The notes under the pieces were generated by a model, which made no database searches, had not been told where the DNA came from, and was given only the letters and a program-made list of their open reading frames with translations. The position numbers were made by a program, and so were the translations under genes. Source: a virus (taxonomy: Duplodnaviria > Heunggongvirae > Uroviricota > Caudoviricetes). From it: DNA of 52,942 nucleotides. Numbering within the stretch: position 1 is the first letter of the stretch; every line of letters starts with the position of its first letter. Positions 1 through 52,942 of the stretch are shown here, one piece after another. The stretch is taken from the IMG/VR virus record IMGVR_UViG_2563366966_000001; one strand, given 5' to 3'.

Positions 1-1284
1 TTACAGACTTCTGGAAGGTTGCGCAGCTCTTACAACACGCGGTTGATCTTCCGCAGCGTCTTCCAGCGCACTTAAATCACGGTCTTTCACCTCTGGCATT
101 TTCAGCGCAGAGATTAAACCAATCACTGAATATGCCATGATCATAATGGCGATCGGATACCAGGATTCCGTCATGGTGCAGAAAATACCCGCCAGGATAG
201 GACCAAAACCGGAAGCGATAAGACCACCAATTTCTTTAGAAATAGCCATCCGGGTAAAGCGGTTTTTACAGCCGAACATTTCTGCCATGGTAATGTTTTC
301 CAGAGCAAATAATCCCAGCACCGCACAGTTATGAATCACAATCAGTGCAACCATAATGGTGCTCGGGGCATAGCTTTTATCTACAATGATAGAAAGCATT
401 GGCCATGCCAGCACAATCGCGGAGGTATTCATAATAATATACGGGATCCGGCGACCAATTTTATCGGATAACCAACCAAGGAACGGAATGGTCATAAAGC
501 CGAGAATCGAACTGATCATCAATGCATCTGTTGGAATTGCTTTGTTAAACAATAACGTCTGCACTAAATAGCCTGCAAGGAAAGTCTGAATTAACCCGGA
601 GTTACCCGCCTGACCAAAACGCAGCCCTGTTGCCAGCCAGAAGGATTTGCTCTGGAACATGCTACCAGCAGGTGCAGGTTTTGCTGTCGGTTGGTTACTG
701 TCGTTAACCTTCTCAAAGACCGGGCTTTCTTTCAGATTCATACGCAACCAGATAGCAAAGACCATCACGACAACACTCGCCAGGAACGGTATACGCCATC
801 CCCACGCCAGCAGTTCCTCTTTACTGAGAATGAAGAACATAAAGGCCCAGATTGCCGTTGCGCTCAAGGTTCCGCAGTTAGTTCCCATAGCCACAAATGA
901 GGAGATAATTCCGCGCTTACCTTTTGGCGCATATTCCGCCAGCATCGTACCGGCACCGGAAATTTCCGCACCTGCACCCAACCCCTGAATAATACGCAAC
1001 GTCACCAGCAAGATGGGTGCAAAAACACCAATCTGTGCATAGGTCGGTAACACACCAATTAAGGTGGTACAGATCCCCATCATGGTGATGGTAATAAAGA
1101 GCACTTTTTTACGCCCTATTCTGTCGCCCATTTTGCCGAAAATAAATGCTCCGACAATACGCGCCACATAACCTGCACCGTAGGTTCCCATTGCCAGAAT
1201 TAACGCCATTGCCGTTGATGATTCAGGAAAAAATATTTCATGAAACACTAACGCTGCGCCGAGCGAATATAACTGGAAATCCAT
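1..1284 (-). CDS. ydfJ: MFS-family metabolite transporter (YdfJ-like); N-terminus apparently replaced at the prophage junction
   Basis: 427-aa ORF with multiple hydrophobic helices and the MFS loop motif G-D-R-I-G-R-K-K after TM2; from memory of ShiA/ProP-type homologs about 30 N-terminal residues are missing, and an in-frame stop lies 2 codons upstream of the ATG. Confidence 0.85.
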   Translation of the reverse strand: MDFQLYSLGAALVFHEIFFPESSTAMALILAMGTYGAGYVARIVGAFIFGKMGDRIGRKKVLFITITMMGICTTLIGVLPTYAQIGVFAPILLVTLRIIQGLGAGAEISGAGTMLAEYAPKGKRGIISSFVAMGTNCGTLSATAIWAFMFFILSKEELLAWGWRIPFLASVVVMVFAIWLRMNLKESPVFEKVNDSNQPTAKPAPAGSMFQSKSFWLATGLRFGQAGNSGLIQTFLAGYLVQTLLFNKAIPTDALMISSILGFMTIPFLGWLSDKIGRRIPYIIMNTSAIVLAWPMLSIIVDKSYAPSTIMVALIVIHNCAVLGLFALENITMAEMFGCKNRFTRMAISKEIGGLIASGFGPILAGIFCTMTESWYPIAIMIMAYSVIGLISALKMPEVKDRDLSALEDAAEDQPRVVRAAQPSRSL

Positions 1285-1888
1285 AATTCACAGGTGTTTT
1301 TTCCCATCCTGTGGTTTCCTTGGCGTTTTCTAGGTTTTTTCAGATAGTTGCATTTTTTTAAAAAGCATCCTAAGTTCGATCTCAGTGTCTATCTGGGGCC
1401 TATTTCTGTCCCATATATGCCCCAAAAAAACTCCCCAACAGATAAGTAGTTTTTTCATGGATTTATGCGTAAAATCAAGAACGGCTGGAAATCATTCAAT
1501 ACTCACACTATCGAAAAATTTACCAGCCAATCGCAGCACGTTCTTGCATAAGGCGTGTCTGCGGTTTTTCAACTATTCAGATACATCACTCCCATCACAT
1601 TCATTCCTCCGCATCAAAGGCATATAGGCTATATCACCTTGATATTTTTCTTTTTCAGATAAAAACTGTTATCTATGTATACTTTTAAACCCAATCCGTG
1701 TAGAGTCTCTGCATAAGATAGTTTGCAGTTGCCGCTTCAGCTTGCGCCATAAACCGCCTGATTTTTGCTGCCACCTGTTAGCATTCCTGTATACCTGAAA
1801 CGACAATGTTTATCTACGAACTTTAAGAACACCCAAGATAAAAATTGTCAACTATATCATATATAACACATTACTAATTCGAGGCTAT

Positions 1889-2002
1889 ATGAACAGCATA
1901 CTGATAATCACATCTCTCCTTATCATATTCAGCATTTTTAGTCATGCCCTAATAAAATTAGGGATTGGCATATCCAATAACCCAGACAAAACCGATGTAT
2001 AA
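1889..2002 (+). CDS. Candidate small hydrophobic protein (37 aa, one predicted TM helix)
   Basis: ATG at 1889 preceded by GAGG 5 nt upstream; translation [37 protein letters not shown]; not in ORF track because under 60 aa. Confidence 0.35.
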
Positions 2003-2070
2003 GTCAACATATCCTGAATCAGACATACAATATCGCAATGAAAATCAATAATATTTTAAGGAATATCTTC

Positions 2071-2304
2071 ATGAAATCAAAAGACACCCTAAAGTGGTTC
2101 CCTGCGCAGCTTCCTGAAGTAAGAATTATCCTAGGGGATGCTGTAGTGGAAGTAGCAAAACAGGGAAGACCTATCAATACCAGAACATTGCTTGATTACA
2201 TTGAAGGAAACATAAAGAAAAAATCATGGCTGGATAACAAAGAATTATTACAAACAGCGATATCAGTTCTTAAAGACAACCAAAATTTAAATGGTAAAAT
2301 GTAA
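2071..2304 (+). CDS. ydfK: Cold-shock-associated prophage protein YdfK
   Basis: ORF track 2038..2304; internal ATG at 2071 with AAGGA upstream gives the 77-aa form matching my memory of K-12 YdfK. Confidence 0.8.
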   Translation: MKSKDTLKWFPAQLPEVRIILGDAVVEVAKQGRPINTRTLLDYIEGNIKKKSWLDNKELLQTAISVLKDNQNLNGKM

Positions 2305-2469
2305 TATAATAAACTTACTTTTTTATCATTTTTCCACTTTAACAACATTTTGCTCCACTTTTCCACGACCAAACAACTTGAAATCTGGTTAAAATAACAC
2401 GCAACACTATTCTTCTTCCTTGAGTCCGCCCGGAACTCGAAAAACAAACCGAGTTAAAGCCATTTTTCA

Positions 2470-2483
2470 CAAAATCGATTTTG
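2470..2483. promoter_or_regulatory. Perfect 14-bp palindrome CAAAATCGATTTTG upstream of pin (candidate operator or recombinase site)
   Basis: Exact dyad symmetry read from sequence, about 140 bp upstream of the pin start codon. Confidence 0.3.
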
Positions 2484-2620
2484 GGTCTCACCAAAATTAC
2501 GGGGTTGCATACGCATTCGTTTATTTTCGAACGTGTACATACAAATATGCACAAAAATAATCATAATTATTTTCTGAGATGCATTATGATATGAACACCA
2601 ATTTCGTATAGAGTCTCACT

Positions 2621-3211
2621 ATGTCTCAAATTTTTGCTTACTGTCGGATATCAACGCTGGATCAGACCACCGAAAATCAACGCCGGGAAATCGAAAGTGC
2701 AGGTTTTAAAATCAAACCTCAGCAAATAATCGAAGAACACATTAGCGGCTCAGCAGCAACCAGTGAGCGTCCTGGTTTTAACCGGTTGCTTGCTCGCCTG
2801 AAATGTGGTGATCAATTGATTGTGACAAAACTGGATCGCCTTGGTTGTAATGCAATGGATATCAGGAAAACAGTGGAACAACTGACCGAAACAGGTATCA
2901 GAGTGCATTGCTTAGCATTGGGGGGCATTGACCTGACCAGTCCAACAGGAAAAATGATGATGCAAGTAATTTCAGCAGTCGCTGAATTTGAACGAGACCT
3001 TTTACTTGAACGCACTCATTCCGGGATAGTAAGAGCCCGCGGCGCAGGGAAACGTTTTGGTCGACCACCTGTGTTAAATGAAGAACAGAAACAGGCGGTA
3101 TTCGAACGAATTAAGTCAGGTGTAAGTATAAGTGCCATTGCCCGGGAATTCAAAACCTCGCGGCAAACCATTTTAAGAGCCAAAGCAAAACTTCAGACAC
3201 CTGACATATAA
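2621..3211 (+). CDS. pin: Serine recombinase, Pin/Gin/Hin-type DNA invertase
   Basis: 196-aa ORF; N-terminal resolvase catalytic motif (YCRISTLDQ) and C-terminal HTH; matches Pin-family invertases from memory. Confidence 0.9.
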
Positions 3212-3308
3212 AAAATAATCTCGGTGTGAGATGCTTTACGTCTTCCAAGCCCCCTTCCTTGCCGTAAATGGAAAGATACATCTAATTATAGAATTTATAT
3301 GTTTTACC

Positions 3309-3884
3309 CTACGGCAGTGCTGGCCATTCAATATCCTGTGCAGTTGACGTATCAACACGGTTCAGCAATACCCGATACTTTTTCCATGCTTCCAGCAACG
3401 AGATTTCTTCCTCCGTTGCAATTTCCAGATCTGCAGCATCCTGAAGCGGCGCAATATGCTCACTGGCTACCTGCATCAGGTTGTTTTTTGTTTCTTCCGC
3501 CTCCCGGATCCGGAACAGTTTTTCTGCTTCCGTATCCTTCACCCAGGCTGTGCCGTTCCACTTCTGAAACTCCCCTTCCGGCGATAACCAGGTAACATTT
3601 TCCGGTAACGGACCGAGTTCAGAAATAAATAACGCGTCGCCGGAAGCCACGTCATAAACCGTTTTACCCCGATGATCTTCAACGAGATGCCACGATGACT
3701 CATCACTGTTGAAAACAGCCACGAAGCCAGCCGGAATATCTGGCGGTGCAATATCGGTACTGTTTGCTGGCAGACCTGTATGAGGCGGAATATATGCATC
3801 ACCTTCACCAATAAATTCATTAGTTCCGGCCAGCAGATTATAAATTTTTATGGTCCGTGGTTGTTCACTCATTCTGAATGCCAT
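3309..3884 (-). CDS. tfa: Tail fiber assembly protein Tfa
   Basis: 191-aa ORF highly similar to lambda Tfa as recalled; immediately downstream of stf. Confidence 0.9.
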
Positions 3885-6800
3885 TATGCAAGCCTCACAA
3901 TATAGTTAAATGCGATGTTTTTGACGGTGTTTTCCGCGTTACCAGCAGCGTTAACGGTGATGGTGTGTCCATGTGAACCAATCGCAACGGAGTGCGTATG
4001 AGCACCAATACCGACAGTATGTGCATGTGCGCCTGCGCTTGCAGCAGTGCCGGACAGCGAGTGGGTATGAGCACCATCTGATGATGTCTTCCCTGCATTA
4101 CGAGTCTGGCCACTACCGCTTGTTGTGCTCATAATCCCCGCGCTTAGATTTGAAATCGCGGTATAACCATTAGGGAAAATGCTCGTGTTCGTGCCACCAA
4201 ATGCACCGGAACTCTTGTGTTGGTGCGCACCGGCACTATTTGCGGTCCCGCTAATACTATGGGTATGCGCCCCGGTGTTATTCGTGGATTTGGTTCCGTA
4301 ATCAAACGACGATGTGGTTTTCGTCCCCAAATCCGTACTGGATGCGCTGGCGCTGTGGGTGTGCGATTTAATGCCGTCCTGTTCCTGAGATAATACGGCC
4401 CGACCACTGGCGGGCTTGCCCTTAATCGTCCAGCCACGCATATCAGGGATCACGCCTGACGGATAAGCAACTGCAAGTTTCGGGTATGCAGATTTGTCAA
4501 AAGTCTGCCCCTGCATCAGGGCATAACCAGACGGAACGGTATCTGATGGCCACGGGATTGGTGCACCGACTGGATAAAACTCTGCAGGAGGATGAGCCGA
4601 GGTGTAAAGCTGCGCCCACGGCGACCAGTTTGCGTCGGTCGTATCCCGTCGTGAACGAATAAATGCCGGAGCATGAGCACCGCTTGTACCACTCCAGCCG
4701 ATGAGTAACTCACCTTCGCCAACGGCTGTCATCCCTTTCAGGTGAATGATATTTCCATACGCTGTTGGATATCCGTTGTTATACACCTCGTATAACTCAA
4801 GACCTGCTGCCCCCTGCGTATTGTCTGTCAGCGCGGTTACCCGACCTTTTGAAGCCAGATTAACTGATGATACTGCTGTTCCACCTGACGGTAACGCCCC
4901 GATCTCTGATGCCGTTGGCTTATTTCTGGAGTTATAGTCCCTTCGCCAGCCAGGTGAATAATCTGTTCCGTGATTAATATAGGTAAACTGGGCGTTAGTT
5001 GTTCCACCACCAGTGGAGGTGGTCGGTGTGGTAATGCGGATCGTCATCGCTGACTTTATCCCCATTACTTCAATGACAGCTCCGGCGAGATGAATATTAC
5101 CGCAGTCAGTATCAGTAATGATTTTATTATTGCCATAAGACCAGGAACCCTTGCACATCCAGTATGGATGGTTAAATGCTCCCTGAGAATCCAGCCACTC
5201 GATAAACTGTGCAGTCGTCCAGTTTCCTGTTGTTGTGCTTACTGACCCACCGAAGGCACGGCAGGCACCAATATTTTTCGTAAAGGTATCTTTGCCAGGG
5301 ATATCCGCACCGTTCTGATCTTTCTGCAGACGTTTCTCAGCATTGTCATTGGCTGCTTTTACTGCCTTTGGTGTCGCGGCAAGCGTTTCAGACGTGCTGT
5401 TGGTCGCGCTGCTTAGCTGGATTATCCCTTTCTGTGCTGTCGTTGCATCCTGTGCGGTGTATTTCCCGTTAGCCAGGTCATACGCGGCCTTAACGGCTTT
5501 TGGTGTTGCCGCCAGTGACTCGGAAGTGCTGTTAGTCGCACTACTGAGCTGTACTATCCCCTTTTTCGTCGTGCTCGCATCCTCAAGCGCCACGGCGGAT
5601 GCAATATCCTCTGCCCGTTTTGCTGCTGTCTCGGCGCGCGTTGCTGCGGATTCTGCCGTACTTTTGCTCTGAGCTGCCGCCGTCGCACTGCCAGCAGCCT
5701 CTGTCGCCTTCGTGGATGCCGTCGTGGCGCTGCTCTTCGCTGCTGACGCTTGTCTGGTCGCCTCATCTTTTGAAGCAGACGCCGATGATGCCGATGACGC
5801 CGCCGAACTGGCTGACGATGCGGCAGCCGTTTTTGAGGATTCTGCGCTGGTTTCCGACGCTTTCGCGTTCGTTTCGGATGTCTTCGCTGCGGAAGCAGAC
5901 CTCGCTGCTGCGCTGGCCTGTTCAGTGGCTTCGCCAGCCTTCGTTGTGGCTGTTGAAGCAGACGATGCGGCGCTTTCTGCCGATTTTCCGGCGGCGGTGG
6001 CACTGGCTGAGGCCTGCCCGGCACTTGTTGACGCTGCACTGGCAGACGACGCAGCCGCTGTTTTTGAGCCTGCCGCAGCCGAGGCGCTCTGTCCCGCTGC
6101 CGTTTCAGAAGACCTGGCGTTCGTCTCTGACGTTTTTGCCGCCTTCGCGGAATTTCCTGCCGCTGTTGCCGAGGAAGCTGCGCTACTGGCGCTCGAGGAT
6201 GCGTTCGTTTCTGATGATTTTGCCGCCTCTTTTGAAGCCGACGCATCCCGGGCTGAGGTGGCAGCTTCTGACGCTTTCGTGGTCGCGGTGGATGCAGAAG
6301 TGGCTGCTGATTGTTGTGACGCTGCAGCATTCGTTTCTGACGTTTTCGCGGCACTGGCACTGGTAGCTGCCGCGCTTTTTGAGGACTCTGCAGCGGCAGC
6401 ACTTTTTGATGCTTCAGTGGCCTTTGTTGATGCCGTTCCTGCGCTGGAAGACGCTGACTGAGCCGACGAAGCGGCCTGTCCGGCTGACGTGCTGGCTGCG
6501 CGTGCTGAGCCTGCAGCATCAGTCGCATGGGTTGCCGCCTCACGGGCAGATGTGCCGGCATCGCCGGCTGACTTCTTCGCGGCTGCCGTGTTCTGTGCCA
6601 CCGCGGACGCGTTACGCGCCACCTCTTCCACCATCAGTTCAAAACGGCGCAGAGCCTCCGGACGGGCATCATCCTCCGTCATGGCACCGAGAAAATCATT
6701 CAGCGTACCGGGTCGGGAATCTTCATACACGGTGATGGTCCCGGCATGTGACGGCGGGAATCCTTCCACCAACAGAATAACGCTGTACTGACCGTACTCA

Positions 6801-6958
6801 ACGTCCATGCTGTAACGCCCGGCTTCATCCGGATTTTCTGAGGCCAGCGTGTTCACCACCACCGCGGTGCTGTTACGTTTTGCTTTCAGCTGGATTGTGC
6901 AGTTCTGTACCGGTTTTCCTGTGCCGTCTTTCAGTACACCTGAAATCTTTACTGCCAT
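3884..6958 (-). CDS. stf: Side tail fiber protein Stf (extended relative to lambda Stf)
   Basis: N-terminus [30 protein letters not shown] and C-terminus [31 protein letters not shown] match lambda Stf; ATG at 6958 chosen over the GTG that starts the track ORF. Confidence 0.9.
5330..6604. repeat. Coding repeats inside stf: Ala/Ser/Thr/Lys-rich low-complexity tract plus a roughly 130-bp tandem duplication (5366..5582)
   Basis: Protein repeat KGI(V/I)[11 protein letters not shown](S/T)[11 protein letters not shown] occurs twice 44 residues apart; DNA units at 5366..5450 and 5496..5582 are visibly similar; long antisense ORFs are generated by the low complexity. Confidence 0.6.
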
Positions 6959-6969
6959 ATTCACCCCAC

Positions 6970-6995
6970 AAAAAAGCCCGCCTGAACAGGCGGGC
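6970..6995 (-). terminator. Rho-independent terminator downstream of lom
   Basis: GC-rich hairpin GCCCGCCTG-AACA-GGCGGGC at 6976..6995 followed on the minus strand by a T-run. Confidence 0.6.
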
Positions 6996-7022
6996 TGTCA
7001 TAACACTGTGTTACCTGGCTAA

Positions 7023-7622
7023 TCAGAACTTATAACCGACACCCACGATGAAACCGTCAGTGCGCCAGTCGCCACTGCCGGAGCCTTCATAAGCAATATC
7101 AATGGCCACGGATTCGGTCGGGTTAAACTGCACGCCAGCTCCCCACGCCAGAGACGTGTTGCTGTGGCGACCGTCATCACTTCCGGTCAGCACGTCGTGC
7201 GTTTTCCCCTTGTTGTCAGTTACGCGGAGATAATCCCCGGAGAAAGTCGACACACGGCTGTAAGCCATACCCGCCATCGCATACGCGCTGAACCATTCAT
7301 TCACGCGCACAGACGGCCCCACCATCACGCTGAACCAGCGGTTACGCACGGAATCTTCATGCCAGCGGGTATCGCTGTAACGGGTAAGCTGGCGATTCTT
7401 GTCTCCTGCATAGCTGAATGACGTCACCAGCCCCAGTGTGTCCGTAAACTCATAACGGTATTTCACGTTAATCCCGTTAAGATCATCGCTGCCGGGAACG
7501 TTCGTCGAGGCATGAAGATACCCCGCGCTCAGCGTGGACTGATGTTCAGATGCCCATGCAGGCGCACCGGATACGGCCAGACAAATGGCTGCGGACAAAA
7601 TGGCGGCATAAAGTTTACGCAT
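7023..7622 (-). CDS. lom: Outer membrane protein Lom (Ail/Lom family)
   Basis: 199-aa ORF with signal peptide; matches lambda Lom from memory. Confidence 0.9.
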
Positions 7623-7646
7623 AATTACCTCTCGCTTTTCTGCAAT

Positions 7647-7670
7647 AAAAAAGGCACCATTTCTGGTGCC
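7647..7670 (-). terminator. Rho-independent terminator between J and lom
   Basis: Hairpin GGCACC-ATTTCT-GGTGCC at 7653..7670 followed on the minus strand by a T-run. Confidence 0.5.
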
Positions 7671-7691
7671 CTTATATGGGTTATAACAATT

Positions 7692-10600
7692 TCAACGAAT
7701 ACTGATGCCGGAAGCGGCTTTTTTGGTCACAATCACCGTACAGTCGGTGATATTGCCTGCCCCCTGATTGCCTTTCTGGAAAATCTTAAACTCCAGAGTG
7801 ACGCTACCACCACCACTAGGCATATCAATAACTGCACTGTAACTACCGGGAATGGCCCCTTTAGTTTCTCTGGATGCGATTAATACGCCGTTTTTGCGAA
7901 CTTCAAAACCATAACCCGTGTATCGCGTGCCTCCTGGGTTATTTCCGCTCCCCGGATCGTCATACGCTATACCGTTAAAAATAATGGGCGGAATAATAAT
8001 CTGGCGGTCAAAGTTATGATCATCGCTGATGGTGACTGTAACCGTACCGTTTGGTGTTTCCGTGTTACCCCACGTACCGACTTTTTTCGGGAAGGCTTTT
8101 GATACAGCTTTAACGAAATCCCCTCTGACCTGGGTCGCCTCCAGCATGCCCTTAATCGTACAGTTCTGGTTAATCGTGACATTGTTGAGCGTTCCTGAGT
8201 TCGCATTCACACTACCACTGATATCCGCATTTTTAGCGGTCAGCTTTCCGTCTGATGTCAGGGAAAATACCGGAGGACTGCCACCGCTGGTAATGGTGGG
8301 GGCCGTCAGGCGTTTCAGGAACACTTCATTCATGAATATCTGATCGCCCTGACCAACAAACATCGGCTTTGTGTTGCCATTCGCAGGATTAATCATCGCA
8401 ATCCTGTCTGCTGCCAGCAGCACCTGACTCTGCATGCCGTCAGGGGTGTTCTCAATACCGGCACCGATACCCGCAATATAAAGGCGTCCGTCCTGCATCT
8501 GCTGCAGCTTCACTGCCCACATGCTGTTCAGGTTATTATTTGTATCAACCTGAACCTTCTGTATCTGCTGGATTGCCGCACTCTGGTCTTCCAGTTTCTT
8601 ATTGACGGTCTGTGTTATTTCATTGCTGACATCCGTTATGGACGTCCTGATTTCAGTCAGGTCAGGCGCAAGCTGACCGTTATCAATCTGCGTCCACAGC
8701 TCCTGAGCCAGATGGGTTTTCCCTATCTCGCCTTTGAAAAAATCCAGATAGCCTGATGCATCATCACTCGGCTGACCGACAGCCTCCACGAATGCCGATT
8801 TGCCAACGGTGTTCACACTGCGAACGTAAAAATAATAATCATGGCCCGGTTTGATATTGATACTGGCGGCTATCCAGTACAGTGCCGTACCAAGATAACG
8901 CGCGCTGGTTTCAACCTGCCTGATATCCGCAATCCGTTTTTCCGAGAACCAGAACTCAAACTGTACCGTCGGGTCATAAACCGCAAGATGCGGCGTGGCG
9001 GTTATCTGAAAATAGCCCGGCGTCAGCTCAATCCGCGACGGCGCTGCCGGTGCGGCAATCCGGAACGATACCGACGCCGGATCGCCCTGCTGCCCCCACG
9101 CATTTACTGCCCGGACTGTCAGCCTGTAGTTCCCCAGAGCCAGTTGTGTGAAGCGGTAAGTGGTTTCCGTCGTCCGGGCCGTGCTGACCAGCCGCTCACG
9201 GCCGTCATCCGCTGCCACGGTCAGGCGAAGCAGGAAGCTCACGCCCTTCACCACCTTCGGCGTGTCCCAGCGCGCCAGCACCTGGTATTCCCCGCTGTCT
9301 GCGGTGACTTCTGCGGTCAGGTGCTGCACCGCTGGCGGCGTGACACCATTTACCGTGCCGCTCTGGTCGCCGTCAAAGTGCGCCCCGTTATCCACGATGG
9401 CCTCTTTTTCCGGTACATGCTGCACGGCGGTGATGGCATACGTGCCGTCGTCGTTCTCACGGATACTCACGCAGCGGAACAGGCGCTGGCGCAACGTCGA
9501 CAGCTTCAGCCCCCATACGCTGTATTCAGCAACGCCGTCAGGAACACGGCTCACTTTCACCTTCACGCCGTCGGTGACGGACTGAACCTCCACGCTGACC
9601 GGACTCCCCTGCCCGTCAACCAGGCTTATCAGCGTGGTGCCGGAAGATGGCAGCGTGATTTCACGGTCGAGCGTCAGCGTCCGGGTCTGGCTGTTTACCG
9701 CCAGCACGCGCCCGCCGGTGCGGATACCGGCATAGTCATCATCGCAGATTTCAATGACATCGCCCGGTACATGGCGAAGCCCTTCGGCACCCACGCTGAA
9801 GTCCACGGTCTGCGTTTCCAGCAGTTCTGTTTTAATCAGCCACAGCCCGGCGCGGTGTGCCTGCCCCCGGCTGGTACAGCCAAAAGCATCCATCTTCGTG
9901 ACGTTACGACCGTAACGGGCAATGGCCTGCGTGTCCTCCACAAGCTCTGTCGCCGTCTCCCAGCCGTTATTCGGGTCAATCCAGTTCACCTCAACGGCAT
10001 TATGGCGGTCCTTCAGGGCGCTGAAGCTGTAGCGGAACGGCGCACCATCATCCGGCATCACCACATTACTGCGGTTATAGGTCCACACCTTATCCGACGG
10101 TCGGTCCTGCACGAACGTCAGCGTCTGCCCGTTCCATACCGGCATACAGCGCATCGCAGAGCAGAAATCACTGAGCACATCCCACGCCTTGCGCTGTGTG
10201 GTCAGGTACGCATTACAGGTGATGCGCGGCTCTGTGCCGCCAAAACCGTCCGGCACCGACTGATCGCAATGCTGGCCGATGACATACAGCGCCCATTTGT
10301 CCACATCCGCCGCACCAAGACGTTTCCCCATGCCGTAGCGCGGATGGGTCAGCATATCCCACAGACACCAGGCCATGTTGTTGCTGTATGCTGGCTTAAA
10401 CGTTCCGTCCCAGATACCGCTGTATTGCCGCGTCTGCGGGTTATAGTTCGACGGCACCTGCAGAATGCGCCCGCGCAGATGATAATTACGGCTCACCTGC
10501 TGGCTGCCGAACTGCTCCGAATCCACCTGCACGCCGACCAGTGCCGTGTTCGGGTAGCACTGTTTCACATCGATGATTTCGGTGTATGACGACCAGAGCG

Positions 10601-11189
10601 TTTTGTTCTGCAGCTGGTCTGTGGTGCTGTCCGGCGTCATCCTGCGCATCCGTATATTGAACGGGCGCGGCGGCAGGTTACCCACCACCACCGAGGCCAG
10701 ATACTGCGAGGTGGTTTTGCCCTTAATGGTGATGTCTTTTTCCGTCACCCAGCCACCATTACGCTGGATCTGAACCAGCAGGCGGACTTCCGACGGATTC
10801 CGGTCCCCCTTTGAGGTGGTTTCCACCAGTGCCTGCACGCCGAAGGTAAAGCGCAGACGGTCGATGTTTGCAGACGTAATGGTGCGGGTGATCGGCGTGT
10901 CATATTTCACTTCCGTACCCAGCACCGTCTCGGAGCCGGAGGATTCAAACCCCTCCGGCGGTGTCTGCTCCTGCTCACCGGCACGGAACACCACCGTGAC
11001 ACCGGAGATGTTGGTATTCCCCTCAGTGTCCAGCACCGGCGTACTGTTCAGCAGCACGCTTTTTAATCCATCCACCGGACCTTCAACCGGCCCTTCGCTG
11101 ATGGCATCGATCACACTCAGCAGCTGCGTGGACTTCAGGTTGTCCTTCGCTTCGCGCGGGGTATGCCCCTTACTGCTGCCTTTACCCAT
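7692..11189 (-). CDS. J: Tail tip host-specificity protein J (central fiber); C-terminal receptor-binding region diverges from lambda J
   Basis: 1165-aa ORF; first roughly 800 residues near-identical to lambda J as recalled, last roughly 170 residues (about 7692..8190) differ. Confidence 0.95.
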
Positions 11190-11249
11190 TCCTCACGCTC
11201 CATAAATGACAAAACCGCCCGCAGGCGGTTTCACATAAAACATTTTGCA

Positions 11250-11921
11250 TCAGCGACCAATCACCACAACCTGACCACCGTCCCCTTCGTCTGCCGTGCT
11301 GATCTCCTGAGAAACCACGCGAGACCCCACGCGCATTTCCCCGTACAGAACAGGCAGAACATTGCCCTGGGCAACCATGTTATCCAGTGAGGAGAAATAG
11401 GTGTTCTGCTTACCGTTATCCGTTGTCTGTGTACGGGGAGTTCTGGCTTTCGGTGCCAGCATCTGCGCCACACCACCGAGCACCATACTGGCACCGAGAG
11501 AAAACAGGATGCCGGTCATACCACCGGTCCCAATGGCTGCCCCCCATGCTGCAAGGGTGGCTCCGGCGGTAAAGAATGATCCGGCAATGGCGGCAGCCCC
11601 CAGGACAATCTGGAATACGCCACCTGACTTGGCCCCGGCGACTCTGGGAACAATATGAATCACAGCGCCATCAGGCAGAGTCTCATGTAACTGCGCCGTT
11701 AACCCGGACGTGCTGACGTCCCGCCCGGCAATCCGTACCTGATACCAGCCGTCGCTCAGTTTCTGACGAAACGCCGGGAGCTGTGTGGCCAGTGCCCGGA
11801 TGGCTTCAGCCCCCGTTTTCACACGAAGGTCGATGCGGCGACCAAATCGTTGTAAATCCCCGTAAAGGCAGATGCGCGCCATGCCCGGTGACGCCAGAGG
11901 GAGTGTGTGCGTCGCTGCCAT
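11250..11921 (-). CDS. I: Tail assembly protein I
   Basis: 223-aa ORF matching lambda gpI; overlaps K by about 100 nt as in lambda. Confidence 0.9.
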   Translation of the reverse strand: MAATHTLPLASPGMARICLYGDLQRFGRRIDLRVKTGAEAIRALATQLPAFRQKLSDGWYQVRIAGRDVSTSGLTAQLHETLPDGAVIHIVPRVAGAKSGGVFQIVLGAAAIAGSFFTAGATLAAWGAAIGTGGMTGILFSLGASMVLGGVAQMLAPKARTPRTQTTDNGKQNTYFSSLDNMVAQGNVLPVLYGEMRVGSRVVSQEISTADEGDGGQVVVIGR

Positions 11922-12562
11922 TTGTCGGTGTACCTCTCTCGTTTGCTCAGTTGTTCAGGAATATGGTGCAGCAGCTCGCCGTCGCCGCAGTAAATTGCGG
12001 CGTGATTCGGCACTGATGAACCAAAACAGCACAGCAGCACATCGCCCGGCTGTGCCGCTGACAACGGCACCTGATACAGCCCCGTCGCCTCCAGATTATC
12101 CAGATAGAGATTCTGGCCGTTACGCCACCAGTCATCCTCACGATAAAAGTCCGGCATCTCAATCCCCGCCAGATGATAAGCATCCCGGAACAGTGTGTAA
12201 CAGTCCGTCACACCGTGCTCAAAGCGCCGCCCGGTGAGATGCGGCACACAGCGGAACTTATGAATCGTCCCCCGGCAGACCAGCCACCACGGCAAATCAC
12301 TCTGCACCTGCAGCCGCCGGTCGGCCTCACTCAGCCAGGGCAGACCACCGGGGTGGCTGTGGACCAGCGCCACAATCTCACCCTGCATTTCTGCCTGCAG
12401 CCAGTCTTCCGGCGACATACGGAAATACGCCTCCGGCTCACCGGAGATATTCACGCAGGGAAAATATCTTTCCCCCTCCGGCGTGCTTACCACGAAGCCG
12501 CACGACTCCGCTGGCGCACATCGCCGGGCGTGCGCCAGAATCGCTGATTCTGTCTGTGTCAT
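11819..12562 (-). CDS. K: Tail assembly protein K (NlpC/P60 and JAB/MPN-like domains)
   Basis: 247-aa ORF matching lambda gpK; contains HSHP metal-binding motif. Confidence 0.9.
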   Translation of the reverse strand: MTQTESAILAHARRCAPAESCGFVVSTPEGERYFPCVNISGEPEAYFRMSPEDWLQAEMQGEIVALVHSHPGGLPWLSEADRRLQVQSDLPWWLVCRGTIHKFRCVPHLTGRRFEHGVTDCYTLFRDAYHLAGIEMPDFYREDDWWRNGQNLYLDNLEATGLYQVPLSAAQPGDVLLCCFGSSVPNHAAIYCGDGELLHHIPEQLSKRERYTDKWQRRTHSLWRHRAWRASAFTGIYNDLVAASTFV

Positions 12563-12567
12563 GGGAT

Positions 12568-13266
12568 TTACTGCGAAAGTTTGTTAATGGAAAGGAAGCT
12601 GCCAAAGTTGCCGACATTATTGCGAAACTTACAGCCACTCAGGCATTTGCTGCATTTATCCTTCGTGATATCGGACGTCGGCTGGTCATATTCATCCGCG
12701 ACCGCCGGACCGCTATAACCGCACTCATCGCCGCGATAGGTCCAGGTGCAGGTGTTGGCCAGCATGATACGTCCCGGAAAAACAGCGCCATCCGTTTCCG
12801 TCGGCGTGGACAGTACAAAGGAGGCACTCACCGCGCTCAGTTCGCTGCACTGCTCAATGCGCCAGCGGCTGATCACCTCCTGCTCCGGATCGGCGTAACT
12901 GTTTCCGTTGACGAAGTTCACCGCATCCAGAAAACGGGCGTAAACCTTACGCCGGACCACCGTTCCGCCGACCAGACTCTGCATATCTTCCGCCATCCCG
13001 GTGACCATACCGTACAGGTTAGAAACCGTCAGCGTGGGGCGCGTACTGGTGCCTTTGCCATTCAGTTCAAAACCGCTCCCCTGAATGGGATACGGCTGAT
13101 ACTGTCGCCCCTGCCAGGTGACCGGCTCACCTTTTTCGTTCTGCTCATTACAGAAAAAATAACGTTCTCCACCGACCTCTGTCAGGTCGATTTCCCAGAG
13201 CACCACGCTGGCCGACTGCTCCGCACGGGTGCATTCATTCAGTGTTTCCTGCCGGATATCCTGCAT
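12568..13266 (-). CDS. L: Minor tail protein L
   Basis: 232-aa ORF matching lambda gpL; lambda gene order. Confidence 0.9.
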   Translation of the reverse strand: MQDIRQETLNECTRAEQSASVVLWEIDLTEVGGERYFFCNEQNEKGEPVTWQGRQYQPYPIQGSGFELNGKGTSTRPTLTVSNLYGMVTGMAEDMQSLVGGTVVRRKVYARFLDAVNFVNGNSYADPEQEVISRWRIEQCSELSAVSASFVLSTPTETDGAVFPGRIMLANTCTWTYRGDECGYSGPAVADEYDQPTSDITKDKCSKCLSGCKFRNNVGNFGSFLSINKLSQ

Positions 13267-13595
13267 CAGTTCACCACCTGTTCAAACTCTGCGCTGAACT
13301 CAACACGCAACATACTGACCCGCGACGACCATTTTGCGCAGGTCACCTTTATCTGCCGCCACTCATAAGGCGGCGTCCACAGAAAGGATTTCCAGCCCCC
13401 GTGCTCTTCCAGAAACGACTCCAGTACCGTGGCCTCCTCACGGGGGACAGAAAGCGTCACGCTGTACGTTTTCAGGTTGGCATTCAGCCCGGCAGGCGCT
13501 CGCTGAGAATAGCCATCACCAAAGCGCACCTTTCTTACAGAAGGGACCGAAGCCACATCCATACCGGGTTTCACTTTCCAGCGGAAGGTCTTCAT
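13266..13595 (-). CDS. M: Minor tail protein M
   Basis: 109-aa ORF matching lambda gpM. Confidence 0.9.
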   Translation of the reverse strand: MKTFRWKVKPGMDVASVPSVRKVRFGDGYSQRAPAGLNANLKTYSVTLSVPREEATVLESFLEEHGGWKSFLWTPPYEWRQIKVTCAKWSSRVSMLRVEFSAEFEQVVN

Positions 13596-16153
13596 CGTCC
13601 ACCTCCGGAGAACAGGCCACCATCACGCATCTGTGTCTGAATTTCATCACGGGCACCCTTGCGGGCCATGTCATACACCGCCTTCAGAGCAGCCGGACCT
13701 ATCTGCCCGTTCGTGCCGTCGTTGTTAATCACCACATGGTTATTCTGCTCAAACGTCCCGGACGCCTGCGACCGGCTGTCTGCCATGCTGCCCGGTGTAC
13801 CGACATAACCGCCGGTGGCATAGCCGCGCATCAGCCGGTAAAGATTCCCCACGCCAATCCGGCTGGTTGCCTCCTTCGTGAAGACAAATTCACCACGGTG
13901 AACAATCCCCGCTGGCTCATATTTGCCGCCGGTTCCCGTAAATCCTCCGGTTGCAAAATGGAATTTCGCCGCAGCGGCCTGAATGGCTGTACCGCCTGAC
14001 GCGGATGCGCCGCCACCAACAGCCCCGCCAATGGCGCTGCCGATACTCCCGACAATCCCCACCATTGCCTGCTTAAGCAGAATTTCTGTCATCATGGACA
14101 GCACGGAACGGGTGAAGCTGCGCCAGTTCTGCTCACTGCCGGTCAGCATCGCCGCCATATTCTGTGCAATACCATCAAAGGTCTGCGTGGCTGCACTTTT
14201 TACCTGCGACATACTGTCCGTGGCGCTCTCTTCCCACTCACTCCAGCCGGACTTCAGGCCTGCCATCCAGCTCCCGCGAAGCTGGTCTTCAGCCGCCCAG
14301 GTCTTTTTCTGCTCTGACATGACGTTATTCAGCGCCAGCGGATTATCGCCATACTGTTCCTTCAGGCGCTGTTCCGTGGCTTCCCGTTCTGCCTGCCGGT
14401 CAGTCAGCCCCCGGCTTTTCGCATCAATGGCGGCCCGTTTTGCCCGTTGCTGCTGTGCGAATTTATCCGCCTGCTGCGCCAGCGCGTTCAGGCGCTCCTG
14501 ATACGTAACCTTGTCGCCAAGTGCAGCCAGCTGGCGTTTGTACTCCAGCGTCTCATCTTTATGCGCCAGCAGGGATTTCTCCTGTGCAGACAGCTGGCGA
14601 CGTTGCGCCGCCTCCTCCAGTACCGCGAACTGACTCTCCGCCTTCCACAAATCCCGGCGCTGCTGGCTGATTTTCTCATTTGCTCCGGCATGCTTCTCCA
14701 GCGTCCGGAGTTCTGCCTGAAGCGTCAGCAGGGCAGCATGAGCACTGTCTTCCTGACGATCGCCCGCAGACACCTTCACGCCGGACTGTTTCGGCTTTTT
14801 CAGCGTCGCTTCATAATCCTTTTTCGCCGCCGCCATCAGCGTGTTGTAATCCGCCTGCAGGATTTTCCCGTCTTTCAGTGCCTTGTTCAGTTCTTCCTGA
14901 CGGGCGGTATATTTCTCCAGCGGCGTCTGCAGGCGTTCATAAGCCTTCTGCGCCTCTTCGGTATATTTCAGCCGTGACGCTTCGGTATCGCTCTGCTGCT
15001 GCGCATTTTTGTCCTGTTGACTCTGCTGCTCAGCCTTCTTTCGGGCGGCTTCAAGCGCAAGACGGGCCTTTTCACGATCATCCCAGTAACGCGCCCGCGC
15101 TTCATCGTTAACAAAATAATCATCCTTGCGCAGATTCCAGATATCGTCCGCTTTCTTAAACGCGGCCTCTGCCTTAATCAGCATCTCCTGCGCGGTATCA
15201 GGACGACCAATATCCAGCACCGCATCCCACATGGATTTGAATGCCCGTGCTGTCCTGTCTGCCCAGGTTTCCAGCGTGCCCATGTTCTCTTTCAGGCGGC
15301 GGGTCTGGTCATCAAACCCTTTCGTTGCGGCCTCGTTCGCCGCCTGCAATGCCCCGGCTTCATCGCCGGAACGCTGCAACTGAGCAACATACGCAATCTG
15401 CTCCGCCGTCACGTTATGGAACTGGCGTGCCATCGCCGTCAGCCCCGACGTCGGGTCTGTGGTCAGCTTCCCGAAGGCTTCAGCGACCTTGTCCACCTCC
15501 ACGCCGGATGCAGAGGAGAAACGCGCCACACTCTGGCTGATGGACGCAATCTGAGCCTCACCGCTTACCCCCGCCTTAACCAGTGCGCTGAGTGACTCGC
15601 TGGTCTGGTTAAACGTCAGCCCTGCCGCCTGCCCGGCTCTGGACAGGACCAGCATACGATCTGCCGTCAGTCCCGCCTGATTGCCGGAAAGGACCAGCGT
15701 TTTGTTGAAATCGGACAGGGTTGAGTTGCCCTGATACCAGGCATACGCCAGCGCTCCGGTCGCCACCGCCAGCGAGGTAGCCCCCACCATCGGCAGGGTG
15801 ATCGCACCGGCAAGCCCCCGGAACATGGGGATCATCCCGCCGAAGGAGTCCTTCACCTGACCCCCCTGTTGCAGCAGGATCAGCCACGGACTTTGCCCGC
15901 CTGCAAGCTGCGTGGCCACGTCGGTGAACTGTGCAGGCAGCATACGCATGGCGGCTTTATACTGCCCGACGGAAATCCCCGCTTTCTGTGCAGCCAGCGC
16001 CTGTCGGCTCAGCGACTGTTCAACGACTGCCGCTGTTTTTTTCGCATCAGTTTCCGTACCGGAAAAATGACGCCTGACTCTGGCCATCTGCTCGTCAAAT
16101 CTGGCCGCATCCAGACTTAAATCAACGACCAGATCGCCTACCGGTTCAGCCAT
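13592..16153 (-). CDS. H: Tail tape measure protein H
   Basis: 853-aa ORF, same length as lambda gpH, coiled-coil-rich, C-terminal Gly-rich region. Confidence 0.95.
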   Translation of the reverse strand: MAEPVGDLVVDLSLDAARFDEQMARVRRHFSGTETDAKKTAAVVEQSLSRQALAAQKAGISVGQYKAAMRMLPAQFTDVATQLAGGQSPWLILLQQGGQVKDSFGGMIPMFRGLAGAITLPMVGATSLAVATGALAYAWYQGNSTLSDFNKTLVLSGNQAGLTADRMLVLSRAGQAAGLTFNQTSESLSALVKAGVSGEAQIASISQSVARFSSASGVEVDKVAEAFGKLTTDPTSGLTAMARQFHNVTAEQIAYVAQLQRSGDEAGALQAANEAATKGFDDQTRRLKENMGTLETWADRTARAFKSMWDAVLDIGRPDTAQEMLIKAEAAFKKADDIWNLRKDDYFVNDEARARYWDDREKARLALEAARKKAEQQSQQDKNAQQQSDTEASRLKYTEEAQKAYERLQTPLEKYTARQEELNKALKDGKILQADYNTLMAAAKKDYEATLKKPKQSGVKVSAGDRQEDSAHAALLTLQAELRTLEKHAGANEKISQQRRDLWKAESQFAVLEEAAQRRQLSAQEKSLLAHKDETLEYKRQLAALGDKVTYQERLNALAQQADKFAQQQRAKRAAIDAKSRGLTDRQAEREATEQRLKEQYGDNPLALNNVMSEQKKTWAAEDQLRGSWMAGLKSGWSEWEESATDSMSQVKSAATQTFDGIAQNMAAMLTGSEQNWRSFTRSVLSMMTEILLKQAMVGIVGSIGSAIGGAVGGGASASGGTAIQAAAAKFHFATGGFTGTGGKYEPAGIVHRGEFVFTKEATSRIGVGNLYRLMRGYATGGYVGTPGSMADSRSQASGTFEQNNHVVINNDGTNGQIGPAALKAVYDMARKGARDEIQTQMRDGGLFSGGGR

Positions 16154-16984
16154 ACCGGACTCCTCCTGCGATCCCTTCTGATACTGTCATCAGCATTACG
16201 TCATCCTCCGTCATGTCCGCCACATCCGGGGAAGCGGGGATAACTTCATTCCCTTCCGGGCCAAAGCGGACGCCTCCGGCAAGCCCTGCCGCTTTCTGCA
16301 TCAGCACATCATCTTCAGGCTCTTCGTCAGCCTCACGCCGGTTCAGCAGACTGAAATCCAGCGGATGCATATCCGGATCGCTGAAAAACAGGCTGAGCAC
16401 GGTGTACGTCAGCCCGGAAAAGTGCATATCCAGCAGAACATCATGAAAATAATGGGTACTGTAAAAGCGGTGCCAGTCGGCATACTCCGTGGATGACATC
16501 CCGGCAAGCATGGCACGCCAGTCGGGTCGCCCCATCTCTCGCGCCAGTTTCAGGGCAAAACTCAGCTCACCATCGAACACTTTCCCGCAGAAACAGGCTC
16601 TGCAGGCCCGGCGTCCTCTGTCTGTTCAGGAGCATCATTCACCACAAACTCATACATACCGGACAGCCGGTACACCACGTTTTCAGCATGAGAAATTGCC
16701 TCCGTGGGCCAGGTGGTAAGCACTTCCTGCTCAATCTGTTTAACGGCTTCATTCATGGAAGGCAGCTTTGTCTTCTTCGGATGGTTATGCCACAGGGACA
16801 TCGCCACCAGAAACGCGCCGGTTCTGATGGCGTCTTCCACAGTAAACTTCCGGTTGCTGTCTGACTCCGCCTGTTCTGCCTGCCGTTTCATCAGGGCGAG
16901 ATGCTCAATACGCTGCAGGGCTGACAGTTCAGAAAGCGTGACGGTCACACCGTTATGTTCAAATGATTCGGTTTTCAGGAACAT
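16146..16984 (-). CDS. T: Tail assembly chaperone G-T fusion made by programmed -1 ribosomal frameshift
   Basis: T frame (16146..16580) overlaps the end of G; slippery heptamer GGGAAAG at 16580..16586 on the minus strand, as in lambda. Confidence 0.8.
16562..16984 (-). CDS. G: Tail assembly chaperone G
   Basis: 140-aa ORF matching lambda gpG. Confidence 0.9.
   Translation of the reverse strand: MFLKTESFEHNGVTVTLSELSALQRIEHLALMKRQAEQAESDSNRKFTVEDAIRTGAFLVAMSLWHNHPKKTKLPSMNEAVKQIEQEVLTTWPTEAISHAENVVYRLSGMYEFVVNDAPEQTEDAGPAEPVSAGKCSMVS
16580..16586 (-). other. Programmed -1 frameshift slippery site GGGAAAG (G to G-T)
   Basis: Plus-strand CTTTCCC at 16580..16586 at the G/T overlap. Confidence 0.8.
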
Positions 16985-16999
16985 CTCTGACTCCCCGGA

Positions 17000-17740
17000 T
17001 TAACTGGCGGTGACGGTGATTTCTGCAACCGCAGCAAACTCACCATTACCGGATACAACCGGAATGTTGACCTTGCCTGCAGCAACGCCGTTCACGGTGA
17101 TGGTCATACCACTGACCGACACGGTGGCTTTTGTTTTATCCGCAGACACCGCACGAAAGCTCTTGTCGGTTACGCCCTCCGGCTGGAAGGCCACGGTCAG
17201 CGTGGTGCTCTGCCCTTTCACCACCGAGGTGCTGGCAGGCGTCACGGTCATGCCGGTTGCCGCTGTTACCGTGCTGCGATCTTCTGCCATCGACGGACGT
17301 CCCACATTGGTGACTTTCACCGTGCGGGTGATCACTTCCTTCGCCGTCACCGCCTTACCGATACTGCTGACCCAGCCACGGAACACATCGACCGTGCCGT
17401 TCGGGAAGCGGATTTTATAGGCACGGGTATCGCCTTCATTAAACCACGCCAGCAGCGCCTGCTGCCCCTGCTCTCCGGGCATCCACGCCAGCGTGAAGCT
17501 GGTATCTCCGGCAGATTTCTGCCCCTGCCCGGTCGCAGTCCAGTCTGCATCTTCATCATCGAGATAGCTGTCGTCATAGGACTCAGCGGTCAGTTCGCCG
17601 GGCGTCAGGTCTTTAACTTTTGCCAGACGCGACCAGTCAACGTCTGAAAGCGGATTCGCATAAGGGTCACCGCTCCCCTTATAAACCCACAGGGTGGTCC
17701 CGGCACCTTTCACCGGCATTGTAGGATTTGGTACAGGCAT
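17000..17740 (-). CDS. V: Major tail tube protein V (C-terminal Ig-like domain)
   Basis: Matches lambda gpV; ATG at 17740 gives the 246-aa form; track ORF is 10 codons longer. Confidence 0.9.
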
Positions 17741-17747
17741 AGCGTCC

Positions 17748-18143
17748 TCACATTTCATAGGTAATGACATAAGTCAGATCGGCTGAACTCCACAGGCCCG
17801 CATCATCGTCGCGCCGGTAGTCATAGCCGCTGGCCACCATACTGGTGATCAAATCTGACAGTGCCGGGATATCGCTCATCACCGGATAAATCCGGGACTC
17901 CATCCACGCATCCAGCTCTGAATCCGGCACCTGAGCAGGCAGGAAAACTTCGATATGCAGCTCCGCCTGCCAGGTATCGCTGTCCAGCTCTTCGCCCGTG
18001 TATTCAGCGCCGGTGAGATAAACGGCAACTGCCGGAAAATCCGCCTCATCAAAAACAGCGGGGCGACCATCAAAAAACGTCGCCCCGGTGTCATGCTTCT
18101 CCAGTGCATCCAGTACGGCTGCACGGAGTTCAGTATGTTTCAT
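17748..18143 (-). CDS. U: Tail terminator protein U
   Basis: 131-aa ORF matching lambda gpU. Confidence 0.9.
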
Positions 18144-18718
18144 CGCTTTATTACCATCCTCAGTTGATGCTGCAGCGCATAGCCCAGCTCTTTCGGAAGA
18201 CGTTCACGCCGTATCCGCTCAATATTCTGTTTAAACGCCGTGGTCAGCGGCACCGCCATCGGGATTTTCACCACATCAATGGGGTAACGGTTTTTCCCGG
18301 CCACACGCTGCATGACATGCCACCGGCCATTTTTCAGTTGCTGAATAAACGCGCCGGGAATACGACGGTTACCCACCACAAGCACGCTGCCGCCACCTTT
18401 CAGGGATGAACGCTGCCCCTTTTTACGACGCCTGCGGCGCGAAAGGACAACCCGCGCATTACCCAGCTTGATTACGGGCAAATCCCCCCGGTTAACTTTG
18501 ATTCTGGCCTGCGGATTTTTGACCGTGGCCCTTTTCAGCCAGGCCCTTTCCTTTACCAGTTTCCGGCGTACCTTTGTCTCACGGGCAACTTGTGACGCCG
18601 ACTGCGATATCGCGGATGAAGCAACGCGGTTAATGGCCATTGCGGCGGCACCAGGCACCGCCGTTTTGCTGATACGGCTGAGGTTTTCAACGGCCTGCTC
18701 AAGACCTTTTATGGCCAT
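18140..18718 (-). CDS. Z: Tail completion protein Z
   Basis: 192-aa ORF matching lambda gpZ. Confidence 0.9.
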   Translation of the reverse strand: MAIKGLEQAVENLSRISKTAVPGAAAMAINRVASSAISQSASQVARETKVRRKLVKERAWLKRATVKNPQARIKVNRGDLPVIKLGNARVVLSRRRRRKKGQRSSLKGGGSVLVVGNRRIPGAFIQQLKNGRWHVMQRVAGKNRYPIDVVKIPMAVPLTTAFKQNIERIRRERLPKELGYALQHQLRMVIKR

Positions 18719-18729
18719 ACATCCCCCTT

Positions 18730-19083
18730 TCAGCGGCGACGGTTAACGGCAGGCGGTACGCCCCGTCCAAGCCAGAGATGACAACTTCCGCCATCATCCG
18801 GCGAAACCCGATCTACCCAGAAATTTTCCTCACCGATGGTCAGCGTGTCTCCACGCCGCAGCTGCCGCACCTCATCAGTCCGGACAAACAGGGACGGGCT
18901 GGAGCCTTCAACGCGCACGCCCTGTCCGGCATAGCTGATATTTTCAGGGTCATCAAAAACACCACGTATCACCGCACCTGACTGCTCACCGGATGTCATG
19001 GTGGCTGACGTTCCCATGTACCCGCGTATCGTTTCATCGGCGCGGGCAATGGCAGCATCGAACAGGTTATCGAAATCAGCCAC
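18730..19083 (-). CDS. FII: Head-tail connector protein FII
   Basis: 117-aa ORF matching lambda gpFII. Confidence 0.9.
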   Translation of the reverse strand: MADFDNLFDAAIARADETIRGYMGTSATMTSGEQSGAVIRGVFDDPENISYAGQGVRVEGSSPSLFVRTDEVRQLRRGDTLTIGEENFWVDRVSPDDGGSCHLWLGRGVPPAVNRRR

Positions 19084-19094
19084 AGCGCCTCCCG

Positions 19095-19493
19095 TTATTG
19101 CATTCTGGCCAGGCCGCGCTCTGTCATTTCGGCTGCCACACCGGCAGAGACACGAAACGCCGTTCCCGGCAGCACAAATGCCACAGGTTCATCCCGCGTG
19201 GCGTGAAGTGCATCAGTATGCAGCTTCACCAGTGCCACGACCGTGACCAGTTCAGACGTATCCAGAATCACGGTATCCGGCTGCGCTGATCCCACCTCAT
19301 TTTCATGTCCGGTCAGCACATTTTCCCGGCTGAGAGGGGTGTCCTGACCGGCAGTTTCATCCGTGTCATCAAGCTCCTCTTCCAGCTCTGCCACACGGAG
19401 CGCCAGTTCTTCTTTCGTCCCCGTCAGGCTGACATCACGGTTCAGTTGTTCACCCAGCGAGCGGAGACGGGCAATCAGTTCATCTTTCGTCAT
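19095..19493 (-). CDS. FI: DNA packaging protein FI
   Basis: Matches lambda gpFI; ATG at 19493 (MTKDELIARL) gives the 132-aa form. Confidence 0.85.
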   Translation of the reverse strand: MTKDELIARLRSLGEQLNRDVSLTGTKEELALRVAELEEELDDTDETAGQDTPLSRENVLTGHENEVGSAQPDTVILDTSELVTVVALVKLHTDALHATRDEPVAFVLPGTAFRVSAGVAAEMTERGLARMQ

Positions 19494-19534
19494 GGACTCC
19501 TCCACAGAGAAACAATGGCCCCGAAGGGCCATGA

Positions 19535-20560
19535 TTACGCCAGTTGTACGGACACGAACTCATCAGGGTCAGCCAGCAGCATCAGCGGTGCTGACTGAAT
19601 CATGGTGAACTCACGCGCCGGATCGCCGGTGGTCACCCAGTTTTTCGGGTAACGGGCAGAGGCGTTAATGCCTTCGCGCTGTGCGTCCGCATCCTGAATG
19701 CAGCCATAGGTGCGCAGACCGCGTGCCTGAGTGTTCCCCAGCACCATCGTGTTGTCCGGCAGGAAGTTCTTTTTGACGCCGTTTTCCACGTACTGTCCGG
19801 AATACACGACGATGGCCACATCGCCATACATCCCCTTATAGGACACCGCTTTGCCCAGGTCTTTCACCGCTGTCTCCAGCTCGGAATGAGAGCCACGACG
19901 GGTATCCAGCTTCTCCTTGACGGCTTTGAAGGAACGGAACAGCGCCCAGCCTTTCGGATCGAACACGATGATATTCACCACACCGCTGGCGTTCAGCGCG
20001 TAGGCTTCGATATCGTCGGTCGGGTCATACGTGGACTTGTCACGCTTGCTCCACTCCGTGCCGCCGGACTGCGTGATGTTATTCTCCTCACTGCGGCCCA
20101 TATCCACCTCAACCGGATCGAAGGCTTCACCGGTCATGGTGTATTTGCCCTTAAGCACGGCAGAAACTGCCTGCATCTCTTCGACCTGAGCAATGGCCAG
20201 CTCTTCGTCACGCATGTTCTGCATGATGATGCGACGGCGGCGGTAAGCCGGGTCCGCCAGATTCTGCGGATCTTCATCCGGCAGGCGACGCAGGGTCATC
20301 TGCGGATTCACTTCATGCTTCGGCTTGACATATCCCGGCGTAAATTCAGAGGTGGAGCCGCCACGGGAACGGATAACCTCACCGGAAACAATCGGCGAAA
20401 CGTACAGCGCCATGTTTACCAGTCCCGGAATTTGTGAGAGATAGACTTTCTCCGTGGTGAAGGGATAGCTCTCACGGAAAAAGAGACGCAGAAACAGCGG
20501 ATCAAACTTAAATTTCTGCTCATTTGCCGCCAGCAGTTGGGCGGTTGTGTACATCGACAT
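19535..20560 (-). CDS. E: Major capsid protein E
   Basis: 341-aa ORF matching lambda gpE. Confidence 0.95.
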   Translation of the reverse strand: MSMYTTAQLLAANEQKFKFDPLFLRLFFRESYPFTTEKVYLSQIPGLVNMALYVSPIVSGEVIRSRGGSTSEFTPGYVKPKHEVNPQMTLRRLPDEDPQNLADPAYRRRRIIMQNMRDEELAIAQVEEMQAVSAVLKGKYTMTGEAFDPVEVDMGRSEENNITQSGGTEWSKRDKSTYDPTDDIEAYALNASGVVNIIVFDPKGWALFRSFKAVKEKLDTRRGSHSELETAVKDLGKAVSYKGMYGDVAIVVYSGQYVENGVKKNFLPDNTMVLGNTQARGLRTYGCIQDADAQREGINASARYPKNWVTTGDPAREFTMIQSAPLMLLADPDEFVSVQLA

Positions 20561-20616
20561 AAAAAAATCCCGTAAAAAAAAGCCGCACAGGCGGCCTTTA
20601 GTGATGAAGGGTAAAG

Positions 20617-20949
20617 TTAAACGATGCTGATTGCCGTTCCGGCAAACGCGGTCCGTTTTTTCGTCTCGTCGCTGGCAGCCTCCGGCCAGAGCACATCCTC
20701 ATAACGGAACGTGCCGGACTTGTAGAACGTCAGCGTGGTGCTGGTCTGGTCAGCAGCAACCGCAAGAATGCCAACGGCAGCACCGTCGGTGGTGCCATCC
20801 CACGCAACCAGCTTACGGCTGGAGGTGTCCAGCATCAGCGGGGTCATTGCAGGCGCTTTCGCACTCAATCCGCCGGGCGCGGTTGCGGTATGAGCCGGGT
20901 CACTGTTGCCCAGCGGCTGGTAATGGGTAAAGGTTTCTTTGCTCGTCAT
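20617..20949 (-). CDS. D: Head decoration protein D
   Basis: Matches lambda gpD; ATG at 20949 (MTSKETF) gives 110 aa. Confidence 0.9.
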
Positions 20950-20958
20950 AAACATCCC

Positions 20959-21564
20959 TTACACTGGTGTGTTCAGCAAATCGTTAACGGCATCAGATGC
21001 CGGGTTACCTGCAGCCAGCGGTGCCGGTGCCCCCTGCATCAGACGATCCAGCGCAGTGTCACTGCGCGCCTGTGCACTCTGTGGTGCTGCGGCCAGAATG
21101 CGGCGGGCCGTTTCCACGGTCATACCGGGGGTTTCTGCCAGCACGCGTGCCTGTTCTTCGCGTCCGTGAGCCTCCTCACAGTTGAGGATCCCCATAATGC
21201 GGCTGTTTTCTGCCGCAACCGCTGCGGTGATCTGCGCGTTCACGTCCGGCTGCGCCGCGCTGGCGTTTTCGCCCTCCGTCGCTGGCACCACGTCAGTAAC
21301 GTCAGCCTGCGAAGCAGTGGCTGAAACAGTTGTTGATTGAGTCTCTTTGGTCATTCGCCCTCCTGAGAGACGGGATTTACGTGCATCCAGTGCATCACGC
21401 ATGACGGTGATCGCATCGGTGCTGTTAACAAGTTCATCAGCCAGTCCGGCATCAATGGCCTCCTGACCGCTGTACACTGCAGCCTCGGTATCCAGCACAG
21501 CCTGCACGGACAGGCCGGTATATGCCGACACCTTCTGCGCAAACATCTGGCGGGTTGCGTCCAT
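20959..21564 (-). CDS. Nu3: Scaffolding protein Nu3 (internal in-frame start within C)
   Basis: In-frame ATG at 21564 (MDATRQMFAQ) gives a 201-aa product co-terminal with C, as in lambda. Confidence 0.8.
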   Translation of the reverse strand: MDATRQMFAQKVSAYTGLSVQAVLDTEAAVYSGQEAIDAGLADELVNSTDAITVMRDALDARKSRLSGGRMTKETQSTTVSATASQADVTDVVPATEGENASAAQPDVNAQITAAVAAENSRIMGILNCEEAHGREEQARVLAETPGMTVETARRILAAAPQSAQARSDTALDRLMQGAPAPLAAGNPASDAVNDLLNTPV

Positions 21565-22258
21565 CCGGGACTGCAGTATCTCCCGGACGTCATCCGGAAG
21601 ATGGCTGTAGGGGTTGCCATCCACCTTATGGCTGCCGCTGTAAATCAGAGTGATTTCCACACCCTGTTTCTCCAGCGCAGCACCGTAATTACTGTGAGCC
21701 ATCATGACGCCGATGGAGCCTGTCCGGGCGGTCTGCGTGACCAGACGCCGGGAGGCGGCACTGGCAAGCAGCTGACCTGCACTGCAGTTCATGTCGTTGG
21801 CCAGCGCCCATACCGGTTTTATGTCACGCACACGGGCGATGATGTCAGCGCAGTCAAATGCCCCCGCCACCATCCCGCCGGGCGTGTCCATATCGAGCAG
21901 AATGCCGTCCACCATCGGATCGCTGGCAGCCTGTTGCAGACGGGCGATAATGCCGTTGTAACCGGTCATCCCCGAGTACGGCTGCAGCGCCCGCGTCCGG
22001 CTGACCAGCGTGCCGGACACCGGCAGCACGGCGATGCCGTTCATGACCTGATAACTGCGGGCCTGTCGTGGTCCGTCATCATCACCGGATAATGCCAGCG
22101 TCGCGAGTGCCTCCTGGGCAGTCAGGCTGTCGCCGGACACCGCATCCATCAGGCGGCTGATCCCAAGCTGGCCTGCAAGCGCACAAAAGAAAACCCGCGC
22201 ATAGGCGGGTTCAAGCATCAGCGGCTCATTAAAAGCCATGCTGGCAATATGCGGGAGA

Positions 22259-22278
<20 letters not shown>
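20959..22278 (-). CDS. C: Capsid assembly protease C (S49/ClpP-like)
   Basis: Matches lambda gpC; GTG start at 22278 (plus-strand CAC 22276..22278) gives 439 aa; the track ORF has 45 extra N-terminal codons. Confidence 0.9.
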
Positions 22279-25959
<3,681 letters not shown>

Positions 25960-25985
<26 letters not shown>

Positions 25986-26505
25986 TCAGCAACCCCGGTA
26001 TCAGTTCATCCAGCGCGGCTGCTTTGTTCATGGCTTTGATGATATCCCGTTTCAGGAAATCAACATGTCGGTTTTCCAGTTCCGGAAAACGCCGCTGCAC
26101 CGACAGGGGGATCCCGTCGAGAATACTGGCAATTTCACCTGCGATCCGCGACAGCACGAAAGTACAGAATGCGGTTTCCACCACTTCAGCGGAGTCTCTG
26201 GCATTTTTCAGCTCCTGTGCGTCGGCCTGCGCACGCGTAAGTCGATGGCGTTCGTACTCAATAGTCCCTGGCTGGAGATCTGTCTCGCTGGCCTGCCGCA
26301 GTTCTTCAACTTCCCGGCGCAGCTTTTCGTTCTCAATTTCAGCATCCCTTTCGGCATACCATCTTATAACGGCGGCAGAGTCATAAAGCACCTCATTACC
26401 CTTGCCACCGCCTCGCAGAACGGGCATTCCCTGTTCCTGCCAGTTCTGAATGGTACGGATACTCGCACCGAAAATGTCAGCCAGCTGCTTTTTGTTGACT
26501 TCCAT
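25960..26505 (-). CDS. Nu1: Terminase small subunit Nu1
   Basis: 181-aa ORF matching lambda Nu1 (N-terminal wHTH). Confidence 0.95.
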
Positions 26506-26700
26506 TGTTCATTCCACGGCCAAAAACAGAGAAAGGAAACGACAGAGGCCCAAAAGCTCGTTTTCAGCACCTGTCGTTTCCTTTCTTTTCAGGGGGTATT
26601 TTAAATAAAAACATTAAGTTACGACGAAGAAGAACGGAAATGCCTTAAACCGGAAAATTTTCATAAATAGCGAAAACCCGCGAGGTCGCCGCCCCGTAAC
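26506..26700 (-). other. cos site (cosB with R sites, cosN cohesive-end sequence at 26683..26694)
   Basis: Minus strand reads GGGCGGCGACCT followed by the AT-rich region and GGAAACGACAG-type R elements, near-identical to lambda cos as recalled. Confidence 0.85.
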
Positions 26701-26729
26701 CTGTCGGATCGCCGGAAAGGACCCGCAAA

Positions 26730-26746
26730 ATGATAATAATTATCAT
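26730..26746. promoter_or_regulatory. Near-perfect palindrome ATGATAAT-A-ATTATCAT (Fur-box-like) between cos and ynfO
   Basis: 16 of 17 positions dyad-symmetric; contains GATAAT hexamers typical of Fur boxes; about 150 bp upstream of the RHH gene. Confidence 0.3.
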
Positions 26747-26893
26747 CTGCATGTCACAACGTGCATCTACGCCATCAAACCACGTCAAATAATCAATTAT
26801 GACGCAGGTATCATATTAATTGATCTGCATCAACTTAACGTAAAAACAACTTCAGACAATACAAATCAGCGACACTGAATACGGGGCAACCTC

Positions 26894-27127
26894 ATGTCAA
26901 CGAAGAACAGAACCCGCAGAACAACAACCCGCAACATCCGCTTTCCTAACCAAATGATTGAACAAATTAACATCGCTCTTGAGCAAAAAGGGTCCGGGAA
27001 TTTCTCAGCCTGGGTCATTGAAGCCTGCCGCCGGAGACTGTGCTCAGAAAAAAGAGTTTCTTCTGAAGCAAACAAAGAAAAGAGTGACATTACTGAATTG
27101 CTCAGAAAACAGGTCAGACCAGATTGA
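26894..27127 (+). CDS. ynfO: Small ribbon-helix-helix (Arc/MetJ-like) DNA-binding protein, YnfO-like
   Basis: 77-aa ORF; N-terminal IRFPNQMIEQINIALEQKG fits the RHH beta-strand and helix pattern; position matches K-12 Qin ynfO from memory. Confidence 0.7.
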   Translation: MSTKNRTRRTTTRNIRFPNQMIEQINIALEQKGSGNFSAWVIEACRRRLCSEKRVSSEANKEKSDITELLRKQVRPD

Positions 27128-27184
27128 AGCAATTTAGATAATCGTGCAGACTACGCCCCCTCATATCACATGGAAGGTTTATCT

Positions 27185-27595
27185 ATGGATCAGGTAGTCA
27201 TTTTTAAACAAATATTTGATAAAGTTCGAAACGATTTAAACTATCAATGGTTTTATTCTGAGCTAAAACGTCACAATGTCTCACATTACATTTACTATTT
27301 AGCCACAGAGAATGTTCATATTGTATTAAAAAATGATAATACAGTGTTATTAAAGGGCCTAAAAAACATTGTGTCTGTCAAATTTTCAAAGGATAGGCAT
27401 CTTATAGAAACGACCTCTAATAAGCTGAAATCCAGAGAGATCACATTTCAGGAATACAGAAGAAACCTTGCTAAAGCAGGAGTTTTTCGGTGGGTTACAA
27501 ATATCCACGAACAAAAAAGATATTACTATACCTTTGATAATTCATTACTATTTACTGAAAGCATCCAGAAAACTACACAGATCTTACCACGCTAA
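27185..27595 (+). CDS. ydfO: DUF1398-family prophage protein YdfO
   Basis: Track ORF 27170..27595; ATG at 27185 gives the 136-aa form matching remembered YdfO/YbcV family. Confidence 0.75.
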
Positions 27596-27746
27596 ACCAT
27601 AACGTCCGGCTTCTCTCACTCCTGAGCCGGACTGCATTGGTTTAATAAAAACCATCAACAATTGTGATTTAGATATTCGGAACCATTCAAATATAACAAA
27701 ACCCCGTAAAAACGAGGTTTATGGATAAATTTTATTATTGAATACA

Positions 27747-27920
27747 TCAGATTAAATTAATCTTGACATCATAGCTTTCAAGACCCGTCATTTTTTCCCG
27801 TGCGGTAAACTGAATACTGGTAACTTCTTTCCCGGTCTTTTTCTTAAGTTCAATAATTTTTTTTGTTATATATTCAGAAATATCTGCTTCTGCTTTTGTT
27901 TTTAAGTTTTCAATATTCAT
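27747..27920 (-). CDS. gnsB: GnsA/GnsB-family protein
   Basis: 57-aa ORF not in track; translation MNIENLKTKAEADISEYITKKIIELKKKTGKEVTSIQFTAREKMTGLESYDVKINLI. Confidence 0.8.
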   Translation of the reverse strand: MNIENLKTKAEADISEYITKKIIELKKKTGKEVTSIQFTAREKMTGLESYDVKINLI

Positions 27921-28091
27921 CATTTCCTCTTTTAGTCTGTTATGACTTTCCAGTTACACAGTAAGTCGATTATATGGTGCAAACGTGTAAAAGATAAGAT
28001 GAAACATCGCAATAATCAACATACGATAGTCTAAATTTTACACAAACAGACAAAGAGAATTTTCCTGAATTATCAATGCAATAGCATCAAA

Positions 28092-28322
28092 TCAACTCAA
28101 GAGCCTTATTGCTGCTTCCAGAATTTCTTCTGAAGTAACATGTCGATCCGCGGCTACATAAATGACTTTATGATCTCCGGTCAGAGATGGAAACCCTGCG
28201 GCCATTACAGTAAGGTGTGTTTTTTCGCCATTTGGATATTCACGCATGATGGTGTTAACTCCAGTCATCGCTGGCACTACCACTGCTGGTTCAGAGTTAA
28301 AAAAAACTATGATTTTTTTCAT
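28092..28322 (-). CDS. ynfN: Cold-shock-inducible prophage protein YnfN (start uncertain)
   Basis: Track ORF 28092..28364 begins with TTG; ATG at 28322 gives 76 aa (MKKIIVFF...); a 51-aa form from ATG 28247 matches my memory of K-12 YnfN. Confidence 0.6.
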   Translation of the reverse strand: MKKIIVFFNSEPAVVVPAMTGVNTIMREYPNGEKTHLTVMAAGFPSLTGDHKVIYVAADRHVTSEEILEAAIRLLS

Positions 28323-28593
28323 GATGTTACCGTAGTATGTGAGTATCCATCGAATAGACACCAAGCAAAAAAGCTCCCGAAGGAGCCTTCATTTTCACTT
28401 TTTTAAATCCAACGACAGACGGCTGGCATTTAAGTATTGTGAAATATTATCAAATGTAATCATCATTGATTTACAAAAGATACATTTTGCCCCGAAAGGA
28501 TTCATGTCAGAAACATCAAAAGATGATGTTCTATACTGGGAACCATGACAACACGGGCATCTAAAGTGAATATGGTTTGTAATATTGTCTACC

Positions 28594-28806
28594 TCAAAGC
28601 GCCACTACATGAACAGCGGCAGGACCTTTAGGTCCGTTCTCAATACCAAATTCAACTTCCTGATTCTCAGTTAATGTTTTGAAATCGTTGCTCTGAATTG
28701 CTGAGAAATGGACAAACACATCTTTGCTGCCATCTTTCGGCGTGATGAAACCAAAACCTTTTTCAGGGTTAAACCATTTCACTAAACCAGTCATTTTGTT
28801 AGACAT
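28594..28806 (-). CDS. cspI: Cold shock protein CspI (CspA family)
   Basis: 70-aa ORF with RNP1/RNP2 motifs (KGFGFI, VFVHF). Confidence 0.9.
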
Positions 28807-29168
28807 AATTATTACCTTTTGAAGAAATTAGCCCTTGGGCAGAATGGTCCGAAAAAAAATATCAGAGAGAAAAACCAACAAGGAAATCTCAAGAGGTACA
28901 AATAATAAAATTATAACAATGACTGCTTCAGATAAATTTGTAACAAACCAGAACACCATTAACGCATGATTAACCACCCATAGCAAGGATTACTTTTGTA
29001 AAGAAAAACACAGCAATGAAAGAATAGCTTTATTTATTAATAAAACGTGTCATTCTGATTAAGACCTTTTATCTTACCCTTAAGATTTCAGGAATTTTGG
29101 CTCATGGAAGAGTCCTTTTTATTTAAATTTTACATTCCGCGATGTAAATGTTCCGATTTAATATTACC

Positions 29169-30192
<1,024 letters not shown>

Positions 30193-30196
<4 letters not shown>

Positions 30197-30504
30197 AGAT
30201 ATTTATGATGAGGACGCTCGTGCTTATTGGCAGGATTTTCAATCTTAAAGGAGTACTGATGCTGCAGATAAGACTCAACTTTTTCTGACAATTTTTCTGC
30301 TACTTCCAGGAAGACTTGCCGGACGCTCCTTCTGGCTGCTGCCTCATAAAACTCCAGCGCAGCTCCTTCAACACGGTCCATGGCGACATCCAGGTCAAAA
30401 ATTTCACCGTCAAAGCGTTCTTTGTCCTGTAAGGCTACAGTTACCGTAACTTTATTCTCAAAATTACGGACTCCTTTCACAACCAGTTCATAGTCTTGAG
30501 TCAT
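30193..30504 (-). CDS. ydfR: Prophage protein YdfR (DUF1327)
   Basis: 103-aa ORF between holin and endolysin, matching Qin YdfR from memory. Confidence 0.75.
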
Positions 30505-30508
30505 TGGA

Positions 30509-30724
30509 TTACTCTCCTCTCGCAGCCTTACGCCTGTCTTCTTTAATCTTGAAATAAAGATTTGTCAGATACGTCAGCAGGCCAAAAACCAGGCTACCCA
30601 GCACACCGATTGCAGCCCACTGTGACGGAGTTACTTTATCGAGTAACTGCAATGCCCAGAAACCAGCATTACCCGCCGATGTGCCATAGGCAACACCTGT
30701 TGTTAACTTATCCATTGATTTCAT
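30509..30724 (-). CDS. S: Class II holin (phage 21 S-type pinholin) with dual-start motif
   Basis: ATG at 30724 gives 71 aa starting MKSMDKL (two Met codons for antiholin/holin); two TM segments; track ORF extends upstream. Confidence 0.85.
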
Positions 30725-30943
30725 ATCCTCACCCCGATGTACACGGATGGTGCAATATGTTTGAAAAGATCGGAGTCTACGGGGTAGTTTTGACAGCACA
30801 CGTTGTTCTCAACGGCGCTAAAAAAACATACACATTAAAAATGTGGGTAATTATTTTGAAAGAAAGTCATATATAAAATAATAATACGAGAAATGTTTTC
30901 ATATTTAGTGTACTGTATACGGCCATTTATACAGGAAAAGCCT

Positions 30944-31114
30944 ATGTCAGAACGTAAAAACTCAAAATCACGCCGTAATTATCTCGTTAAATGTTCCTGC
31001 CCAAACTGCACCCAAGAGTCAGAACACAGTTTTTCAAGAGTACAAAAAGGTGCCCTTTTGATCTGCCCTCATTGCAACAAAGTATTCCAGACAAATCTTA
31101 AAGCTGTAGCCTGA
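30944..31114 (+). CDS. ynfU: Small zinc-ribbon protein YnfU
   Basis: 56-aa product from ATG 30944 (AGGAAAAG upstream); CxxC...CxxC motif (CSCPNC, CPHC). Confidence 0.7.
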   Translation: MSERKNSKSRRNYLVKCSCPNCTQESEHSFSRVQKGALLICPHCNKVFQTNLKAVA

Positions 31115-31170
31115 TTGATTTTATTAGTAACAAGTATTTTTTATATTTTAATAATATATTTAAAGCAGAT

Positions 31171-31195
31171 AATAAAAAACCCGCCTGAGCGGGTT
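31171..31195 (-). terminator. Rho-independent terminator downstream of cspB
   Basis: Hairpin AACCCGC-CTGA-GCGGGTT at 31178..31195 followed on the minus strand by a T-run. Confidence 0.6.
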
Positions 31196-31477
31196 TGAGA
31201 TTGTGGTGCTTTTTGTGGGAGTCATCCACTTACGCACTTTGTTTTGCCATGCCAGCAGTTAGCTTCTGCTGTAAAACTATTCATGCAGCAAACCTGCACT
31301 TCACCACAATGGTTAGCATACTTTTCCTGATTAAGATTTTGCCAAATATGCTAGCCATTGTTTCATGTATTGGACCTCCTTACTTTTTATTAAAGAGATC
31401 CAATATTCACTACTCTGTCCGTATCTCTACTCAGGCATCAGCCTTCTTCGTTATCGTATACAGACGAGCGATGAATT

Positions 31478-31693
31478 TTAATCAGTAATGATGACATTTG
31501 CTGCTGCAGGACCTTTAGCACCACTCTCTATAGAGAAGGTAACCTTTTGACCTTCAAATAAGGTTCGATAATTATCATTCTGAATCGCAGAAAAATGCAC
31601 AAACACATCTTTACTACCATCAACAGGAGAAATAAAGCCGAAACCTTTATCAGCGTTAAACCATTTTACTAAACCAGTCATTTTATTTGACAT
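31478..31693 (-). CDS. cspB: Cold shock protein CspB (CspA family)
   Basis: 71-aa ORF with RNP motifs. Confidence 0.9.
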
Positions 31694-31993
31694 TCTACAT
31701 TCCTTAACTTGAGCCTTTCGGCATAAATGGTTTGCATAACAGAAACGACTTCGTACTTAATTGGAGAGACTCAAAGAAGGAATAAGTGAATAACACCTGA
31801 AATGAGAACTGCTTTAGTAAACTACTTCGTATATCGTCTGTTCTTCAAACCGACGCAATCATTAACGCATAGTTGAACATATGAAGCAATGTTTATTTTA
31901 GACATCCAGCCATCTTCAACCCCATCAAAAAACTATAGCTTTCTTCAGGAACGTGTGTATAGTGCGCCAAGTTATCAGTATTAAGGAATTTTT

Positions 31994-32206
31994 TTGTCCC
32001 GTAAAATGACAGGAATTGTCAAAACCTTTGACGGCAAAAGCGGCAAGGGTCTTATCACCCCATCCGATGGTCGTATCGATGTCCAGCTTCATGTTTCAGC
32101 GCTCAATCTCCGCGATGCAGAAGAAATTACCACCGGATTACGCGTGGAATTTTGCCGGATAAATGGTCTGCGTGGCCCTTCAGCTGCCAATGTTTACCTT
32201 TCATGA
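31994..32206 (+). CDS. cspF: Cold shock protein family member CspF
   Basis: 70-aa ORF, divergent CspA-family member. Confidence 0.85.
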
Positions 32207-32260
32207 GCTATATTAAAGCTTTAATTTCAGGCCCCATCGGATCACACATGGAGAGTTTTT

Positions 32261-32350
32261 ATGAATAACCCCGTCTGTCTTGATGACTGGTTGATTGGCT
32301 TTAAAAGCTTATGCTGTACTTTGGCCGTAATAGCTCTGCTAATAATATAA
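32261..32350 (+). CDS. Candidate small hydrophobic peptide (29 aa)
   Basis: ATG at 32261 with GGAGAG 6 nt upstream; translation [29 protein letters not shown]. Confidence 0.3.
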
Positions 32351-32496
32351 TAAGCAGACTCATTGTGTTTAGGGACATTGTACTGGAAGAAAACATTTTA
32401 AACATCAGGCAAATAACCAAGTCACCAGCTAAATAATAAGTTAACAGACATGAGTCCCGGGATGAGATTCAACATTACCATTGCCCCATTTAAAGC

Positions 32497-32532
32497 ACAA
32501 AACCCGCTCATCAGCGGGTTTTCTACTTTTTC
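32497..32532. terminator. Hairpin terminator AACCCGCT-CATC-AGCGGGTT (candidate tR-prime for late operon and/or cspF terminator)
   Basis: Perfect 8-bp stem at 32501..32520; T-rich tract on plus strand after the hairpin. Confidence 0.55.
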
Positions 32533-32567
32533 TTAACGTCGGGTATACAAAGCCCATCGTTGAAAAA

Positions 32568-32596
32568 ATTTTATCCATATTTTTTGAAAAATGCAA
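32568..32596 (-). promoter_or_regulatory. Candidate late promoter pR-prime immediately downstream of Q
   Basis: Minus strand TTGCAT-17 bp-TAAAAT located 32..60 nt after the Q stop codon. Confidence 0.5.
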
Positions 32597-32627
32597 ACAT
32601 CATGTCGCCATCTTCAGCAAAAATCAT

Positions 32628-33380
32628 TTATCTCGTCACCTTCCTCAATTGCGCTTCCGCGTATGCTTCTTCCTGCCAGCACTTTGTTACCAGTTTACCA
32701 ATGACGTCCGCATACCCCTTATACCACTGATAATCGGTCAGGTCTGGTACCAGCTTCTGGACATGACGTCGTGCCAGCGTGGTCGGTAAACGACTAAACC
32801 GGTTTCCATTACAACGCCCACAAATCTTATATACCGGTACGCCATGAAACCGGGTTCTTTTTTCATCCAGAACAATCCCTTTACCCTTACACCCTCTGCA
32901 CGCTGTGCTGGCTTCGCCCTTACCATGGCAATGCTGACATAGTTCCTTCACCCATTCTTCCTTGATTACAGATTCCCCGCGTCTGTAGTGTTTCACCACT
33001 TCGCGCAATACATTATAAAATCCCGTACCTGAACAATGCTCACAGCGAGCCTTACTTGCCGCAGACCTGGAGTAATCAGCAAAGGCAAAACTCACGAGGT
33101 AAGGAATAATCTGTAACCGGATTTCTTCACTCAATTTGTTCAATGTCGGGTTATCCAGTGCCATCGCGTAATTTAGCAGGCCTTCAATCGCAAACTGAGG
33201 GTCCTGAACACCAACTTTTGCCAGAAATAAGGCCAACCCAAGTGGTGCTTTCGACTGCACCATCCCCTGCGCTGCCATTACATCCGTAATTGTTAAACAA
33301 CCGGTGCCTGTCGCTGGAGCGTCATCGCTCAATTTTGGAGATTTTGGGGAGTAATATTTTGGTAAGGCTTCAAGGTTCAT
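32628..33380 (-). CDS. Q: Late-gene antitermination protein Q
   Basis: ATG at 33380 gives 250 aa; Cys-rich zinc-binding region (CEHCSGTG...CQHCHGKG...CRGCKGKG); position upstream of lysis cassette. Confidence 0.85.
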   Translation of the reverse strand: MNLEALPKYYSPKSPKLSDDAPATGTGCLTITDVMAAQGMVQSKAPLGLALFLAKVGVQDPQFAIEGLLNYAMALDNPTLNKLSEEIRLQIIPYLVSFAFADYSRSAASKARCEHCSGTGFYNVLREVVKHYRRGESVIKEEWVKELCQHCHGKGEASTACRGCKGKGIVLDEKRTRFHGVPVYKICGRCNGNRFSRLPTTLARRHVQKLVPDLTDYQWYKGYADVIGKLVTKCWQEEAYAEAQLRKVTR

Positions 33381-33393
33381 GCTCGTTCTCCAC

Positions 33394-34443
33394 TTACGCC
33401 AGTACGCCAATTGTCAGCGCGCGATCGATAAAACGAAATATCAGCTCCAGTTGGGAGCCATACTTATCTTCAAATGCCACTGTATCCGTATGCAGCTCGT
33501 TGTGATGCTTTCTGCACAAAGGCAACACAAAGAGATCATGTGCTTTTGTTCCCATTCCGCCCTGCCCGTGACCAATCAGATGATGCGGATCGTCGGCTGG
33601 CATACCGCAGCAAGCACACGGCTGTGTCTTAACCCAACGTGTGTATTTCTCCTTAACCCAGCGGCGACGTTTAGGCAGCTTCATGAAAGATTCCGGAGAC
33701 TCTGGATCAACGGTGATGCTTACCACCGTCTTTTCCTGTGGTGATTTTTGTTGCTGGTGGGCGTAAGGCAACGGTGCAAGATTTTTTGTGCGTTGTTTCA
33801 ATATGCTGGTGGCGGTCTGCTCTCCCGGTACGATGTCGCTTTCGCGGTACACCGAGCAGATTTTTTCCGCTGGTAATCCCAGCGAACGACGCGATACAGC
33901 CTCAGGTAGTGCATCCACCACCTGATTGCAGACCGCCCACCAGGATAATTCAGCCAAAGATAATTCCCGCTCCTGCGTACCGCTTATTGCGTGACGGATG
34001 ACGTCAATCACCCATGCTGTCAGATTTTGTTGAGCAAGCAGCTCCAGTGATTCCGATGTCTGGTCACGCAGTTGGTTGTCGCAGTGCCAGCACAACACCA
34101 TTGCGCCGGTACCATAACGGTGAATGACTGTTTCAGTGTGATGGTAATCGCCATTAGGCCACTGGCAGGATGTAACATGACGTAATAGCCAGTCGGACAA
34201 TGCGCCAACGCCGCCAGCAGCACGAATCACCCGTTCGTTACTAAAAAACGGCAGCAATGTTTTGTCTTCCGCCAGCGGCTGGCGAACGGCAGGAACGACT
34301 CCGGATGGCAGATTACGCATGCTTTTTGGTTCCGGTTCCACCAGCACTCGAGGATTATGAAATATCTGTATGGATTCACGGCCCGGCTTAAGGACCACCA
34401 GCCCAAGCTCAGGCACCAGAACAGGTCTAAGTAATACCCGCAC
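33394..34443 (-). CDS. ydfU: DUF968-family protein YdfU with C-terminal HNH-like Cys/His motif
   Basis: Track ORF 33394..34482; GTG at 34443 lies 1 nt after the rem stop and gives 349 aa; motif CACCGMPADDPHHLIGHG...CRKHHNELH. Confidence 0.7.
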   Translation of the reverse strand: MRVLLRPVLVPELGLVVLKPGRESIQIFHNPRVLVEPEPKSMRNLPSGVVPAVRQPLAEDKTLLPFFSNERVIRAAGGVGALSDWLLRHVTSCQWPNGDYHHTETVIHRYGTGAMVLCWHCDNQLRDQTSESLELLAQQNLTAWVIDVIRHAISGTQERELSLAELSWWAVCNQVVDALPEAVSRRSLGLPAEKICSVYRESDIVPGEQTATSILKQRTKNLAPLPYAHQQQKSPQEKTVVSITVDPESPESFMKLPKRRRWVKEKYTRWVKTQPCACCGMPADDPHHLIGHGQGGMGTKAHDLFVLPLCRKHHNELHTDTVAFEDKYGSQLELIFRFIDRALTIGVLA

Positions 34444-34444
34444 G

Positions 34445-34723
34445 TTACCTCCAGATCCGTTGCTGGAAAGTGCGGGACGCACGTGGTGGGCGTTCGGAAT
34501 AAGGCAGCCTGACAGAGATTATCCAGTGCCGATAGTCGAGACTGAGAGCTTTCTTAACCTCGAACCCGCGCCTGCGGTAAGAATGAATCAGCCATTCGGC
34601 CTGTTCTGCAGTGCATGGAGGGTGCTGGAACCATTCAGACTTGAATGCGTGAGAATACCGCCCGTGCGTGCAGGCAAGAACGGGCGAATTATCAGAATTG
34701 TAATATTTTGCGTTGCGTGCCAT
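34445..34723 (-). CDS. rem: Prophage protein Rem
   Basis: 92-aa ORF matching Qin Rem from memory; start codon not resolved. Confidence 0.7.
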   Translation of the reverse strand: MARNAKYYNSDNSPVLACTHGRYSHAFKSEWFQHPPCTAEQAEWLIHSYRRRGFEVKKALSLDYRHWIISVRLPYSERPPRASRTFQQRIWR

Positions 34724-34789
34724 CGGTTTTCTCCGGTGGCACGGTGTTACTCAGCGGGAGTTCAGCCCCGCGCAAGATTGTAGATGAGT

Positions 34790-35041
34790 TTATTCTCCTG
34801 AAAAAGCAGAAAAGCCAGCTTTTATTCCGATCTCTTTCAATGCCTGTAATGAAGTGACAAACTCACCTTCGCGCAAGATAAATCCGTCCGTGACCCGAGC
34901 ATCCACAAAATTAATTAACGCAGCCCCATTCTTTCGCAAACACATAATGCGGTAATGACTAACAAGATTTCCATTTTCAACGCACACAGCATAGAGGCCA
35001 TCTTCACAAAAAATTTTACGCAGTTCTTCGATGTTCATCAT
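34790..35041 (-). CDS. Hypothetical protein (83 aa), unknown function
   Basis: ORF with tandem ATG start, GGAAGGA 7 nt upstream, and a minus-strand TTGAAG-18-TAGAAT promoter-like element at 35120..35149. Confidence 0.6.
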   Translation of the reverse strand: MMNIEELRKIFCEDGLYAVCVENGNLVSHYRIMCLRKNGAALINFVDARVTDGFILREGEFVTSLQALKEIGIKAGFSAFSGE

Positions 35042-35160
35042 CAGAATCCTTCCGGATAATTAGCTCTCCCCTTTAAGGGACCATCCCTCTTATCCCTGCG
35101 CGCTACTTAAGTATTTTTGATTCTATTCCGGCACCGTCCAGAACTTCAAACGCGTTGAAA

Positions 35161-35189
35161 ATAAAAACAAAAACCCGCCGAAGCGGGTT
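35161..35189 (-). terminator. Rho-independent terminator downstream of hokD
   Basis: Hairpin AACCCGC-CGAA-GCGGGTT at 35172..35189 followed on the minus strand by a T-run. Confidence 0.65.
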
Positions 35190-35257
35190 AAGTGCGGGTG
35201 CGTTGAGGATGCCTGCCACATCAGAGGTGGCGAGGGATTTCTCCCCCGCCGGGTCTC

Positions 35258-35413
35258 TTACTCCTCAGGTTCGTAAGCTGTGAAGACAGCGACCTCCGTC
35301 TGGCCGGTTCGGATTCGTACCTCGCAGAGGTCTTTCCTCGTTACCAGTGCCGTCACTATGACGGTTAAACAGATGACGATCAGGGCGATTAACATCGCCT
35401 TTTGCTGCTTCAT
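35258..35413 (-). CDS. hokD: Hok-family membrane toxin HokD (RelF)
   Basis: 51-aa ORF not in track; translation MKQQKAMLIALIVICLTVIVTALVTRKDLCEVRIRTGQTEVAVFTAYEPEE; immediately downstream of relE. Confidence 0.9.
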   Translation of the reverse strand: MKQQKAMLIALIVICLTVIVTALVTRKDLCEVRIRTGQTEVAVFTAYEPEE

Positions 35414-35484
35414 AGCCTGCTTCTCCTGTCAACGCAAAGCAGAAGTGTCACCTTCGGTGCGAAACAGAGATGTCATGCTTTGGT

Positions 35485-35772
35485 TCAGAGAATGCGTTTG
35501 ACCGCCTCGCTATATACTTCCGAGCGTTCTCTTTTCCCAACAGAAATCACGAAAACGACAACTTTCTCGTCTATAACCTGGTATACAAGGCGATAGCCTG
35601 AAGACCGGAGCTTAATCTTGTAACAATCAGGCATACCACGGAGCTTGTTTGCTTCAATCCGGGGTGACTCAAGTACTTCAACCAGCTTCTTTTTCAACTG
35701 TTCACGTACCGTCGAGCCCAGCTTTCGCCATTCCTTTAGTGCCCGCTCGTCAAAATCCAGAAAATACGCCAT
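35485..35772 (-). CDS. relE: mRNA interferase toxin RelE
   Basis: 95-aa ORF matching RelE. Confidence 0.95.
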   Translation of the reverse strand: MAYFLDFDERALKEWRKLGSTVREQLKKKLVEVLESPRIEANKLRGMPDCYKIKLRSSGYRLVYQVIDEKVVVFVISVGKRERSEVYSEAVKRIL

Positions 35773-36011
35773 CAGAGTTCATCCAGCGTCACACGTACTG
35801 GCTTAGGATTACGAAGCCGTTCTTTCACTATCTCCACAAGTTCAGCATCTTCATCACTCAGGAGTGTCTGTTTGAACGGCAAGCGTTCATTGTCAGCGAT
35901 ATACTCGAGCATGAGACGAAGCGCTTCAGAAGGAGTTACACCCATTTTTTCAAGCGCGGCGTAAGAACGCGCTTTAAGTTCATCGTCAATACGCAGGTTA
36001 ATGCTACCCAT
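35772..36011 (-). CDS. relB: Antitoxin RelB (RHH)
   Basis: 79-aa ORF matching RelB; overlaps relE start. Confidence 0.95.
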   Translation of the reverse strand: MGSINLRIDDELKARSYAALEKMGVTPSEALRLMLEYIADNERLPFKQTLLSDEDAELVEIVKERLRNPKPVRVTLDEL

Positions 36012-36035
36012 GTCTTACACCTCTTGTAATTACAA

Positions 36036-36341
36036 ATGTCATTACAAGTATCGCACTACAACATGCTTAGGGCAAGTCACGAAGGAAGTCAGAAAGTAGT
36101 CGTAAGAACGGTGATCACTGTCCGCTTTGTGCCAGGAGCAGCCATTGCTAAGTCCATCCTGTATTGTGCAGGTCAGCTCGTTTTTAAAGAGTCCGGCCAT
36201 CATCTTACTGGTACAGACACCATATACTTTGTGACGGTCAGGCTACATATGCACAACTCAACTTATTCATCTATTTTTTGCTTTAGCATGTCAGTGTTGC
36301 TTTCTCGTCGGCGGGTGAGCGGTGACCTGACCTGTCGATAA
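36036..36341 (+). CDS. ydfV: Hypothetical protein YdfV-like
   Basis: 101-aa ORF at the position and size of K-12 ydfV; no independent support for coding. Confidence 0.4.
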   Translation: MSLQVSHYNMLRASHEGSQKVVVRTVITVRFVPGAAIAKSILYCAGQLVFKESGHHLTGTDTIYFVTVRLHMHNSTYSSIFCFSMSVLLSRRRVSGDLTCR

Positions 36342-36493
36342 AGGAACGTAACACGTTTTATGCAACACCCGCATGCGGCAGAAAATTATTGCCGAACGTT
36401 TACCCCTGTCAACAAGCTTTACTTTCTGAGGCGCGCCAGCCCGCGAGGAAAACAATCTGAACATCAAACAATTAATGACACAAGAAATACGAT

Positions 36494-36520
36494 TAAAGAT
36501 TTTTTTGTGCATGCCGATAG
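36494..36520 (+). promoter_or_regulatory. Sigma-28 (FliA) promoter of flxA
   Basis: TAAAGATT-11 bp-GCCGATAG matches the sigma-28 consensus TAAAGTTT-N11-GCCGATAA; 24 nt upstream of the flxA ATG. Confidence 0.75.
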
Positions 36521-36543
36521 TGCTTTTTTAAAAGGAGAAATCT

Positions 36544-36876
36544 ATGTCTGTCACAATTCAGGGAAATACCTCAACCGTTATTTCAAACAACTCCGCCCCG
36601 GAAGGAACATCAGAAATAGCCAAAATCACAAGACAAATTCAGGTGCTGACTGAAAAGCTTGGGAAAATCTCATCGGAAGAGGGGATGACGACACAGCAGA
36701 AAAAAGAAATGGCTGCATTGGTACAGAAGCAAATTGAAAGCCTCTGGGCTCAACTGGAGCAGTTGTTAAGGCAGCAGGCAGAGAAAAAGAATGAAGACGC
36801 GACAGTTCAGCCTGATAAAAAAGAAGAGAAAAAAGACGATACAAATACCGCTGGCACCATTGATATTTACGTCTAA
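36544..36876 (+). CDS. flxA: FliA-regulated protein FlxA
   Basis: 110-aa ORF with AGGAGA RBS, matching FlxA. Confidence 0.85.
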   Translation: MSVTIQGNTSTVISNNSAPEGTSEIAKITRQIQVLTEKLGKISSEEGMTTQQKKEMAALVQKQIESLWAQLEQLLRQQAEKKNEDATVQPDKKEEKKDDTNTAGTIDIYV

Positions 36877-36890
36877 GTGACAGCCGTATT

Positions 36891-36914
36891 GTGGCCCTCA
36901 TCGGGCCACTTTTC
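36891..36914 (+). terminator. Rho-independent terminator of flxA
   Basis: Hairpin GTGGCCC-TCATC-GGGCCAC followed by TTTTCG. Confidence 0.65.
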
Positions 36915-36963
36915 GCCATCAGCCTTTTCTTTAAAGACATATTATCTTTGTATCATTTCTGAT

Positions 36964-38812
36964 AGTTAACATTACAAGATATAAGTAATGGACGCACTCC
37001 CAATTAGTCTATTTAAATCGCCACGAGTTTAACTGACAACCCATGATCAATTATGAATTGCAACTATTTCTGTAGTCACTTTTGTGGGGACAGTCCACAA
37101 AACTGCCAACTTCCGCTTCTTGCTCTTAGCGGACATTAGCATAGGCTATTTACCATAACGCCTCATTACGCGCACCGCCCAGACTGACTCAGCGCGTTTC
37201 TGGCATATCCCCGGTAAAACAAGTAACAAACCACCCGAAAATGAACACCAGAAACGCGACTTAAGAATCTACCCTATGAATGGATATGCACTCAACCGAA
37301 TCGATCTTGGTTTCAATCTTTTTTATCGGGATCAGGCTTCTTTTTAGGTAACTTCGGGGGCTTAACTTGCTGATGACTTTGCGTTCGGCGCGTAAGCCAG
37401 GGATGGTCAGCTTTAGGTTTAACATAGTATTTTGAGCGTAAATCAATACGGGCATTATCCACTCGTTCATGGACACTCTTTTCATCATCCAGTGGTATAG
37501 GCTCCGGGCCATCAACATACTTTTCCCAGCCCAGCGCTTTCCCGTCATACAGAACGTTAATTTCACCGTCAAAGTTCTCGCATACAGTAACAACCGAATG
37601 CCTAAGTCGATATCCCCGGCCCTCACTGCGTACCTGAAACGCACTGCTTTTGTACTGGAAAGTGAGATTTTTAGACAGAACGCGCTTCGCCTGTAGGCTG
37701 AAGATATAACCCAGTTCCTCTTCAGAATGGTGCACATCAAGATGAGCATTATCAGTAGTACGAGGCGACGTAGCGAACCGGTTGTTATAGGCTTCAATAA
37801 AGGTCGGCAACCATGCATTTGCTGTTTCAATATCACTGATATTCTGAAGCCGCATTTCTTTGACCAGCCTGTCCTGTAGTGTCTGATTGGCGCGCTCTAC
37901 CCGCCCTTTTGCCTGCGGGCTGTTGGCATGGATTGGCTCGATGCCCAGTGTCTTTATCGCACGAGTGAACTGGGTCAGCTCACCTTCCCGCTCTGGGTTA
38001 TTTACCCTGAATATACTGTGTCTATCAGAGTAGAGAGCGAGCGGTACGCCATGATCATTAAGGTAACCCCGGAGGGTTTCCATGTAAGCCCGGGTTGTTT
38101 CAGCAGGCACAAAACGCAACGCCATCAACGCACTGGTGGCATCATCAATGAAAACGATCAGTGTACATCTGGGGCCTCGATTTTCAAACCAGTCATGAGG
38201 TGAGCCATCAATCTGGATCAGTTCACCGTAAGATGGTCGTCGCATGCGGCGTTGATATATACGGGCAATTTTACGACGGCGTTCACGCCATAACCCCTCT
38301 TCTATCATCCACTTTCTGAGAGTTTCAACGGATAAAGATAAACCGTGTATCTCGCGCAATTTTTCGCACGCAAACGTAGGTCCAAAATCAGCGTAACGGC
38401 CTTTGAGGAGTGAAATTACTGTTGCTCTGAATTCAGTAGAAAAGGAATTATTAGGACGCTTTCCACGTCGGTGGGAAACCAGACCAGAAGGCCCTTCATT
38501 TCTATACCGTTGCACCAGACGTTTAACCTGCCGAATAGAAATGCCAATGCGTGCCGCAGCTTGTTCCTGAATAATCTGAAGTCGGTGGAGTTCCTTATGA
38601 CTCATCGTAACAGTCTCTTTGATCATGAAAAATCCCCCAGAGAATTGTCTGGGGACATTTTAGAATGGTTCAAAGGGGACATTACAGCTTGGTGTTAACA
38701 ATAGCCTGCTTCTCCGTGCCTTTCGGCACGTAAGAGGCTAACCTACATGTGTCTAGCATGAAATTGGCCTCAGATTAATGTTAAGCGTCTTGCAGGACGC
38801 GTAATGTTAACT
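36964..38812. mobile_element. Possible extent of the IS481-like element, bounded by a 12-bp perfect inverted repeat (AGTTAACATTAC / GTAATGTTAACT)
   Basis: Inverted repeat at 36964..36975 and 38801..38812 flanking the transposase ORF; no target duplication identified, so boundaries are tentative. Confidence 0.3.
37313..38626 (-). CDS. DDE transposase with N-terminal HTH (integrase-core type; IS481-family-like)
   Basis: 437-aa ORF; HTH-like N-terminus (RIGISIRQVKRLVQRY) and integrase-core signatures (D...D...E with GRVERANQTL); no IstB-like partner. Confidence 0.7.
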   Translation of the reverse strand: MIKETVTMSHKELHRLQIIQEQAAARIGISIRQVKRLVQRYRNEGPSGLVSHRRGKRPNNSFSTEFRATVISLLKGRYADFGPTFACEKLREIHGLSLSVETLRKWMIEEGLWRERRRKIARIYQRRMRRPSYGELIQIDGSPHDWFENRGPRCTLIVFIDDATSALMALRFVPAETTRAYMETLRGYLNDHGVPLALYSDRHSIFRVNNPEREGELTQFTRAIKTLGIEPIHANSPQAKGRVERANQTLQDRLVKEMRLQNISDIETANAWLPTFIEAYNNRFATSPRTTDNAHLDVHHSEEELGYIFSLQAKRVLSKNLTFQYKSSAFQVRSEGRGYRLRHSVVTVCENFDGEINVLYDGKALGWEKYVDGPEPIPLDDEKSVHERVDNARIDLRSKYYVKPKADHPWLTRRTQSHQQVKPPKLPKKKPDPDKKD

Positions 38813-38985
38813 GGGGCTTTTCTCTATCTGCCGTTGGTGTCCATGCCCGAGGCAGATAGCCTCAAGCACCCGCAGTCATTCTACTTAACTAAGATTTCCC
38901 CGCAAACCGTTTTTGTCCAGCACAGTAAATATCCAACTAAACCAATGGAGTTCGCTGTATTTACCGCCAGTATTCAATGCACATG

Positions 38986-39000
38986 ACCGCCATGAACACC
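38986..39000. repeat. 15-bp direct repeat ACCGCCATGAACACC, left flank of IS2-like element
   Basis: Identical 15-mer immediately outside both ends of the IS2-like element. Confidence 0.85.
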
Positions 39001-39091
39001 TGAGCTGGCCCCCTGAAATACCAGACAGTAGATGTATCTTAAAATAAGAGATAGGCTTGGATATATGTCTAACACTAGTTCTAATTTTGAG

Positions 39092-39460
39092 ATGGCTGGC
39101 GTTTTGTTAGGAAAAGAGGTGCGTAAACGTAAAACACCTCAGGAAAAAATCGCAATTATTCAACAGACTATGGAGCCGGGCATGACGGTGTCCCACGTGG
39201 CGCGTTTGCATGGAATTCAGCCCAGTCTGTTGTTTAAGTGGAAGAAACAATACCAGGAAGGAAGCCTCACTGCTGTGGCTGCCGGTGAAGACGTTGTTCC
39301 TGCTTCTGAACTGGCCGCTGCAATAAAGCAGATTAATCAGCTTCAGCGTTTACTGGGTAAGAAAACCATGGAAGTTGAGATCCTCAAAGAAGCGGTGGAG
39401 TATGCACAATCGCGAAAATGGATAGCGCATGTGCCCTTGTTACCTTCGGACAAGGAATAG
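39092..39460 (+). CDS. IS2-type OrfA (InsC-like, HTH)
   Basis: Similarity to IS2 InsC ([28 protein letters not shown]); ATG at 39092 chosen by alignment to InsC. Confidence 0.75.
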
Positions 39461-40299
39461 CCCCGGTAAGCCGTGTTCTGGGCGTGTCACGTGCGCAGTT
39501 AACATTACGGATGAAGGCATCTGATAACAAGCCAGATAAACGGCGTCAGAGGCGCGATGAGGCTGCGGATGCAGAAGTCTTATCGCGCATCCTTGATATC
39601 ATTGGCGATATGCCAGCATACGGGTATCGCCGTGTCTGGGCGATACTCAGGCGGCAGTCCCGAAATGAAGGACTACCGTTCGTGAATGCAAAGCGTGTTT
39701 ACCGGATAATGAGCGAAAATAGTCTGTTGTTGTTACATGACAAACCATCACGACGGCAGCGGGAACATAAAGGCCGAATATCGGTGAAGGAAAGCGACCA
39801 GCGTTGGTGTTCCGATGGCTTTGAGTTCGGTTGCGATGATGGCGAAAAACTGCGTGTTACGTTCGTCCTGGACTGTTGCGATCGTGAAGCCATAGACTGG
39901 GCCGCAAGCACGGGAGGTTACGATAAAGCGACAGTGCAGGATGTGATGTTAGGAGCGATAGAAAAACGCTTTGGCGATAAAGTACCGGAACAGTCCATCC
40001 AGTGGCTGACAGATAACGGTTCAGCGTACAGAGCGCATGAAACACGGCAGTTCGCCAGAGAGCTGAATCTGAAGCCCTGCACAACGGCAATCAGTAGCCC
40101 TCAGAGTAATGGAATGGCAGAACGGTTCGTGAAAACGATGAAGGAAGACTACATCGCGTTCATGCCGAAACCGAATGTAAGAACGGCATTGCATAACCTT
40201 GCAGTGGCGATCGAGCATTACAATGAAAACCATCCGCATAGTGCGTTGGGTTATCGCTCTCCGCGAGAATATCGACGTCAGCGGGTAATGTTAACTTAA
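39418..40299 (+). CDS. IS2-type OrfB (InsD-like DDE transposase catalytic domain)
   Basis: 293-aa ORF similar to IS2 InsD; likely expressed as an OrfAB fusion by frameshifting. Confidence 0.75.
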
Positions 40300-40530
40300 G
40301 ATACAACCCCTGTCTGGAAATAAGGGGGCAAGAACAACCGCCATGAACACCCCTAAAAAAAGGGCATTTATATATCCAAATATTAATATCAAAACATCAA
40401 CTTTTTCCATATACCTTGCTGTGAAGATGATGGGCATACATGATGCGAACAACCAGAACGCAACAAACAAAAACTGCAATGCGTTTTTCATTATTCCTCC
40501 TACAATCAATGTGCAATTACATTTAAACAC
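40291..40530 (-). CDS. Small hydrophobic protein whose 3-prime end is replaced by IS2-like sequence
   Basis: ORF of 79 aa; the last 14 codons lie inside the IS; removing the IS and one repeat copy restores a 72-aa ORF ending MCIEYWR. Confidence 0.4.
40337..40351. repeat. 15-bp direct repeat ACCGCCATGAACACC, right flank of IS2-like element
   Basis: Identical 15-mer immediately outside both ends of the IS2-like element. Confidence 0.85.
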
Positions 40531-40745
40531 ACCTCAATTTGGCCGGACATATAAATATCTAAACCAGAAAAAATCACTTACATAGCGTTACAAACTCTTT
40601 AGTCTAAAGGTTCATCGTAAAACATTCCCCATACTTATCAGTCCGTTCCGCGCCAGGTAGCTCATTGCCTTATCTGGCAACCTGTAATCAGGTTTCCGCT
40701 TTTTCAGTTGGCTGGTCGTTTAACCGACATAGTTAATCCATTAAT

Positions 40746-41033
40746 CTAGTTGCCGGATGTTGGTGGATTTTCGCGTTTTAGTTGTTCATAAAAGTGCACA
40801 GCTTTAACCAGTTCTTCTGATGTAACTGGGACTGGTGAGGCAGTGAATAAGGCCTGAATTTGATAGTTCGGCCTGTCGTTACAATCCTCTTTTTTCGGTA
40901 CATATTTCCAGTCACCAGACCACTACTTCCCCTGAAAGTCCGTAACGCCTTTTTTCACGTAGCGATATCGCCATGCCACTGGTTTTGCTTGCCCCGCCGT
41001 TTCATGCCCTTCCTGATAATTAATCTCGCTCAT
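40746..41033 (-). pseudogene. Decayed ORF with in-frame amber codon (36 codons, TAG at 40923..40925, then 58 more codons)
   Basis: Translation MSEINYQEGHETAGQAKPVAWRYRYVKKGVTDFQGK-stop-WSGDWKYVPKKEDCNDRPNYQIQALFTASPVPVTSEELVKAVHFYEQLKRENPPTSGN. Confidence 0.3.
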
Positions 41034-41165
41034 TCATCGCCCCACTCATCACAATATGCTTCGACCGGAGTTTTTCCCGCTTCATAGTCATCACGCTAGG
41101 ATTCGACATCAGCAGCACTTCCACCGCGTAACTCACCATAGTCCATTAATAGTTCATCCCGCTCT

Positions 41166-41173
41166 TCAAAACT
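41166..41173. repeat. Target site duplication TCAAAACT (left) of IS66-family element
   Basis: Identical 8-mer at 41166..41173 and 43629..43636 abutting the GTAAGCG termini. Confidence 0.85.
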
Positions 41174-41254
41174 GTAAGCGTCGTCTCAGCACCGTCTGGC
41201 AGATCCTGAAATTCCTGAGAGAATAGTGGACACCAAATATGGTGGACGCAATCC

Positions 41255-41659
41255 ATGAAATCATTAACCGCAGTGCGTAAAAAAAGCCCTAATTATCCCG
41301 TTGAGTTCAAAATCAAAATGGTTGAACTCTCGCATCGACCAGAGATCTCCGTAGCGCAACTCGCTCGTGAGCATGGGATCAACGATAATTTGCTGTTCAA
41401 GTGGCGCCAGTACTGGCGCGAAGGAAAACTACGTCCTCCTTCAACAACAGAAAACAACGTGCCTGAGCTGCTCCCGATAACACTTGATGCCGAAGATGTT
41501 GTCCCTACAACCTCCCCCCGGTCACAACCTGTAGCTGCTGCGACACCTGAATCACTCAATATCAGCTGTGAAGTGACGTTCCGGCACGGATCACTCCGTC
41601 TGAATGGTGCCATCAGCGAAAATATCCTGAACCTGCTGATACGGGAGCTCAAACGTTGA
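41255..41659 (+). CDS. IS66-family TnpA (OrfA)
   Basis: 134-aa ORF, first of the IS66 triplet. Confidence 0.85.
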   Translation: MKSLTAVRKKSPNYPVEFKIKMVELSHRPEISVAQLAREHGINDNLLFKWRQYWREGKLRPPSTTENNVPELLPITLDAEDVVPTTSPRSQPVAAATPESLNISCEVTFRHGSLRLNGAISENILNLLIRELKR

Positions 41660-42003
41660 TCCCATTACCATCAGGGACAAAGATCTGGCTGGTCGCTGGC
41701 ATCACCGATATGAGAAACGGCTTCAACGGCCTGGCGGCAAAGGTGCAGACGACGCTGAAAGACGATCCGATGTCAGGTCACGTTTTTATCTTCCGTGGGC
41801 GTAATGGCAGTCAGGTAAAGCTCCTCTGGTCTACCGGCGATGGACTGTGTCTGCTGACCAAACGGCTGGAGCGCGGCCGCTTCGCCTGGCCGTCAGCCCG
41901 GGATGGCAAAGTGTTCCTCACACCGGCACAGCTGGCGATGCTGCTGGAAGGTATCGACTGGCGGCAGCCTAAAAGACTGCTTACGTCCCTGACTATGTTG
42001 TAA
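41656..42003 (+). CDS. IS66-family TnpB (OrfB)
   Basis: 115-aa ORF overlapping tnpA stop. Confidence 0.85.
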   Translation: MIPLPSGTKIWLVAGITDMRNGFNGLAAKVQTTLKDDPMSGHVFIFRGRNGSQVKLLWSTGDGLCLLTKRLERGRFAWPSARDGKVFLTPAQLAMLLEGIDWRQPKRLLTSLTML

Positions 42004-42051
42004 GCCTCTTTATCCTGGTCGACGCTGAATGAGCCTGGTAATATACCCGGT

Positions 42052-43587
42052 ATGAGCAGCTCACTTCCTGACGATATCAATGCACTGAAACGTCTCCTTG
42101 CCGAACAGGAGGCGCTGAACCGTGCCCTGCAGGAAAAGCTGAACGAGCGTGAACGCGAAATAGACCATCTGCAGGCACAGCTGGATAAGCTGCGCCGGAT
42201 GAACTTCGGCAGCCGCTCGGAAAAAGTCTCCCGTCGTATCGCACAGATGGAAGCTGACCTGAAGGCACTTCAGAAAGAAAGTGATACCCTTACCGGTCGG
42301 GTTGACGACCCGGCCGTGCAGCGCCCGCTGCGTCAAACCCGCACCCGCAAACCGTTCCCCGAATCACTCCCCCGCGATGAAAAACGGCTGCTGCCGGCAG
42401 CGTCATGCTGCCCGGAATGTGGAGGCTCGCTGAGCTATCTGGGTGAGGATGCCGCCGAACAGCTGGAGCTGATGCGCAGCGCCTTCCGGGTTATCCGGAC
42501 TGTACGTGAAAAGCATGCCTGTACTCAGTGCGATGCCATCGTGCAGGCCCCCGCGCCTTCACGGCCCATCGAGCGGGGTATCGCAGGACCGGGGCTGCTG
42601 GCCCGCGTGCTGATCTCAAAGTATGCAGAGCACACCCCGCTGTACCGCCAGTCTGAAATGTACGGCCGCCAGGGCGTGGAGCTGAGTCGTTCACTGCTGT
42701 CGGGCTGGGTGGATGCATGCTGCCGGCTACTGTCACCGCTGGAAGAAGCGCTTCAGGACTATGTGCTGACTGACGGTAAGCTCCATGCTGATGACACGCC
42801 TGTCCCGGTGCTGTTGCCAGGCAATAAGAAAACGAAGACCGGGCGGTTATGGACCTACGTTCGTGACGACCGTAACGCCGGGTCAACGCTGGCGCCGGCG
42901 GTGTGGTTCGCTTACAGCCCGGACAGAAAAGGCATCCATCCGCAGACCCATCTTGCGGGGTTCAGTGGTGTACTGCAGGCGGATGCATACGCCGGGTTCA
43001 ACGAGCTGTACCGGGATGGCCGGATAACGGAAGCCGCCTGTTGGGCTCACGCCCGCCGTAAAATCCACGATGTGCACGTTCGCACCCCGTCAGCCCTGAC
43101 GGAGGAAGCGCTGAAACGGATCGGCGAACTGTACGCCATCGAGGCAGAGATAAGGGGAATGACGGCGGAGCAGCGCCTTGCCGAACGTCAGTTGAAAACG
43201 AAACCGCTGCTGAAATCCCTGGAAAGCTGGCTGCGTGAAAAGATGAAAACCCTGTCGCGACACTCAGAACTGGCGAAAGCGTTCGCATACGCCCTGAACC
43301 AGTGGCCGGCGCTGACGTACTATGCAGATGATGGCTGGGCTGAGGCGGACAATAACATCGCTGAAAATGCGTTGCGGATGGTCAGTCTGGGCCGCAAAAA
43401 CTACCTGTTCTTCGGTTCGGATCATGGAGGAGAGCGGGGAGCGCTGCTGTACAGCCTGATCGGGACGTGCAAACTGAACGGAGTGGAGCCAGAAAGCTAC
43501 CTCCGCTATGTCCTTGACGTCATAGCCGACTGGCCGATAAACCGGGTCGGCGAACTGCTCCCCCTGGCGCGTAGCACTGCCGACTGA
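42052..43587 (+). CDS. IS66-family transposase TnpC
   Basis: 511-aa ORF with N-terminal leucine zipper, CxxC zinc-binding motif and DDE domain typical of IS66 transposases. Confidence 0.9.
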
Positions 43588-43628
43588 ATAACACATCCCC
43601 GTCAATACGGTTCTTGCTGCACGCTTAC

Positions 43629-43636
43629 TCAAAACT
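43629..43636. repeat. Target site duplication TCAAAACT (right) of IS66-family element
   Basis: Identical 8-mer at 41166..41173 and 43629..43636 abutting the GTAAGCG termini. Confidence 0.85.
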
Positions 43637-44106
43637 GATGTTATATTTAGCTGAACAAAAATCAGCCACTTTGTTCTTCCTCATCGTCTTTTATTTCGTG
43701 GTATGAGTAATTGCAGTAGTTAAAGAAAATTTCTTATGCTCCGTCATGAATTTCCTCAGGTGTTGCGTCATCGTCCACTTCGAATACATCCTCAAAATCT
43801 CCACCAGCTATTCCCGTTTCAATAATAATTTTGAACTTTCGCATTTCACTACCGCCCTTTCGGGCGGCCTCCTGATGTTCTGAGGGTGCAGAAATCCATC
43901 CGGTTAAGGATTAAATTTTATTTACAGAACTGAATTTAATTATTCAGATATACGTATCTGTAGCCTTACGAATCTACTCACTGGATGCCTCTTTCATAAA
44001 AATAATCCAGTGGGTTTTATCGTTTTTTCCCTGTTCGTTGACAGATAACAGGTTTTCTGTCTGTCAGTGCCAGAATCTGGCTTACCGGTATTTGCGTTTC
44101 ATTCCA

Positions 44107-44463
44107 TTAAAAAATCAGAACGCCGTGCGGCCTCAACACCCGAAAGGCTTCTTTAAATCTCTGTCGCGAATCATCACGCCAGGCATCTTTATTCAGCCGT
44201 CCATATTTCTTTCCCATCCAGGCGTTATCACCAACACTCTCAAGATGCGGAGGGTCTAATACAACCATCGAAAAAGATGCGTCTGCAAATGATAATGCAC
44301 GAAAATCTGCGATAATGTCAGGGCTGATAATCAAGCGTCTCCCATTGCGTAATGTGTATCCTTCTTTTCTGATATCGCTGAATATCGCCCGTTCGTCAGA
44401 CTTATCGAACCAGAACATGCGGCTGCCACAGCACATATCAAGAATGGTTGCCGGTGCACTCAC
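44107..44463 (-). CDS. SAM-dependent methyltransferase-like protein, probably truncated (motif I-like DMCCGSR and motif IV-like DPPH)
   Basis: 118-aa ORF; order motif I then D-P-P-H resembles gamma-class amino-methyltransferases, but the ORF ends about 48 aa after DPPH. Confidence 0.45.
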   Translation of the reverse strand: MSAPATILDMCCGSRMFWFDKSDERAIFSDIRKEGYTLRNGRRLIISPDIIADFRALSFADASFSMVVLDPPHLESVGDNAWMGKKYGRLNKDAWRDDSRQRFKEAFRVLRPHGVLIF

Positions 44464-44882
44464 TGCGCCACGTCCTGAAAATTACCCTGATAGAAAGCCA
44501 GTATGCGCTGCATAACTTCGCTCTTCCGGCACTCGCGACAGATTATGTTTAGGCGACTGTCGTAGCGACGTATTTCTCCGTCAGGTGATGACCAGATAAG
44601 GTCCGGATCAACCACAGCAGGTTTCTTCACCTTTGCCCTCGAGAGTTTTTTGCGGGCGTTTTGCCAGTCCTTACGCGCCTGTTCAGAGGGGAATAACCCG
44701 TAGCCGGAGTTGTATACATCGCCACTGGCTACCAGCTCTCTGGCAAGAACGCTCATCAGATATCTAGTCGCACCTGTTTTAGCTTCCAGTTGCCGTAACG
44801 TCTCACGGCCGCTCTGGCGCACGAGTTCCACCACCTGCCATTTAATTTTTTCCCGCTCTTCTTGTGTAAAAACTTTTGCCAC
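44460..44882 (-). CDS. Hypothetical protein (140 aa), translationally coupled to the methyltransferase-like ORF
   Basis: Stop codon overlaps the downstream start (ATGA-type overlap at 44460..44463); no recognisable domain. Confidence 0.55.
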   Translation of the reverse strand: MAKVFTQEEREKIKWQVVELVRQSGRETLRQLEAKTGATRYLMSVLARELVASGDVYNSGYGLFPSEQARKDWQNARKKLSRAKVKKPAVVDPDLIWSSPDGEIRRYDSRLNIICRECRKSEVMQRILAFYQGNFQDVAQ

Positions 44883-44922
44883 AAGTCCCCCTTAAAATTA
44901 CCTCATGACCTGAAATCAACAC

Positions 44923-45942
44923 TTATCCTCTGAAACCAGGCGGAATTTCTGTATCCGGTTCAGAAATATGATTAACACAACGCTGTACAGGTGAACGTCC
45001 CAGGCGGATGACCAGTTCGTCCCATTTTTCGCGGAGCTTTGACGGGCTCATGATGTTTTTTACCCAGAATGGATCTCGCTGAACCCGACCAAACATTTCG
45101 CAAATTTGTCTGTGGCTTCTGCCATCCAGCATCCGCATTGTGCGCACGTCATTGGCCCAGGCAGTCCAGTTAGGCTCTTTTGGTCGCATGATCTCGCCAT
45201 CATCACTGGCTGCCTGTTCGTAGAGACCCACGATCCGCCCCCAGATCCACTGCGCACACGCCAAATCCTCCCTGCTACCCCACTGGCGTTTTTTCGCACT
45301 AAACACAACCGCGTCGGAGTTCCGGGTTAAAAAATCCTGTTCAGTCGTCTGCGGGTCCGGTTGCGAAGCTTCCGGACGAAAAGTGTTTTTATTCTCTGTA
45401 GTAATCTCTGTTGTATTCTCTGTAAGATCATCAGGCCATTTTGACCCGATGACATTGGGTCGTTTTGAACCAATGGAGCGTTTCATTTTGACCTCTTCCA
45501 TCGTGTCATTTTGACCTGATGGAGCGGCGCATTTTGAACCGATGGATTCGCTCAATTTGCCACCATCTAAAAGCTCGCTCCCATAGTTGATCGTGTAGAA
45601 ATTGGTCATATCGCGCTTTGATTTATTGAGCTTTTCACAACGCAAAAGCCCCAGCGTTTTCAGACTTGCAAACGCGCGCTTTAACGTTGACTCTGACCAG
45701 AATGGGAACTGTTCCAGCCATTGTTCCGTTGTGTTATAAATCCAGCGAACACCATCACATTCCATGCCGGAGTTGGTATCTCTCAACCAGTAGTGCAGTT
45801 GTTGCAAAACAATGGCTTCGTTTAAGCCAATTTTCATTGCCAGCTGCGTGTTTATAACCAGTGGACGTTCAGCAAAAAGAAGGCTCATAATTCCATCCAG
45901 CTTTTTGTTGGTATTGCTGTCGATACGCAAGTTTGAAAGCAA
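44923..45942 (-). CDS. Putative phage replication protein (replisome-organizer-like); start uncertain
   Basis: 339-aa ORF in the position of lambdoid replication genes downstream of the cro-like gene; acidic, Ser/Thr-rich linker. Confidence 0.6.
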   Translation of the reverse strand: MLSNLRIDSNTNKKLDGIMSLLFAERPLVINTQLAMKIGLNEAIVLQQLHYWLRDTNSGMECDGVRWIYNTTEQWLEQFPFWSESTLKRAFASLKTLGLLRCEKLNKSKRDMTNFYTINYGSELLDGGKLSESIGSKCAAPSGQNDTMEEVKMKRSIGSKRPNVIGSKWPDDLTENTTEITTENKNTFRPEASQPDPQTTEQDFLTRNSDAVVFSAKKRQWGSREDLACAQWIWGRIVGLYEQAASDDGEIMRPKEPNWTAWANDVRTMRMLDGRSHRQICEMFGRVQRDPFWVKNIMSPSKLREKWDELVIRLGRSPVQRCVNHISEPDTEIPPGFRG

Positions 45943-46390
45943 TTGCTTTTTCTATAAGTTCGTCAGTTTCACGATCCACTACGGCAGGATCAGCAAAAAG
46001 CAGTCCGGACTCCACCACATCGCCATATTCTTTGTTTAACCCGGCGATCATGCACGTGATGCTTTTTCCGTCAGTAATTTCACGATACAACCTGAAATCA
46101 TTAATCCGGATAGCCTCCATAATTGCAGGCACTAGCGCCGTGAACTTTTCACGCTTATCCCTGGTGTCGATAGCCTTCCAGCGTTCAAATATCTTCACTC
46201 GATTAACGCCAAGCGCTCGCTGATCAATCGCGCCACCTTCATATGTGACACGCTGAACATCGATGTTCGGGCGCTCTTTCAAAGCCCAGAATGCTTCAGT
46301 GATTAATATCGTCGCCTGCTCCTGTGTCATTCCTGGTCGACATATCCAGGCATCCAGAGCCTCACGAGCCTGTTCAGGAGTGATTTTCAT
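45869..46390 (-). CDS. YdaT-like/CII-position protein (173 aa), function unknown
   Basis: First gene after dicC in the rightward-equivalent operon; family assignment from memory only. Confidence 0.5.
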   Translation of the reverse strand: MKITPEQAREALDAWICRPGMTQEQATILITEAFWALKERPNIDVQRVTYEGGAIDQRALGVNRVKIFERWKAIDTRDKREKFTALVPAIMEAIRINDFRLYREITDGKSITCMIAGLNKEYGDVVESGLLFADPAVVDRETDELIEKAIAFKLAYRQQYQQKAGWNYEPSFC

Positions 46391-46604
46391 TGTTCAACCG
46401 CCCCGCCCGCTTCGTCTTACGATATTCATCATAAACTTTGGGATCATACTGAAGCTCCCCGCCAGATGCCTCCTGTAGACGCATCGCGCGACCTTCGGGA
46501 ACTAAATCCCCTTTCCAGCTATAAAGCGAAGCCAAACGAATACCTGCTGCTTGTGCAAGTTTTGTTTTTGAACCGAAATACAAAAGAGCGTCAGTTTTAA
46601 GCAT
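46374..46604 (-). CDS. dicC: Cro-like regulator DicC
   Basis: 76-aa ORF matching DicC; divergent from dicA. Confidence 0.85.
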   Translation of the reverse strand: MLKTDALLYFGSKTKLAQAAGIRLASLYSWKGDLVPEGRAMRLQEASGGELQYDPKVYDEYRKTKRAGRLNNENHS

Positions 46605-46619
46605 TTAAAACACCTTTAT

Positions 46620-46685
46620 TGTTAGTCATAACTAACAAGATAGATGTTAACAAAAACATAGTCAATACGATTTAGCATTAGCTAA
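46620..46685. promoter_or_regulatory. dicA-dicC divergent control region with two operator-like dyads (TTAGTCATAACTAA at 46622..46635; TTAGCATTAGCTAA at 46672..46685)
   Basis: Two 14-bp sites of form TTAG(Y)-N4-(R)CTAA in the 83-bp divergent intergenic region. Confidence 0.6.
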
Positions 46686-46687
46686 CT

Positions 46688-47095
46688 ATGGAAACAAAAA
46701 ATTTAACTATCGGCGAACGCATCAGGTATCGTCGGAAAAACCTCAAACACACCCAAAGGTCTCTTGCTAAAGCCCTGAAAATCTCCCATGTGTCTGTATC
46801 ACAATGGGAACGGGGTGATAGTGAACCTACAGGGAAGAACCTTTTTGCCCTCAGCAAAGTATTGCAATGCTCACCAACATGGATTCTATTTGGCGATGAA
46901 GACAAGCAACCAACACCACCTGTTGAGAAGCCAGTTGCCTTATCCCCCAAAGAACTAGAGCTCCTTGAGCTGTTTAATGCACTGCCAGAATCAGAACAGG
47001 ATACCCAGCTCGCCGAAATGCGAGCTCGAGTAAAAAACTTCAATAAACTCTTTGAAGAATTACTAAAAGCCCGTCAGCGGACAAATAAAAGATAA
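46688..47095 (+). CDS. dicA: Repressor DicA (XRE-family HTH)
   Basis: 135-aa ORF matching DicA. Confidence 0.9.
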   Translation: METKNLTIGERIRYRRKNLKHTQRSLAKALKISHVSVSQWERGDSEPTGKNLFALSKVLQCSPTWILFGDEDKQPTPPVEKPVALSPKELELLELFNALPESEQDTQLAEMRARVKNFNKLFEELLKARQRTNKR

Positions 47096-47132
47096 CATCA
47101 TCAATGAGTTATCTTTTACCACATCAATTATG

Positions 47133-47184
47133 TTAGCTATAGCATACAAAATCACTTGACCGATATGTTAGTCATGGCTAATCT
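47133..47184 (+). promoter_or_regulatory. Candidate dicB-operon promoter with two more operator-like dyads (47133..47146, 47168..47181)
   Basis: TTGACC (47156..47161)-17 bp-TAATCT (47179..47184); the dyad TTAGTCATGGCTAA overlaps the spacer and -10. Confidence 0.5.
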
Positions 47185-47261
47185 TGTTTGCATCAACACA
47201 CCGCACGGTGTTCTCAGCAAACAGTTCCGCTACCCCAGCGTTAAGGGGAAATGAGGTCAGC

Positions 47262-47417
47262 ATGGATACTATCGATCTTGGCAACAACGAATCTCTGGTG
47301 TACGGCGTGTTTCCAAACCAGGACGGCACGTTCACCGCAATGACGTATACCAAAAGCAAAACGTTTAAAACCGAAAATGGTGCCCGTCGCTGGCTGGAAA
47401 GAAACTCAGGTGAGTGA
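47262..47417 (+). CDS. ydfA: YdfA
   Basis: 51-aa product MDTIDLGNNESLVYGVFPNQDGTFTAMTYTKSKTFKTENGARRWLERNSGE from internal ATG of track ORF. Confidence 0.75.
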   Translation: MDTIDLGNNESLVYGVFPNQDGTFTAMTYTKSKTFKTENGARRWLERNSGE

Positions 47418-47418
47418 T

Positions 47419-47547
47419 ATGGATTTCGACACAATCATGGAAAAGGCTTACGAAGAATACTTCGAAGGCCTTGCCGAAGGCGAAGAAGCTCTCAGCTTCA
47501 GTGAGTTTAAACAGGCGCTTTCCAGTTCGGCAAAATCTAACGGCTGA
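47419..47547 (+). CDS. ydfB: YdfB
   Basis: 42-aa ORF not in track; MDFDTIMEKAYEEYFEGLAEGEEALSFSEFKQALSSSAKSNG; starts 2 nt after ydfA stop. Confidence 0.7.
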   Translation: MDFDTIMEKAYEEYFEGLAEGEEALSFSEFKQALSSSAKSNG

Positions 47548-47576
47548 TAAGCGAAACAGCACCGCGAGGAATCAGT

Positions 47577-47795
47577 ATGCAGAAACGAGAACCCGTCATC
47601 ATCGCGCCAGACTATACCGATGATGAACTTTATGAGTGGATGCGCCAGAAAATTAATGCAGCGCAGGATCTGAAATGGGCTAATGAAGCCAGGGCTAAGC
47701 AGGCTGAAAATCTGTCCGCTCTGGAGCAGGATATCACCAATCTGGAAAAAGCAGCGGCATTAAGCATTGCCAGAATGATTACATACCCGCGTTAG
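47577..47795 (+). CDS. ydfC: YdfC
   Basis: 72-aa ORF. Confidence 0.75.
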   Translation: MQKREPVIIAPDYTDDELYEWMRQKINAAQDLKWANEARAKQAENLSALEQDITNLEKAAALSIARMITYPR

Positions 47796-48135
47796 TAGCT
47801 AATCAACAAAGCTAAGGTTAGTAATTAAGGAGTTCTCCACGGGTGAGGTGGAGTGCGTGCGCCGGACACGGGTGCGCATCCGGAACTGACAGTTTACTGA
47901 AAGGATATTTCCCTGAAAAGTCAGACCATAACGCGAAAGCGCACGGCGAGGTAGCTGGTTCATAGATAGCCTGTCGTTAAATTTTCGTCGACCGTGCGCT
48001 TCCGGTTGTGGCAACCCGCGAAATGGCGCGGCGGTAAGTATGGCGGGGTTATTCCTTCCCCGTTGAGGACACCGGGTTGTCAGGTTGACCATACGCTTAA
48101 GTGACAACCCCGCTGCAACGCCCTCTGTTATCAAT

Positions 48136-48193
48136 TTTCTGGTGACGTTTGGCGGTATCAGTTTTACTCCGTGACTGCTCTGCCGCCCTTTTT
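48136..48193 (+). ncRNA. dicF: DicF small regulatory RNA (ftsZ-targeting)
   Basis: Sequence TTTCTGGTGACGTTTGGCGGTATCAGTTTTACTCCGTGACTGCTCTGCCGCCCTTTTT matches DicF as recalled, ending in a terminator hairpin and T-tract. Confidence 0.85.
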
Positions 48194-48362
48194 AAAGTGA
48201 ATTTTGTGATGTGGTGAATGCGGCTGAGCGCACGCGGAACAGTTAAAACCAAAAACAGTGTTATGGGTGGATTCTCTGTATCCGGCGTTAATTGTTAACT
48301 AGTTAACGTCACCTGGAGGCACCAGGCACTGCATCACAAAATTCATTGTTGAGGACGCGATA

Positions 48363-48551
48363 ATGAAAACGTTATTACCAAACGTTAATACGTCTGAAGG
48401 TTGTTTTGAAATTGGTGTCACTATCAGTAACCCAGTATTTACTGAAGATGCCATTAACAAGAGAAAACAAGAACGGGAGCTATTAAATAAAATATGCATT
48501 GTTTCAATGCTGGCTCGTTTACGTCTGATGCCAAAAGGATGTGCACAATGA
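48363..48551 (+). CDS. dicB: Cell division inhibitor DicB
   Basis: 62-aa ORF MKTLLPNVNTSEGCFEIGVTISNPVFTEDAINKRKQERELLNKICIVSMLARLRLMPKGCAQ. Confidence 0.95.
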   Translation: MKTLLPNVNTSEGCFEIGVTISNPVFTEDAINKRKQERELLNKICIVSMLARLRLMPKGCAQ

Positions 48552-48739
48552 ATTCAGCATTTGTGCTTGTTCTGACAGTTTTTCTTGTTTCCGGAGAGCC
48601 AGTTGATATTGCAGTCAGTGTTCACAGGACAATGCAGGAGTGTATGACTGCAGCAACCGAACAGAAAATTCCCGGTAACTGTTACCCGGTCGATAAAGTT
48701 ATTCACCAGGATAATATCGAAATCCCGGCAGGTCTTTAA
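48548..48739 (+). CDS. ydfD: Small membrane lysis protein YdfD
   Basis: 63-aa product from ATG overlapping the dicB stop (ATGA); N-terminal TM segment. Confidence 0.85.
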   Translation: MNSAFVLVLTVFLVSGEPVDIAVSVHRTMQECMTAATEQKIPGNCYPVDKVIHQDNIEIPAGL

Positions 48740-48831
48740 AACAGTTCCGTAATAAATATCCGGTTTCATTCTTATATGCCAGCAATGGCAGGGATTTGTT
48801 CATCCTTAAATCTGTCATGAGGTTAAAACAA

Positions 48832-51303
48832 ATGAGTAAAGTCTTTATTTGCGCCGCTATTCCTGACGAACTGGCAACAAGGGAAGAAGGCGCTGTGGCT
48901 GTAGCCACAGCCATTGAAGCTGGCGACGAACGCCGTGCTCGAGCAAAATTTCACTGGCAATTCCTGGAACATTATCCGGCTGCTCAGGACTGCGCTTATA
49001 AATTTATTGTCTGCGAGGATAAACCTGGCATACCCCGCCCTGCCCTCGATTCATGGGATGCTGAATATATGCAGGAAAACCGCTGGGATGAGGAGTCTGC
49101 TTCTTTTGTCCCGGTTGAGACTGAATCCGATCCGATGAACGTCACTTTTGACAAGCTGGCCCCTGAAGTACAGAACGCTGTCATGGTTAAGTTCGACACA
49201 TGTGAAAACATCACCGTTGATATGGTTATTAGCGCACAGGAATTGTTGCAGGAAGACATGGCAACATTCGACGGACATATCGTTGAAGCGTTGATGAAAA
49301 TGCCAGAAGTTAACGCCATGTATCCGGAGCTTAAGTTGCACGCCATTGGGTGGGTTAAGCATAAATGTATTCCTGGTGCTAAATGGCCCGAAATTCAGGC
49401 AGAGATGCGCATCTGGAAAAAACGTCGCGAAGGTGAACGCAAGGAAACCGGAAAATACACGTCTGTTGTTGATCTCGCCCGCGCCAGAGCCAATCAACAG
49501 TACACTGAAAATTCAACAGGAAAAATCAGCCCGGTCATTGCTGCCATTCATCGCGAATACAAGCAGACATGGAAAACACTGGATGACGAACTGGCCTACG
49601 CTCTCTGGCCTAGTGATGTGGATGCCGGAAACATTGACGGCAGCATCCATCGCTGGGCAAAAAAAGAAGTTATCGACAACGACCGCGAAGACTGGAAGCG
49701 TATCTCGGCATCAATGCGCAAACAGCCTGATGCCCTTCGCTACGACCGCCAAACTATTTTTGGCCTTGTCCGTGAGCGTCCGATCGACATTCACAAAGAT
49801 CCCGTAGCACTGAACAAATATATCTGCGAATACCTGACGACAAAGGGCGTGTTTGAGAATGAAGAAACAGACCTGGGCACTGTTGATGTTCTCCAGTCAT
49901 CAGAAACACAAACTGATGCAGTGGAAACTGAGGTATCTGATATCCCAAAAAATGAAACCGCGCCGGAAGCTGAACCATCTGTAGAGCGTGAGGGGCCGTT
50001 CTATTTCCTCTTCGCAGATAAGGACGGAGAAAAATACGGTCGCGCAAACAAACTCTCTGGTCTGGATAAGGCACTGGCTGCTGGCGCCACTGAAATCACA
50101 AAAGAAGAATATTTTGCCCGAAAAAATGGCACATACACGGGCTTACCGCAAAATGTAGATACCGCTGAAGATTCAGAACAACCAGAGCCGATAAAAGTTA
50201 CCGCTGACGAAGTAAACAAAATTATGCAGGCAGCCAATATCAGCCAGCCTGACGCCGATAAGTTGCTTGCTGCATCACGTGGTGAATTTGTTGAAGGGAT
50301 TAGTGACCCGAATGATCCGAAATGGGTTAAGGGGCTCCAGACCCGCGATTCTGTGAACCAGAACCAGCATGAATCGGAACGGAACTACCAAAAAGCGGAA
50401 CAAAACAGTCCAAATGCGTTACAAAACGAGCCAGAAACGAAACAGCCTGAACCAGTAGCGCAACAGGAAGTGGAAAAAGTCTGCACCGCCTGCGGTCAGA
50501 CCGGCGGCGGCAACTGCCCTGATTGTGGCGCGGTGATGGGCGACGCAACATACCAAGAAACATTCGATGAAGAGTATCAGGTTGAAGTTCAGGAAGATGA
50601 TCCGGAGGAAATGGAAGGCGCTGAACATCCACACAAGGAGAACACTGGCGGCAATCAGCATCACAATAGCGATAATGAAACTGGCGAGACGGCAGATCAC
50701 CCAATTAAGGTGAACGGTCATCACGAAATCACATCCACCAGCAGGACGTGTGACCATCTAATGATCGACCTTGAAACCATGGGAAAAAATCCTGATGCCC
50801 CGATCATCTCAATAGGTGCAATATTTTTCGATCCGCAAACCGGAGATATGGGACCGGAATTTAGTAAGACTATCGATCTGGAAACTGCTGGCGGAGTCAT
50901 TGATCGGGACACCATTAAATGGTGGCTTAAGCAATCACGCGAAGCGCAATCTGCCATTATGACCGATGAAATCCCGTTAGATGATGCACTGTTACAATTG
51001 CGAGAATTTATCGACGAAAACTCCGGTGAATTTTTTGTTCAGGTTTGGGGAAATGGAGCCAACTTCGACAACACGATTTTGCGCCGTTCATACGAACGGC
51101 AGGGGATCCCCTGCCCGTGGCGTTACTACAACGATCGCGATGTACGCACAATCGTTGAGCTGGGGAAAGCCATAGACTTCGATGCCAGAACGGCTATTCC
51201 ATTCGAAGGTGAGCGCCATAATGCACTTGATGACGCCCGTTACCAGGCAAAATACGTTTCAGTTATCTGGCAAAAACTGATCCCGAGTCAGGCTGATTCT
51301 TAA
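48832..51303 (+). CDS. ydfE: YdfE-like large protein with C-terminal DEDDh 3-prime to 5-prime exonuclease domain (intact)
   Basis: Track ORF 48796..51303 starts with TTG; ATG at 48832 has GAGG 9 nt upstream; C-terminus has Exo I (IDLETMG), Exo II (WGNGANFD) and Exo III (HNALDDARY) motifs; central CTACG...CPDCG zinc ribbon. Confidence 0.8.
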   Translation: MSKVFICAAIPDELATREEGAVAVATAIEAGDERRARAKFHWQFLEHYPAAQDCAYKFIVCEDKPGIPRPALDSWDAEYMQENRWDEESASFVPVETESDPMNVTFDKLAPEVQNAVMVKFDTCENITVDMVISAQELLQEDMATFDGHIVEALMKMPEVNAMYPELKLHAIGWVKHKCIPGAKWPEIQAEMRIWKKRREGERKETGKYTSVVDLARARANQQYTENSTGKISPVIAAIHREYKQTWKTLDDELAYALWPSDVDAGNIDGSIHRWAKKEVIDNDREDWKRISASMRKQPDALRYDRQTIFGLVRERPIDIHKDPVALNKYICEYLTTKGVFENEETDLGTVDVLQSSETQTDAVETEVSDIPKNETAPEAEPSVEREGPFYFLFADKDGEKYGRANKLSGLDKALAAGATEITKEEYFARKNGTYTGLPQNVDTAEDSEQPEPIKVTADEVNKIMQAANISQPDADKLLAASRGEFVEGISDPNDPKWVKGLQTRDSVNQNQHESERNYQKAEQNSPNALQNEPETKQPEPVAQQEVEKVCTACGQTGGGNCPDCGAVMGDATYQETFDEEYQVEVQEDDPEEMEGAEHPHKENTGGNQHHNSDNETGETADHPIKVNGHHEITSTSRTCDHLMIDLETMGKNPDAPIISIGAIFFDPQTGDMGPEFSKTIDLETAGGVIDRDTIKWWLKQSREAQSAIMTDEIPLDDALLQLREFIDENSGEFFVQVWGNGANFDNTILRRSYERQGIPCPWRYYNDRDVRTIVELGKAIDFDARTAIPFEGERHNALDDARYQAKYVSVIWQKLIPSQADS

Positions 51304-51375
51304 TGTTCAACTGTCGCCGGTTGTGACTGGTATTCTGCAACCGGCGCTCGTCTGATGTAAGAGATAAAGAAATCG

Positions 51376-51627
51376 ATGAGCGAAGTAATCATGATTGTCT
51401 CTCCCGGCAAATGGGTATCCGAAGAGCAGTTAATTGCGCTGAAAGGAATAAAAAAAGGTACGTTAAAAAAGGCCCGGGAAAAATCGTTTATGGAAGGAAG
51501 GGAATATAAGCATGTCGCTCATGACGGTATGCCATGGGATAACAGTCCATGCTTTTACAACCTGGAAGAAATTGATCGCTGGATTGAGCGCCAGGCATCA
51601 GCGAGACCAAGACGTCATCTTACTTGA
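51376..51627 (+). CDS. xis: Excisionase-like protein
   Basis: 83-aa ORF immediately upstream of int. Confidence 0.6.
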   Translation: MSEVIMIVSPGKWVSEEQLIALKGIKKGTLKKAREKSFMEGREYKHVAHDGMPWDNSPCFYNLEEIDRWIERQASARPRRHLT

Positions 51628-51661
51628 CTAAAAGCCACACTAACTAATGAGAGAAGTTGAA

Positions 51662-52942
51662 ATGAAATATCCGACAGGCGTGGAAAACCATGGAGGGAAA
51701 TTACGTATCTGGTTTGTTTATAAAGACGTAAGAGTCAGGGAAAATCTGGGGGTTCCTGACACAGCAAAAAACAGGCGCGTTGCAGGTGAACTACGCTCCT
51801 CTGTTTGTTACGCAATAAAAACTGGTGTTTTCGACTATGCAAAACAGTTTCCCTCCTCACGCAATCTGGAAAAATTTGGTGAGGCCCGACAAGATTTAAC
51901 CATAAAAGAACTGGCTGAAAAATTTCTGGCACTGAAAGAAACTGAAGTCGCCAAAACATCACTCAACACATACCGTGCCGTCATCAAAAATATCCTGAGC
52001 ATAATCGGTGAAAAAAATCTTGCCTCATCGATTAATAAAGAAAAATTACTGGAGGTTCGTAAAGAGTTACTGACTGGATACCAGATCCCCAAAAGTAACT
52101 ATATTGTTACACAACCAGGGAGATCGGCTGTAACTGTAAATAATTACATGACAAATCTTAACGCCGTGTTCCAGTTTGGTGTTGATAACGGTTACCTGGC
52201 AGATAATCCGTTTAAGGGGATCTCGCCATTAAAGGAATCAAGAACCATTCCGGATCCTCTTTCGCGGGAAGAATTTATCCGTCTTATCGATGCGTGCAGA
52301 AATCAGCAAGCAAAAAATTTATGGTGTGTTTCTGTTTATACTGGAGTTCGCCCTGGTGAGCTGTGTGCACTTGGATGGGAGGACATAGATCTGAAAAATG
52401 GAACAATGATGATCAGGAGAAATTTAGCAAAAGACCGTTTCACGGTACCAAAAACACAGGCGGGAACCAATCGGGTCATTCATCTTATTAAGCCAGCAAT
52501 CGACGCTCTCCGGAGTCAGATGACATTAACGAGACTGAGCAAAGAGCATATCATTGATGTTCACCTCAGAGAGTATGGCAGAACAGAAAAACAAAAATGC
52601 ACCTTTGTTTTTCAACCTGAAGTGTCAGCGAGAGTAAAAAATTATGGTGACCATTTTACCGTTGACTCAATAAGGCAGATGTGGGACGCAGCGATAAAAC
52701 GTGCCGGACTCCGCCATCGAAAATCATATCAGTCGAGACATACTTATGCCTGCTGGTCGCTGACAGCTGGTGCTAACCCGGCATTTATAGCAAACCAGAT
52801 GGGCCATGCAGATGCGCAAATGGTATTTCAGGTATACGGAAAATGGATGTCTGAAAACAATAATGCACAGGTAGCTTTGTTAAATACACAGTTAAGCGAG
52901 TTTGCCCCAACCATGCCCCATAACGAAGCAATGAAAAATTAA
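51662..52942 (+). CDS. int: Tyrosine recombinase (phage integrase)
   Basis: ATG at 51662 with GAGAAG RBS; C-terminal catalytic residues R...HxxR...Y (SRHTYACW...HADAQMVFQVYGKW); stop codon is the last 3 bases of the window. Confidence 0.9.
   Translation: MKYPTGVENHGGKLRIWFVYKDVRVRENLGVPDTAKNRRVAGELRSSVCYAIKTGVFDYAKQFPSSRNLEKFGEARQDLTIKELAEKFLALKETEVAKTSLNTYRAVIKNILSIIGEKNLASSINKEKLLEVRKELLTGYQIPKSNYIVTQPGRSAVTVNNYMTNLNAVFQFGVDNGYLADNPFKGISPLKESRTIPDPLSREEFIRLIDACRNQQAKNLWCVSVYTGVRPGELCALGWEDIDLKNGTMMIRRNLAKDRFTVPKTQAGTNRVIHLIKPAIDALRSQMTLTRLSKEHIIDVHLREYGRTEKQKCTFVFQPEVSARVKNYGDHFTVDSIRQMWDAAIKRAGLRHRKSYQSRHTYACWSLTAGANPAFIANQMGHADAQMVFQVYGKWMSENNNAQVALLNTQLSEFAPTMPHNEAMKN

Follow-up and report, generated by a model that had tools for sequence, protein, structure and literature searches.

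Pedersen and Gerdes are said to have reported in 1999 that the chromosomal hok loci of E. coli K-12 are inactivated by insertion sequences (IS) or rearrangement. At one of these genes, co-transcription of relB, relE and hokD has been described (Gotfredsen and Gerdes 1998, as cited in PMC5120126), and the integration of relBE into hokD was, according to its citation in PMC6379469, first noted by Ramisetty and Santhosh (2016). relBE has been called 'acquired from plasmids'; its vehicle is named nowhere in the literature searchable here, outside which Ramisetty and Santhosh (2016) lies. The IS1202 family, marked by the residues D, D and E with a Q at E+7, was described by Harmer et al. (PMC10132070). 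In their analysis ISEsa1 (1609 bp) showed no duplication, and no target emerged for the group with long duplications.

The window, by which we mean the whole 52,942-nucleotide stretch of DNA analysed, is a complete Qin-type lambdoid prophage of E. coli, with a ydfJ remnant at one end and an intact integrase at the other. Three mobile elements of three unrelated families lie in and around positions 36900–44106. Sequence comparisons point, with a probability of about 0.85, to three independent transpositions into the accessory slot of the Qin-type prophage, the oldest being that of an IS1202-family transposon carrying relBE, ydfV and flxA into hokD. The vehicle of relBE is now defined, together with its ends, its duplication and the orphaned sok, as is the deletion that had hidden both the transposon vehicle and the orphaned sok in K-12.

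Boundaries of the relBE transposon

The relBE transposon is an IS1202-family (ISEsa1-like) unit of 3274 bp (35427–38700) whose site is empty in the genome L004. The following features define it and its target.

35258–35413, minus strand: hokD coding sequence, now downstream of relBE (ORF list; hokD is annotated in identical DNA of strain 88-3493)
35412–35426: target-site duplication, copy 1, ATAGCCTGCTTCTCC (read directly; single copy in the L004 empty site)
35427–38700, minus strand: whole relBE transposon, in the order IRR-relE-relB-ydfV-flxA-hairpin-cer-like site-tnp-IRL (empty site, 15-bp duplication, inverted repeats)
35427–35452, plus strand: IRR, TGTCAACGCAAAGCAGAAGTGTCACC (kept beside relE in L013–L030)
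35485–36011, minus strand: relE (35485–35772) and relB (35772–36011) (ORF list, annotation)
36124–37138, plus strand: flxA-ydfV cargo module, with ydfV at 36036–36341 and flxA at 36544–36876 (found alone in strain YF-1)
37112–37134: hairpin of the GTCCGCT-N10-AGCGGAC type, closing the conserved tnp block (alignments)
37148–37176, minus strand: cer-like XerC/XerD core, GGTGCGCGTAA-TGAGGCG-TTATGGTAAAT (pattern search, 0 expected by chance)
37313–38626, minus strand: IS1202-family transposase, 437 aa, with D140, D201, E244 and Q251 (ORF, NCBIfam models)
38675–38700, minus strand: IRL, TGTTAACACCAAGCTGTAATGTCCCC, with a second AATGTCCCC site inside (sequence reading)
38700–38871, minus strand: orphaned sok and hok-mRNA leader, mok start region (Rfam RF01794)
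38701–38715: target-site duplication of the relBE transposon, copy 2 (sequence comparison)

The sequence ATAGCCTGCTTCTCC occurs once in the uninterrupted hok/sok locus of L004 and twice in the window, where it flanks the 3274 bp. The ends of the unit read TGT...ACA, and its inverted repeats are imperfect, with TGTTAACACC...TGTCCCC and TGTCAACGCA...TGTCACC agreeing at 19 of 26 positions; a second subterminal site lies about 40 nt inward of IRL and of IRR, that of IRR being of the ATGTCA type. The sok leader and hokD, which are contiguous in L004, are separated by 3.3 kb in the window. The Rfam sok model (RF01794) scores 104 bits, the gathering score being 59, and the full model stops exactly at the junction, which is the hok AUG. 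Excision of the transposon in silico restores a 70-codon mok-hok ORF, and copy 1 of the duplication contributes the Shine-Dalgarno sequence as well as the AT in the start codon ATG of hokD.

In the mechanism that we propose, the transposase would bind the inverted repeats, which end in TGT, and the AATGTCCCC-type sites located subterminally, and would cut with a stagger of 15–16 bp, as judged from the duplications. The transposon would thereby have landed at the hokD start codon and separated the gene from its mok/sok leader. The 15-bp duplication would have restored the Shine-Dalgarno sequence together with the first two letters (AT) of the ATG, so that the relBE promoter could drive hokD as well, in the operon known as relBEF.

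A sequence-only reading of this DNA had proposed three unrelated IS, the first of them an IS481-like element placed between flxA and the replication module. Three families are indeed present, but the first element is a 3.3-kb transposon and not a plain IS, and it reaches beyond the zone delimited in that reading and includes flxA, because relE, relB, ydfV and flxA all lie within the unit. Solely transposition functions would be expected between the inverted repeats of an IS; here those four genes and an Xer site are inside, and no inverted repeat or duplication bracketing a 1.6-kb tnp-only element was found in the window. It is improbable, in our view, that three plain IS piled up by chance in neutral DNA, with flxA and relBE as ordinary prophage genes outside any element. 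Two of the three elements are plain IS with normal ends and the zone tolerates many IS in other strains, but the IS481 model remains below its cut-off, the duplication and inverted repeats enclose flxA and relBE, and the unit also occurs on a plasmid, at a different hok-family gene; such an account is already contradicted by the unoccupied site in L004 and by the units located elsewhere.

The conserved tnp block stops at the hairpin near 37120 in all relatives, and alignments place a second hairpin (36120–36143) as the limit of the cargo on the relB side. The hairpin near 37120 could be a vestigial IS end, and a search for an IRR there returned no convincing one. In other units the relBE cargo block (36139–35427) is 89.9–99% identical, against about 90% for the tnp block, and because the two blocks differ in identity the transposon appears to be a mosaic. 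This difference would also suit a history in which relBE, with ydfV-flxA, came to hokD by other means and an ISEsa1-like IS arrived later, the IRR being a coincidence or, in a composite, the relic of a second IS; so would the presence at the hairpin of AATGTCCGC, which resembles a transposase-binding site and could be a decayed inner end. We hold such a history to be highly improbable, given that the 15-bp duplication encloses the whole unit and neither half, and that at least eight units with different cargo carry relBE against the same IRR, with 14–16-bp duplications at unrelated sites. The distance from the IRR tip to the relE stop is only 58 bp and therefore leaves no room for an IS relic.

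Transposase, relatives and target sites

The transposase is recognized by the NCBIfam model ISNCY_2 (NF033594) with 456 bits, the cut-off being 250. The IS481 label was discarded, as the corresponding model (NF033577) reaches 125.7 bits, below its cut-off of 224. PGAP's call of a C-terminal truncation was likewise rejected: full-length homologues have 433–447 aa and cover 94–100% of the 437-aa protein, of which 'ydfW' represents the final 49 codons. The protein has the form expected for IS1202, a single DDE transposase within 394–507 aa with Q at the seventh position after E, and PGAP names the undeleted allele (98% identical) 'IS1202-like element ISEsa1 family transposase'. This name and a conserved block of 1609 bp would fit ISEsa1, which in ISfinder measures 1609 bp and has a 439-aa transposase. 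Undeleted alleles encode 446 aa; the window gene has a 27-bp in-frame deletion at 38564/38565, and this copy of the transposon is probably immobile because its transposase is without nine residues of the N-terminal DNA-binding region. In Hahella, a relative (62% identity) forms a multi-copy IS of 1449 bp, whose ends are nearly identical and whose duplications measure 15–16 bp in all seven of its seven copies.

Many Enterobacteriaceae have units of 3.3–7.3 kb built to the same plan, with a transposase, an Xer site, variable cargo, relBE and IRR, and 14–16-bp duplications are seen at different sites (L013, L015, L016, L019, L023, L030, L043 and L094). One relative resides on an IncI1-type plasmid, and in L043, which is more distant, a TacA/GNAT pair replaces relBE. 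The flxA-bearing unit of the window recurs, 99.4% identical, on plasmid pSTEC2018_166-c, where a different hok-family gene is the target and CATCGCAGCCCCTCCA the duplicated sequence. The hokD-IRR-relE junction is present in 1165 of 5426 complete E. coli genomes, about a fifth, and homology in the sampled other genomes ends at 35427.

The target sites of the relatives are mostly start codons of different hok-family genes, and the position of the relBE transposon is best explained, from these comparisons, by a preference for such start codons and not by a neutral landing zone. The association could also descend from one ancient insertion, passed on by inheritance and moved between hok loci through homologous recombination, which we regard as unlikely. 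Flanking hok-leader DNA is conserved along with the element at several loci (for example L009, L012 and L013), and plasmid and prophage hok loci can recombine. However, the duplicated targets differ (ATAGCCTGCTTCTCC, CATCGCAGCCCCTCCA, GGAGAAGAAGGCCAT, GATATGCTGACAAA and others), the downstream Hok proteins are strongly different, the offset to the ATG varies by 1–3 nt, L026 and possibly L029 are in the opposite orientation, and targets other than hok have a GCAA-like motif just outside the duplication. Under a start-codon preference, some copies at hok genes may still derive from a single ancestral event that recombination has spread, and the preference would then look stronger than it is.

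The cer-like site is conserved in relatives, and the sequence adjoining it, up to about 37300, is about 75% identical to small plasmids (2.5–14 kb). L026 has two cer-like sites in direct order with a 1.1-kb insert between them, an arrangement that resembles Xer-mediated module capture. We take both core arms of L025-type relatives to be identical to the ColE1 cer arms; in the window, presumably the XerD arm alone equals that of cer, the XerC arm being GGTGCGCGTAA and not GGTGCGTACAA.

ISEc48, ISEc22 and the accessory slot

The remaining elements and the decayed genes around them are as follows.

38986–39000: ISEc48 target duplication, ACCGCCATGAACACC, 15 bp; second copy at 40337–40351 (sequence reading)
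39001–40336, plus strand: ISEc48, IS3 family, IS2 group, 1336 bp, with orfA at 39032–39460 and orfB at 39418–40299 (ends, duplication, models)
40612–41033, minus strand: decayed hypothetical ORF between ISEc48 and ISEc22, broken by a frameshift and an internal stop (annotated by PGAP in identical DNA)
41166–41173: ISEc22 target duplication, TCAAAACT, 8 bp; second copy at 43629–43636 (sequence reading)
41174–43628, plus strand: ISEc22, IS66 family, 2455 bp, with tnpA at 41255–41659, tnpB at 41656–42003 and tnpC at 42052–43587 (models, ends)
43662–43844, minus strand: DUF7167-family pseudogene with internal stop (PGAP annotation of identical DNA)
44107–44463, minus strand: class I SAM-dependent methyltransferase gene, at the right edge of the region singled out earlier (ORF list, annotation)

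The IS2-like element of the IS3 family and the IS66-family element that had been proposed from the sequence are borne out as ISEc48 and ISEc22, each with its ends and its duplication, of 15 and 8 bp respectively. The ends of ISEc48, TGAGCTGG...CAAGAACA, are the same in other copies, which are up to 100% identical, and the duplication is of 15 bp in four of four of these. The element has the IS3-family layout of TG...CA ends and orfA/orfB with a programmed −1 frameshift, a 'programmed frameshift' being marked by PGAP in 100%-identical copies. The OrfB model for IS3 is passed with 207 bits (cut-off 160), and the element is not IS2 itself, because the IS2 subfamily models remain below their cut-offs (OrfA, 197 versus 229; OrfB, 419 versus 597). 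ISEc48 breaks an unannotated 72-codon membrane-like ORF, and none of 5,426 complete E. coli genomes has it at this site. For ISEc22, the ends GTAAGCG...CGCTTAC agree with other copies, and the NCBIfam and Pfam models score above cut-off with the exception of TnpA, which is below NF038385 and above NF047595; PGAP flags a frameshift near the end of tnpC in identical copies. The element sits in an ORF homologous to one of 58 codons in L004, its site is empty in strain MEI005, and its insertion here is common to 48 genomes.

Genomes with empty sites allow the comparison with homologous prophages free of IS that was suggested along with the sequence-only reading. The genomes form a nested series, from L004 with none of the elements through L002 (transposon only) and L001 (transposon and ISEc22) to the window with all three, and on this evidence the insertions are independent. 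Every element has its own inverted repeats and its own duplication, and genomes without each one exist, which upholds the view that they are not one composite unit. An assembly artefact, or a single composite of all three, is scarcely credible: no support for either was found, two of the three junction pairs recur at 100% identity in 48 independent complete genomes, and the 15-bp duplication of ISEc48 is found likewise in its four other copies. We propose that the relBE transposon inserted first, that ISEc22 then entered a decayed small ORF, and that ISEc48 followed in a strain-specific event 115 bp upstream of the orphaned sok region; the latter two insertions would have been kept because the accessory (nin-equivalent) slot is dispensable.

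The clustering that had been remarked upon is real. In the sequence rebuilt without insertions, the three target sites fall inside 1107 bp of 45.8 kb (P about 0.0017 for three uniformly placed points, a post hoc value), and no further transposase is annotated in the remainder of the prophage. Decayed or interrupted small ORFs are indeed seen among the elements. The suggestion of a dispensable zone of cargo exchange is also supported by comparison of strains. K-12 lacks the window interval 37498–46110 outright, and because of this deletion it keeps the relBE-flxA half alone. In other Qin-type prophages the slot bounded by the hok leader and the DUF977 gene holds a RelA/SpoT-domain gene, or KwaB-like and QueH genes; comparable matches list DUF4209, DUF262 and deaminase genes as well. 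IS1A, IS1B, ISKpn26, ISCro1, IS3 and ISEc12, and also IS481-family, IS200C and ISApl1 elements, occur in this prophage region in other strains.

Comparison with known systems

IS3-family elements usually generate target duplications of 3–5 bp, from which the 15 bp of ISEc48 departs; in its orfA/orfB layout and in its 99–100% identity to other copies it is a known element. ISEc22 is unremarkable, with 99–100% identical copies, the tnpA-tnpB-tnpC layout and the 8-bp duplication typical of IS66. The locus resembles the hok loci of K-12 and the described entry of relBE into hokD in that hokD is without its mok/sok leader and the 70-codon ancestral ORF is shortened to 51 codons.

With the long-duplication subgroup of IS1202 (ISTde1 type, 15–17 bp, a range that includes the 15 bp in the window) the relBE transposon shares TGT...ACA ends and 24–26-bp imperfect inverted repeats (PMC10132070; bioRxiv 10.1101/2022.12.17.520857), and with the family a single DDE transposase of 394–507 aa and an inner conserved repeat block that recurs subterminally (PMC10132070). 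Known IS of the family measure 1.3–2.0 kb, whereas the relBE units measure 3.3–7.3 kb and add an internal cer-like Xer site, a variable cargo slot and a toxin–antitoxin pair beside IRR. Unlike in ISEsa1, duplications emerge in the relBE units once the end is set beyond relBE, and, unlike in the long-duplication group, a commonest target can be named, the hok start codons.

The transporter IS (tIS) ISKpn21, ISKpn65 and ISRel10 are likewise IS1202-family elements with passengers between the transposase gene and IRR (PMC10132070). They have one hypothetical passenger ORF, duplicate 5 bp of their target and insert at a distance of 5 bp from dif-like sites (PMC10132070), whereas the relBE unit has 15–16-bp duplications and carries relBE with exchangeable cargo, its Xer site being internal and not the target. 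ColE1 cer and the pdif modules of Acinetobacter offer a further parallel in the 11-7/8-11 XerC/XerD core and in flanks homologous to small plasmids; in contrast to both, the candidate Xer site of the relBE unit sits inside a DDE transposon.

Boundaries of a relBE transposon at hokD

In strain 2017-01-4CC, which carries none of the three transposable elements of the window, hokD is joined straight to the sequence corresponding to window positions 38701-39000. In the window, 3274 bp lie at this point between two copies of ATAGCCTGCTTCTCC (35412-35426 and 38701-38715), beginning with TGTCAACGCAAAGCAGAAGTGTCACC and ending with the complement of TGTTAACACCAAGCTGTAATGTCCCC. These inverted repeats match at 19/26 positions, and an inner motif is repeated roughly 40 nt further in at both ends, which is the same subterminal-repeat arrangement as reported for the ends of the IS1202 family (Harmer et al., PMC10132070). 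Positions 38700-38871 score 104 bits with the Rfam sok model RF01794, and the hok AUG corresponds to the last three positions of this match, at the transposon junction. In-silico removal of the three elements, together with one duplication copy apiece, restores a 70-codon mok-hok ORF; the pre-insertion sequence reconstructed in this manner aligns with the element-free locus of 2017-01-4CC at 98.5% and 92% identity. The empty site, the duplication, the inverted repeats, the sok junction and the restored reading frame therefore indicate that relE, relB, ydfV, flxA, the cer-like site and the transposase gene constitute one unit, whose insertion point is, as judged from sequence, the hokD start codon. 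The main features of the unit are as follows.

Features of the relBE transposon (window coordinates)
35427-35452: right inverted repeat (IRR)
36120-36143: second hairpin, preceding relB
37112-37134: first hairpin, with the same stem (GTCCGCT...AGCGGAC)
37148-37176: cer-like XerC/XerD core, just inside the first hairpin, GGTGCGCGTAA-TGAGGCG-TTATGGTAAAT; 0 expected by chance
38626->37313, minus strand: transposase gene (tnp), 437-aa ORF
38675-38700: left inverted repeat (IRL)

The junction of hokD, IRR and relE is present in 1165/5426 complete E. coli genomes, and in sampled genomes lacking it homology ends at 35427. The transposase gene is retained in about 780 complete E. coli genomes, with one copy per genome, and is surrounded by Qin context and ydfW among the chromosomal matches listed. 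Its product scores 456 bits against the ISNCY_2 model (cut-off 250) and is an ISNCY/IS1202-family transposase; the label "IS481-like" had to be abandoned, as the IS481 model gives 126 bits, below its cut-off of 224. The PGAP description "missing C-terminus" is ruled out by homologues of 433-447 aa that align over the full length, and ydfW as named by PGAP is the last 49 codons of the transposase ORF. What has actually been lost is 27 bp in frame (9 codons) at 38564/38565, near the N-terminus, in comparison to strain MEI005, the plasmid copies and most relatives; one undeleted relative (L013) has SLNRHITQE at this point. PGAP names follow the allele, near-identical deleted and undeleted forms being called "ISNCY family" and "ISEsa1 family", respectively.

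In K-12, window position 37497 is fused to 46111; the loss of 37498-46110 is clean, with 2 bp of microhomology. Two thirds of the tnp gene, IRL, sok and the accessory slot are gone, together with the methyltransferase gene, the DUF977 and replication genes and a portion of ydaT. Of the two stumps, "ydfW" is the tail of the transposase and "ydfX" a fragment of YdaT; it is because of this deletion that K-12 has them and that the element went unrecognised there. A major toxin-antitoxin family has the relBE locus of E. coli K-12 as its founding member, and earlier descriptions treat hokD/relF as a hok locus that was rearranged. Statements of Ramisetty and co-workers, as carried in PMC6379469 and PMC5120126, hold that relBE integrated into hokD and is of plasmid origin; the passages concerned name no vehicle.

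Internal organization, relatives and target choice

The tnp block of all relatives terminates at a palindrome, (AAT)GTCCGCT-N10-AGCGGAC(ATT), and the copy near 37120 contains AATGTCCGC. Since homology with all relatives ends there, this position was considered as the IRR of a simple 1.6-kb IS, but it matches IRL at an unconvincing 9-10 of 22-26 positions. The two hairpins, with a stem similar to the transposase-binding motif AATGTCCCC, bound a cargo slot. The flxA-ydfV module (36124-37138, 1015 bp) is found alone in strain YF-1, beside pao genes (locus L003, 3245-4259).

The sequence adjoining the cer-like core (~37144-37300) is about 75% identical to many plasmids of 2.5-14 kb. The core is kept in relatives, with a variable central region. 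The XerD arm, TTATGGTAAAT, is that of ColE1 cer, whereas the XerC arm, GGTGCGCGTAA, differs from the ColE1 counterpart, GGTGCGTACAA; in some relatives, for example locus L025, both arms match ColE1 cer. No second Xer site (dif-type module) was found in the window at ≤3 mismatches. In one relative (L026), two cer-like sites (7478 and 8618) enclose a 1.1-kb insert, an arrangement as would be expected for Xer-mediated capture.

A scan for relatives with one genome per species returned 79 loci. Both the tnp block (window 38700 to ~37118, 85-95% identity) and the relBE block (36139-35427, 89.9-99%) occur in Enterobacter, Citrobacter, Kluyvera, Pseudocitrobacter, Huaxiibacter, Superficieibacter, Pantoea and Leclercia, with differing cargo between the blocks, for example cytochrome b561 with a CDF transporter, IS110- and IS30-type insertions, LysR-type regulators and TauE. 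These units, 4.5-7.3 kb in length, lie between 14-16-bp duplications, the sequence of which varies by locus. A flxA-bearing unit 99.4% identical to that of the window resides on the E. coli plasmid pSTEC2018_166-c, which has IncI1-type surface-exclusion genes; there it precedes a different hok-family gene and is flanked by the duplication CATCGCAGCCCCTCCA. In Scandinavium hiltneri, a relative of ~70% identity (L043, 5927-10200) shares these ends and lies within a 15-bp duplication, with a TacA-like antitoxin and GNAT toxin adjoining IRR and relBE absent; it also contains GrpB and hexapeptide-transferase genes. A relative from Hahella (62% protein identity) is a plain 1449-bp IS present in at least 10 copies with near-identical ends and 15-16-bp duplications at 7/7 copies.

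The ribosome-binding site and start codon of a hok-family gene is the target in 11 of ~21 distinct IRL flanks, and the downstream Hok proteins are widely different. A hok-type site in inverse orientation is seen at L026 and possibly also at another relative, L029, while seven or eight of the flanks lie elsewhere. Most sites, non-hok sites included, have a GCAA-like motif in front of the duplication. The diversity of the hok genes, the inverse case or cases and the shared motif favour target preference over inheritance as the probable origin of the hok sites.

ISEc48, ISEc22 and the variable slot of the prophage

The whole window is an E. coli lambdoid prophage of the Qin type, complete and inserted in ydfJ; its segments 1-31162 and 30500-39000 / 40337-50500 share 99.9-100% identity with strain 88-3493. 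The order of genes in that strain runs from ydfJ', pinQ, the tail and head genes, lysis genes, cspB/F, Q, ydfU and rem, through hokD, relE, relB, ydfV, flxA and the IS-cluster region, to the methyltransferase, DUF977, replication, ydaT-like, dicC/dicA, dicB and exonuclease genes. The tyrosine integrase gene at the end of the window is intact (431 aa), and no annotated transposases occur in the prophage outside 35.4-43.6 kb. The full head, tail, lysis and replication gene sets are retained, in contrast to K-12 Qin. Insertions aside, the prophage may still be inducible.

Alignment to 88-3493 defines ISEc48, of the IS2 group of the IS3 family, as a 1336-bp insert at 39001-40336 with ACCGCCATGAACACC on each flank, a sequence that occurs once in 88-3493. 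Its ends are reproduced exactly by copies in other genomes (up to 100% identity), which PGAP names ISEc48 with a programmed frameshift; at this site the element was found in none of 5426 complete E. coli genomes searched. Exact 15-bp duplications surround it (38986-39000 / 40337-40351), as they do 4/4 other copies at unrelated sites. Target duplications of 3-5 bp are usual for the IS3 family, and nothing on the 15-bp duplications of ISEc48 was found in the literature. The insertion interrupts an unannotated 72-codon ORF (38961-39000 + 40352-40530, minus strand) with two hydrophobic stretches and zero matches in a Pfam search, which is uninterrupted in 88-3493 and 2017-01-4CC.

ISEc22 extends from GTAAGCG at 41174 to CGCTTAC at 43628 and is flanked at both ends by TCAAAACT; its ends agree with those defined by other copies, and an empty site was found in MEI005. 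The tnpA, tnpB and tnpC genes all score as IS66 family, and the insertion at this site is common to 48 complete E. coli genomes. The tnpC gene (42052-43591) is 511 codons long, with every IS66 Pfam domain covered. A frameshift is flagged by PGAP near its 3' end in the identical 88-3493 copy and in another ISEc22 copy, and the flag therefore says little on activity.

As each element has its own duplication and its own empty site, a composite transposon of the three is rejected. Before the insertions the prophage measured 45.8 kb, of which the three target sites span 1107 bp (P ~0.0017, calculated post hoc for three uniformly placed points). Different accessory genes occupy the slot from the hok leader to DUF977 in other Qin-type prophages, and further IS of other kinds are present in this prophage region, in accordance with the proposal of the sequence-only reading that the zone is dispensable and variable. 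Its three elements are likewise real, one under the wrong family name, but as a landing zone the slot accounts less well for the position of the relBE transposon, which is better explained by that element's own target preference. At loci L095 (2769-3794) and L096 (6443-8956) and in hits H182-H187 the slot has a RelA/SpoT-domain gene or KwaB-like and QueH genes, and DUF4209, DUF262 and deaminase genes are annotated under comparable matches. The slot looks like a defence/moron hotspot. The IS cluster by itself is ordinary, an accumulation of IS in a prophage accessory slot that is both dispensable and variable.

Comparison with known elements

We consider it somewhat probable (about 0.6) that Enterobacteriaceae harbour an IS1202-type transposon family which homes to the hok start-codon region and always carries a toxin-antitoxin pair at IRR (mostly relBE, but TacA/GNAT in a single distant member), together with a cer-like Xer site in its interior and, for exchangeable cargo, a slot bounded by hairpins. 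If so, K-12 would retain, in its relBEF operon, ydfV, flxA and the pseudogene "ydfW", the half-deleted fossil of such a transposon. In practice the annotation is corrected: ydfW is a transposase tail, flxA and ydfV are transposon cargo and not phage genes, and the "ISNCY transposase, missing C-terminus" is full length save for an internal 9-codon deletion. The transposon separates hok from its sok region and rebuilds the ribosome-binding site of hok, and the arrival of relBE as the cargo of a defined transposon offers a concrete mechanism for the spread of chromosomal toxin-antitoxin modules.

A literature search that did not extend to ISfinder or a 2016 FEMS paper yielded no description of a relBE-carrying IS1202-family transposon, which should be of interest to both toxin-antitoxin and IS researchers, and the portion consulted of a 2025-26 hok survey makes no mention of it. 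For the ISTde1 subgroup duplications of 15-17 bp are given, and passenger genes are listed for five members only (bioRxiv 10.1101/2022.12.17.520857). ISEsa1 is described as 1609 bp in length, no duplication being detectable, and no target is reported for the long-duplication subgroup (Harmer, Pong and Hall 2023, PMC10132070). If the reading of a hok-homing family is correct, the failure to find a duplication for ISEsa1 would stem from its outer end having been set too far in, and the puzzle may be settled by a re-placed end. The IS1202 family would then also include transposons that carry cargo, contain an internal Xer site and use a new target, the hok leaders.

Follow-up and report, generated by a model that had tools for sequence, protein, structure and literature searches.

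The ISEc48 copy and its neighbourhood

The window, that is the whole stretch of 52,942 nucleotides that was analysed, carries an insertion sequence of 1336 bp bounded on both sides by the 15-mer ACCGCCATGAACACC. The preliminary description of this DNA had reported a perfect 15-bp direct repeat abutting both ends of an IS2-like element, and this was borne out. The 15-mer occurs exactly twice in the window, both times on the plus strand and with 0 mismatches; shuffles give a chance expectation of 0.03 matches even with 2 mismatches tolerated. The repeat is exactly 15 bp long, as the base preceding it is g on the left and a on the right, and the base following it is t and c, respectively. The segment between the two copies starts with TGAGCTGGCCCCC and ends with GGGGGCAAGAACA, the right end reading CTGTCTGGAAATAAGGGGGCAAGAACA over a longer stretch. 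Its inverted repeats are imperfect, with approximately 21 of 28 positions complementary and one 1-nt gap, and the ends read TGAGCTGG... and ...AAGAACA, giving TG...CA termini. The features of the locus are collected in Table 1.

Table 1. Features in and around the ISEc48 insertion (positions in the window)
Feature	Position	Strand	Remarks
Intact ISNCY-family transposase gene, 437 aa	37313..38626	-	NCBIfam transpos_ISNCY_2, 456 bits
Match to the sok antitoxin family	38700..38871	-	Rfam RF01794, 104 bits, E = 7e-24; the insertion lies 115 bp to its right
Duplicated 15-bp target, left copy (ACCGCCATGAACACC)	38986..39000		Exact repeat; single in the empty allele
ISEc48, 1336 bp, IS3 family, IS2-like group	39001..40336	+	100% full-length identity to labelled copies; TG...CA termini
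Left terminal inverted repeat TGAGCTGGCCCCCTGAAATACCAGACAG	39001..39028	+	Matches the right end in reverse complement; alignable with the IS2 end TAGACTGGCCCCCTGAATCTCCAGACA in L084
orfA, 131 aa, helix-turn-helix DNA-binding protein	39065..39460	+	HTH_Tnp_1; same gene call in public assemblies
Putative -1 frameshift site CGAAAAT fusing orfA and orfB	39413..39419	+	A-run at 39415-39418; presumed slip position
orfB, 293 aa, DDE (rve) catalytic domain	39418..40299	+	HTH_21, rve, rve_3
Small hydrophobic ORF, 3' end swapped for IS codons	40291..40530	-	Without family match; context only
Right terminal inverted repeat, end ...GGGGGCAAGAACA	40310..40336	+	Same end in every ISEc48 copy examined
Duplicated 15-bp target, right copy	40337..40351		Exact repeat; empty-allele comparison
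Two consecutive ORFs, 134 aa and 115 aa	41255..42003	+	HTH_Tnp_1 (134 aa); TnpB-like (115 aa); about 900 bp right of ISEc48

Over its 1336 bp the element is 100% identical to many copies on E. coli chromosomes and plasmids that are labelled ISEc48. Near-full-length matches to it are present in at least 427 E. coli records. The RefSeq label on these identical copies is "IS3-like element ISEc48 family transposase", attached to one joined "programmed frameshift" CDS. The name used here follows this RefSeq/PGAP naming, which is derived from ISfinder, and the match is to RefSeq-labelled copies. The two reading frames overlap in the 0/-1 arrangement of the IS3 family, with a -1 frameshift that is itself predicted. 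OrfA matches Pfam HTH_Tnp_1 (3.9e-18) and scores 197 bits with the IS2 TnpA subfamily model of NCBIfam, below the cut-off of 229. OrfB exceeds the cut-off of the IS3 family model transpos_IS3 (207 bits against 160), stays below that of the IS2 TnpB subfamily (419 bits against 597), and reaches 93 bits with the IS481 model, where the cut-off is 224; this score, together with the two-ORF layout, places the element outside IS481/IS1202. The helix-turn-helix and DDE (rve) domains, the OrfB score above the IS3 family cut-off, and the imperfect TG...CA inverted repeats are those of the IS3 family. The 15-bp duplication at the window site lies outside the 3-5 bp of that family, just as the duplications of the ISEc48 clade described below depart from the 5 bp of the IS2 group. 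The earlier designation "IS2-like" is apt, since the IS2 TnpA and TnpB models are the best for OrfA and OrfB, yet score below their cut-offs, and the element is thus IS2-like but not IS2. Identity to IS2 is 69% at the nucleotide level and approximately 62% for OrfB.

The insertion was also said to replace the last 7 codons of a small hydrophobic ORF by 14 codons of the element. This codon count is borne out: without the insertion, the minus-strand ORF reads ...GVFMAV-MCIEYWR up to its stop, the last seven codons being those lost, and the interrupted form continues with 14 IS-encoded codons. The ORF has no match to a Pfam or NCBIfam family and is unannotated in E. coli ATCC 8739, so its status as a gene is unsupported.

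Other mobile elements lie on either side. A related plasmid locus, L193, has a CDS for a Hok toxin just past the stretch matching sok, and in the window the ISNCY-family transposase gene occupies the position of that CDS. The sok match thus looks like a hok/sok leader remnant without toxin ORF. A tblastn search beside the insertion with four Hok proteins as queries gave no match to a Hok-like peptide, the hok coding part being absent. ATCC 8739 has a counterpart of the ISNCY transposase gene that its annotation describes as truncated. In several E. coli strains, IS1 has entered the same 574-bp stretch as ISEc48 (window region 38727-40650), and the region beside the hok/sok remnant has therefore been struck repeatedly by insertion sequences. 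The 115-aa TnpB-like ORF to the right of ISEc48 is one that we take to belong to the IS66 family, the pair of ORFs being presumably typical of an IS66-family element.

The 15-bp repeat as a target-site duplication

The empty allele was rebuilt by joining both flanks through one 15-mer, and the resulting 574-bp sequence was searched in complete E. coli genomes. It is present, contiguous and 100% identical, in many E. coli chromosomes, including those of ATCC 8739, W, and DH5alpha. In ATCC 8739 the 15-mer is single and bordered by exactly the left and right flanks of the window, and excision of precisely 1336 + 15 bp restores the wild-type allele. The site in ATCC 8739 belongs to a cryptic prophage of the Qin type; rem-hokD-relBE-flxA is found on one side of it, and dicC/dicA at a greater distance on the other. 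The ISEc48 junction of the window is absent from all 5,426 complete E. coli genomes searched; over 3.4 kb, the window is matched without any difference by scaffold KB733011.1 of assembly GCA_000352185.1. An empty allele with one 15-mer means that the repeat is a true 15-bp target duplication, the product neither of a prior repeat nor of misplaced termini. It is hence confirmed that the 15-bp repeat is a genuine target-site duplication made by ISEc48.

Two of the explanations that had been raised for its length fail on this evidence. An insertion with the usual 5-bp duplication into a site that already had two tandem 15-mers or a longer repeat is negligible as an explanation: many chromosomes share the single-15-mer allele over 574 bp at 100% identity, ATCC 8739 has exactly one copy, and more than 40 other insertions at unrelated sites are flanked by 15-16-bp repeats of unrelated sequence. 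That the real termini lie elsewhere and leave a real duplication of 5 bp is just as hard to credit, because the boundaries are the same in approximately 30 other, independent ISEc48 copies, whose flanks diverge right up to TGAGC... and ...GAACA, because the ends of ISEc48 align with those of IS2 base for base, and because the empty site is recovered by excising exactly the stated lengths.

Independent ISEc48 insertions were taken from complete genomes and public assemblies, and an insertion was scored when an exact repeat abutted both ends; locating assemblies by OrfA gave nearly the same places as locating them by OrfB. Among the 26 insertions with a detectable duplication, its length was 15 bp in 14, 16 bp in eight, 14 bp in one, 5 bp in one, and 4 bp in two. 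A further five ISEc48 sites had no detectable duplication. The long class of 14-16 bp thus makes up approximately 90% of ISEc48 duplications, and the short class 3 of 26. All three short duplications were confirmed against 100%-identical empty sites. For GTATC on plasmid p3R-1, more than 500 plasmids share the rebuilt empty site over 300 bp; for GAAA, in an ETT2 escJ-family gene, it is found over 400 bp in many chromosomes; and for GAGG, in an IncI1-type backbone, over 196 bp in sequences including NC_002122.

The preliminary description had proposed looking at other copies of the element in the same genome, and these are informative. Assembly GCA_000352185.1 holds other 100%-identical ISEc48 copies with 15-, 16-, and 4-bp duplications. 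Identical copies with 4, 15, and 16 bp indicate that one transposase yields two discrete classes of duplication, of 4-5 and 14-16 bp.

Some individual insertions were recorded in passing. On plasmids pECOD1-1 and pEC0430-1 (L195 and L198), ISEc48 lies inside an IS2 transposase gene and is flanked by the 14-bp duplication CCTAAGACATCAAT, the sole 14-bp case seen. The feral-pig isolate E. coli RM10740 (NZ_CP043821.1, e.g. L201) has unusually many, more than 20, matches to a variant with 98.7% identity to ISEc48 at its left end; the one copy that was read has a 15-bp duplication.

Duplication lengths in relatives of ISEc48 and in the IS2 sister clade

Relatives were collected by an OrfB scan of one genome per species and of JGI/ENA metagenomes, which returned one group at 74-98% and a second at 62-66% identity. 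Their ends were placed by ungapped matching of 30-nt terminal probes from eight reference elements. The identities fall into clusters, with at least 77% within the ISEc48 clade and 62-68% between the two clades. The scored duplications are listed in Table 2.

Table 2. Target-site duplications of elements related to ISEc48
Elements	OrfB identity to ISEc48	Duplications (number of insertions)
Relative at 89%	89%	16 bp (1)
Scandinavium	approximately 80%	15 bp (1)
Citrobacter, Klebsiella, Yersinia, Atlantibacter, Pantoea, and metagenome copies	approximately 77%	15 bp (11), 16 bp (6)
Ca. Sodalis endolongispinus	approximately 74-75%	15 bp (3), 16 bp (1)
IS2 in E. coli, Shigella, Klebsiella, Enterobacter	62-66%	5 bp (9)
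Aeromonas elements	62-66%	5 bp (6)
Superficieibacter / K. michiganensis	62-66%	5 bp (2)
Lonsdalea	62-66%	5 bp (1)

Outside ISEc48 itself, all 23 scored relatives in its clade, from eight other genera, have duplications of 15 bp (15 insertions) or 16 bp (eight insertions). For the whole clade this gives 14-16 bp in 46 and 4-5 bp in 3 of 49 duplications. The sister clade that contains IS2 served as a control with the same end-finding method and showed 5 bp in 18 of 18 insertions, with a long repeat in none of them. The sample is modest, with 49 scored insertions in the ISEc48 clade and 18 in the IS2 clade. ISEc48 (14:8) and the Citrobacter-type element (11:6) each show 15 and 16 bp at a ratio of approximately 2:1, and no duplication of 25-27 bp was seen among the 49. 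A duplication of 15-16 bp, rarely 4-5 bp, is accordingly normal for ISEc48 and its IS2-like clade, as opposed to 5 bp in IS2. Of the unusual insertion mechanism that had been considered for the window copy, the long stagger is thus supported; it is not peculiar to this copy, the same outcome being normal for ISEc48 and its close relatives.

Approximately 50 further copies lack a detectable duplication and could not be scored for length. Most of them come from a degraded Sodalis genome and from metagenome contigs, and copies without repeat are expected from recombination between copies. This bears on the possibility that the long repeats are secondary, an insertion with the normal 5 bp being altered later by recombination between copies, gene conversion, or duplication of the locality. 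Duplications are indeed erased or scrambled when IS copies recombine, and many of the Sodalis and metagenome copies are free of repeats. Such a process would nevertheless have to produce perfect 15- or 16-bp repeats that abut both ends at 45 independent sites in nine genera, in a constant 2:1 proportion, and would also have to spare the IS2 clade, where 0 of 18 insertions have a long repeat. A secondary origin is therefore highly improbable.

The genome of Ca. Sodalis endolongispinus (L028-L062) contains more than 40 copies of the ISEc48 relative, many internally deleted and most without flanking repeat, a loss that is consistent with extensive recombination among IS copies in a degrading symbiont genome. 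The Citrobacter/Klebsiella-type relative is very common on plasmids of Klebsiella and Enterobacter, with 1,521 PLSDB records holding a near-full-length copy.

The targets of 41 long duplications were aligned with 12 bp on either side of the duplication. The consensus has approximately zero information at every position and no symmetric signal, and the ISEc48-type element is consequently not site-specific. No signal of target sequence or composition for the short versus the long class was found in this small sample, nor any A/T or bendability pattern.

The proteins of the two clades were also compared. The elements are equal in size, and neither clade has an added domain. OrfB has two additional clade-specific residues near positions 38-40, in its N-terminal part, and the linker just before the catalytic core, which precedes the first catalytic D, is 2 aa shorter in the ISEc48 clade, the counterpart on the IS2 side being KPAVPPSKRAHTG. 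A nearby difference of 1 aa is not wholly clade-specific, as the relative at 89% matches the IS2 side. The clade-specific OrfB indels, including the shorter linker, are candidates for setting the length of the duplication, a proposal that rests on correlation in the aligned sequences.

A possible helical-turn register and comparison with known systems

Duplication length is usually treated as a family signature that reflects a fixed geometry of the integration complex, and 3-5 bp is quoted for the IS3 family, which is among the best studied. Within that family the lengths have been called "relatively conserved", with 4 bp in the IS407 subgroup, 5 bp in the IS2 subgroup, and 3 bp in the rest, in explicit contrast to IS481, IS1202, and IS481EU (PMC10045372). 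IS2, IS911, and IS3 transpose by copy-out/paste-in via a circle with abutted ends (PMC7780238). Their integration proceeds from a synaptic complex in which both 3' ends are nicked and symmetrically integrated, the duplication arising when the staggered gaps are repaired (PMC7780238). By analogy, ISEc48 would transpose by copy-out/paste-in through an abutted-end circle, and on integration its two 3'-OH ends would attack target-strand phosphates 15-16 bp apart with a 5' stagger, so that repair of the gaps would leave a duplication of that length.

The two classes of 4-5 and 14-16 bp are separated by approximately 10.5-11 bp, which corresponds to one turn of B-DNA. This spacing suggests that the angular relation of the attacked phosphates is the same in both classes and that the long class is one helical turn wider than in IS2. 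Judged by the lengths, the attacked phosphates would lie on the same helix face as in IS2, one turn further apart, and the integration complex might have two alternative target registers, of which the ISEc48 clade would strongly favour the longer. Helical-turn geometry is the most likely reading of the duplication lengths. For the locus in the window, it is very probable that a copy of ISEc48 entered an E. coli chromosome within a Qin-type cryptic-prophage region and that a long stagger, most likely in this helical-turn register, led to the duplication of 15 bp of target.

The long stagger might instead arise from a target that the transposase or a host protein such as IHF or HU bends sharply, loops, or wraps, or from catalysis by different subunits of a higher-order oligomer. 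Alternative assemblies or target conformations would be in keeping with a single transposase making duplications of both 4-5 and 14-16 bp, ISEc48 is of the same size as IS2 and has no extra domain, and an idea of inner versus outer subunits has been voiced for IS481EU (PMC10045372). The absence of a visible A/T or bendability pattern in the targets speaks, within the limits of a small sample, against bending, and nothing discriminates this explanation from the simpler geometry. We consider it rather unlikely, and the helical-turn register is preferred.

A search of the 5,426 complete E. coli genomes for a head-to-tail junction of ISEc48 yielded none, the sole full-length match being an IS2 separated by 1 bp from an ISEc48-like hybrid. 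In this locus (L192, E. coli B20123, NZ_CP142930.1, 313-2980), IS2 is followed by a single base C and then by the ISEc48-like element, which has a chimeric end with its first 17 nt of the IS2 type (TAGACTGGCCCCCTGAA) and ISEc48-like sequence thereafter. The arrangement is reminiscent of the 1-2-bp spacer between the ends in IS2 circle junctions.

As to how the difference between the clades arose, it is conceivable, and we put it forward tentatively, that a monophyletic sub-clade of the IS2 group switched its register by one turn, from 5 to 15-16 bp, retaining the former register for a minority of insertions and needing no added domain but a few small indels. If so, IS2 and ISEc48 form an E. 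coli-native pair of same-sized transposases, and IS2/ISEc48 chimeras and structures could show what determines the length of the duplication in DDE transposases, including the 5/15/25-bp classes of IS481, IS1202, and IS481EU. IS2 is a tractable partner for such a comparison, as genetics and in vitro assays already exist.

The literature search found no description of 15-16-bp duplications for ISEc48, the IS2 group, or the IS3 family, ISfinder records aside; one of the four papers naming ISEc48 does no more than list it, and hits concerning Brevundimonas and Citrobacter rodentium proved unrelated. A widespread enterobacterial clade departs from the IS3 rule by very nearly one turn of the helix, both registers being used by one and the same element. 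In practice, duplications of the ISEc48 clade will be overlooked or wrongly delimited by annotation and insertion-calling tools that expect repeats of 3-5 bp around members of the IS3 family.

Compared with IS2, ISEc48 has nearly the same size (1336 versus 1331 bp), the same layout of orfA and orfB with a predicted -1 frameshift, the same Pfam domains (HTH_Tnp_1; HTH_21 and rve), and alignable terminal repeats (T.(4)TGGCCCCCTGAA...CCAGACA); the copy-out/paste-in pathway of IS2 is presumably shared as well. The two differ in that one IS2 end is TA-3', whereas both ISEc48 ends are CA-3', and in the duplication, which is 5 bp in IS2 and 15-16 bp, rarely 4-5 bp, in ISEc48.

The closest parallel in duplication length is found outside the family. 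IS481, IS1202, and IS481EU show classes of approximately 4-6, 15-17, and 24-29 bp, described as "close to 10 bps apart", and several classes sometimes occur within one element, as in IS481EU-6 and IS481EU-7; on the mechanism the authors state that they have "no clue" (PMC10045372). A study of IS1202 gives classes of 5-6, 16-17, and 27-28 bp (bioRxiv 10.1101/2022.12.17.520857). Like ISEc48, these elements have DDE transposases related to the IS3 family and discrete classes approximately one helical turn apart, and IS481EU-6 and IS481EU-7 share with it more than one class from one element. Unlike ISEc48, they encode a single-ORF transposase without frameshift and include a class of approximately 25 bp that is unseen in the ISEc48 clade. 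ISEc48 hence resembles IS481/IS1202 in its duplication classes and not in family membership, and the phenomenon of discrete classes is thereby extended into the IS3 family.

Follow-up and report, generated by a model that had tools for sequence, protein, structure and literature searches.

Elements of the IS66 family carry three ORFs, tnpA, tnpB, and tnpC, the last of which encodes a DDE transposase, and IS66 itself is reported to duplicate 8 bp of target DNA upon insertion (PMC6778807). One family member, ISEc22, is listed at a length of 2454 bp (PMC5001619 Table 2), and an 8-bp direct repeat has been described for it (PMC4048246). Beyond a single ISEc22 transposition-junction read in Klebsiella pneumoniae cultures (PMC5001619 Table 2), our search for published ISEc22 transposition experiments returned none. 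Here we describe a copy of this element in the window, by which we mean the whole 52,942-nucleotide stretch of viral DNA that was analyzed. The copy differs from the 2454-bp form in a homopolymer near the 3′ end of tnpC, where a run of five C (C5) stands in place of four (C4). PGAP labels this variant frameshifted and it has evidently kept transposing; a pseudogene flag on an IS transposase does not amount to immobility.

The element holds three consecutive plus-strand ORFs of 134, 115, and 511 codons, and the proposal that it belongs to the IS66 family, made earlier in a sequence-only reading of the window, was borne out by Pfam matches of all three (Table 1). The DNA is identical to that of copies in which tnpA is annotated as WP_000839179.1. 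The TTG start codon of tnpB shares bases with the tnpA stop codon (TTGA), and the same start is used in the PGAP annotation of this protein, WP_000612626.1. Overlap of tnpA and tnpB in IS66-family elements is said to suggest translational coupling. The match of TnpC to PF03050 spans profile positions 1–283 of 284, and the protein also matches zf-IS66, LZ_Tnp_IS66, and IS66_C. This tnpA-tnpB-tnpC architecture fits the IS66 family, and the window element shares with IS66 and IS679, which founded the family and have been studied by experiment, the three ORFs, the DDE transposase encoded by tnpC, and the 8-bp duplication; those are nevertheless different elements from different hosts, and the window tnpB is set apart by its TTG start within the TTGA overlap. 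A far closer relationship is found with ISEc22. All 2455 bp are 100% identical to many Escherichia coli copies that PGAP annotates as "IS66-like element ISEc22 family", and copies with at least 99% identity occur in 1073 records. We also compared the element with the 2454-bp copy of MINF_7C, which is flanked by the duplication CGCTGTTC and encodes a 512-aa transposase that PGAP calls intact. The two copies agree in gene order, termini, and the 8-bp length of the duplication, their TnpA and TnpB proteins fall under the same RefSeq accessions, and they differ at two places only, a SNP at 42518 and the extra C that brings the window copy to 2455 bp. Judged by the PGAP-named copies and by this copy of the published length, the element is ISEc22 at the isoform level, an ordinary copy of an element that is already catalogued.

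Table 1. Features of the ISEc22 insertion and of the interrupted gene (positions in the window)
Feature	Position	Strand	Basis or remark
3′ part of target gene	41030..41173	-	read-through homology
Left target-site duplication, TCAAAACT	41166..41173	.	single copy in uninterrupted genomes
ISEc22 (IS66 family), 2455-bp C5-run variant	41174..43628	+	100% identity to ISEc22-family copies
Left terminal inverted repeat, GTAAGCGTCGTCTCAGCACCGTCTGGCAG	41174..41202	+	comparison with right end
tnpA, 134 aa, helix-turn-helix accessory protein	41255..41659	+	PF01527 HTH_Tnp_1, E 9e-12
tnpB, 115 aa, IS66 Orf2-type accessory protein	41656..42003	+	PF05717 TnpB_IS66, E 2e-38
tnpC DDE transposase, 511-aa C5 frame	42052..43587	+	PF03050 DDE_Tnp_IS66, E 5e-107
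C5 homopolymer (C4 in 2454-bp form)	43560..43564	+	+1 frameshift at codon 505
Right terminal inverted repeat, reverse complement GTAAGCGTGCAGCAAGAACCGTATTGACG	43600..43628	-	comparison with left end
Right target-site duplication, TCAAAACT	43629..43636	.	match to left copy
5′ part of interrupted target ORF	43637..43684	-	restored ORF and ArgO145 gp14 homology

The boundaries of the element are defined by an exact repeat, as the sequence-only reading had said. The 8-mer TCAAAACT directly abuts both ends, so that the junctions read cgctct, TCAAAACT, GTAAGCGTCG on the left and GCACGCTTAC, TCAAAACT, gatgtt on the right, and these are its only two plus-strand occurrences in the window. An exact match of eight out of eight letters at two predefined boundaries is expected by chance with a frequency of about 1/65,536 (~1.5e-5). 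An 8-bp duplication, as is characteristic of the IS66 family, accompanies the ISEc22 C5 sequence here and at ten further sites. The 5′ end of the element reads GTAAGCGT and the 3′ end reads ACGCTTAC, such that both ends give GTAAGCGT when each is read from its own terminus. The inverted repeats are perfect over the terminal 8 bp and imperfect beyond, with 18 of the first 29 positions matched, and they begin with GTAAGCG, which is reportedly a feature of IS66-family termini. Counts of predicted promoters and terminators in the element and at its junctions were not above those of shuffled sequence. The intact duplication signifies that no IS-mediated rearrangement has taken place since the insertion, and it says nothing beyond that about age.

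The empty site was rebuilt by deleting the element together with one copy of TCAAAACT, and the joined flanks (600 + 600 nt) were used as a query. This in silico removal, which had been proposed with the original observation, yielded a 1200-nt sequence that is uninterrupted and 100% identical in the top-listed complete E. coli genomes. At least 80% of the rebuilt site lies in one place in 373 complete E. coli genomes, including those of ATCC 8739, W, IAI39, and 042, and phage PhiR42_1, which comes from ECOR13, has the site at 99.9% identity. Finding the rebuilt site uninterrupted indicates that the insertion is real, simple, and unrearranged, in agreement with the earlier claim. The same reading had also taken the exact duplication as a sign of a probably recent event, and this part did not hold up. 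A 400-nt probe of the left junction, made of 200 nt of flank and 200 nt of the IS, is matched at 100% identity in 97 of 5,426 complete E. coli genomes, whose hosts and sources are humans, dogs, cattle, pigs, a turkey, and water on several continents. Strain 6409 was read directly at both junctions and across the C5 run. The genome AP027612.1 has the identical site and duplication with a 369-bp internal deletion that removes parts of tnpA and tnpB. A junction shared by 97 genomes, together with a deleted derivative, argues that the insertion is inherited and widespread as opposed to strain-specific. Most likely, there was one ancestral insertion, which at least 97 sequenced E. coli genomes have since received by inheritance or along with the spreading prophage. 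Dozens of RefSeq genomes already include this insertion with annotation, and it is not new. What an exact target duplication reveals about an insertion is that it has not been rearranged; recency cannot be read from it.

All three ORFs had been called intact in the sequence-only reading, a description that stands for tnpA and tnpB and fails for tnpC. The extra C replaces the terminal WRVALPTE with LARSTAD, changing the last 7–8 residues of TnpC, and gives a protein of 511 aa in place of the 512-aa transposase of the reference frame, which would have stopped at 43589–43591. All four Pfam domains are retained in the C5 protein, and we rejected an early truncation of tnpC because every domain is present and the shift is confined to the last 7–8 residues. 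What the frameshift does remove is the last position of the Pfam IS66 C-terminal element (PF13817), a conserved Trp. The C4 protein matches this profile over 39 of 39 positions with 61.4 bits, compared with 38 of 39 positions and 56.5 bits for the C5 protein, and the fuller match identifies C4 as the ancestral frame. Every 100%-identical copy that we inspected carries the PGAP label "frameshifted". Of the 2730 records matched by a 70-nt probe across the run, 371 give C5 as an exact best match; another 2355 score 95–99%, as expected with one base fewer, and all of these among the matches listed span 69 nt. In the protein collection, the 511-aa TnpC occurs on 876 contigs and the 512-aa TnpC on at least 1000. 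The C4 copies thus form the majority of ISEc22 and the C5 copies a minority sub-lineage.

This minority form is by no means confined to one location. The exact 2455-bp C5 sequence is present at 11 distinct sites, and at every one of them it is flanked by a separate perfect 8-bp duplication. In addition to the window site in the Qin prophage (TCAAAACT), copies adjoin a prophage invertase gene (CAACAAAT) and lie within cbrC (CATCATAC), between yahJ and yahK (GCATATTC), in a P2-like tail-fiber region (CTTTCGGA), and between cbtA and cbeA (GGTTATTC); the remaining duplications are TACAAATC (L007 and L009), AAACATCA (L016), CATTAAGC (L021), ATTCAATC (L022), and TGGTAAAC (L023). Single genomes can hold several C5 copies, with three in CP067399.1 and four in AP027612.1. 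Recurrent slippage from C4 to C5 at 11 sites is very unlikely, and it follows that the C5 lineage itself has transposed repeatedly. The C5 variant has therefore moved many times over, alone or with help in trans. The original suggestion that the element is probably active gains support from these 11 sites of the exact variant, albeit indirectly; the intact ORFs on which that suggestion was based do not supply it.

Several other explanations of the repeat and of the C run deserve consideration alongside this one. If the flanking 8-mer were a coincidence, or a product of recombination between IS copies, there would have been no simple insertion to account for. The AT-rich composition of TCAAAACT is all that speaks for such an origin, and it is refuted by the empty site, which is restored exactly with one 8-mer and matches hundreds of genomes at 100% over 1200 nt; recombination between IS copies would moreover leave unlike flanks, as seen at a plasmid-borne traG copy that lacks a duplication. 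We consider the probability of this origin to be vanishingly small. The extra C might instead be a sequencing error in an element that is really the 2454-bp ISEc22, since a run of C is a classic site for such errors. However, independent assemblies agree on C5 locus by locus: W5-6 and 1223 both have it in the copy between yahJ and yahK, M217 and 219 in the TACAAATC copy, and 6409 and XJW9B263 in the Qin copy. Along with the number of contigs that encode the 511-aa protein, this led us to reject the error, which we regard as extremely improbable.

With the run accepted as genuine, the question becomes what the frameshift means for TnpC. A dead relic, in which the +1 frameshift inactivates TnpC and leaves the element immobile, would be in keeping with the uniform PGAP label, the loss of the conserved terminal Trp of PF13817, and the greater abundance of the C4 form. 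Yet an immobile element should not appear at 11 sites with separate duplications, or at three to four sites in single genomes, unless C4 had slipped to C5 independently after each of 11 insertions, and the change in the protein is limited to 7–8 C-terminal residues, with all four Pfam domains kept. Such a relic is very improbable. Movement of the C5 variant in trans, by a 512-aa TnpC supplied from a co-resident C4 ISEc22 or close IS66 relative, is a more serious contender. The C4 form is widespread, given the 2355 of 2730 records without an exact C5 match, and the two forms do meet, as in EM03-18-08, where the Qin C5 copy is on the chromosome and a C4-type copy is on a plasmid. Set against this are the several genomes with three to four C5 copies and the fact that many transposases, those of IS66 perhaps among them, act preferentially in cis. 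On balance, we think help in trans rather unlikely, albeit a real possibility. We lean, with modest confidence, toward the C5 variant being an autonomously active sub-lineage despite its pseudogene label, and we infer that the 511-aa TnpC is catalytically competent. If the C5 variant is autonomous, then the terminal Trp and the last 8 residues would be dispensable, or slippage on the C5 run would restore them in some molecules. In that case, E. coli genomes would also contain more active IS elements than "pseudogene" calls on such copies suggest.

The surroundings of the insertion are those of a Qin-type lambdoid prophage, in which annotated genomes place the site among dicA, dicC, relBE, hokD, flxA, and ydfW. 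Along the minus strand, the site is preceded by dicC (cro-like), ydaT, an O-like replication gene, and genes for DUF977, a SAM methyltransferase, and DUF7167, and it is followed by an Ead/Ea22-like gene, an ISNCY transposase gene, ydfW, flxA, relBE, and hokD. The sequence-only reading had the element interrupting a small ORF. Joining the flanks does restore this minus-strand ORF exactly, as the 41-aa MRKNKVADFCSAKYNISFEERDELLMDYGELRGGSAADVES followed by a stop codon, but the ORF proves to be a fragment of a conserved phage gene of 58 codons. By itself it gave no significant match in Pfam or PHROGs (E 0.18–0.29), whereas a 63-residue translation read through the TAG stop matches phrog_519 with an E value of 2e-11, compared with 0.29 for the 41-aa ORF. 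In tblastn searches, residues 6–63 align across the stop position in many phages. The 41-aa ORF was accordingly rejected as a protein-family member in its own right. The TAG, at 41098–41096, is premature and occupies the position of Trp37 in homologues (TGG>TAG), and the original stop is the TGA at 41032–41030. The start also requires revision. The ATG chosen at first lies at 43684–43682, and homology instead supports a GTG at 43669–43667 that is preceded by AGGAAG.

The intact counterpart of this gene is gp14 of phage ArgO145 (YP_009907879.1), a 58-aa protein with the sequence MADFGSTKYSVSFEEWHELLMEYAELRGGSAADAEAWRDDYEAGKNPVEAYCDEWGDE and 79% identity to the window gene over 58 residues. Its N-terminal MADF aligns to VADF, in support of the GTG start. 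The two genes also have the same neighbors, a DUF7167 protein (60 aa in ArgO145) upstream and an Ead/Ea22-like gene downstream, with overlapping start and stop codons. The window gene departs from gp14 in having GTG for ATG, TAG for Trp37, and ISEc22 after codon 13. The 41-aa ORF is left unannotated in ATCC 8739 (by PGAP) and in PhiR42_1 (by its depositors). The rebuilt site is 100% identical to uninterrupted genomes, and so the nonsense mutation exists without the IS as well. Of the adjacent genes, the one for DUF7167 (43662–43844) is broken by an internal stop, and the Ead-like one (40612–41033) by a frameshift and stops. The target was therefore a phage gene of unknown function (phrog_519) that was already inactive before ISEc22 arrived, and its neighbors are pseudogenes. 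The element is oriented opposite to the phage operon. Given the decayed state of the gene, the insertion is most probably neutral and would confer no phenotype. Its consequence is slight in any case, with a catalogued element, a widely annotated insertion, and a gene that was dead when hit.

The origin that we propose for this locus is a conventional one. Ordinary DDE transposition would have brought in a full-length ISEc22, and the TCAAAACT duplication would stem from an 8-bp stagger between the two cuts. Within the early-right region of the Qin-type lambdoid prophage, the element would have entered at codons 12–14 of a small accessory gene that the Trp-to-TAG mutation had inactivated at an earlier time. 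The single ancestral insertion would then have been inherited or have spread with the prophage, and the copy would derive from an ISEc22 sub-lineage that is marked by one additional C shortly before tnpC ends and is still moving. Taken as a whole, we hold this account of a known element, a dead Qin gene, inheritance, and a C5 sub-lineage with high confidence.

A second insertion sequence, ISEc48 of the IS3 family, occupies 39001–40336, with 830 bp between it and the ISEc22 insertion site on its right. At this site, ISEc48 is absent from all 5,426 complete E. coli genomes. The window copy is flanked by a 15-bp duplication, as are the two other ISEc48 copies that were checked, and this length is unusually long for the IS3 family.

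Nearly all of the window, from about 2600 to 52942, is a single Qin-type lambdoid prophage, in which the head, tail and lysis module is complete and the integrase lies at the right end. After in-silico removal of ISEc22, an IS66-family element, together with one of its 8-bp repeats, the restored insertion site is 99.9% identical to the phage record PhiR42_1 (48.7 kb). Part of this prophage, window 36500-44000, is an IS hotspot. Other genomes carry IS1A/IS1B, IS3, IS903B, ISVsa5, ISSen4 or another IS66-family element within the same few kilobases of Qin, and the region in the window also holds an ISNCY-family transposase gene. ISEc22 and a second element, ISEc48, jointly add about 3.8 kb, which might bring the prophage genome near or beyond a lambda-like packaging limit.

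Members of the IS3 family usually duplicate 3-5 bp of target. The window copy of ISEc48 has the 15-bp direct repeat ACCGCCATGAACACC on both sides, and ATCC 8739 contains this repeat as a single copy. ISEc48 copies in strain 98206 and in Eco_23-2667 likewise have 15-bp duplications, GTACTCGATGAGGTG and CAGGACTACTGGAAC, respectively. ISEc48 is named in 4 papers, apparently just as a side remark, with a single occurrence per paper. At the Qin position of the window, ISEc48 was found in none of 5,426 complete E. coli genomes, which makes its insertion much younger or rarer than that of the adjoining ISEc22. The ISEc48 insertion could find use as a strain marker.

Features in and around the IS hotspot, with the plasmid copy of ISEc22
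Feature	Location	Strand	Remarks
ISNCY-family transposase ORF	window 37313-38626	-	open, 437 aa; NCBIfam ISNCY_2 model matched over nearly full length
ISEc48 (IS3 family)	window 39001-40336; with flanking repeats 38986-40351		1336 bp; 100% identity to copies annotated ISEc48
Ead/Ea22-like gene, decayed	window 40612-41033	-	stops and frameshifts
DUF7167 gene, decayed	window 43662-43844	-	internal stop at position of Lys37 in ArgO145 gp15
ISEc22, C5 variant (five-C run near 3' end of tnpC), in traG	plasmid p2_0.1 of strain 2/0 (L004), 1501-3955		identical to window copy

The counterpart of the ISNCY-family transposase gene is labeled 'incomplete' by PGAP in both ATCC 8739 and strain 6409. The alignment of the window with ATCC 8739 contains a single gap here, roughly 25 nt long. 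Decay in this part of the prophage extends beyond the target gene of ISEc22, itself a decayed homologue of phage ArgO145 gp14, as the genes on either side of it are both decayed too.

The plasmid copy of ISEc22 shows what a rearranged example of the element looks like, unlike the copy in the window. It has no target duplication at its two flanks, TGGCACTG versus GGTTGTAC, and it adjoins an IS5/IS1182 fragment.

Follow-up and report, generated by a model that had tools for sequence, protein, structure and literature searches.

On a RecE-type protein scaffold the C-terminal catalytic head is exchanged at a precise junction, and the form bearing a DEDDh head is encoded by an intact gene for an 823-residue protein in the window, the whole 52,942-nucleotide stretch of phage DNA analysed here (IMG/VR record IMGVR_UViG_2563366966_000001). 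The DNA homology between this gene and its PD-(D/E)XK-headed relatives (loci L013 and L014 and K-12 Rac) stops at base 50698, which falls at about codon 622 (...ETGETAD), some 18 residues before the DEDDh domain. Proteins of 900 residues with scaffolds 89–97% identical to that of the 823-residue protein carry PF12684, the RecE PD-(D/E)XK nuclease, and are thus natural chimeras with a RecE head on the same scaffold. The related loci form a natural head-swap series: PD-(D/E)XK head with RecT, DEDDh head alone, and headless scaffold with a Gp157-family gene. No connection is claimed between the junction at 50698 and a Chi site at 50735, as a Chi so oriented stimulates exchange on its far side. 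RecE/RecT is a standard recombineering tool, and the occurrence in nature of nearly the same scaffold with a nuclease of predicted opposite polarity and without an annealing protein suggests that the role of the scaffold is not specific to 5′-3′ resection or RecT loading. The gene is, moreover, among the most widespread prophage genes of Escherichia coli, where it is found in three quarters of the complete genomes.

The gene and its RecE-type scaffold

The frame 48796..51303 on the + strand is open for 835 codons (ORF list), and ATG 48832, the start used in RefSeq and in phage records, yields the 823-residue product without interruption up to the stop ending at 51303 (Table 1), as an earlier sequence-only reading of this DNA had stated. 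The protein is identical to that of phage PhiR42_1 and to RefSeq WP_000048342.1, and PHROG family phrog_2082 covers it at full length. The same reading had called it YdfE-like and had taken the K-12 counterpart to be an IS-disrupted pseudogene. Both statements hold: residues 1–256 match the product of K-12 ydfE at 100% identity, as far as the IS2E junction in the latter. Newer Pfam releases already contain YdfE_N and YdfE_C families, and near relatives (86–97% identical over the scaffold) carry PF27430 YdfE_N and PF27432 YdfE_C; membership of the 823-residue protein in these two families is read off the precomputed Pfam assignments of the relatives and the identity with K-12 YdfE. RefSeq names the gene 'exonuclease', '3′-5′ exonuclease' or '3′-5′ exoribonuclease'. 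Several phage records misannotate it as 'exodeoxyribonuclease VIII', given that the head is DEDDh, RecT is absent and the score against the equivalog NCBIfam PRK09709 (NF007259), which matches residues 246–623 only, reaches 281.6 where the cut-off is 1269. No functional study was found in the literature on ydfE, and a search for Rv2179c together with phage returned nothing relevant.

Table 1. Features of the early-left region of the window and modules of the 823-residue protein
Feature	Position	Strand	Basis
dicF sRNA	48137-48188	+	Rfam DicF, 76.7 bits
dicB	48363-48551	+	RefSeq annotation of identical locus
ydfD	48548-48739	+	RefSeq annotation of identical locus; Pfam DUF1482
GAGG Shine-Dalgarno	48819..48822	+	9 nt 5′ of ATG 48832 (sequence read)
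YdfE-type gene, RecE-like scaffold plus DEDDh head	48832..51303, stop included	+	ORF list; phrog_2082 full length
Scaffold domain 1, YdfE_N (aa 1-205)	48832..49446	+	AF2; alpha/beta plus helical, pLDDT > 90
Scaffold domain 2 (aa 240-344)	49549..49863	+	AF2, helical, pLDDT ~95; alignments, including RecE
Scaffold domain 3 (aa 385-438)	49984..50145	+	AF2, small beta-hairpin/helix, pLDDT 85-93
Two-helix segment (aa 457-501, ...DKLLAASRGEFVEGISDPNDPKWVKG)	50200..50334	+	Three-way alignment; AF2 pLDDT 52-74
Cys4 zinc ribbon CTACGQTGGGNCPDC (aa 551-565)	50482..50526	+	Motif search, alignment
Module junction	50696..50700	+	blastn end-points, protein alignment
DEDDh head, DnaQ-like, DexA/Rv2179c-type (aa 642-813)	50755..51270	+	Pfam PF16473
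Catalytic codon D646	50767-50769	+	
Catalytic codon E648	50773-50775	+	
Catalytic codon D746	51067-51069	+	
Catalytic codon H796	51217-51219	+	
Catalytic codon D801	51232-51234	+	
Excisionase xis	51376-51627	+	ORF list, annotation
Integrase int	51662-52942	+	ORF list, annotation

The N-terminal region had been described as unknown; its whole length of about 625 residues proves to be homologous to the non-catalytic N-terminal ~590 residues of RecE. Residues 262–627 align with RecE 278–592 at 39% identity (blastp, E = 2e-61), ribbon included, and the stretch 50256–50698 is 78% identical to Rac recE at the DNA level. The N-terminal modules of the two proteins match in hhalign with a probability of 95.7% (E = 9e-9, 207 columns), which makes domain 1 distantly homologous to PF06630, the module at the N-terminus of RecE. 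That family, 'Exonuc_VIII', was considered as a possible third catalytic head and rejected, being the N-terminal scaffold module. Structure prediction of the N-terminal part, proposed in the earlier reading, was run with AF2 and gives three predicted folded domains plus disordered linkers. Domain 2 is the best-conserved block of the family, with the motif DREDWKRxS ... YDRxTIF in the alignments, and domain 3 is bordered by acidic disordered linkers at residues 345–384 and 439–456 (charge analysis, AF2). The two-helix segment is nearly identical in K-12 RecE in the three-way alignment. The Cys4 ribbon CTACGQTGGGNCPDC, already pointed out from the letters, was recovered by motif search; it is part of the scaffold common with RecE (RecE residues 516–530) and occurs in only six of 47 long family representatives. 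Comparison of the scaffold with PDB sequences gave no match. In RecE the nuclease domain is placed at residues 564–866, and the function of the N-terminal domain was given in a 2023 review as unknown, apart from enhancement of linear-linear recombination (PMC11611040).

The DEDDh head

Pfam PF16473 matches residues 642–813 with E = 2.4e-67 and 226.5 bits, where the cut-off is 27, spanning profile positions 2–177 of 177. The Exo I/II/III motifs are intact: the DxE, D and Hx4D residues D646, E648, D746, H796 and D801 are present, are kept in 103–105 of 105 family sequences and align with D7, E9, D119, H186 and D191 of T4 DexA. The closest solved structure to the head by sequence is T4 DexA (8KEL; E = 1.5e-6, phmmer against PDB sequences), and Rv2179c is absent from these matches at E <= 0.01. 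The 823-residue protein has no PF12684 match in Pfam, and a tblastn search of the window with the RecE head found nothing.

The scaffold domain 1 and the head are both under purifying selection, with dN/dS of 0.08 for the former against phage Evi and of 0.15 at dS 1.1 for the latter. These values, the conservation of the catalytic pentad, and the retention of the gene in functional inducible phages and in 75% of complete E. coli genomes make it very improbable that the gene is a decaying or neutral passenger, a by-product of recombination that benefits neither phage nor host, even though disrupted copies are on record (K-12 ydfE with IS2, PPompW with a frameshift, 606R7 split and strain cS76a with an IS66 insertion) and many truncated clusters appear among the protein-search matches.

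For DEDDh enzymes, DNA or RNA as the substrate cannot be assigned from sequence. Both Pfam and PGAP name the head domain an exoribonuclease, the best Pfam family being '3′-5′ exoribonuclease Rv2179c-like', and the gene is probably co-transcribed with dicF, an sRNA that needs 3′ processing. The head could then act at RNA 3′ ends, either as an antiviral enzyme that attacks RNA phages, in the manner of TONDO/ISG20 and with the scaffold as 'auxiliary domain', or in processing transcripts of phage or host, the dicF precursor for one. DEDDh exonucleases from prophages and plasmids, equipped with a variety of auxiliary domains, block MS2 and Qbeta (PMC13344964, a 2026 preprint); that screen was confined to hits below 500 residues, so that the YdfE-type family fell outside its scope. 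We regard this explanation as unlikely: the phmmer search of PDB sequences finds the DNase DexA and no Rv2179c, the scaffold is common to a dsDNA exonuclease with which heads are exchanged at a fixed junction, and close standalone homologues of the head, 56–59% identical (epsilon34 gp34 and Bas106_0031), are encoded between SSB and abc2 within modules for DNA recombination. The first of these homologues is accepted as a Rec-module nuclease in PMC12315714.

Locus, partner genes and distribution

The genes dicF, dicB and ydfD lie upstream in the same early-left operon, and DicB precedes the gene in 68 of 72 related DEDDh-headed loci. The scan for promoters and terminators found no sigma-70-like promoter on the + strand between ydfD and the exonuclease gene, and no strong terminator before the latter. 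Downstream, only 72 nt separate the stop from xis, which leaves no room for a recT-like gene, and the same 76-nt head-to-xis gap recurs in 52 related loci. The position between dicB/ydfD and xis/int is the slot of recE in Rac; the earlier reading had described it as the place of lambda exo.

This arrangement bears on the possibility of a superinfection defence of HREX type, in which the head would, like EcD, the DexA homologue of E. coli, selectively attack the modified (5hmC) DNA of T-even phages, to the benefit of the lysogen or of the cell after induction. The head is a DexA homologue; EcD has been shown to break down T4 DNA and to confer protection on E. coli, and among bacteria DexA homologues are reported to be commonest in Escherichia (PMC12153337), the abundant YdfE-type family probably being among them. 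Since the gene belongs to the dicB operon, which DicA represses, and the scan detected no separate promoter for it, it should nevertheless be silent in lysogens. On a 26%-identical alignment, which does not make the residue mapping secure, the 5hmC-reading residues W152 and D169 of DexA fall on Y766 and A780, both variable across 105 relatives (Y/H/S/C/T and T/A/S/V/I, respectively). In the same alignment the tetramer-forming D90, which is Ala in EcD, is kept as D718 (in 98 of the 105), while S87 falls on P715. The one PADLOC match is a generic Cas-associated DEDDh domain (E = 1.8e-5). As a defence function would also leave the 625-residue RecE scaffold and its interchange with the RecE head unexplained, we consider it quite unlikely.

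No Bet/RecT-type partner accompanies the gene, as had been claimed: a tblastn search of the window with RecT, lambda Bet, a P22-like Erf-type SSAP, SSB, Gam and Abc2 as queries reached only E = 0.09 at best, with working positive controls, and Pfam and PHROG scans of the early-region ORFs gave no annealing protein. None is annotated in phage PhiR42_1 (98–100% identical) either, and the layout without SSAP is also found in phages Evi, PPompW, 813R8, 606R7 and Tritos. Two findings that the sequence-only reading had named as counting against it, an adjacent RecT/Bet homologue and degenerate exonuclease motifs, were both looked for and neither was found. Its term 'orphan' holds in that there is no partner gene, and fails in that this is a family-wide trait that co-varies with the head and is not peculiar to this copy. 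A search for related loci, built on a 12-sequence block alignment, yielded 72 DEDDh-headed loci with 37 distinct head sequences; an SSAP occurs in none of the 64 that extend at least 900 nt past the head. RecT lies immediately downstream in all of the PD-(D/E)XK-headed loci L013, L014, L020 and Rac. L020 was at first a candidate exception and was rejected as such, its downstream ORF being a divergent RecT missed by BLAST and found by Pfam. Head type therefore co-varies with partner, PD-(D/E)XK with RecT and DEDDh without an SSAP, although many of these loci are close relatives and the counts overstate the number of independent events.

The intact copy had been said to allow functional study of the exonuclease; in view of the distribution of the gene, it is no special opportunity. 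The DNA of the head is present in 4,055 of 5,426 complete E. coli genomes (75%), in up to seven copies per genome, and identical or near-identical genes occur in the isolated or inducible phages PhiR42_1, HannyBb, Tritos, Evi and mEp460_ev081. The gene is thus very common in E. coli, and its class is already catalogued: a 2025 paper lists a nuclease-only, Chi-containing 'Tritos' class of lambdoid Rec modules (PMC12315714, Table 1). The same paper mentions DnaQ-type nucleases near int, declines to count DnaQ-type genes beside int as Rec-module members and does not dissect the Tritos nuclease protein in its main text. Seven Chi sites are found in the window against 1.75 expected, five on the late-gene (top) strand and two on the bottom strand. 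The class calls for at least four on the strand whose Chi sites act on RecBCD coming in at the right cos end; the window has five, in an orientation that rests on a cos position inferred from the terminase genes. Its count of 5/2 falls below the range of 21/6 to 7/2 given for the class (PMC12315714).

Proposed function and relation to known systems

On balance, we favour the reading that the gene encodes an early-left-operon 3′-5′ DNA exonuclease in which a swapped DEDDh head is carried by a RecE-type scaffold, in a Qin/Tritos-type phage reliant on host RecBCD and RecA. The non-catalytic scaffold is built of three acidic domains predicted to be folded, with linkers that are acidic and disordered, and may include a Cys4 ribbon; a DexA/DnaQ-like DEDDh domain, predicted to be a 3′-to-5′ exonuclease, takes the place of the PD-(D/E)XK 5′-to-3′ exonuclease of RecE. 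The substrate would be the 3′ ends of DNA and not RNA, which is favoured because standalone homologues sit in Rec modules, DexA is the closest structure and the scaffold is otherwise found on a dsDNA exonuclease. The gene would be co-transcribed with dicF-dicB-ydfD from the promoter that DicA represses; the protein would then be inactive in the lysogen and would act once the phage is induced or has infected, processing DNA ends during lytic growth. Since the window holds Chi sites in what is presumably the right orientation and no gene for an SSAP, SSB or anti-RecBCD function, recombination of the phage probably runs on host RecBCD/RecA, and the exonuclease would shorten or resect DNA of phage or host from its 3′ ends, in the way T4 DexA acts in double-strand-break repair and in host-DNA scavenging, rather than prepare ends for an annealing protein. 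A phage 3′-5′ exonuclease is counter-intuitive in a lambdoid class believed to rely on RecBCD of the host and on Chi, and a pro-recombination role is not obvious, because 3′-5′ exonucleases usually depress homologous recombination, as remarked in PMC12315714.

The function of the scaffold would be independent of nuclease polarity and of RecT. As it is strongly acidic, a role in protein-protein targeting seems most likely. A bolder proposal, which we think rather unlikely as it stands, is that the RecE-type scaffold is a self-contained module, indifferent to the polarity of its nuclease and working without an annealing protein. The scaffold may in that case be a platform, acidic and perhaps mimicking DNA or binding partners, that brings the head to DNA ends on which RecBCD or SSB of the host or the replisome is at work. 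If the module proposal is right, Qin/Tritos-type phages would link a 3′-5′ end processing to recombination by the Chi/RecBCD system of the host, which would be a new mode of recombination for a phage, and the head-swap series would open the function of the N-terminal 600 residues of RecE to study. Should the protein serve only in defence or scavenging, the finding would be routine.

Several known systems resemble the 823-residue protein in part. EcD/HREX and TONDO are likewise DEDDh exonucleases on E. coli mobile elements, and TONDO, compared by description, also joins the head to variable auxiliary domains; they are, however, small proteins of less than 500 residues, the HREX determinants are not conserved in the 823-residue protein, and its gene lies in a repressed lytic operon and not in a defence island. 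T4 DexA (8KEL/8KEN) is phage-encoded as well and has all five catalytic residues in common with the head, whereas it is a standalone protein of 227 residues with extra loops, no RecE-like scaffold and 26% identity to the head, and its 5hmC-reading W152 and D169 are not conserved here. Epsilon34 gp34 and Bas106_0031 belong, like the present gene, to the early-left operon of temperate enterobacterial phages; they are scaffold-less proteins of about 182 residues encoded between SSB and abc2 (kil-SSAP-SSB-DEDDh-abc2), whereas the 823-residue protein is scaffold-fused, its gene adjoins xis/int and its phage lacks SSAP, SSB and Abc2. RecE of Rac has a homologous non-catalytic scaffold over nearly its whole length, with Cys4 ribbon and acidic linkers, and its gene occupies the same slot between kil-type genes and xis/int; it differs in its PD-(D/E)XK 5′-3′ head, where the DEDDh head is predicted to be 3′-5′, and in the presence of RecT. 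From the Tritos class there is no difference in kind: the Tritos gene is ~99% identical, the loci are collinear in the same dicF-dicB-ydfD-exonuclease-xis-int order, the window likewise has a nuclease and no SAP, SSB or anti-RecBCD gene, and it is a member of that class.

The exonuclease gene and its prophage

The window is a complete lambdoid prophage of the Qin type, 98–100% identical to the inducible phage PhiR42_1 (ECOR13) except for two extra insertions (see the table); a 511-aa ORF inside the second is probably an IS66-family transposase, as a related strain's annotation suggests. The K-12 Qin position, beside rspB, is also where the prophage lies in a strain whose locus is identical. 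The ORF list contains the exonuclease gene as an open frame encoding 823 aa from the ATG at 48832. A GAGG stands 9 nt 5′ of this ATG, which phage records and RefSeq WP_000048342.1 likewise take as the start. The local order is dicC(−), dicA, ydfA, ydfB, ydfC, dicF, dicB, ydfD, exonuclease, xis, int, with an intact DicF small RNA 5′ of dicB in the operon of the exonuclease. A promoter/terminator scan showed neither a σ70-like promoter on the + strand nor a strong terminator before the gene, so its simplest placement is at the distal end of the leftward early operon that DicA represses. A phage record annotates ORFs opposite the ydfC–dicF interval; the 111-aa antisense ORF there has no Pfam or PHROG match and is unlikely to be a gene.

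The protein matches PF16473 (Rv2179c-like DEDDh exonuclease) over aa 642–813 (Pfam, E = 2.4e-67), and alignment with T4 DexA and three standalone phage homologues identifies D646, E648, D746, H796 and D801 as invariant catalytic positions, kept in 103–105 of 105 family sequences. Residues 1–256 match the K-12 ydfE pseudogene product with 100% identity as far as the IS2E insertion. The sequence-only reading had described an intact 823-aa YdfE-like ORF with a Cys4 ribbon and a C-terminal DEDDh exonuclease with intact motifs, and had given the K-12 counterpart as an IS-disrupted pseudogene; on the evidence of the ORF, ribbon, DEDDh match and K-12 identity, this description is therefore correct in every particular. 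Its view of the intact copy as a special opportunity did not hold, as the exonuclease sequence is public and abundant: among 5,426 complete E. coli genomes, 1,576 carry at least 80% of the 6.6-kb locus and 4,055 carry the head.

Compared with phage Evi, dN/dS is 0.08 in domain 1, 0.15 in the head (dS 1.1) and 0.75 in the segment comprising the ribbon and acidic tail. Purifying selection, the conserved active site and retention in viable phages contradict the alternative that the gene is a neutral passenger. Along the gene dS has an approximately five-fold range, the signature of a recombination mosaic.

Features of the window, the exonuclease protein and compared loci
Feature	Position	Strand	Remark
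Exonuclease open frame	48796–51303	+	
Cys4 ribbon, CTACGQTGGGNCPDC	aa 551–565		exonuclease protein
DicF small RNA	48137–48188	+	Rfam RF00039, 76.7 bits
Antisense ORF	47799–48134	−	111 aa
Chi octamers, GCTGGTGG	29771, 33753, 33805, 34338, 34395, 43801, 50735		
Chi site past the junction	50735–50742	−	
DUF968/HNH-endonuclease-like gene	33394–34482	−	YdfU family
First insertion	~39001–40336		versus PhiR42_1
Second insertion	~41175–43628		versus PhiR42_1
IS66-family transposase (probable)	42052–43587		
Headless scaffold loci	L023 6371–9168; L026 6272–9027; L029 8559–9113; L031 6299–9078		no recognisable nuclease head
DEDDh proteins labelled 'exodeoxyribonuclease VIII'	L001 20001–22472; L008 3714–6155; L016 6001–8472		phage GenBank records; L008 is phage 813R8

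A RecE-like scaffold with exchanged heads

The N-terminal region, which had been called unknown, resembles RecE. The NCBIfam RecE model PRK09709 matches aa 246–623 (model 271–600), far under its equivalog cut-off, and aa 262–627 align with K-12 RecE 278–592 at 39% identity (blastp, E = 2e-61), the last 150 residues of this stretch being nearly identical, Cys4 ribbon included (RecE aa 516–530). The first 240 aa gave no BLAST match to RecE; profile–profile comparison of 20 YdfE_N-type with 20 RecE-N-type (PF06630) segments gave a 95.7% probability (E = 9e-9, 207 columns). The BLAST and profile–profile matches thus extend the RecE likeness to the whole scaffold. The structure prediction of aa 1–640 that had been proposed beforehand (AlphaFold2, 58-sequence alignment) yielded three confident domains (aa 1–205, 240–344 and 385–438), together with a weaker two-helix segment and ribbon and disordered acidic linkers; PDB and BFVD yielded no informative structural relative. 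The exonuclease protein is strongly acidic throughout (net charge −65, pI 4.6), and this speaks against the scaffold binding DNA by simple electrostatics.

Queried with aa 1–640, a set of 5.8 billion proteins yielded two architectures on scaffolds 86–97% identical to that of the window: proteins of 812–826 aa with PF16473, one cluster of which alone has 23,183 members, and proteins of 900 aa with PF12684, the RecE-type PD-(D/E)XK domain. In 3/3 comparisons, with two chimeric loci (94% and 98% identity) and with K-12 Rac (78% identity), the DNA homology of the window stops at base 50698. This junction falls at codon ~622 (…ETGETAD), ~18 residues ahead of the DEDDh domain, and corresponds to RecE ~587, directly before the RecE segment PVIVEDIEPGIYYG; the RecE nuclease domain comprises residues 564–866 (review PMC11611040). 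A Chi site lies 37 nt past the junction, in an orientation expected to promote exchange towards xis/int, on its far side, so we do not tie it to the head swap.

Only 247 clusters matched when 1.84 billion cluster representatives were searched exhaustively with HMMER, which marks the scaffold family as narrow; 47 long representatives carried DEDDh heads (six), RecE heads (12) or none recognised (29). In phage 813R8, aa 471–823 (head and ribbon region) are 94–100% identical and the N-terminal module is replaced by a different, RecE-type (PF06630-like) module, so that the scaffold is mosaic at both ends. PF06630 was rejected as a head, being an alternative N-terminal module. The label 'exodeoxyribonuclease VIII' in several phage GenBank records is a misannotation derived from the common scaffold, because the RecE catalytic domain is absent.

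Head type co-varies with the partner gene

The absence of a Bet/RecT-type partner, claimed from the sequence alone, was confirmed by the window search proposed with it. With every positive control working, tblastn of the whole window with Rac RecT, lambda Bet, the epsilon34/Bas106 Erf-type SSAP, SSB, Gam, Abc2, lambda Exo and the RecE head gave a best E of 0.09. Pfam and PHROG scans found no SSAP among the early-region ORFs, whose matches were limited to a replication initiator, YdaT, DUF977, a methyltransferase, DUF968/HNH, Q and Ydf proteins; the annotated PhiR42_1 genome also lacks one, and the gap between the exonuclease stop codon and xis measures just 72 nt.

We compared 94 scaffold-relative loci (14 from species-representative genomes and 80 from IMG/VR), many of them closely related, so that counts are not independent events. 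DEDDh heads occur in 72, with 37 distinct head sequences and DicB upstream in 68. RecT, Bet, Erf-type, Gam and Abc2 genes were found in 0/64 of the informative DEDDh loci (those with at least 900 nt beyond the head), anywhere in the locus, and phages Evi, PPompW, 813R8, 606R7 and Tritos have the same layout. The PD-(D/E)XK chimeric loci at ttcA read dicB–ydfD–[scaffold+PF12684]–recT (overlapping)–lar–rcbA–xis–int, so that a Qin-like left part and a Rac-like right part meet within the gene. A RecT-family gene also follows the more distantly related PD-(D/E)XK protein L020, as recT follows Rac recE. Divergent 'headless' scaffold proteins (730–745 aa; Pantoea, Raoultella, Citrobacter and E. whittamii) precede a Sipho_Gp157-family (PF05565) gene, a third partner arrangement, and may be the 'RecE-2' proteins without a nuclease domain reported in PMC12315714. 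Head type thus co-varies with the partner without exception among the loci compared. The scaffold goes with nucleases of either polarity, both where RecT is present and where it is not, which means that its role is tied to neither.

The gene of Tritos, the type of a nuclease-only class of four phages with Chi counts of 21/6 to 7/2 (Table 1, PMC12315714), is ~99% identical to the window exonuclease gene, in an identical layout. The window contains seven Chi octamers against 1.75 expected (0/100 shuffles reach seven); the late-gene strand holds five of the seven, each lying between int and the inferred cos site (~26.6 kb), with none in the 25-kb structural arm. The gene and layout match and the Chi excess and strand make the window a member of the Tritos class, and the pattern fits the Chi-rich lambdoid class published in 2025, without recombination or anti-RecBCD genes of its own. 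Four of the seven sites, two per orientation, lie within the 1.1-kb DUF968/HNH-endonuclease-like gene.

Proposed role and relation to known nucleases

The data show the architecture, the active site, the selection and the co-variation of head and partner. As an overall reading we lean, with some reserve, towards a nuclease on a RecE scaffold in which a DexA-like DEDDh 3′–5′ exonuclease has taken the place of the RecE head. It would act on DNA after induction: in a phage dependent on host RecBCD/RecA, it would trim or resect 3′ ends and not feed an annealing protein. An RNA exonuclease, in TONDO/ISG20-like defence against RNA phages (PMC13344964) or in RNA processing, is suggested mainly by the Pfam name; the DexA relationship (8KEL and 8KEN, E = 1.5e-6, are the only solved relatives by sequence) and the close homologues in recombination modules speak against it. 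In the epsilon34 and Bas106 Rec modules, SSB and abc2 flank standalone proteins that share 56–59% identity with the head, and an SSAP is adjacent. DnaQ-like nucleases are one lambdoid Rec-module nuclease type, the epsilon34 protein being accepted and 'sporadic' DnaQ-type genes very near int being left out of Rec-module membership (2025 Genome Research, PMC12315714).

The Pfam models YdfE_N and YdfE_C of the scaffold and the tabulated nuclease-only phage class are already known. In the available literature we found no statement that a RecE scaffold underlies YdfE-type proteins, with a head of reversed polarity swapped at a fixed junction, or that head type strictly co-varies with RecT presence. 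For the unexplained N-terminus of RecE the finding amounts to a clean experiment performed by nature, although several ordinary explanations of the finding compete.

HREX-type defence against 5hmC phages (PMC12153337) is a further rival to the exchanged-head DNA exonuclease, and the location of the gene in a repressed operon argues against it. So does the comparison with T4 DexA: the 5hmC-reading residues W152 and D169 are not kept, corresponding to Y766 and A780 at positions that vary across the family.
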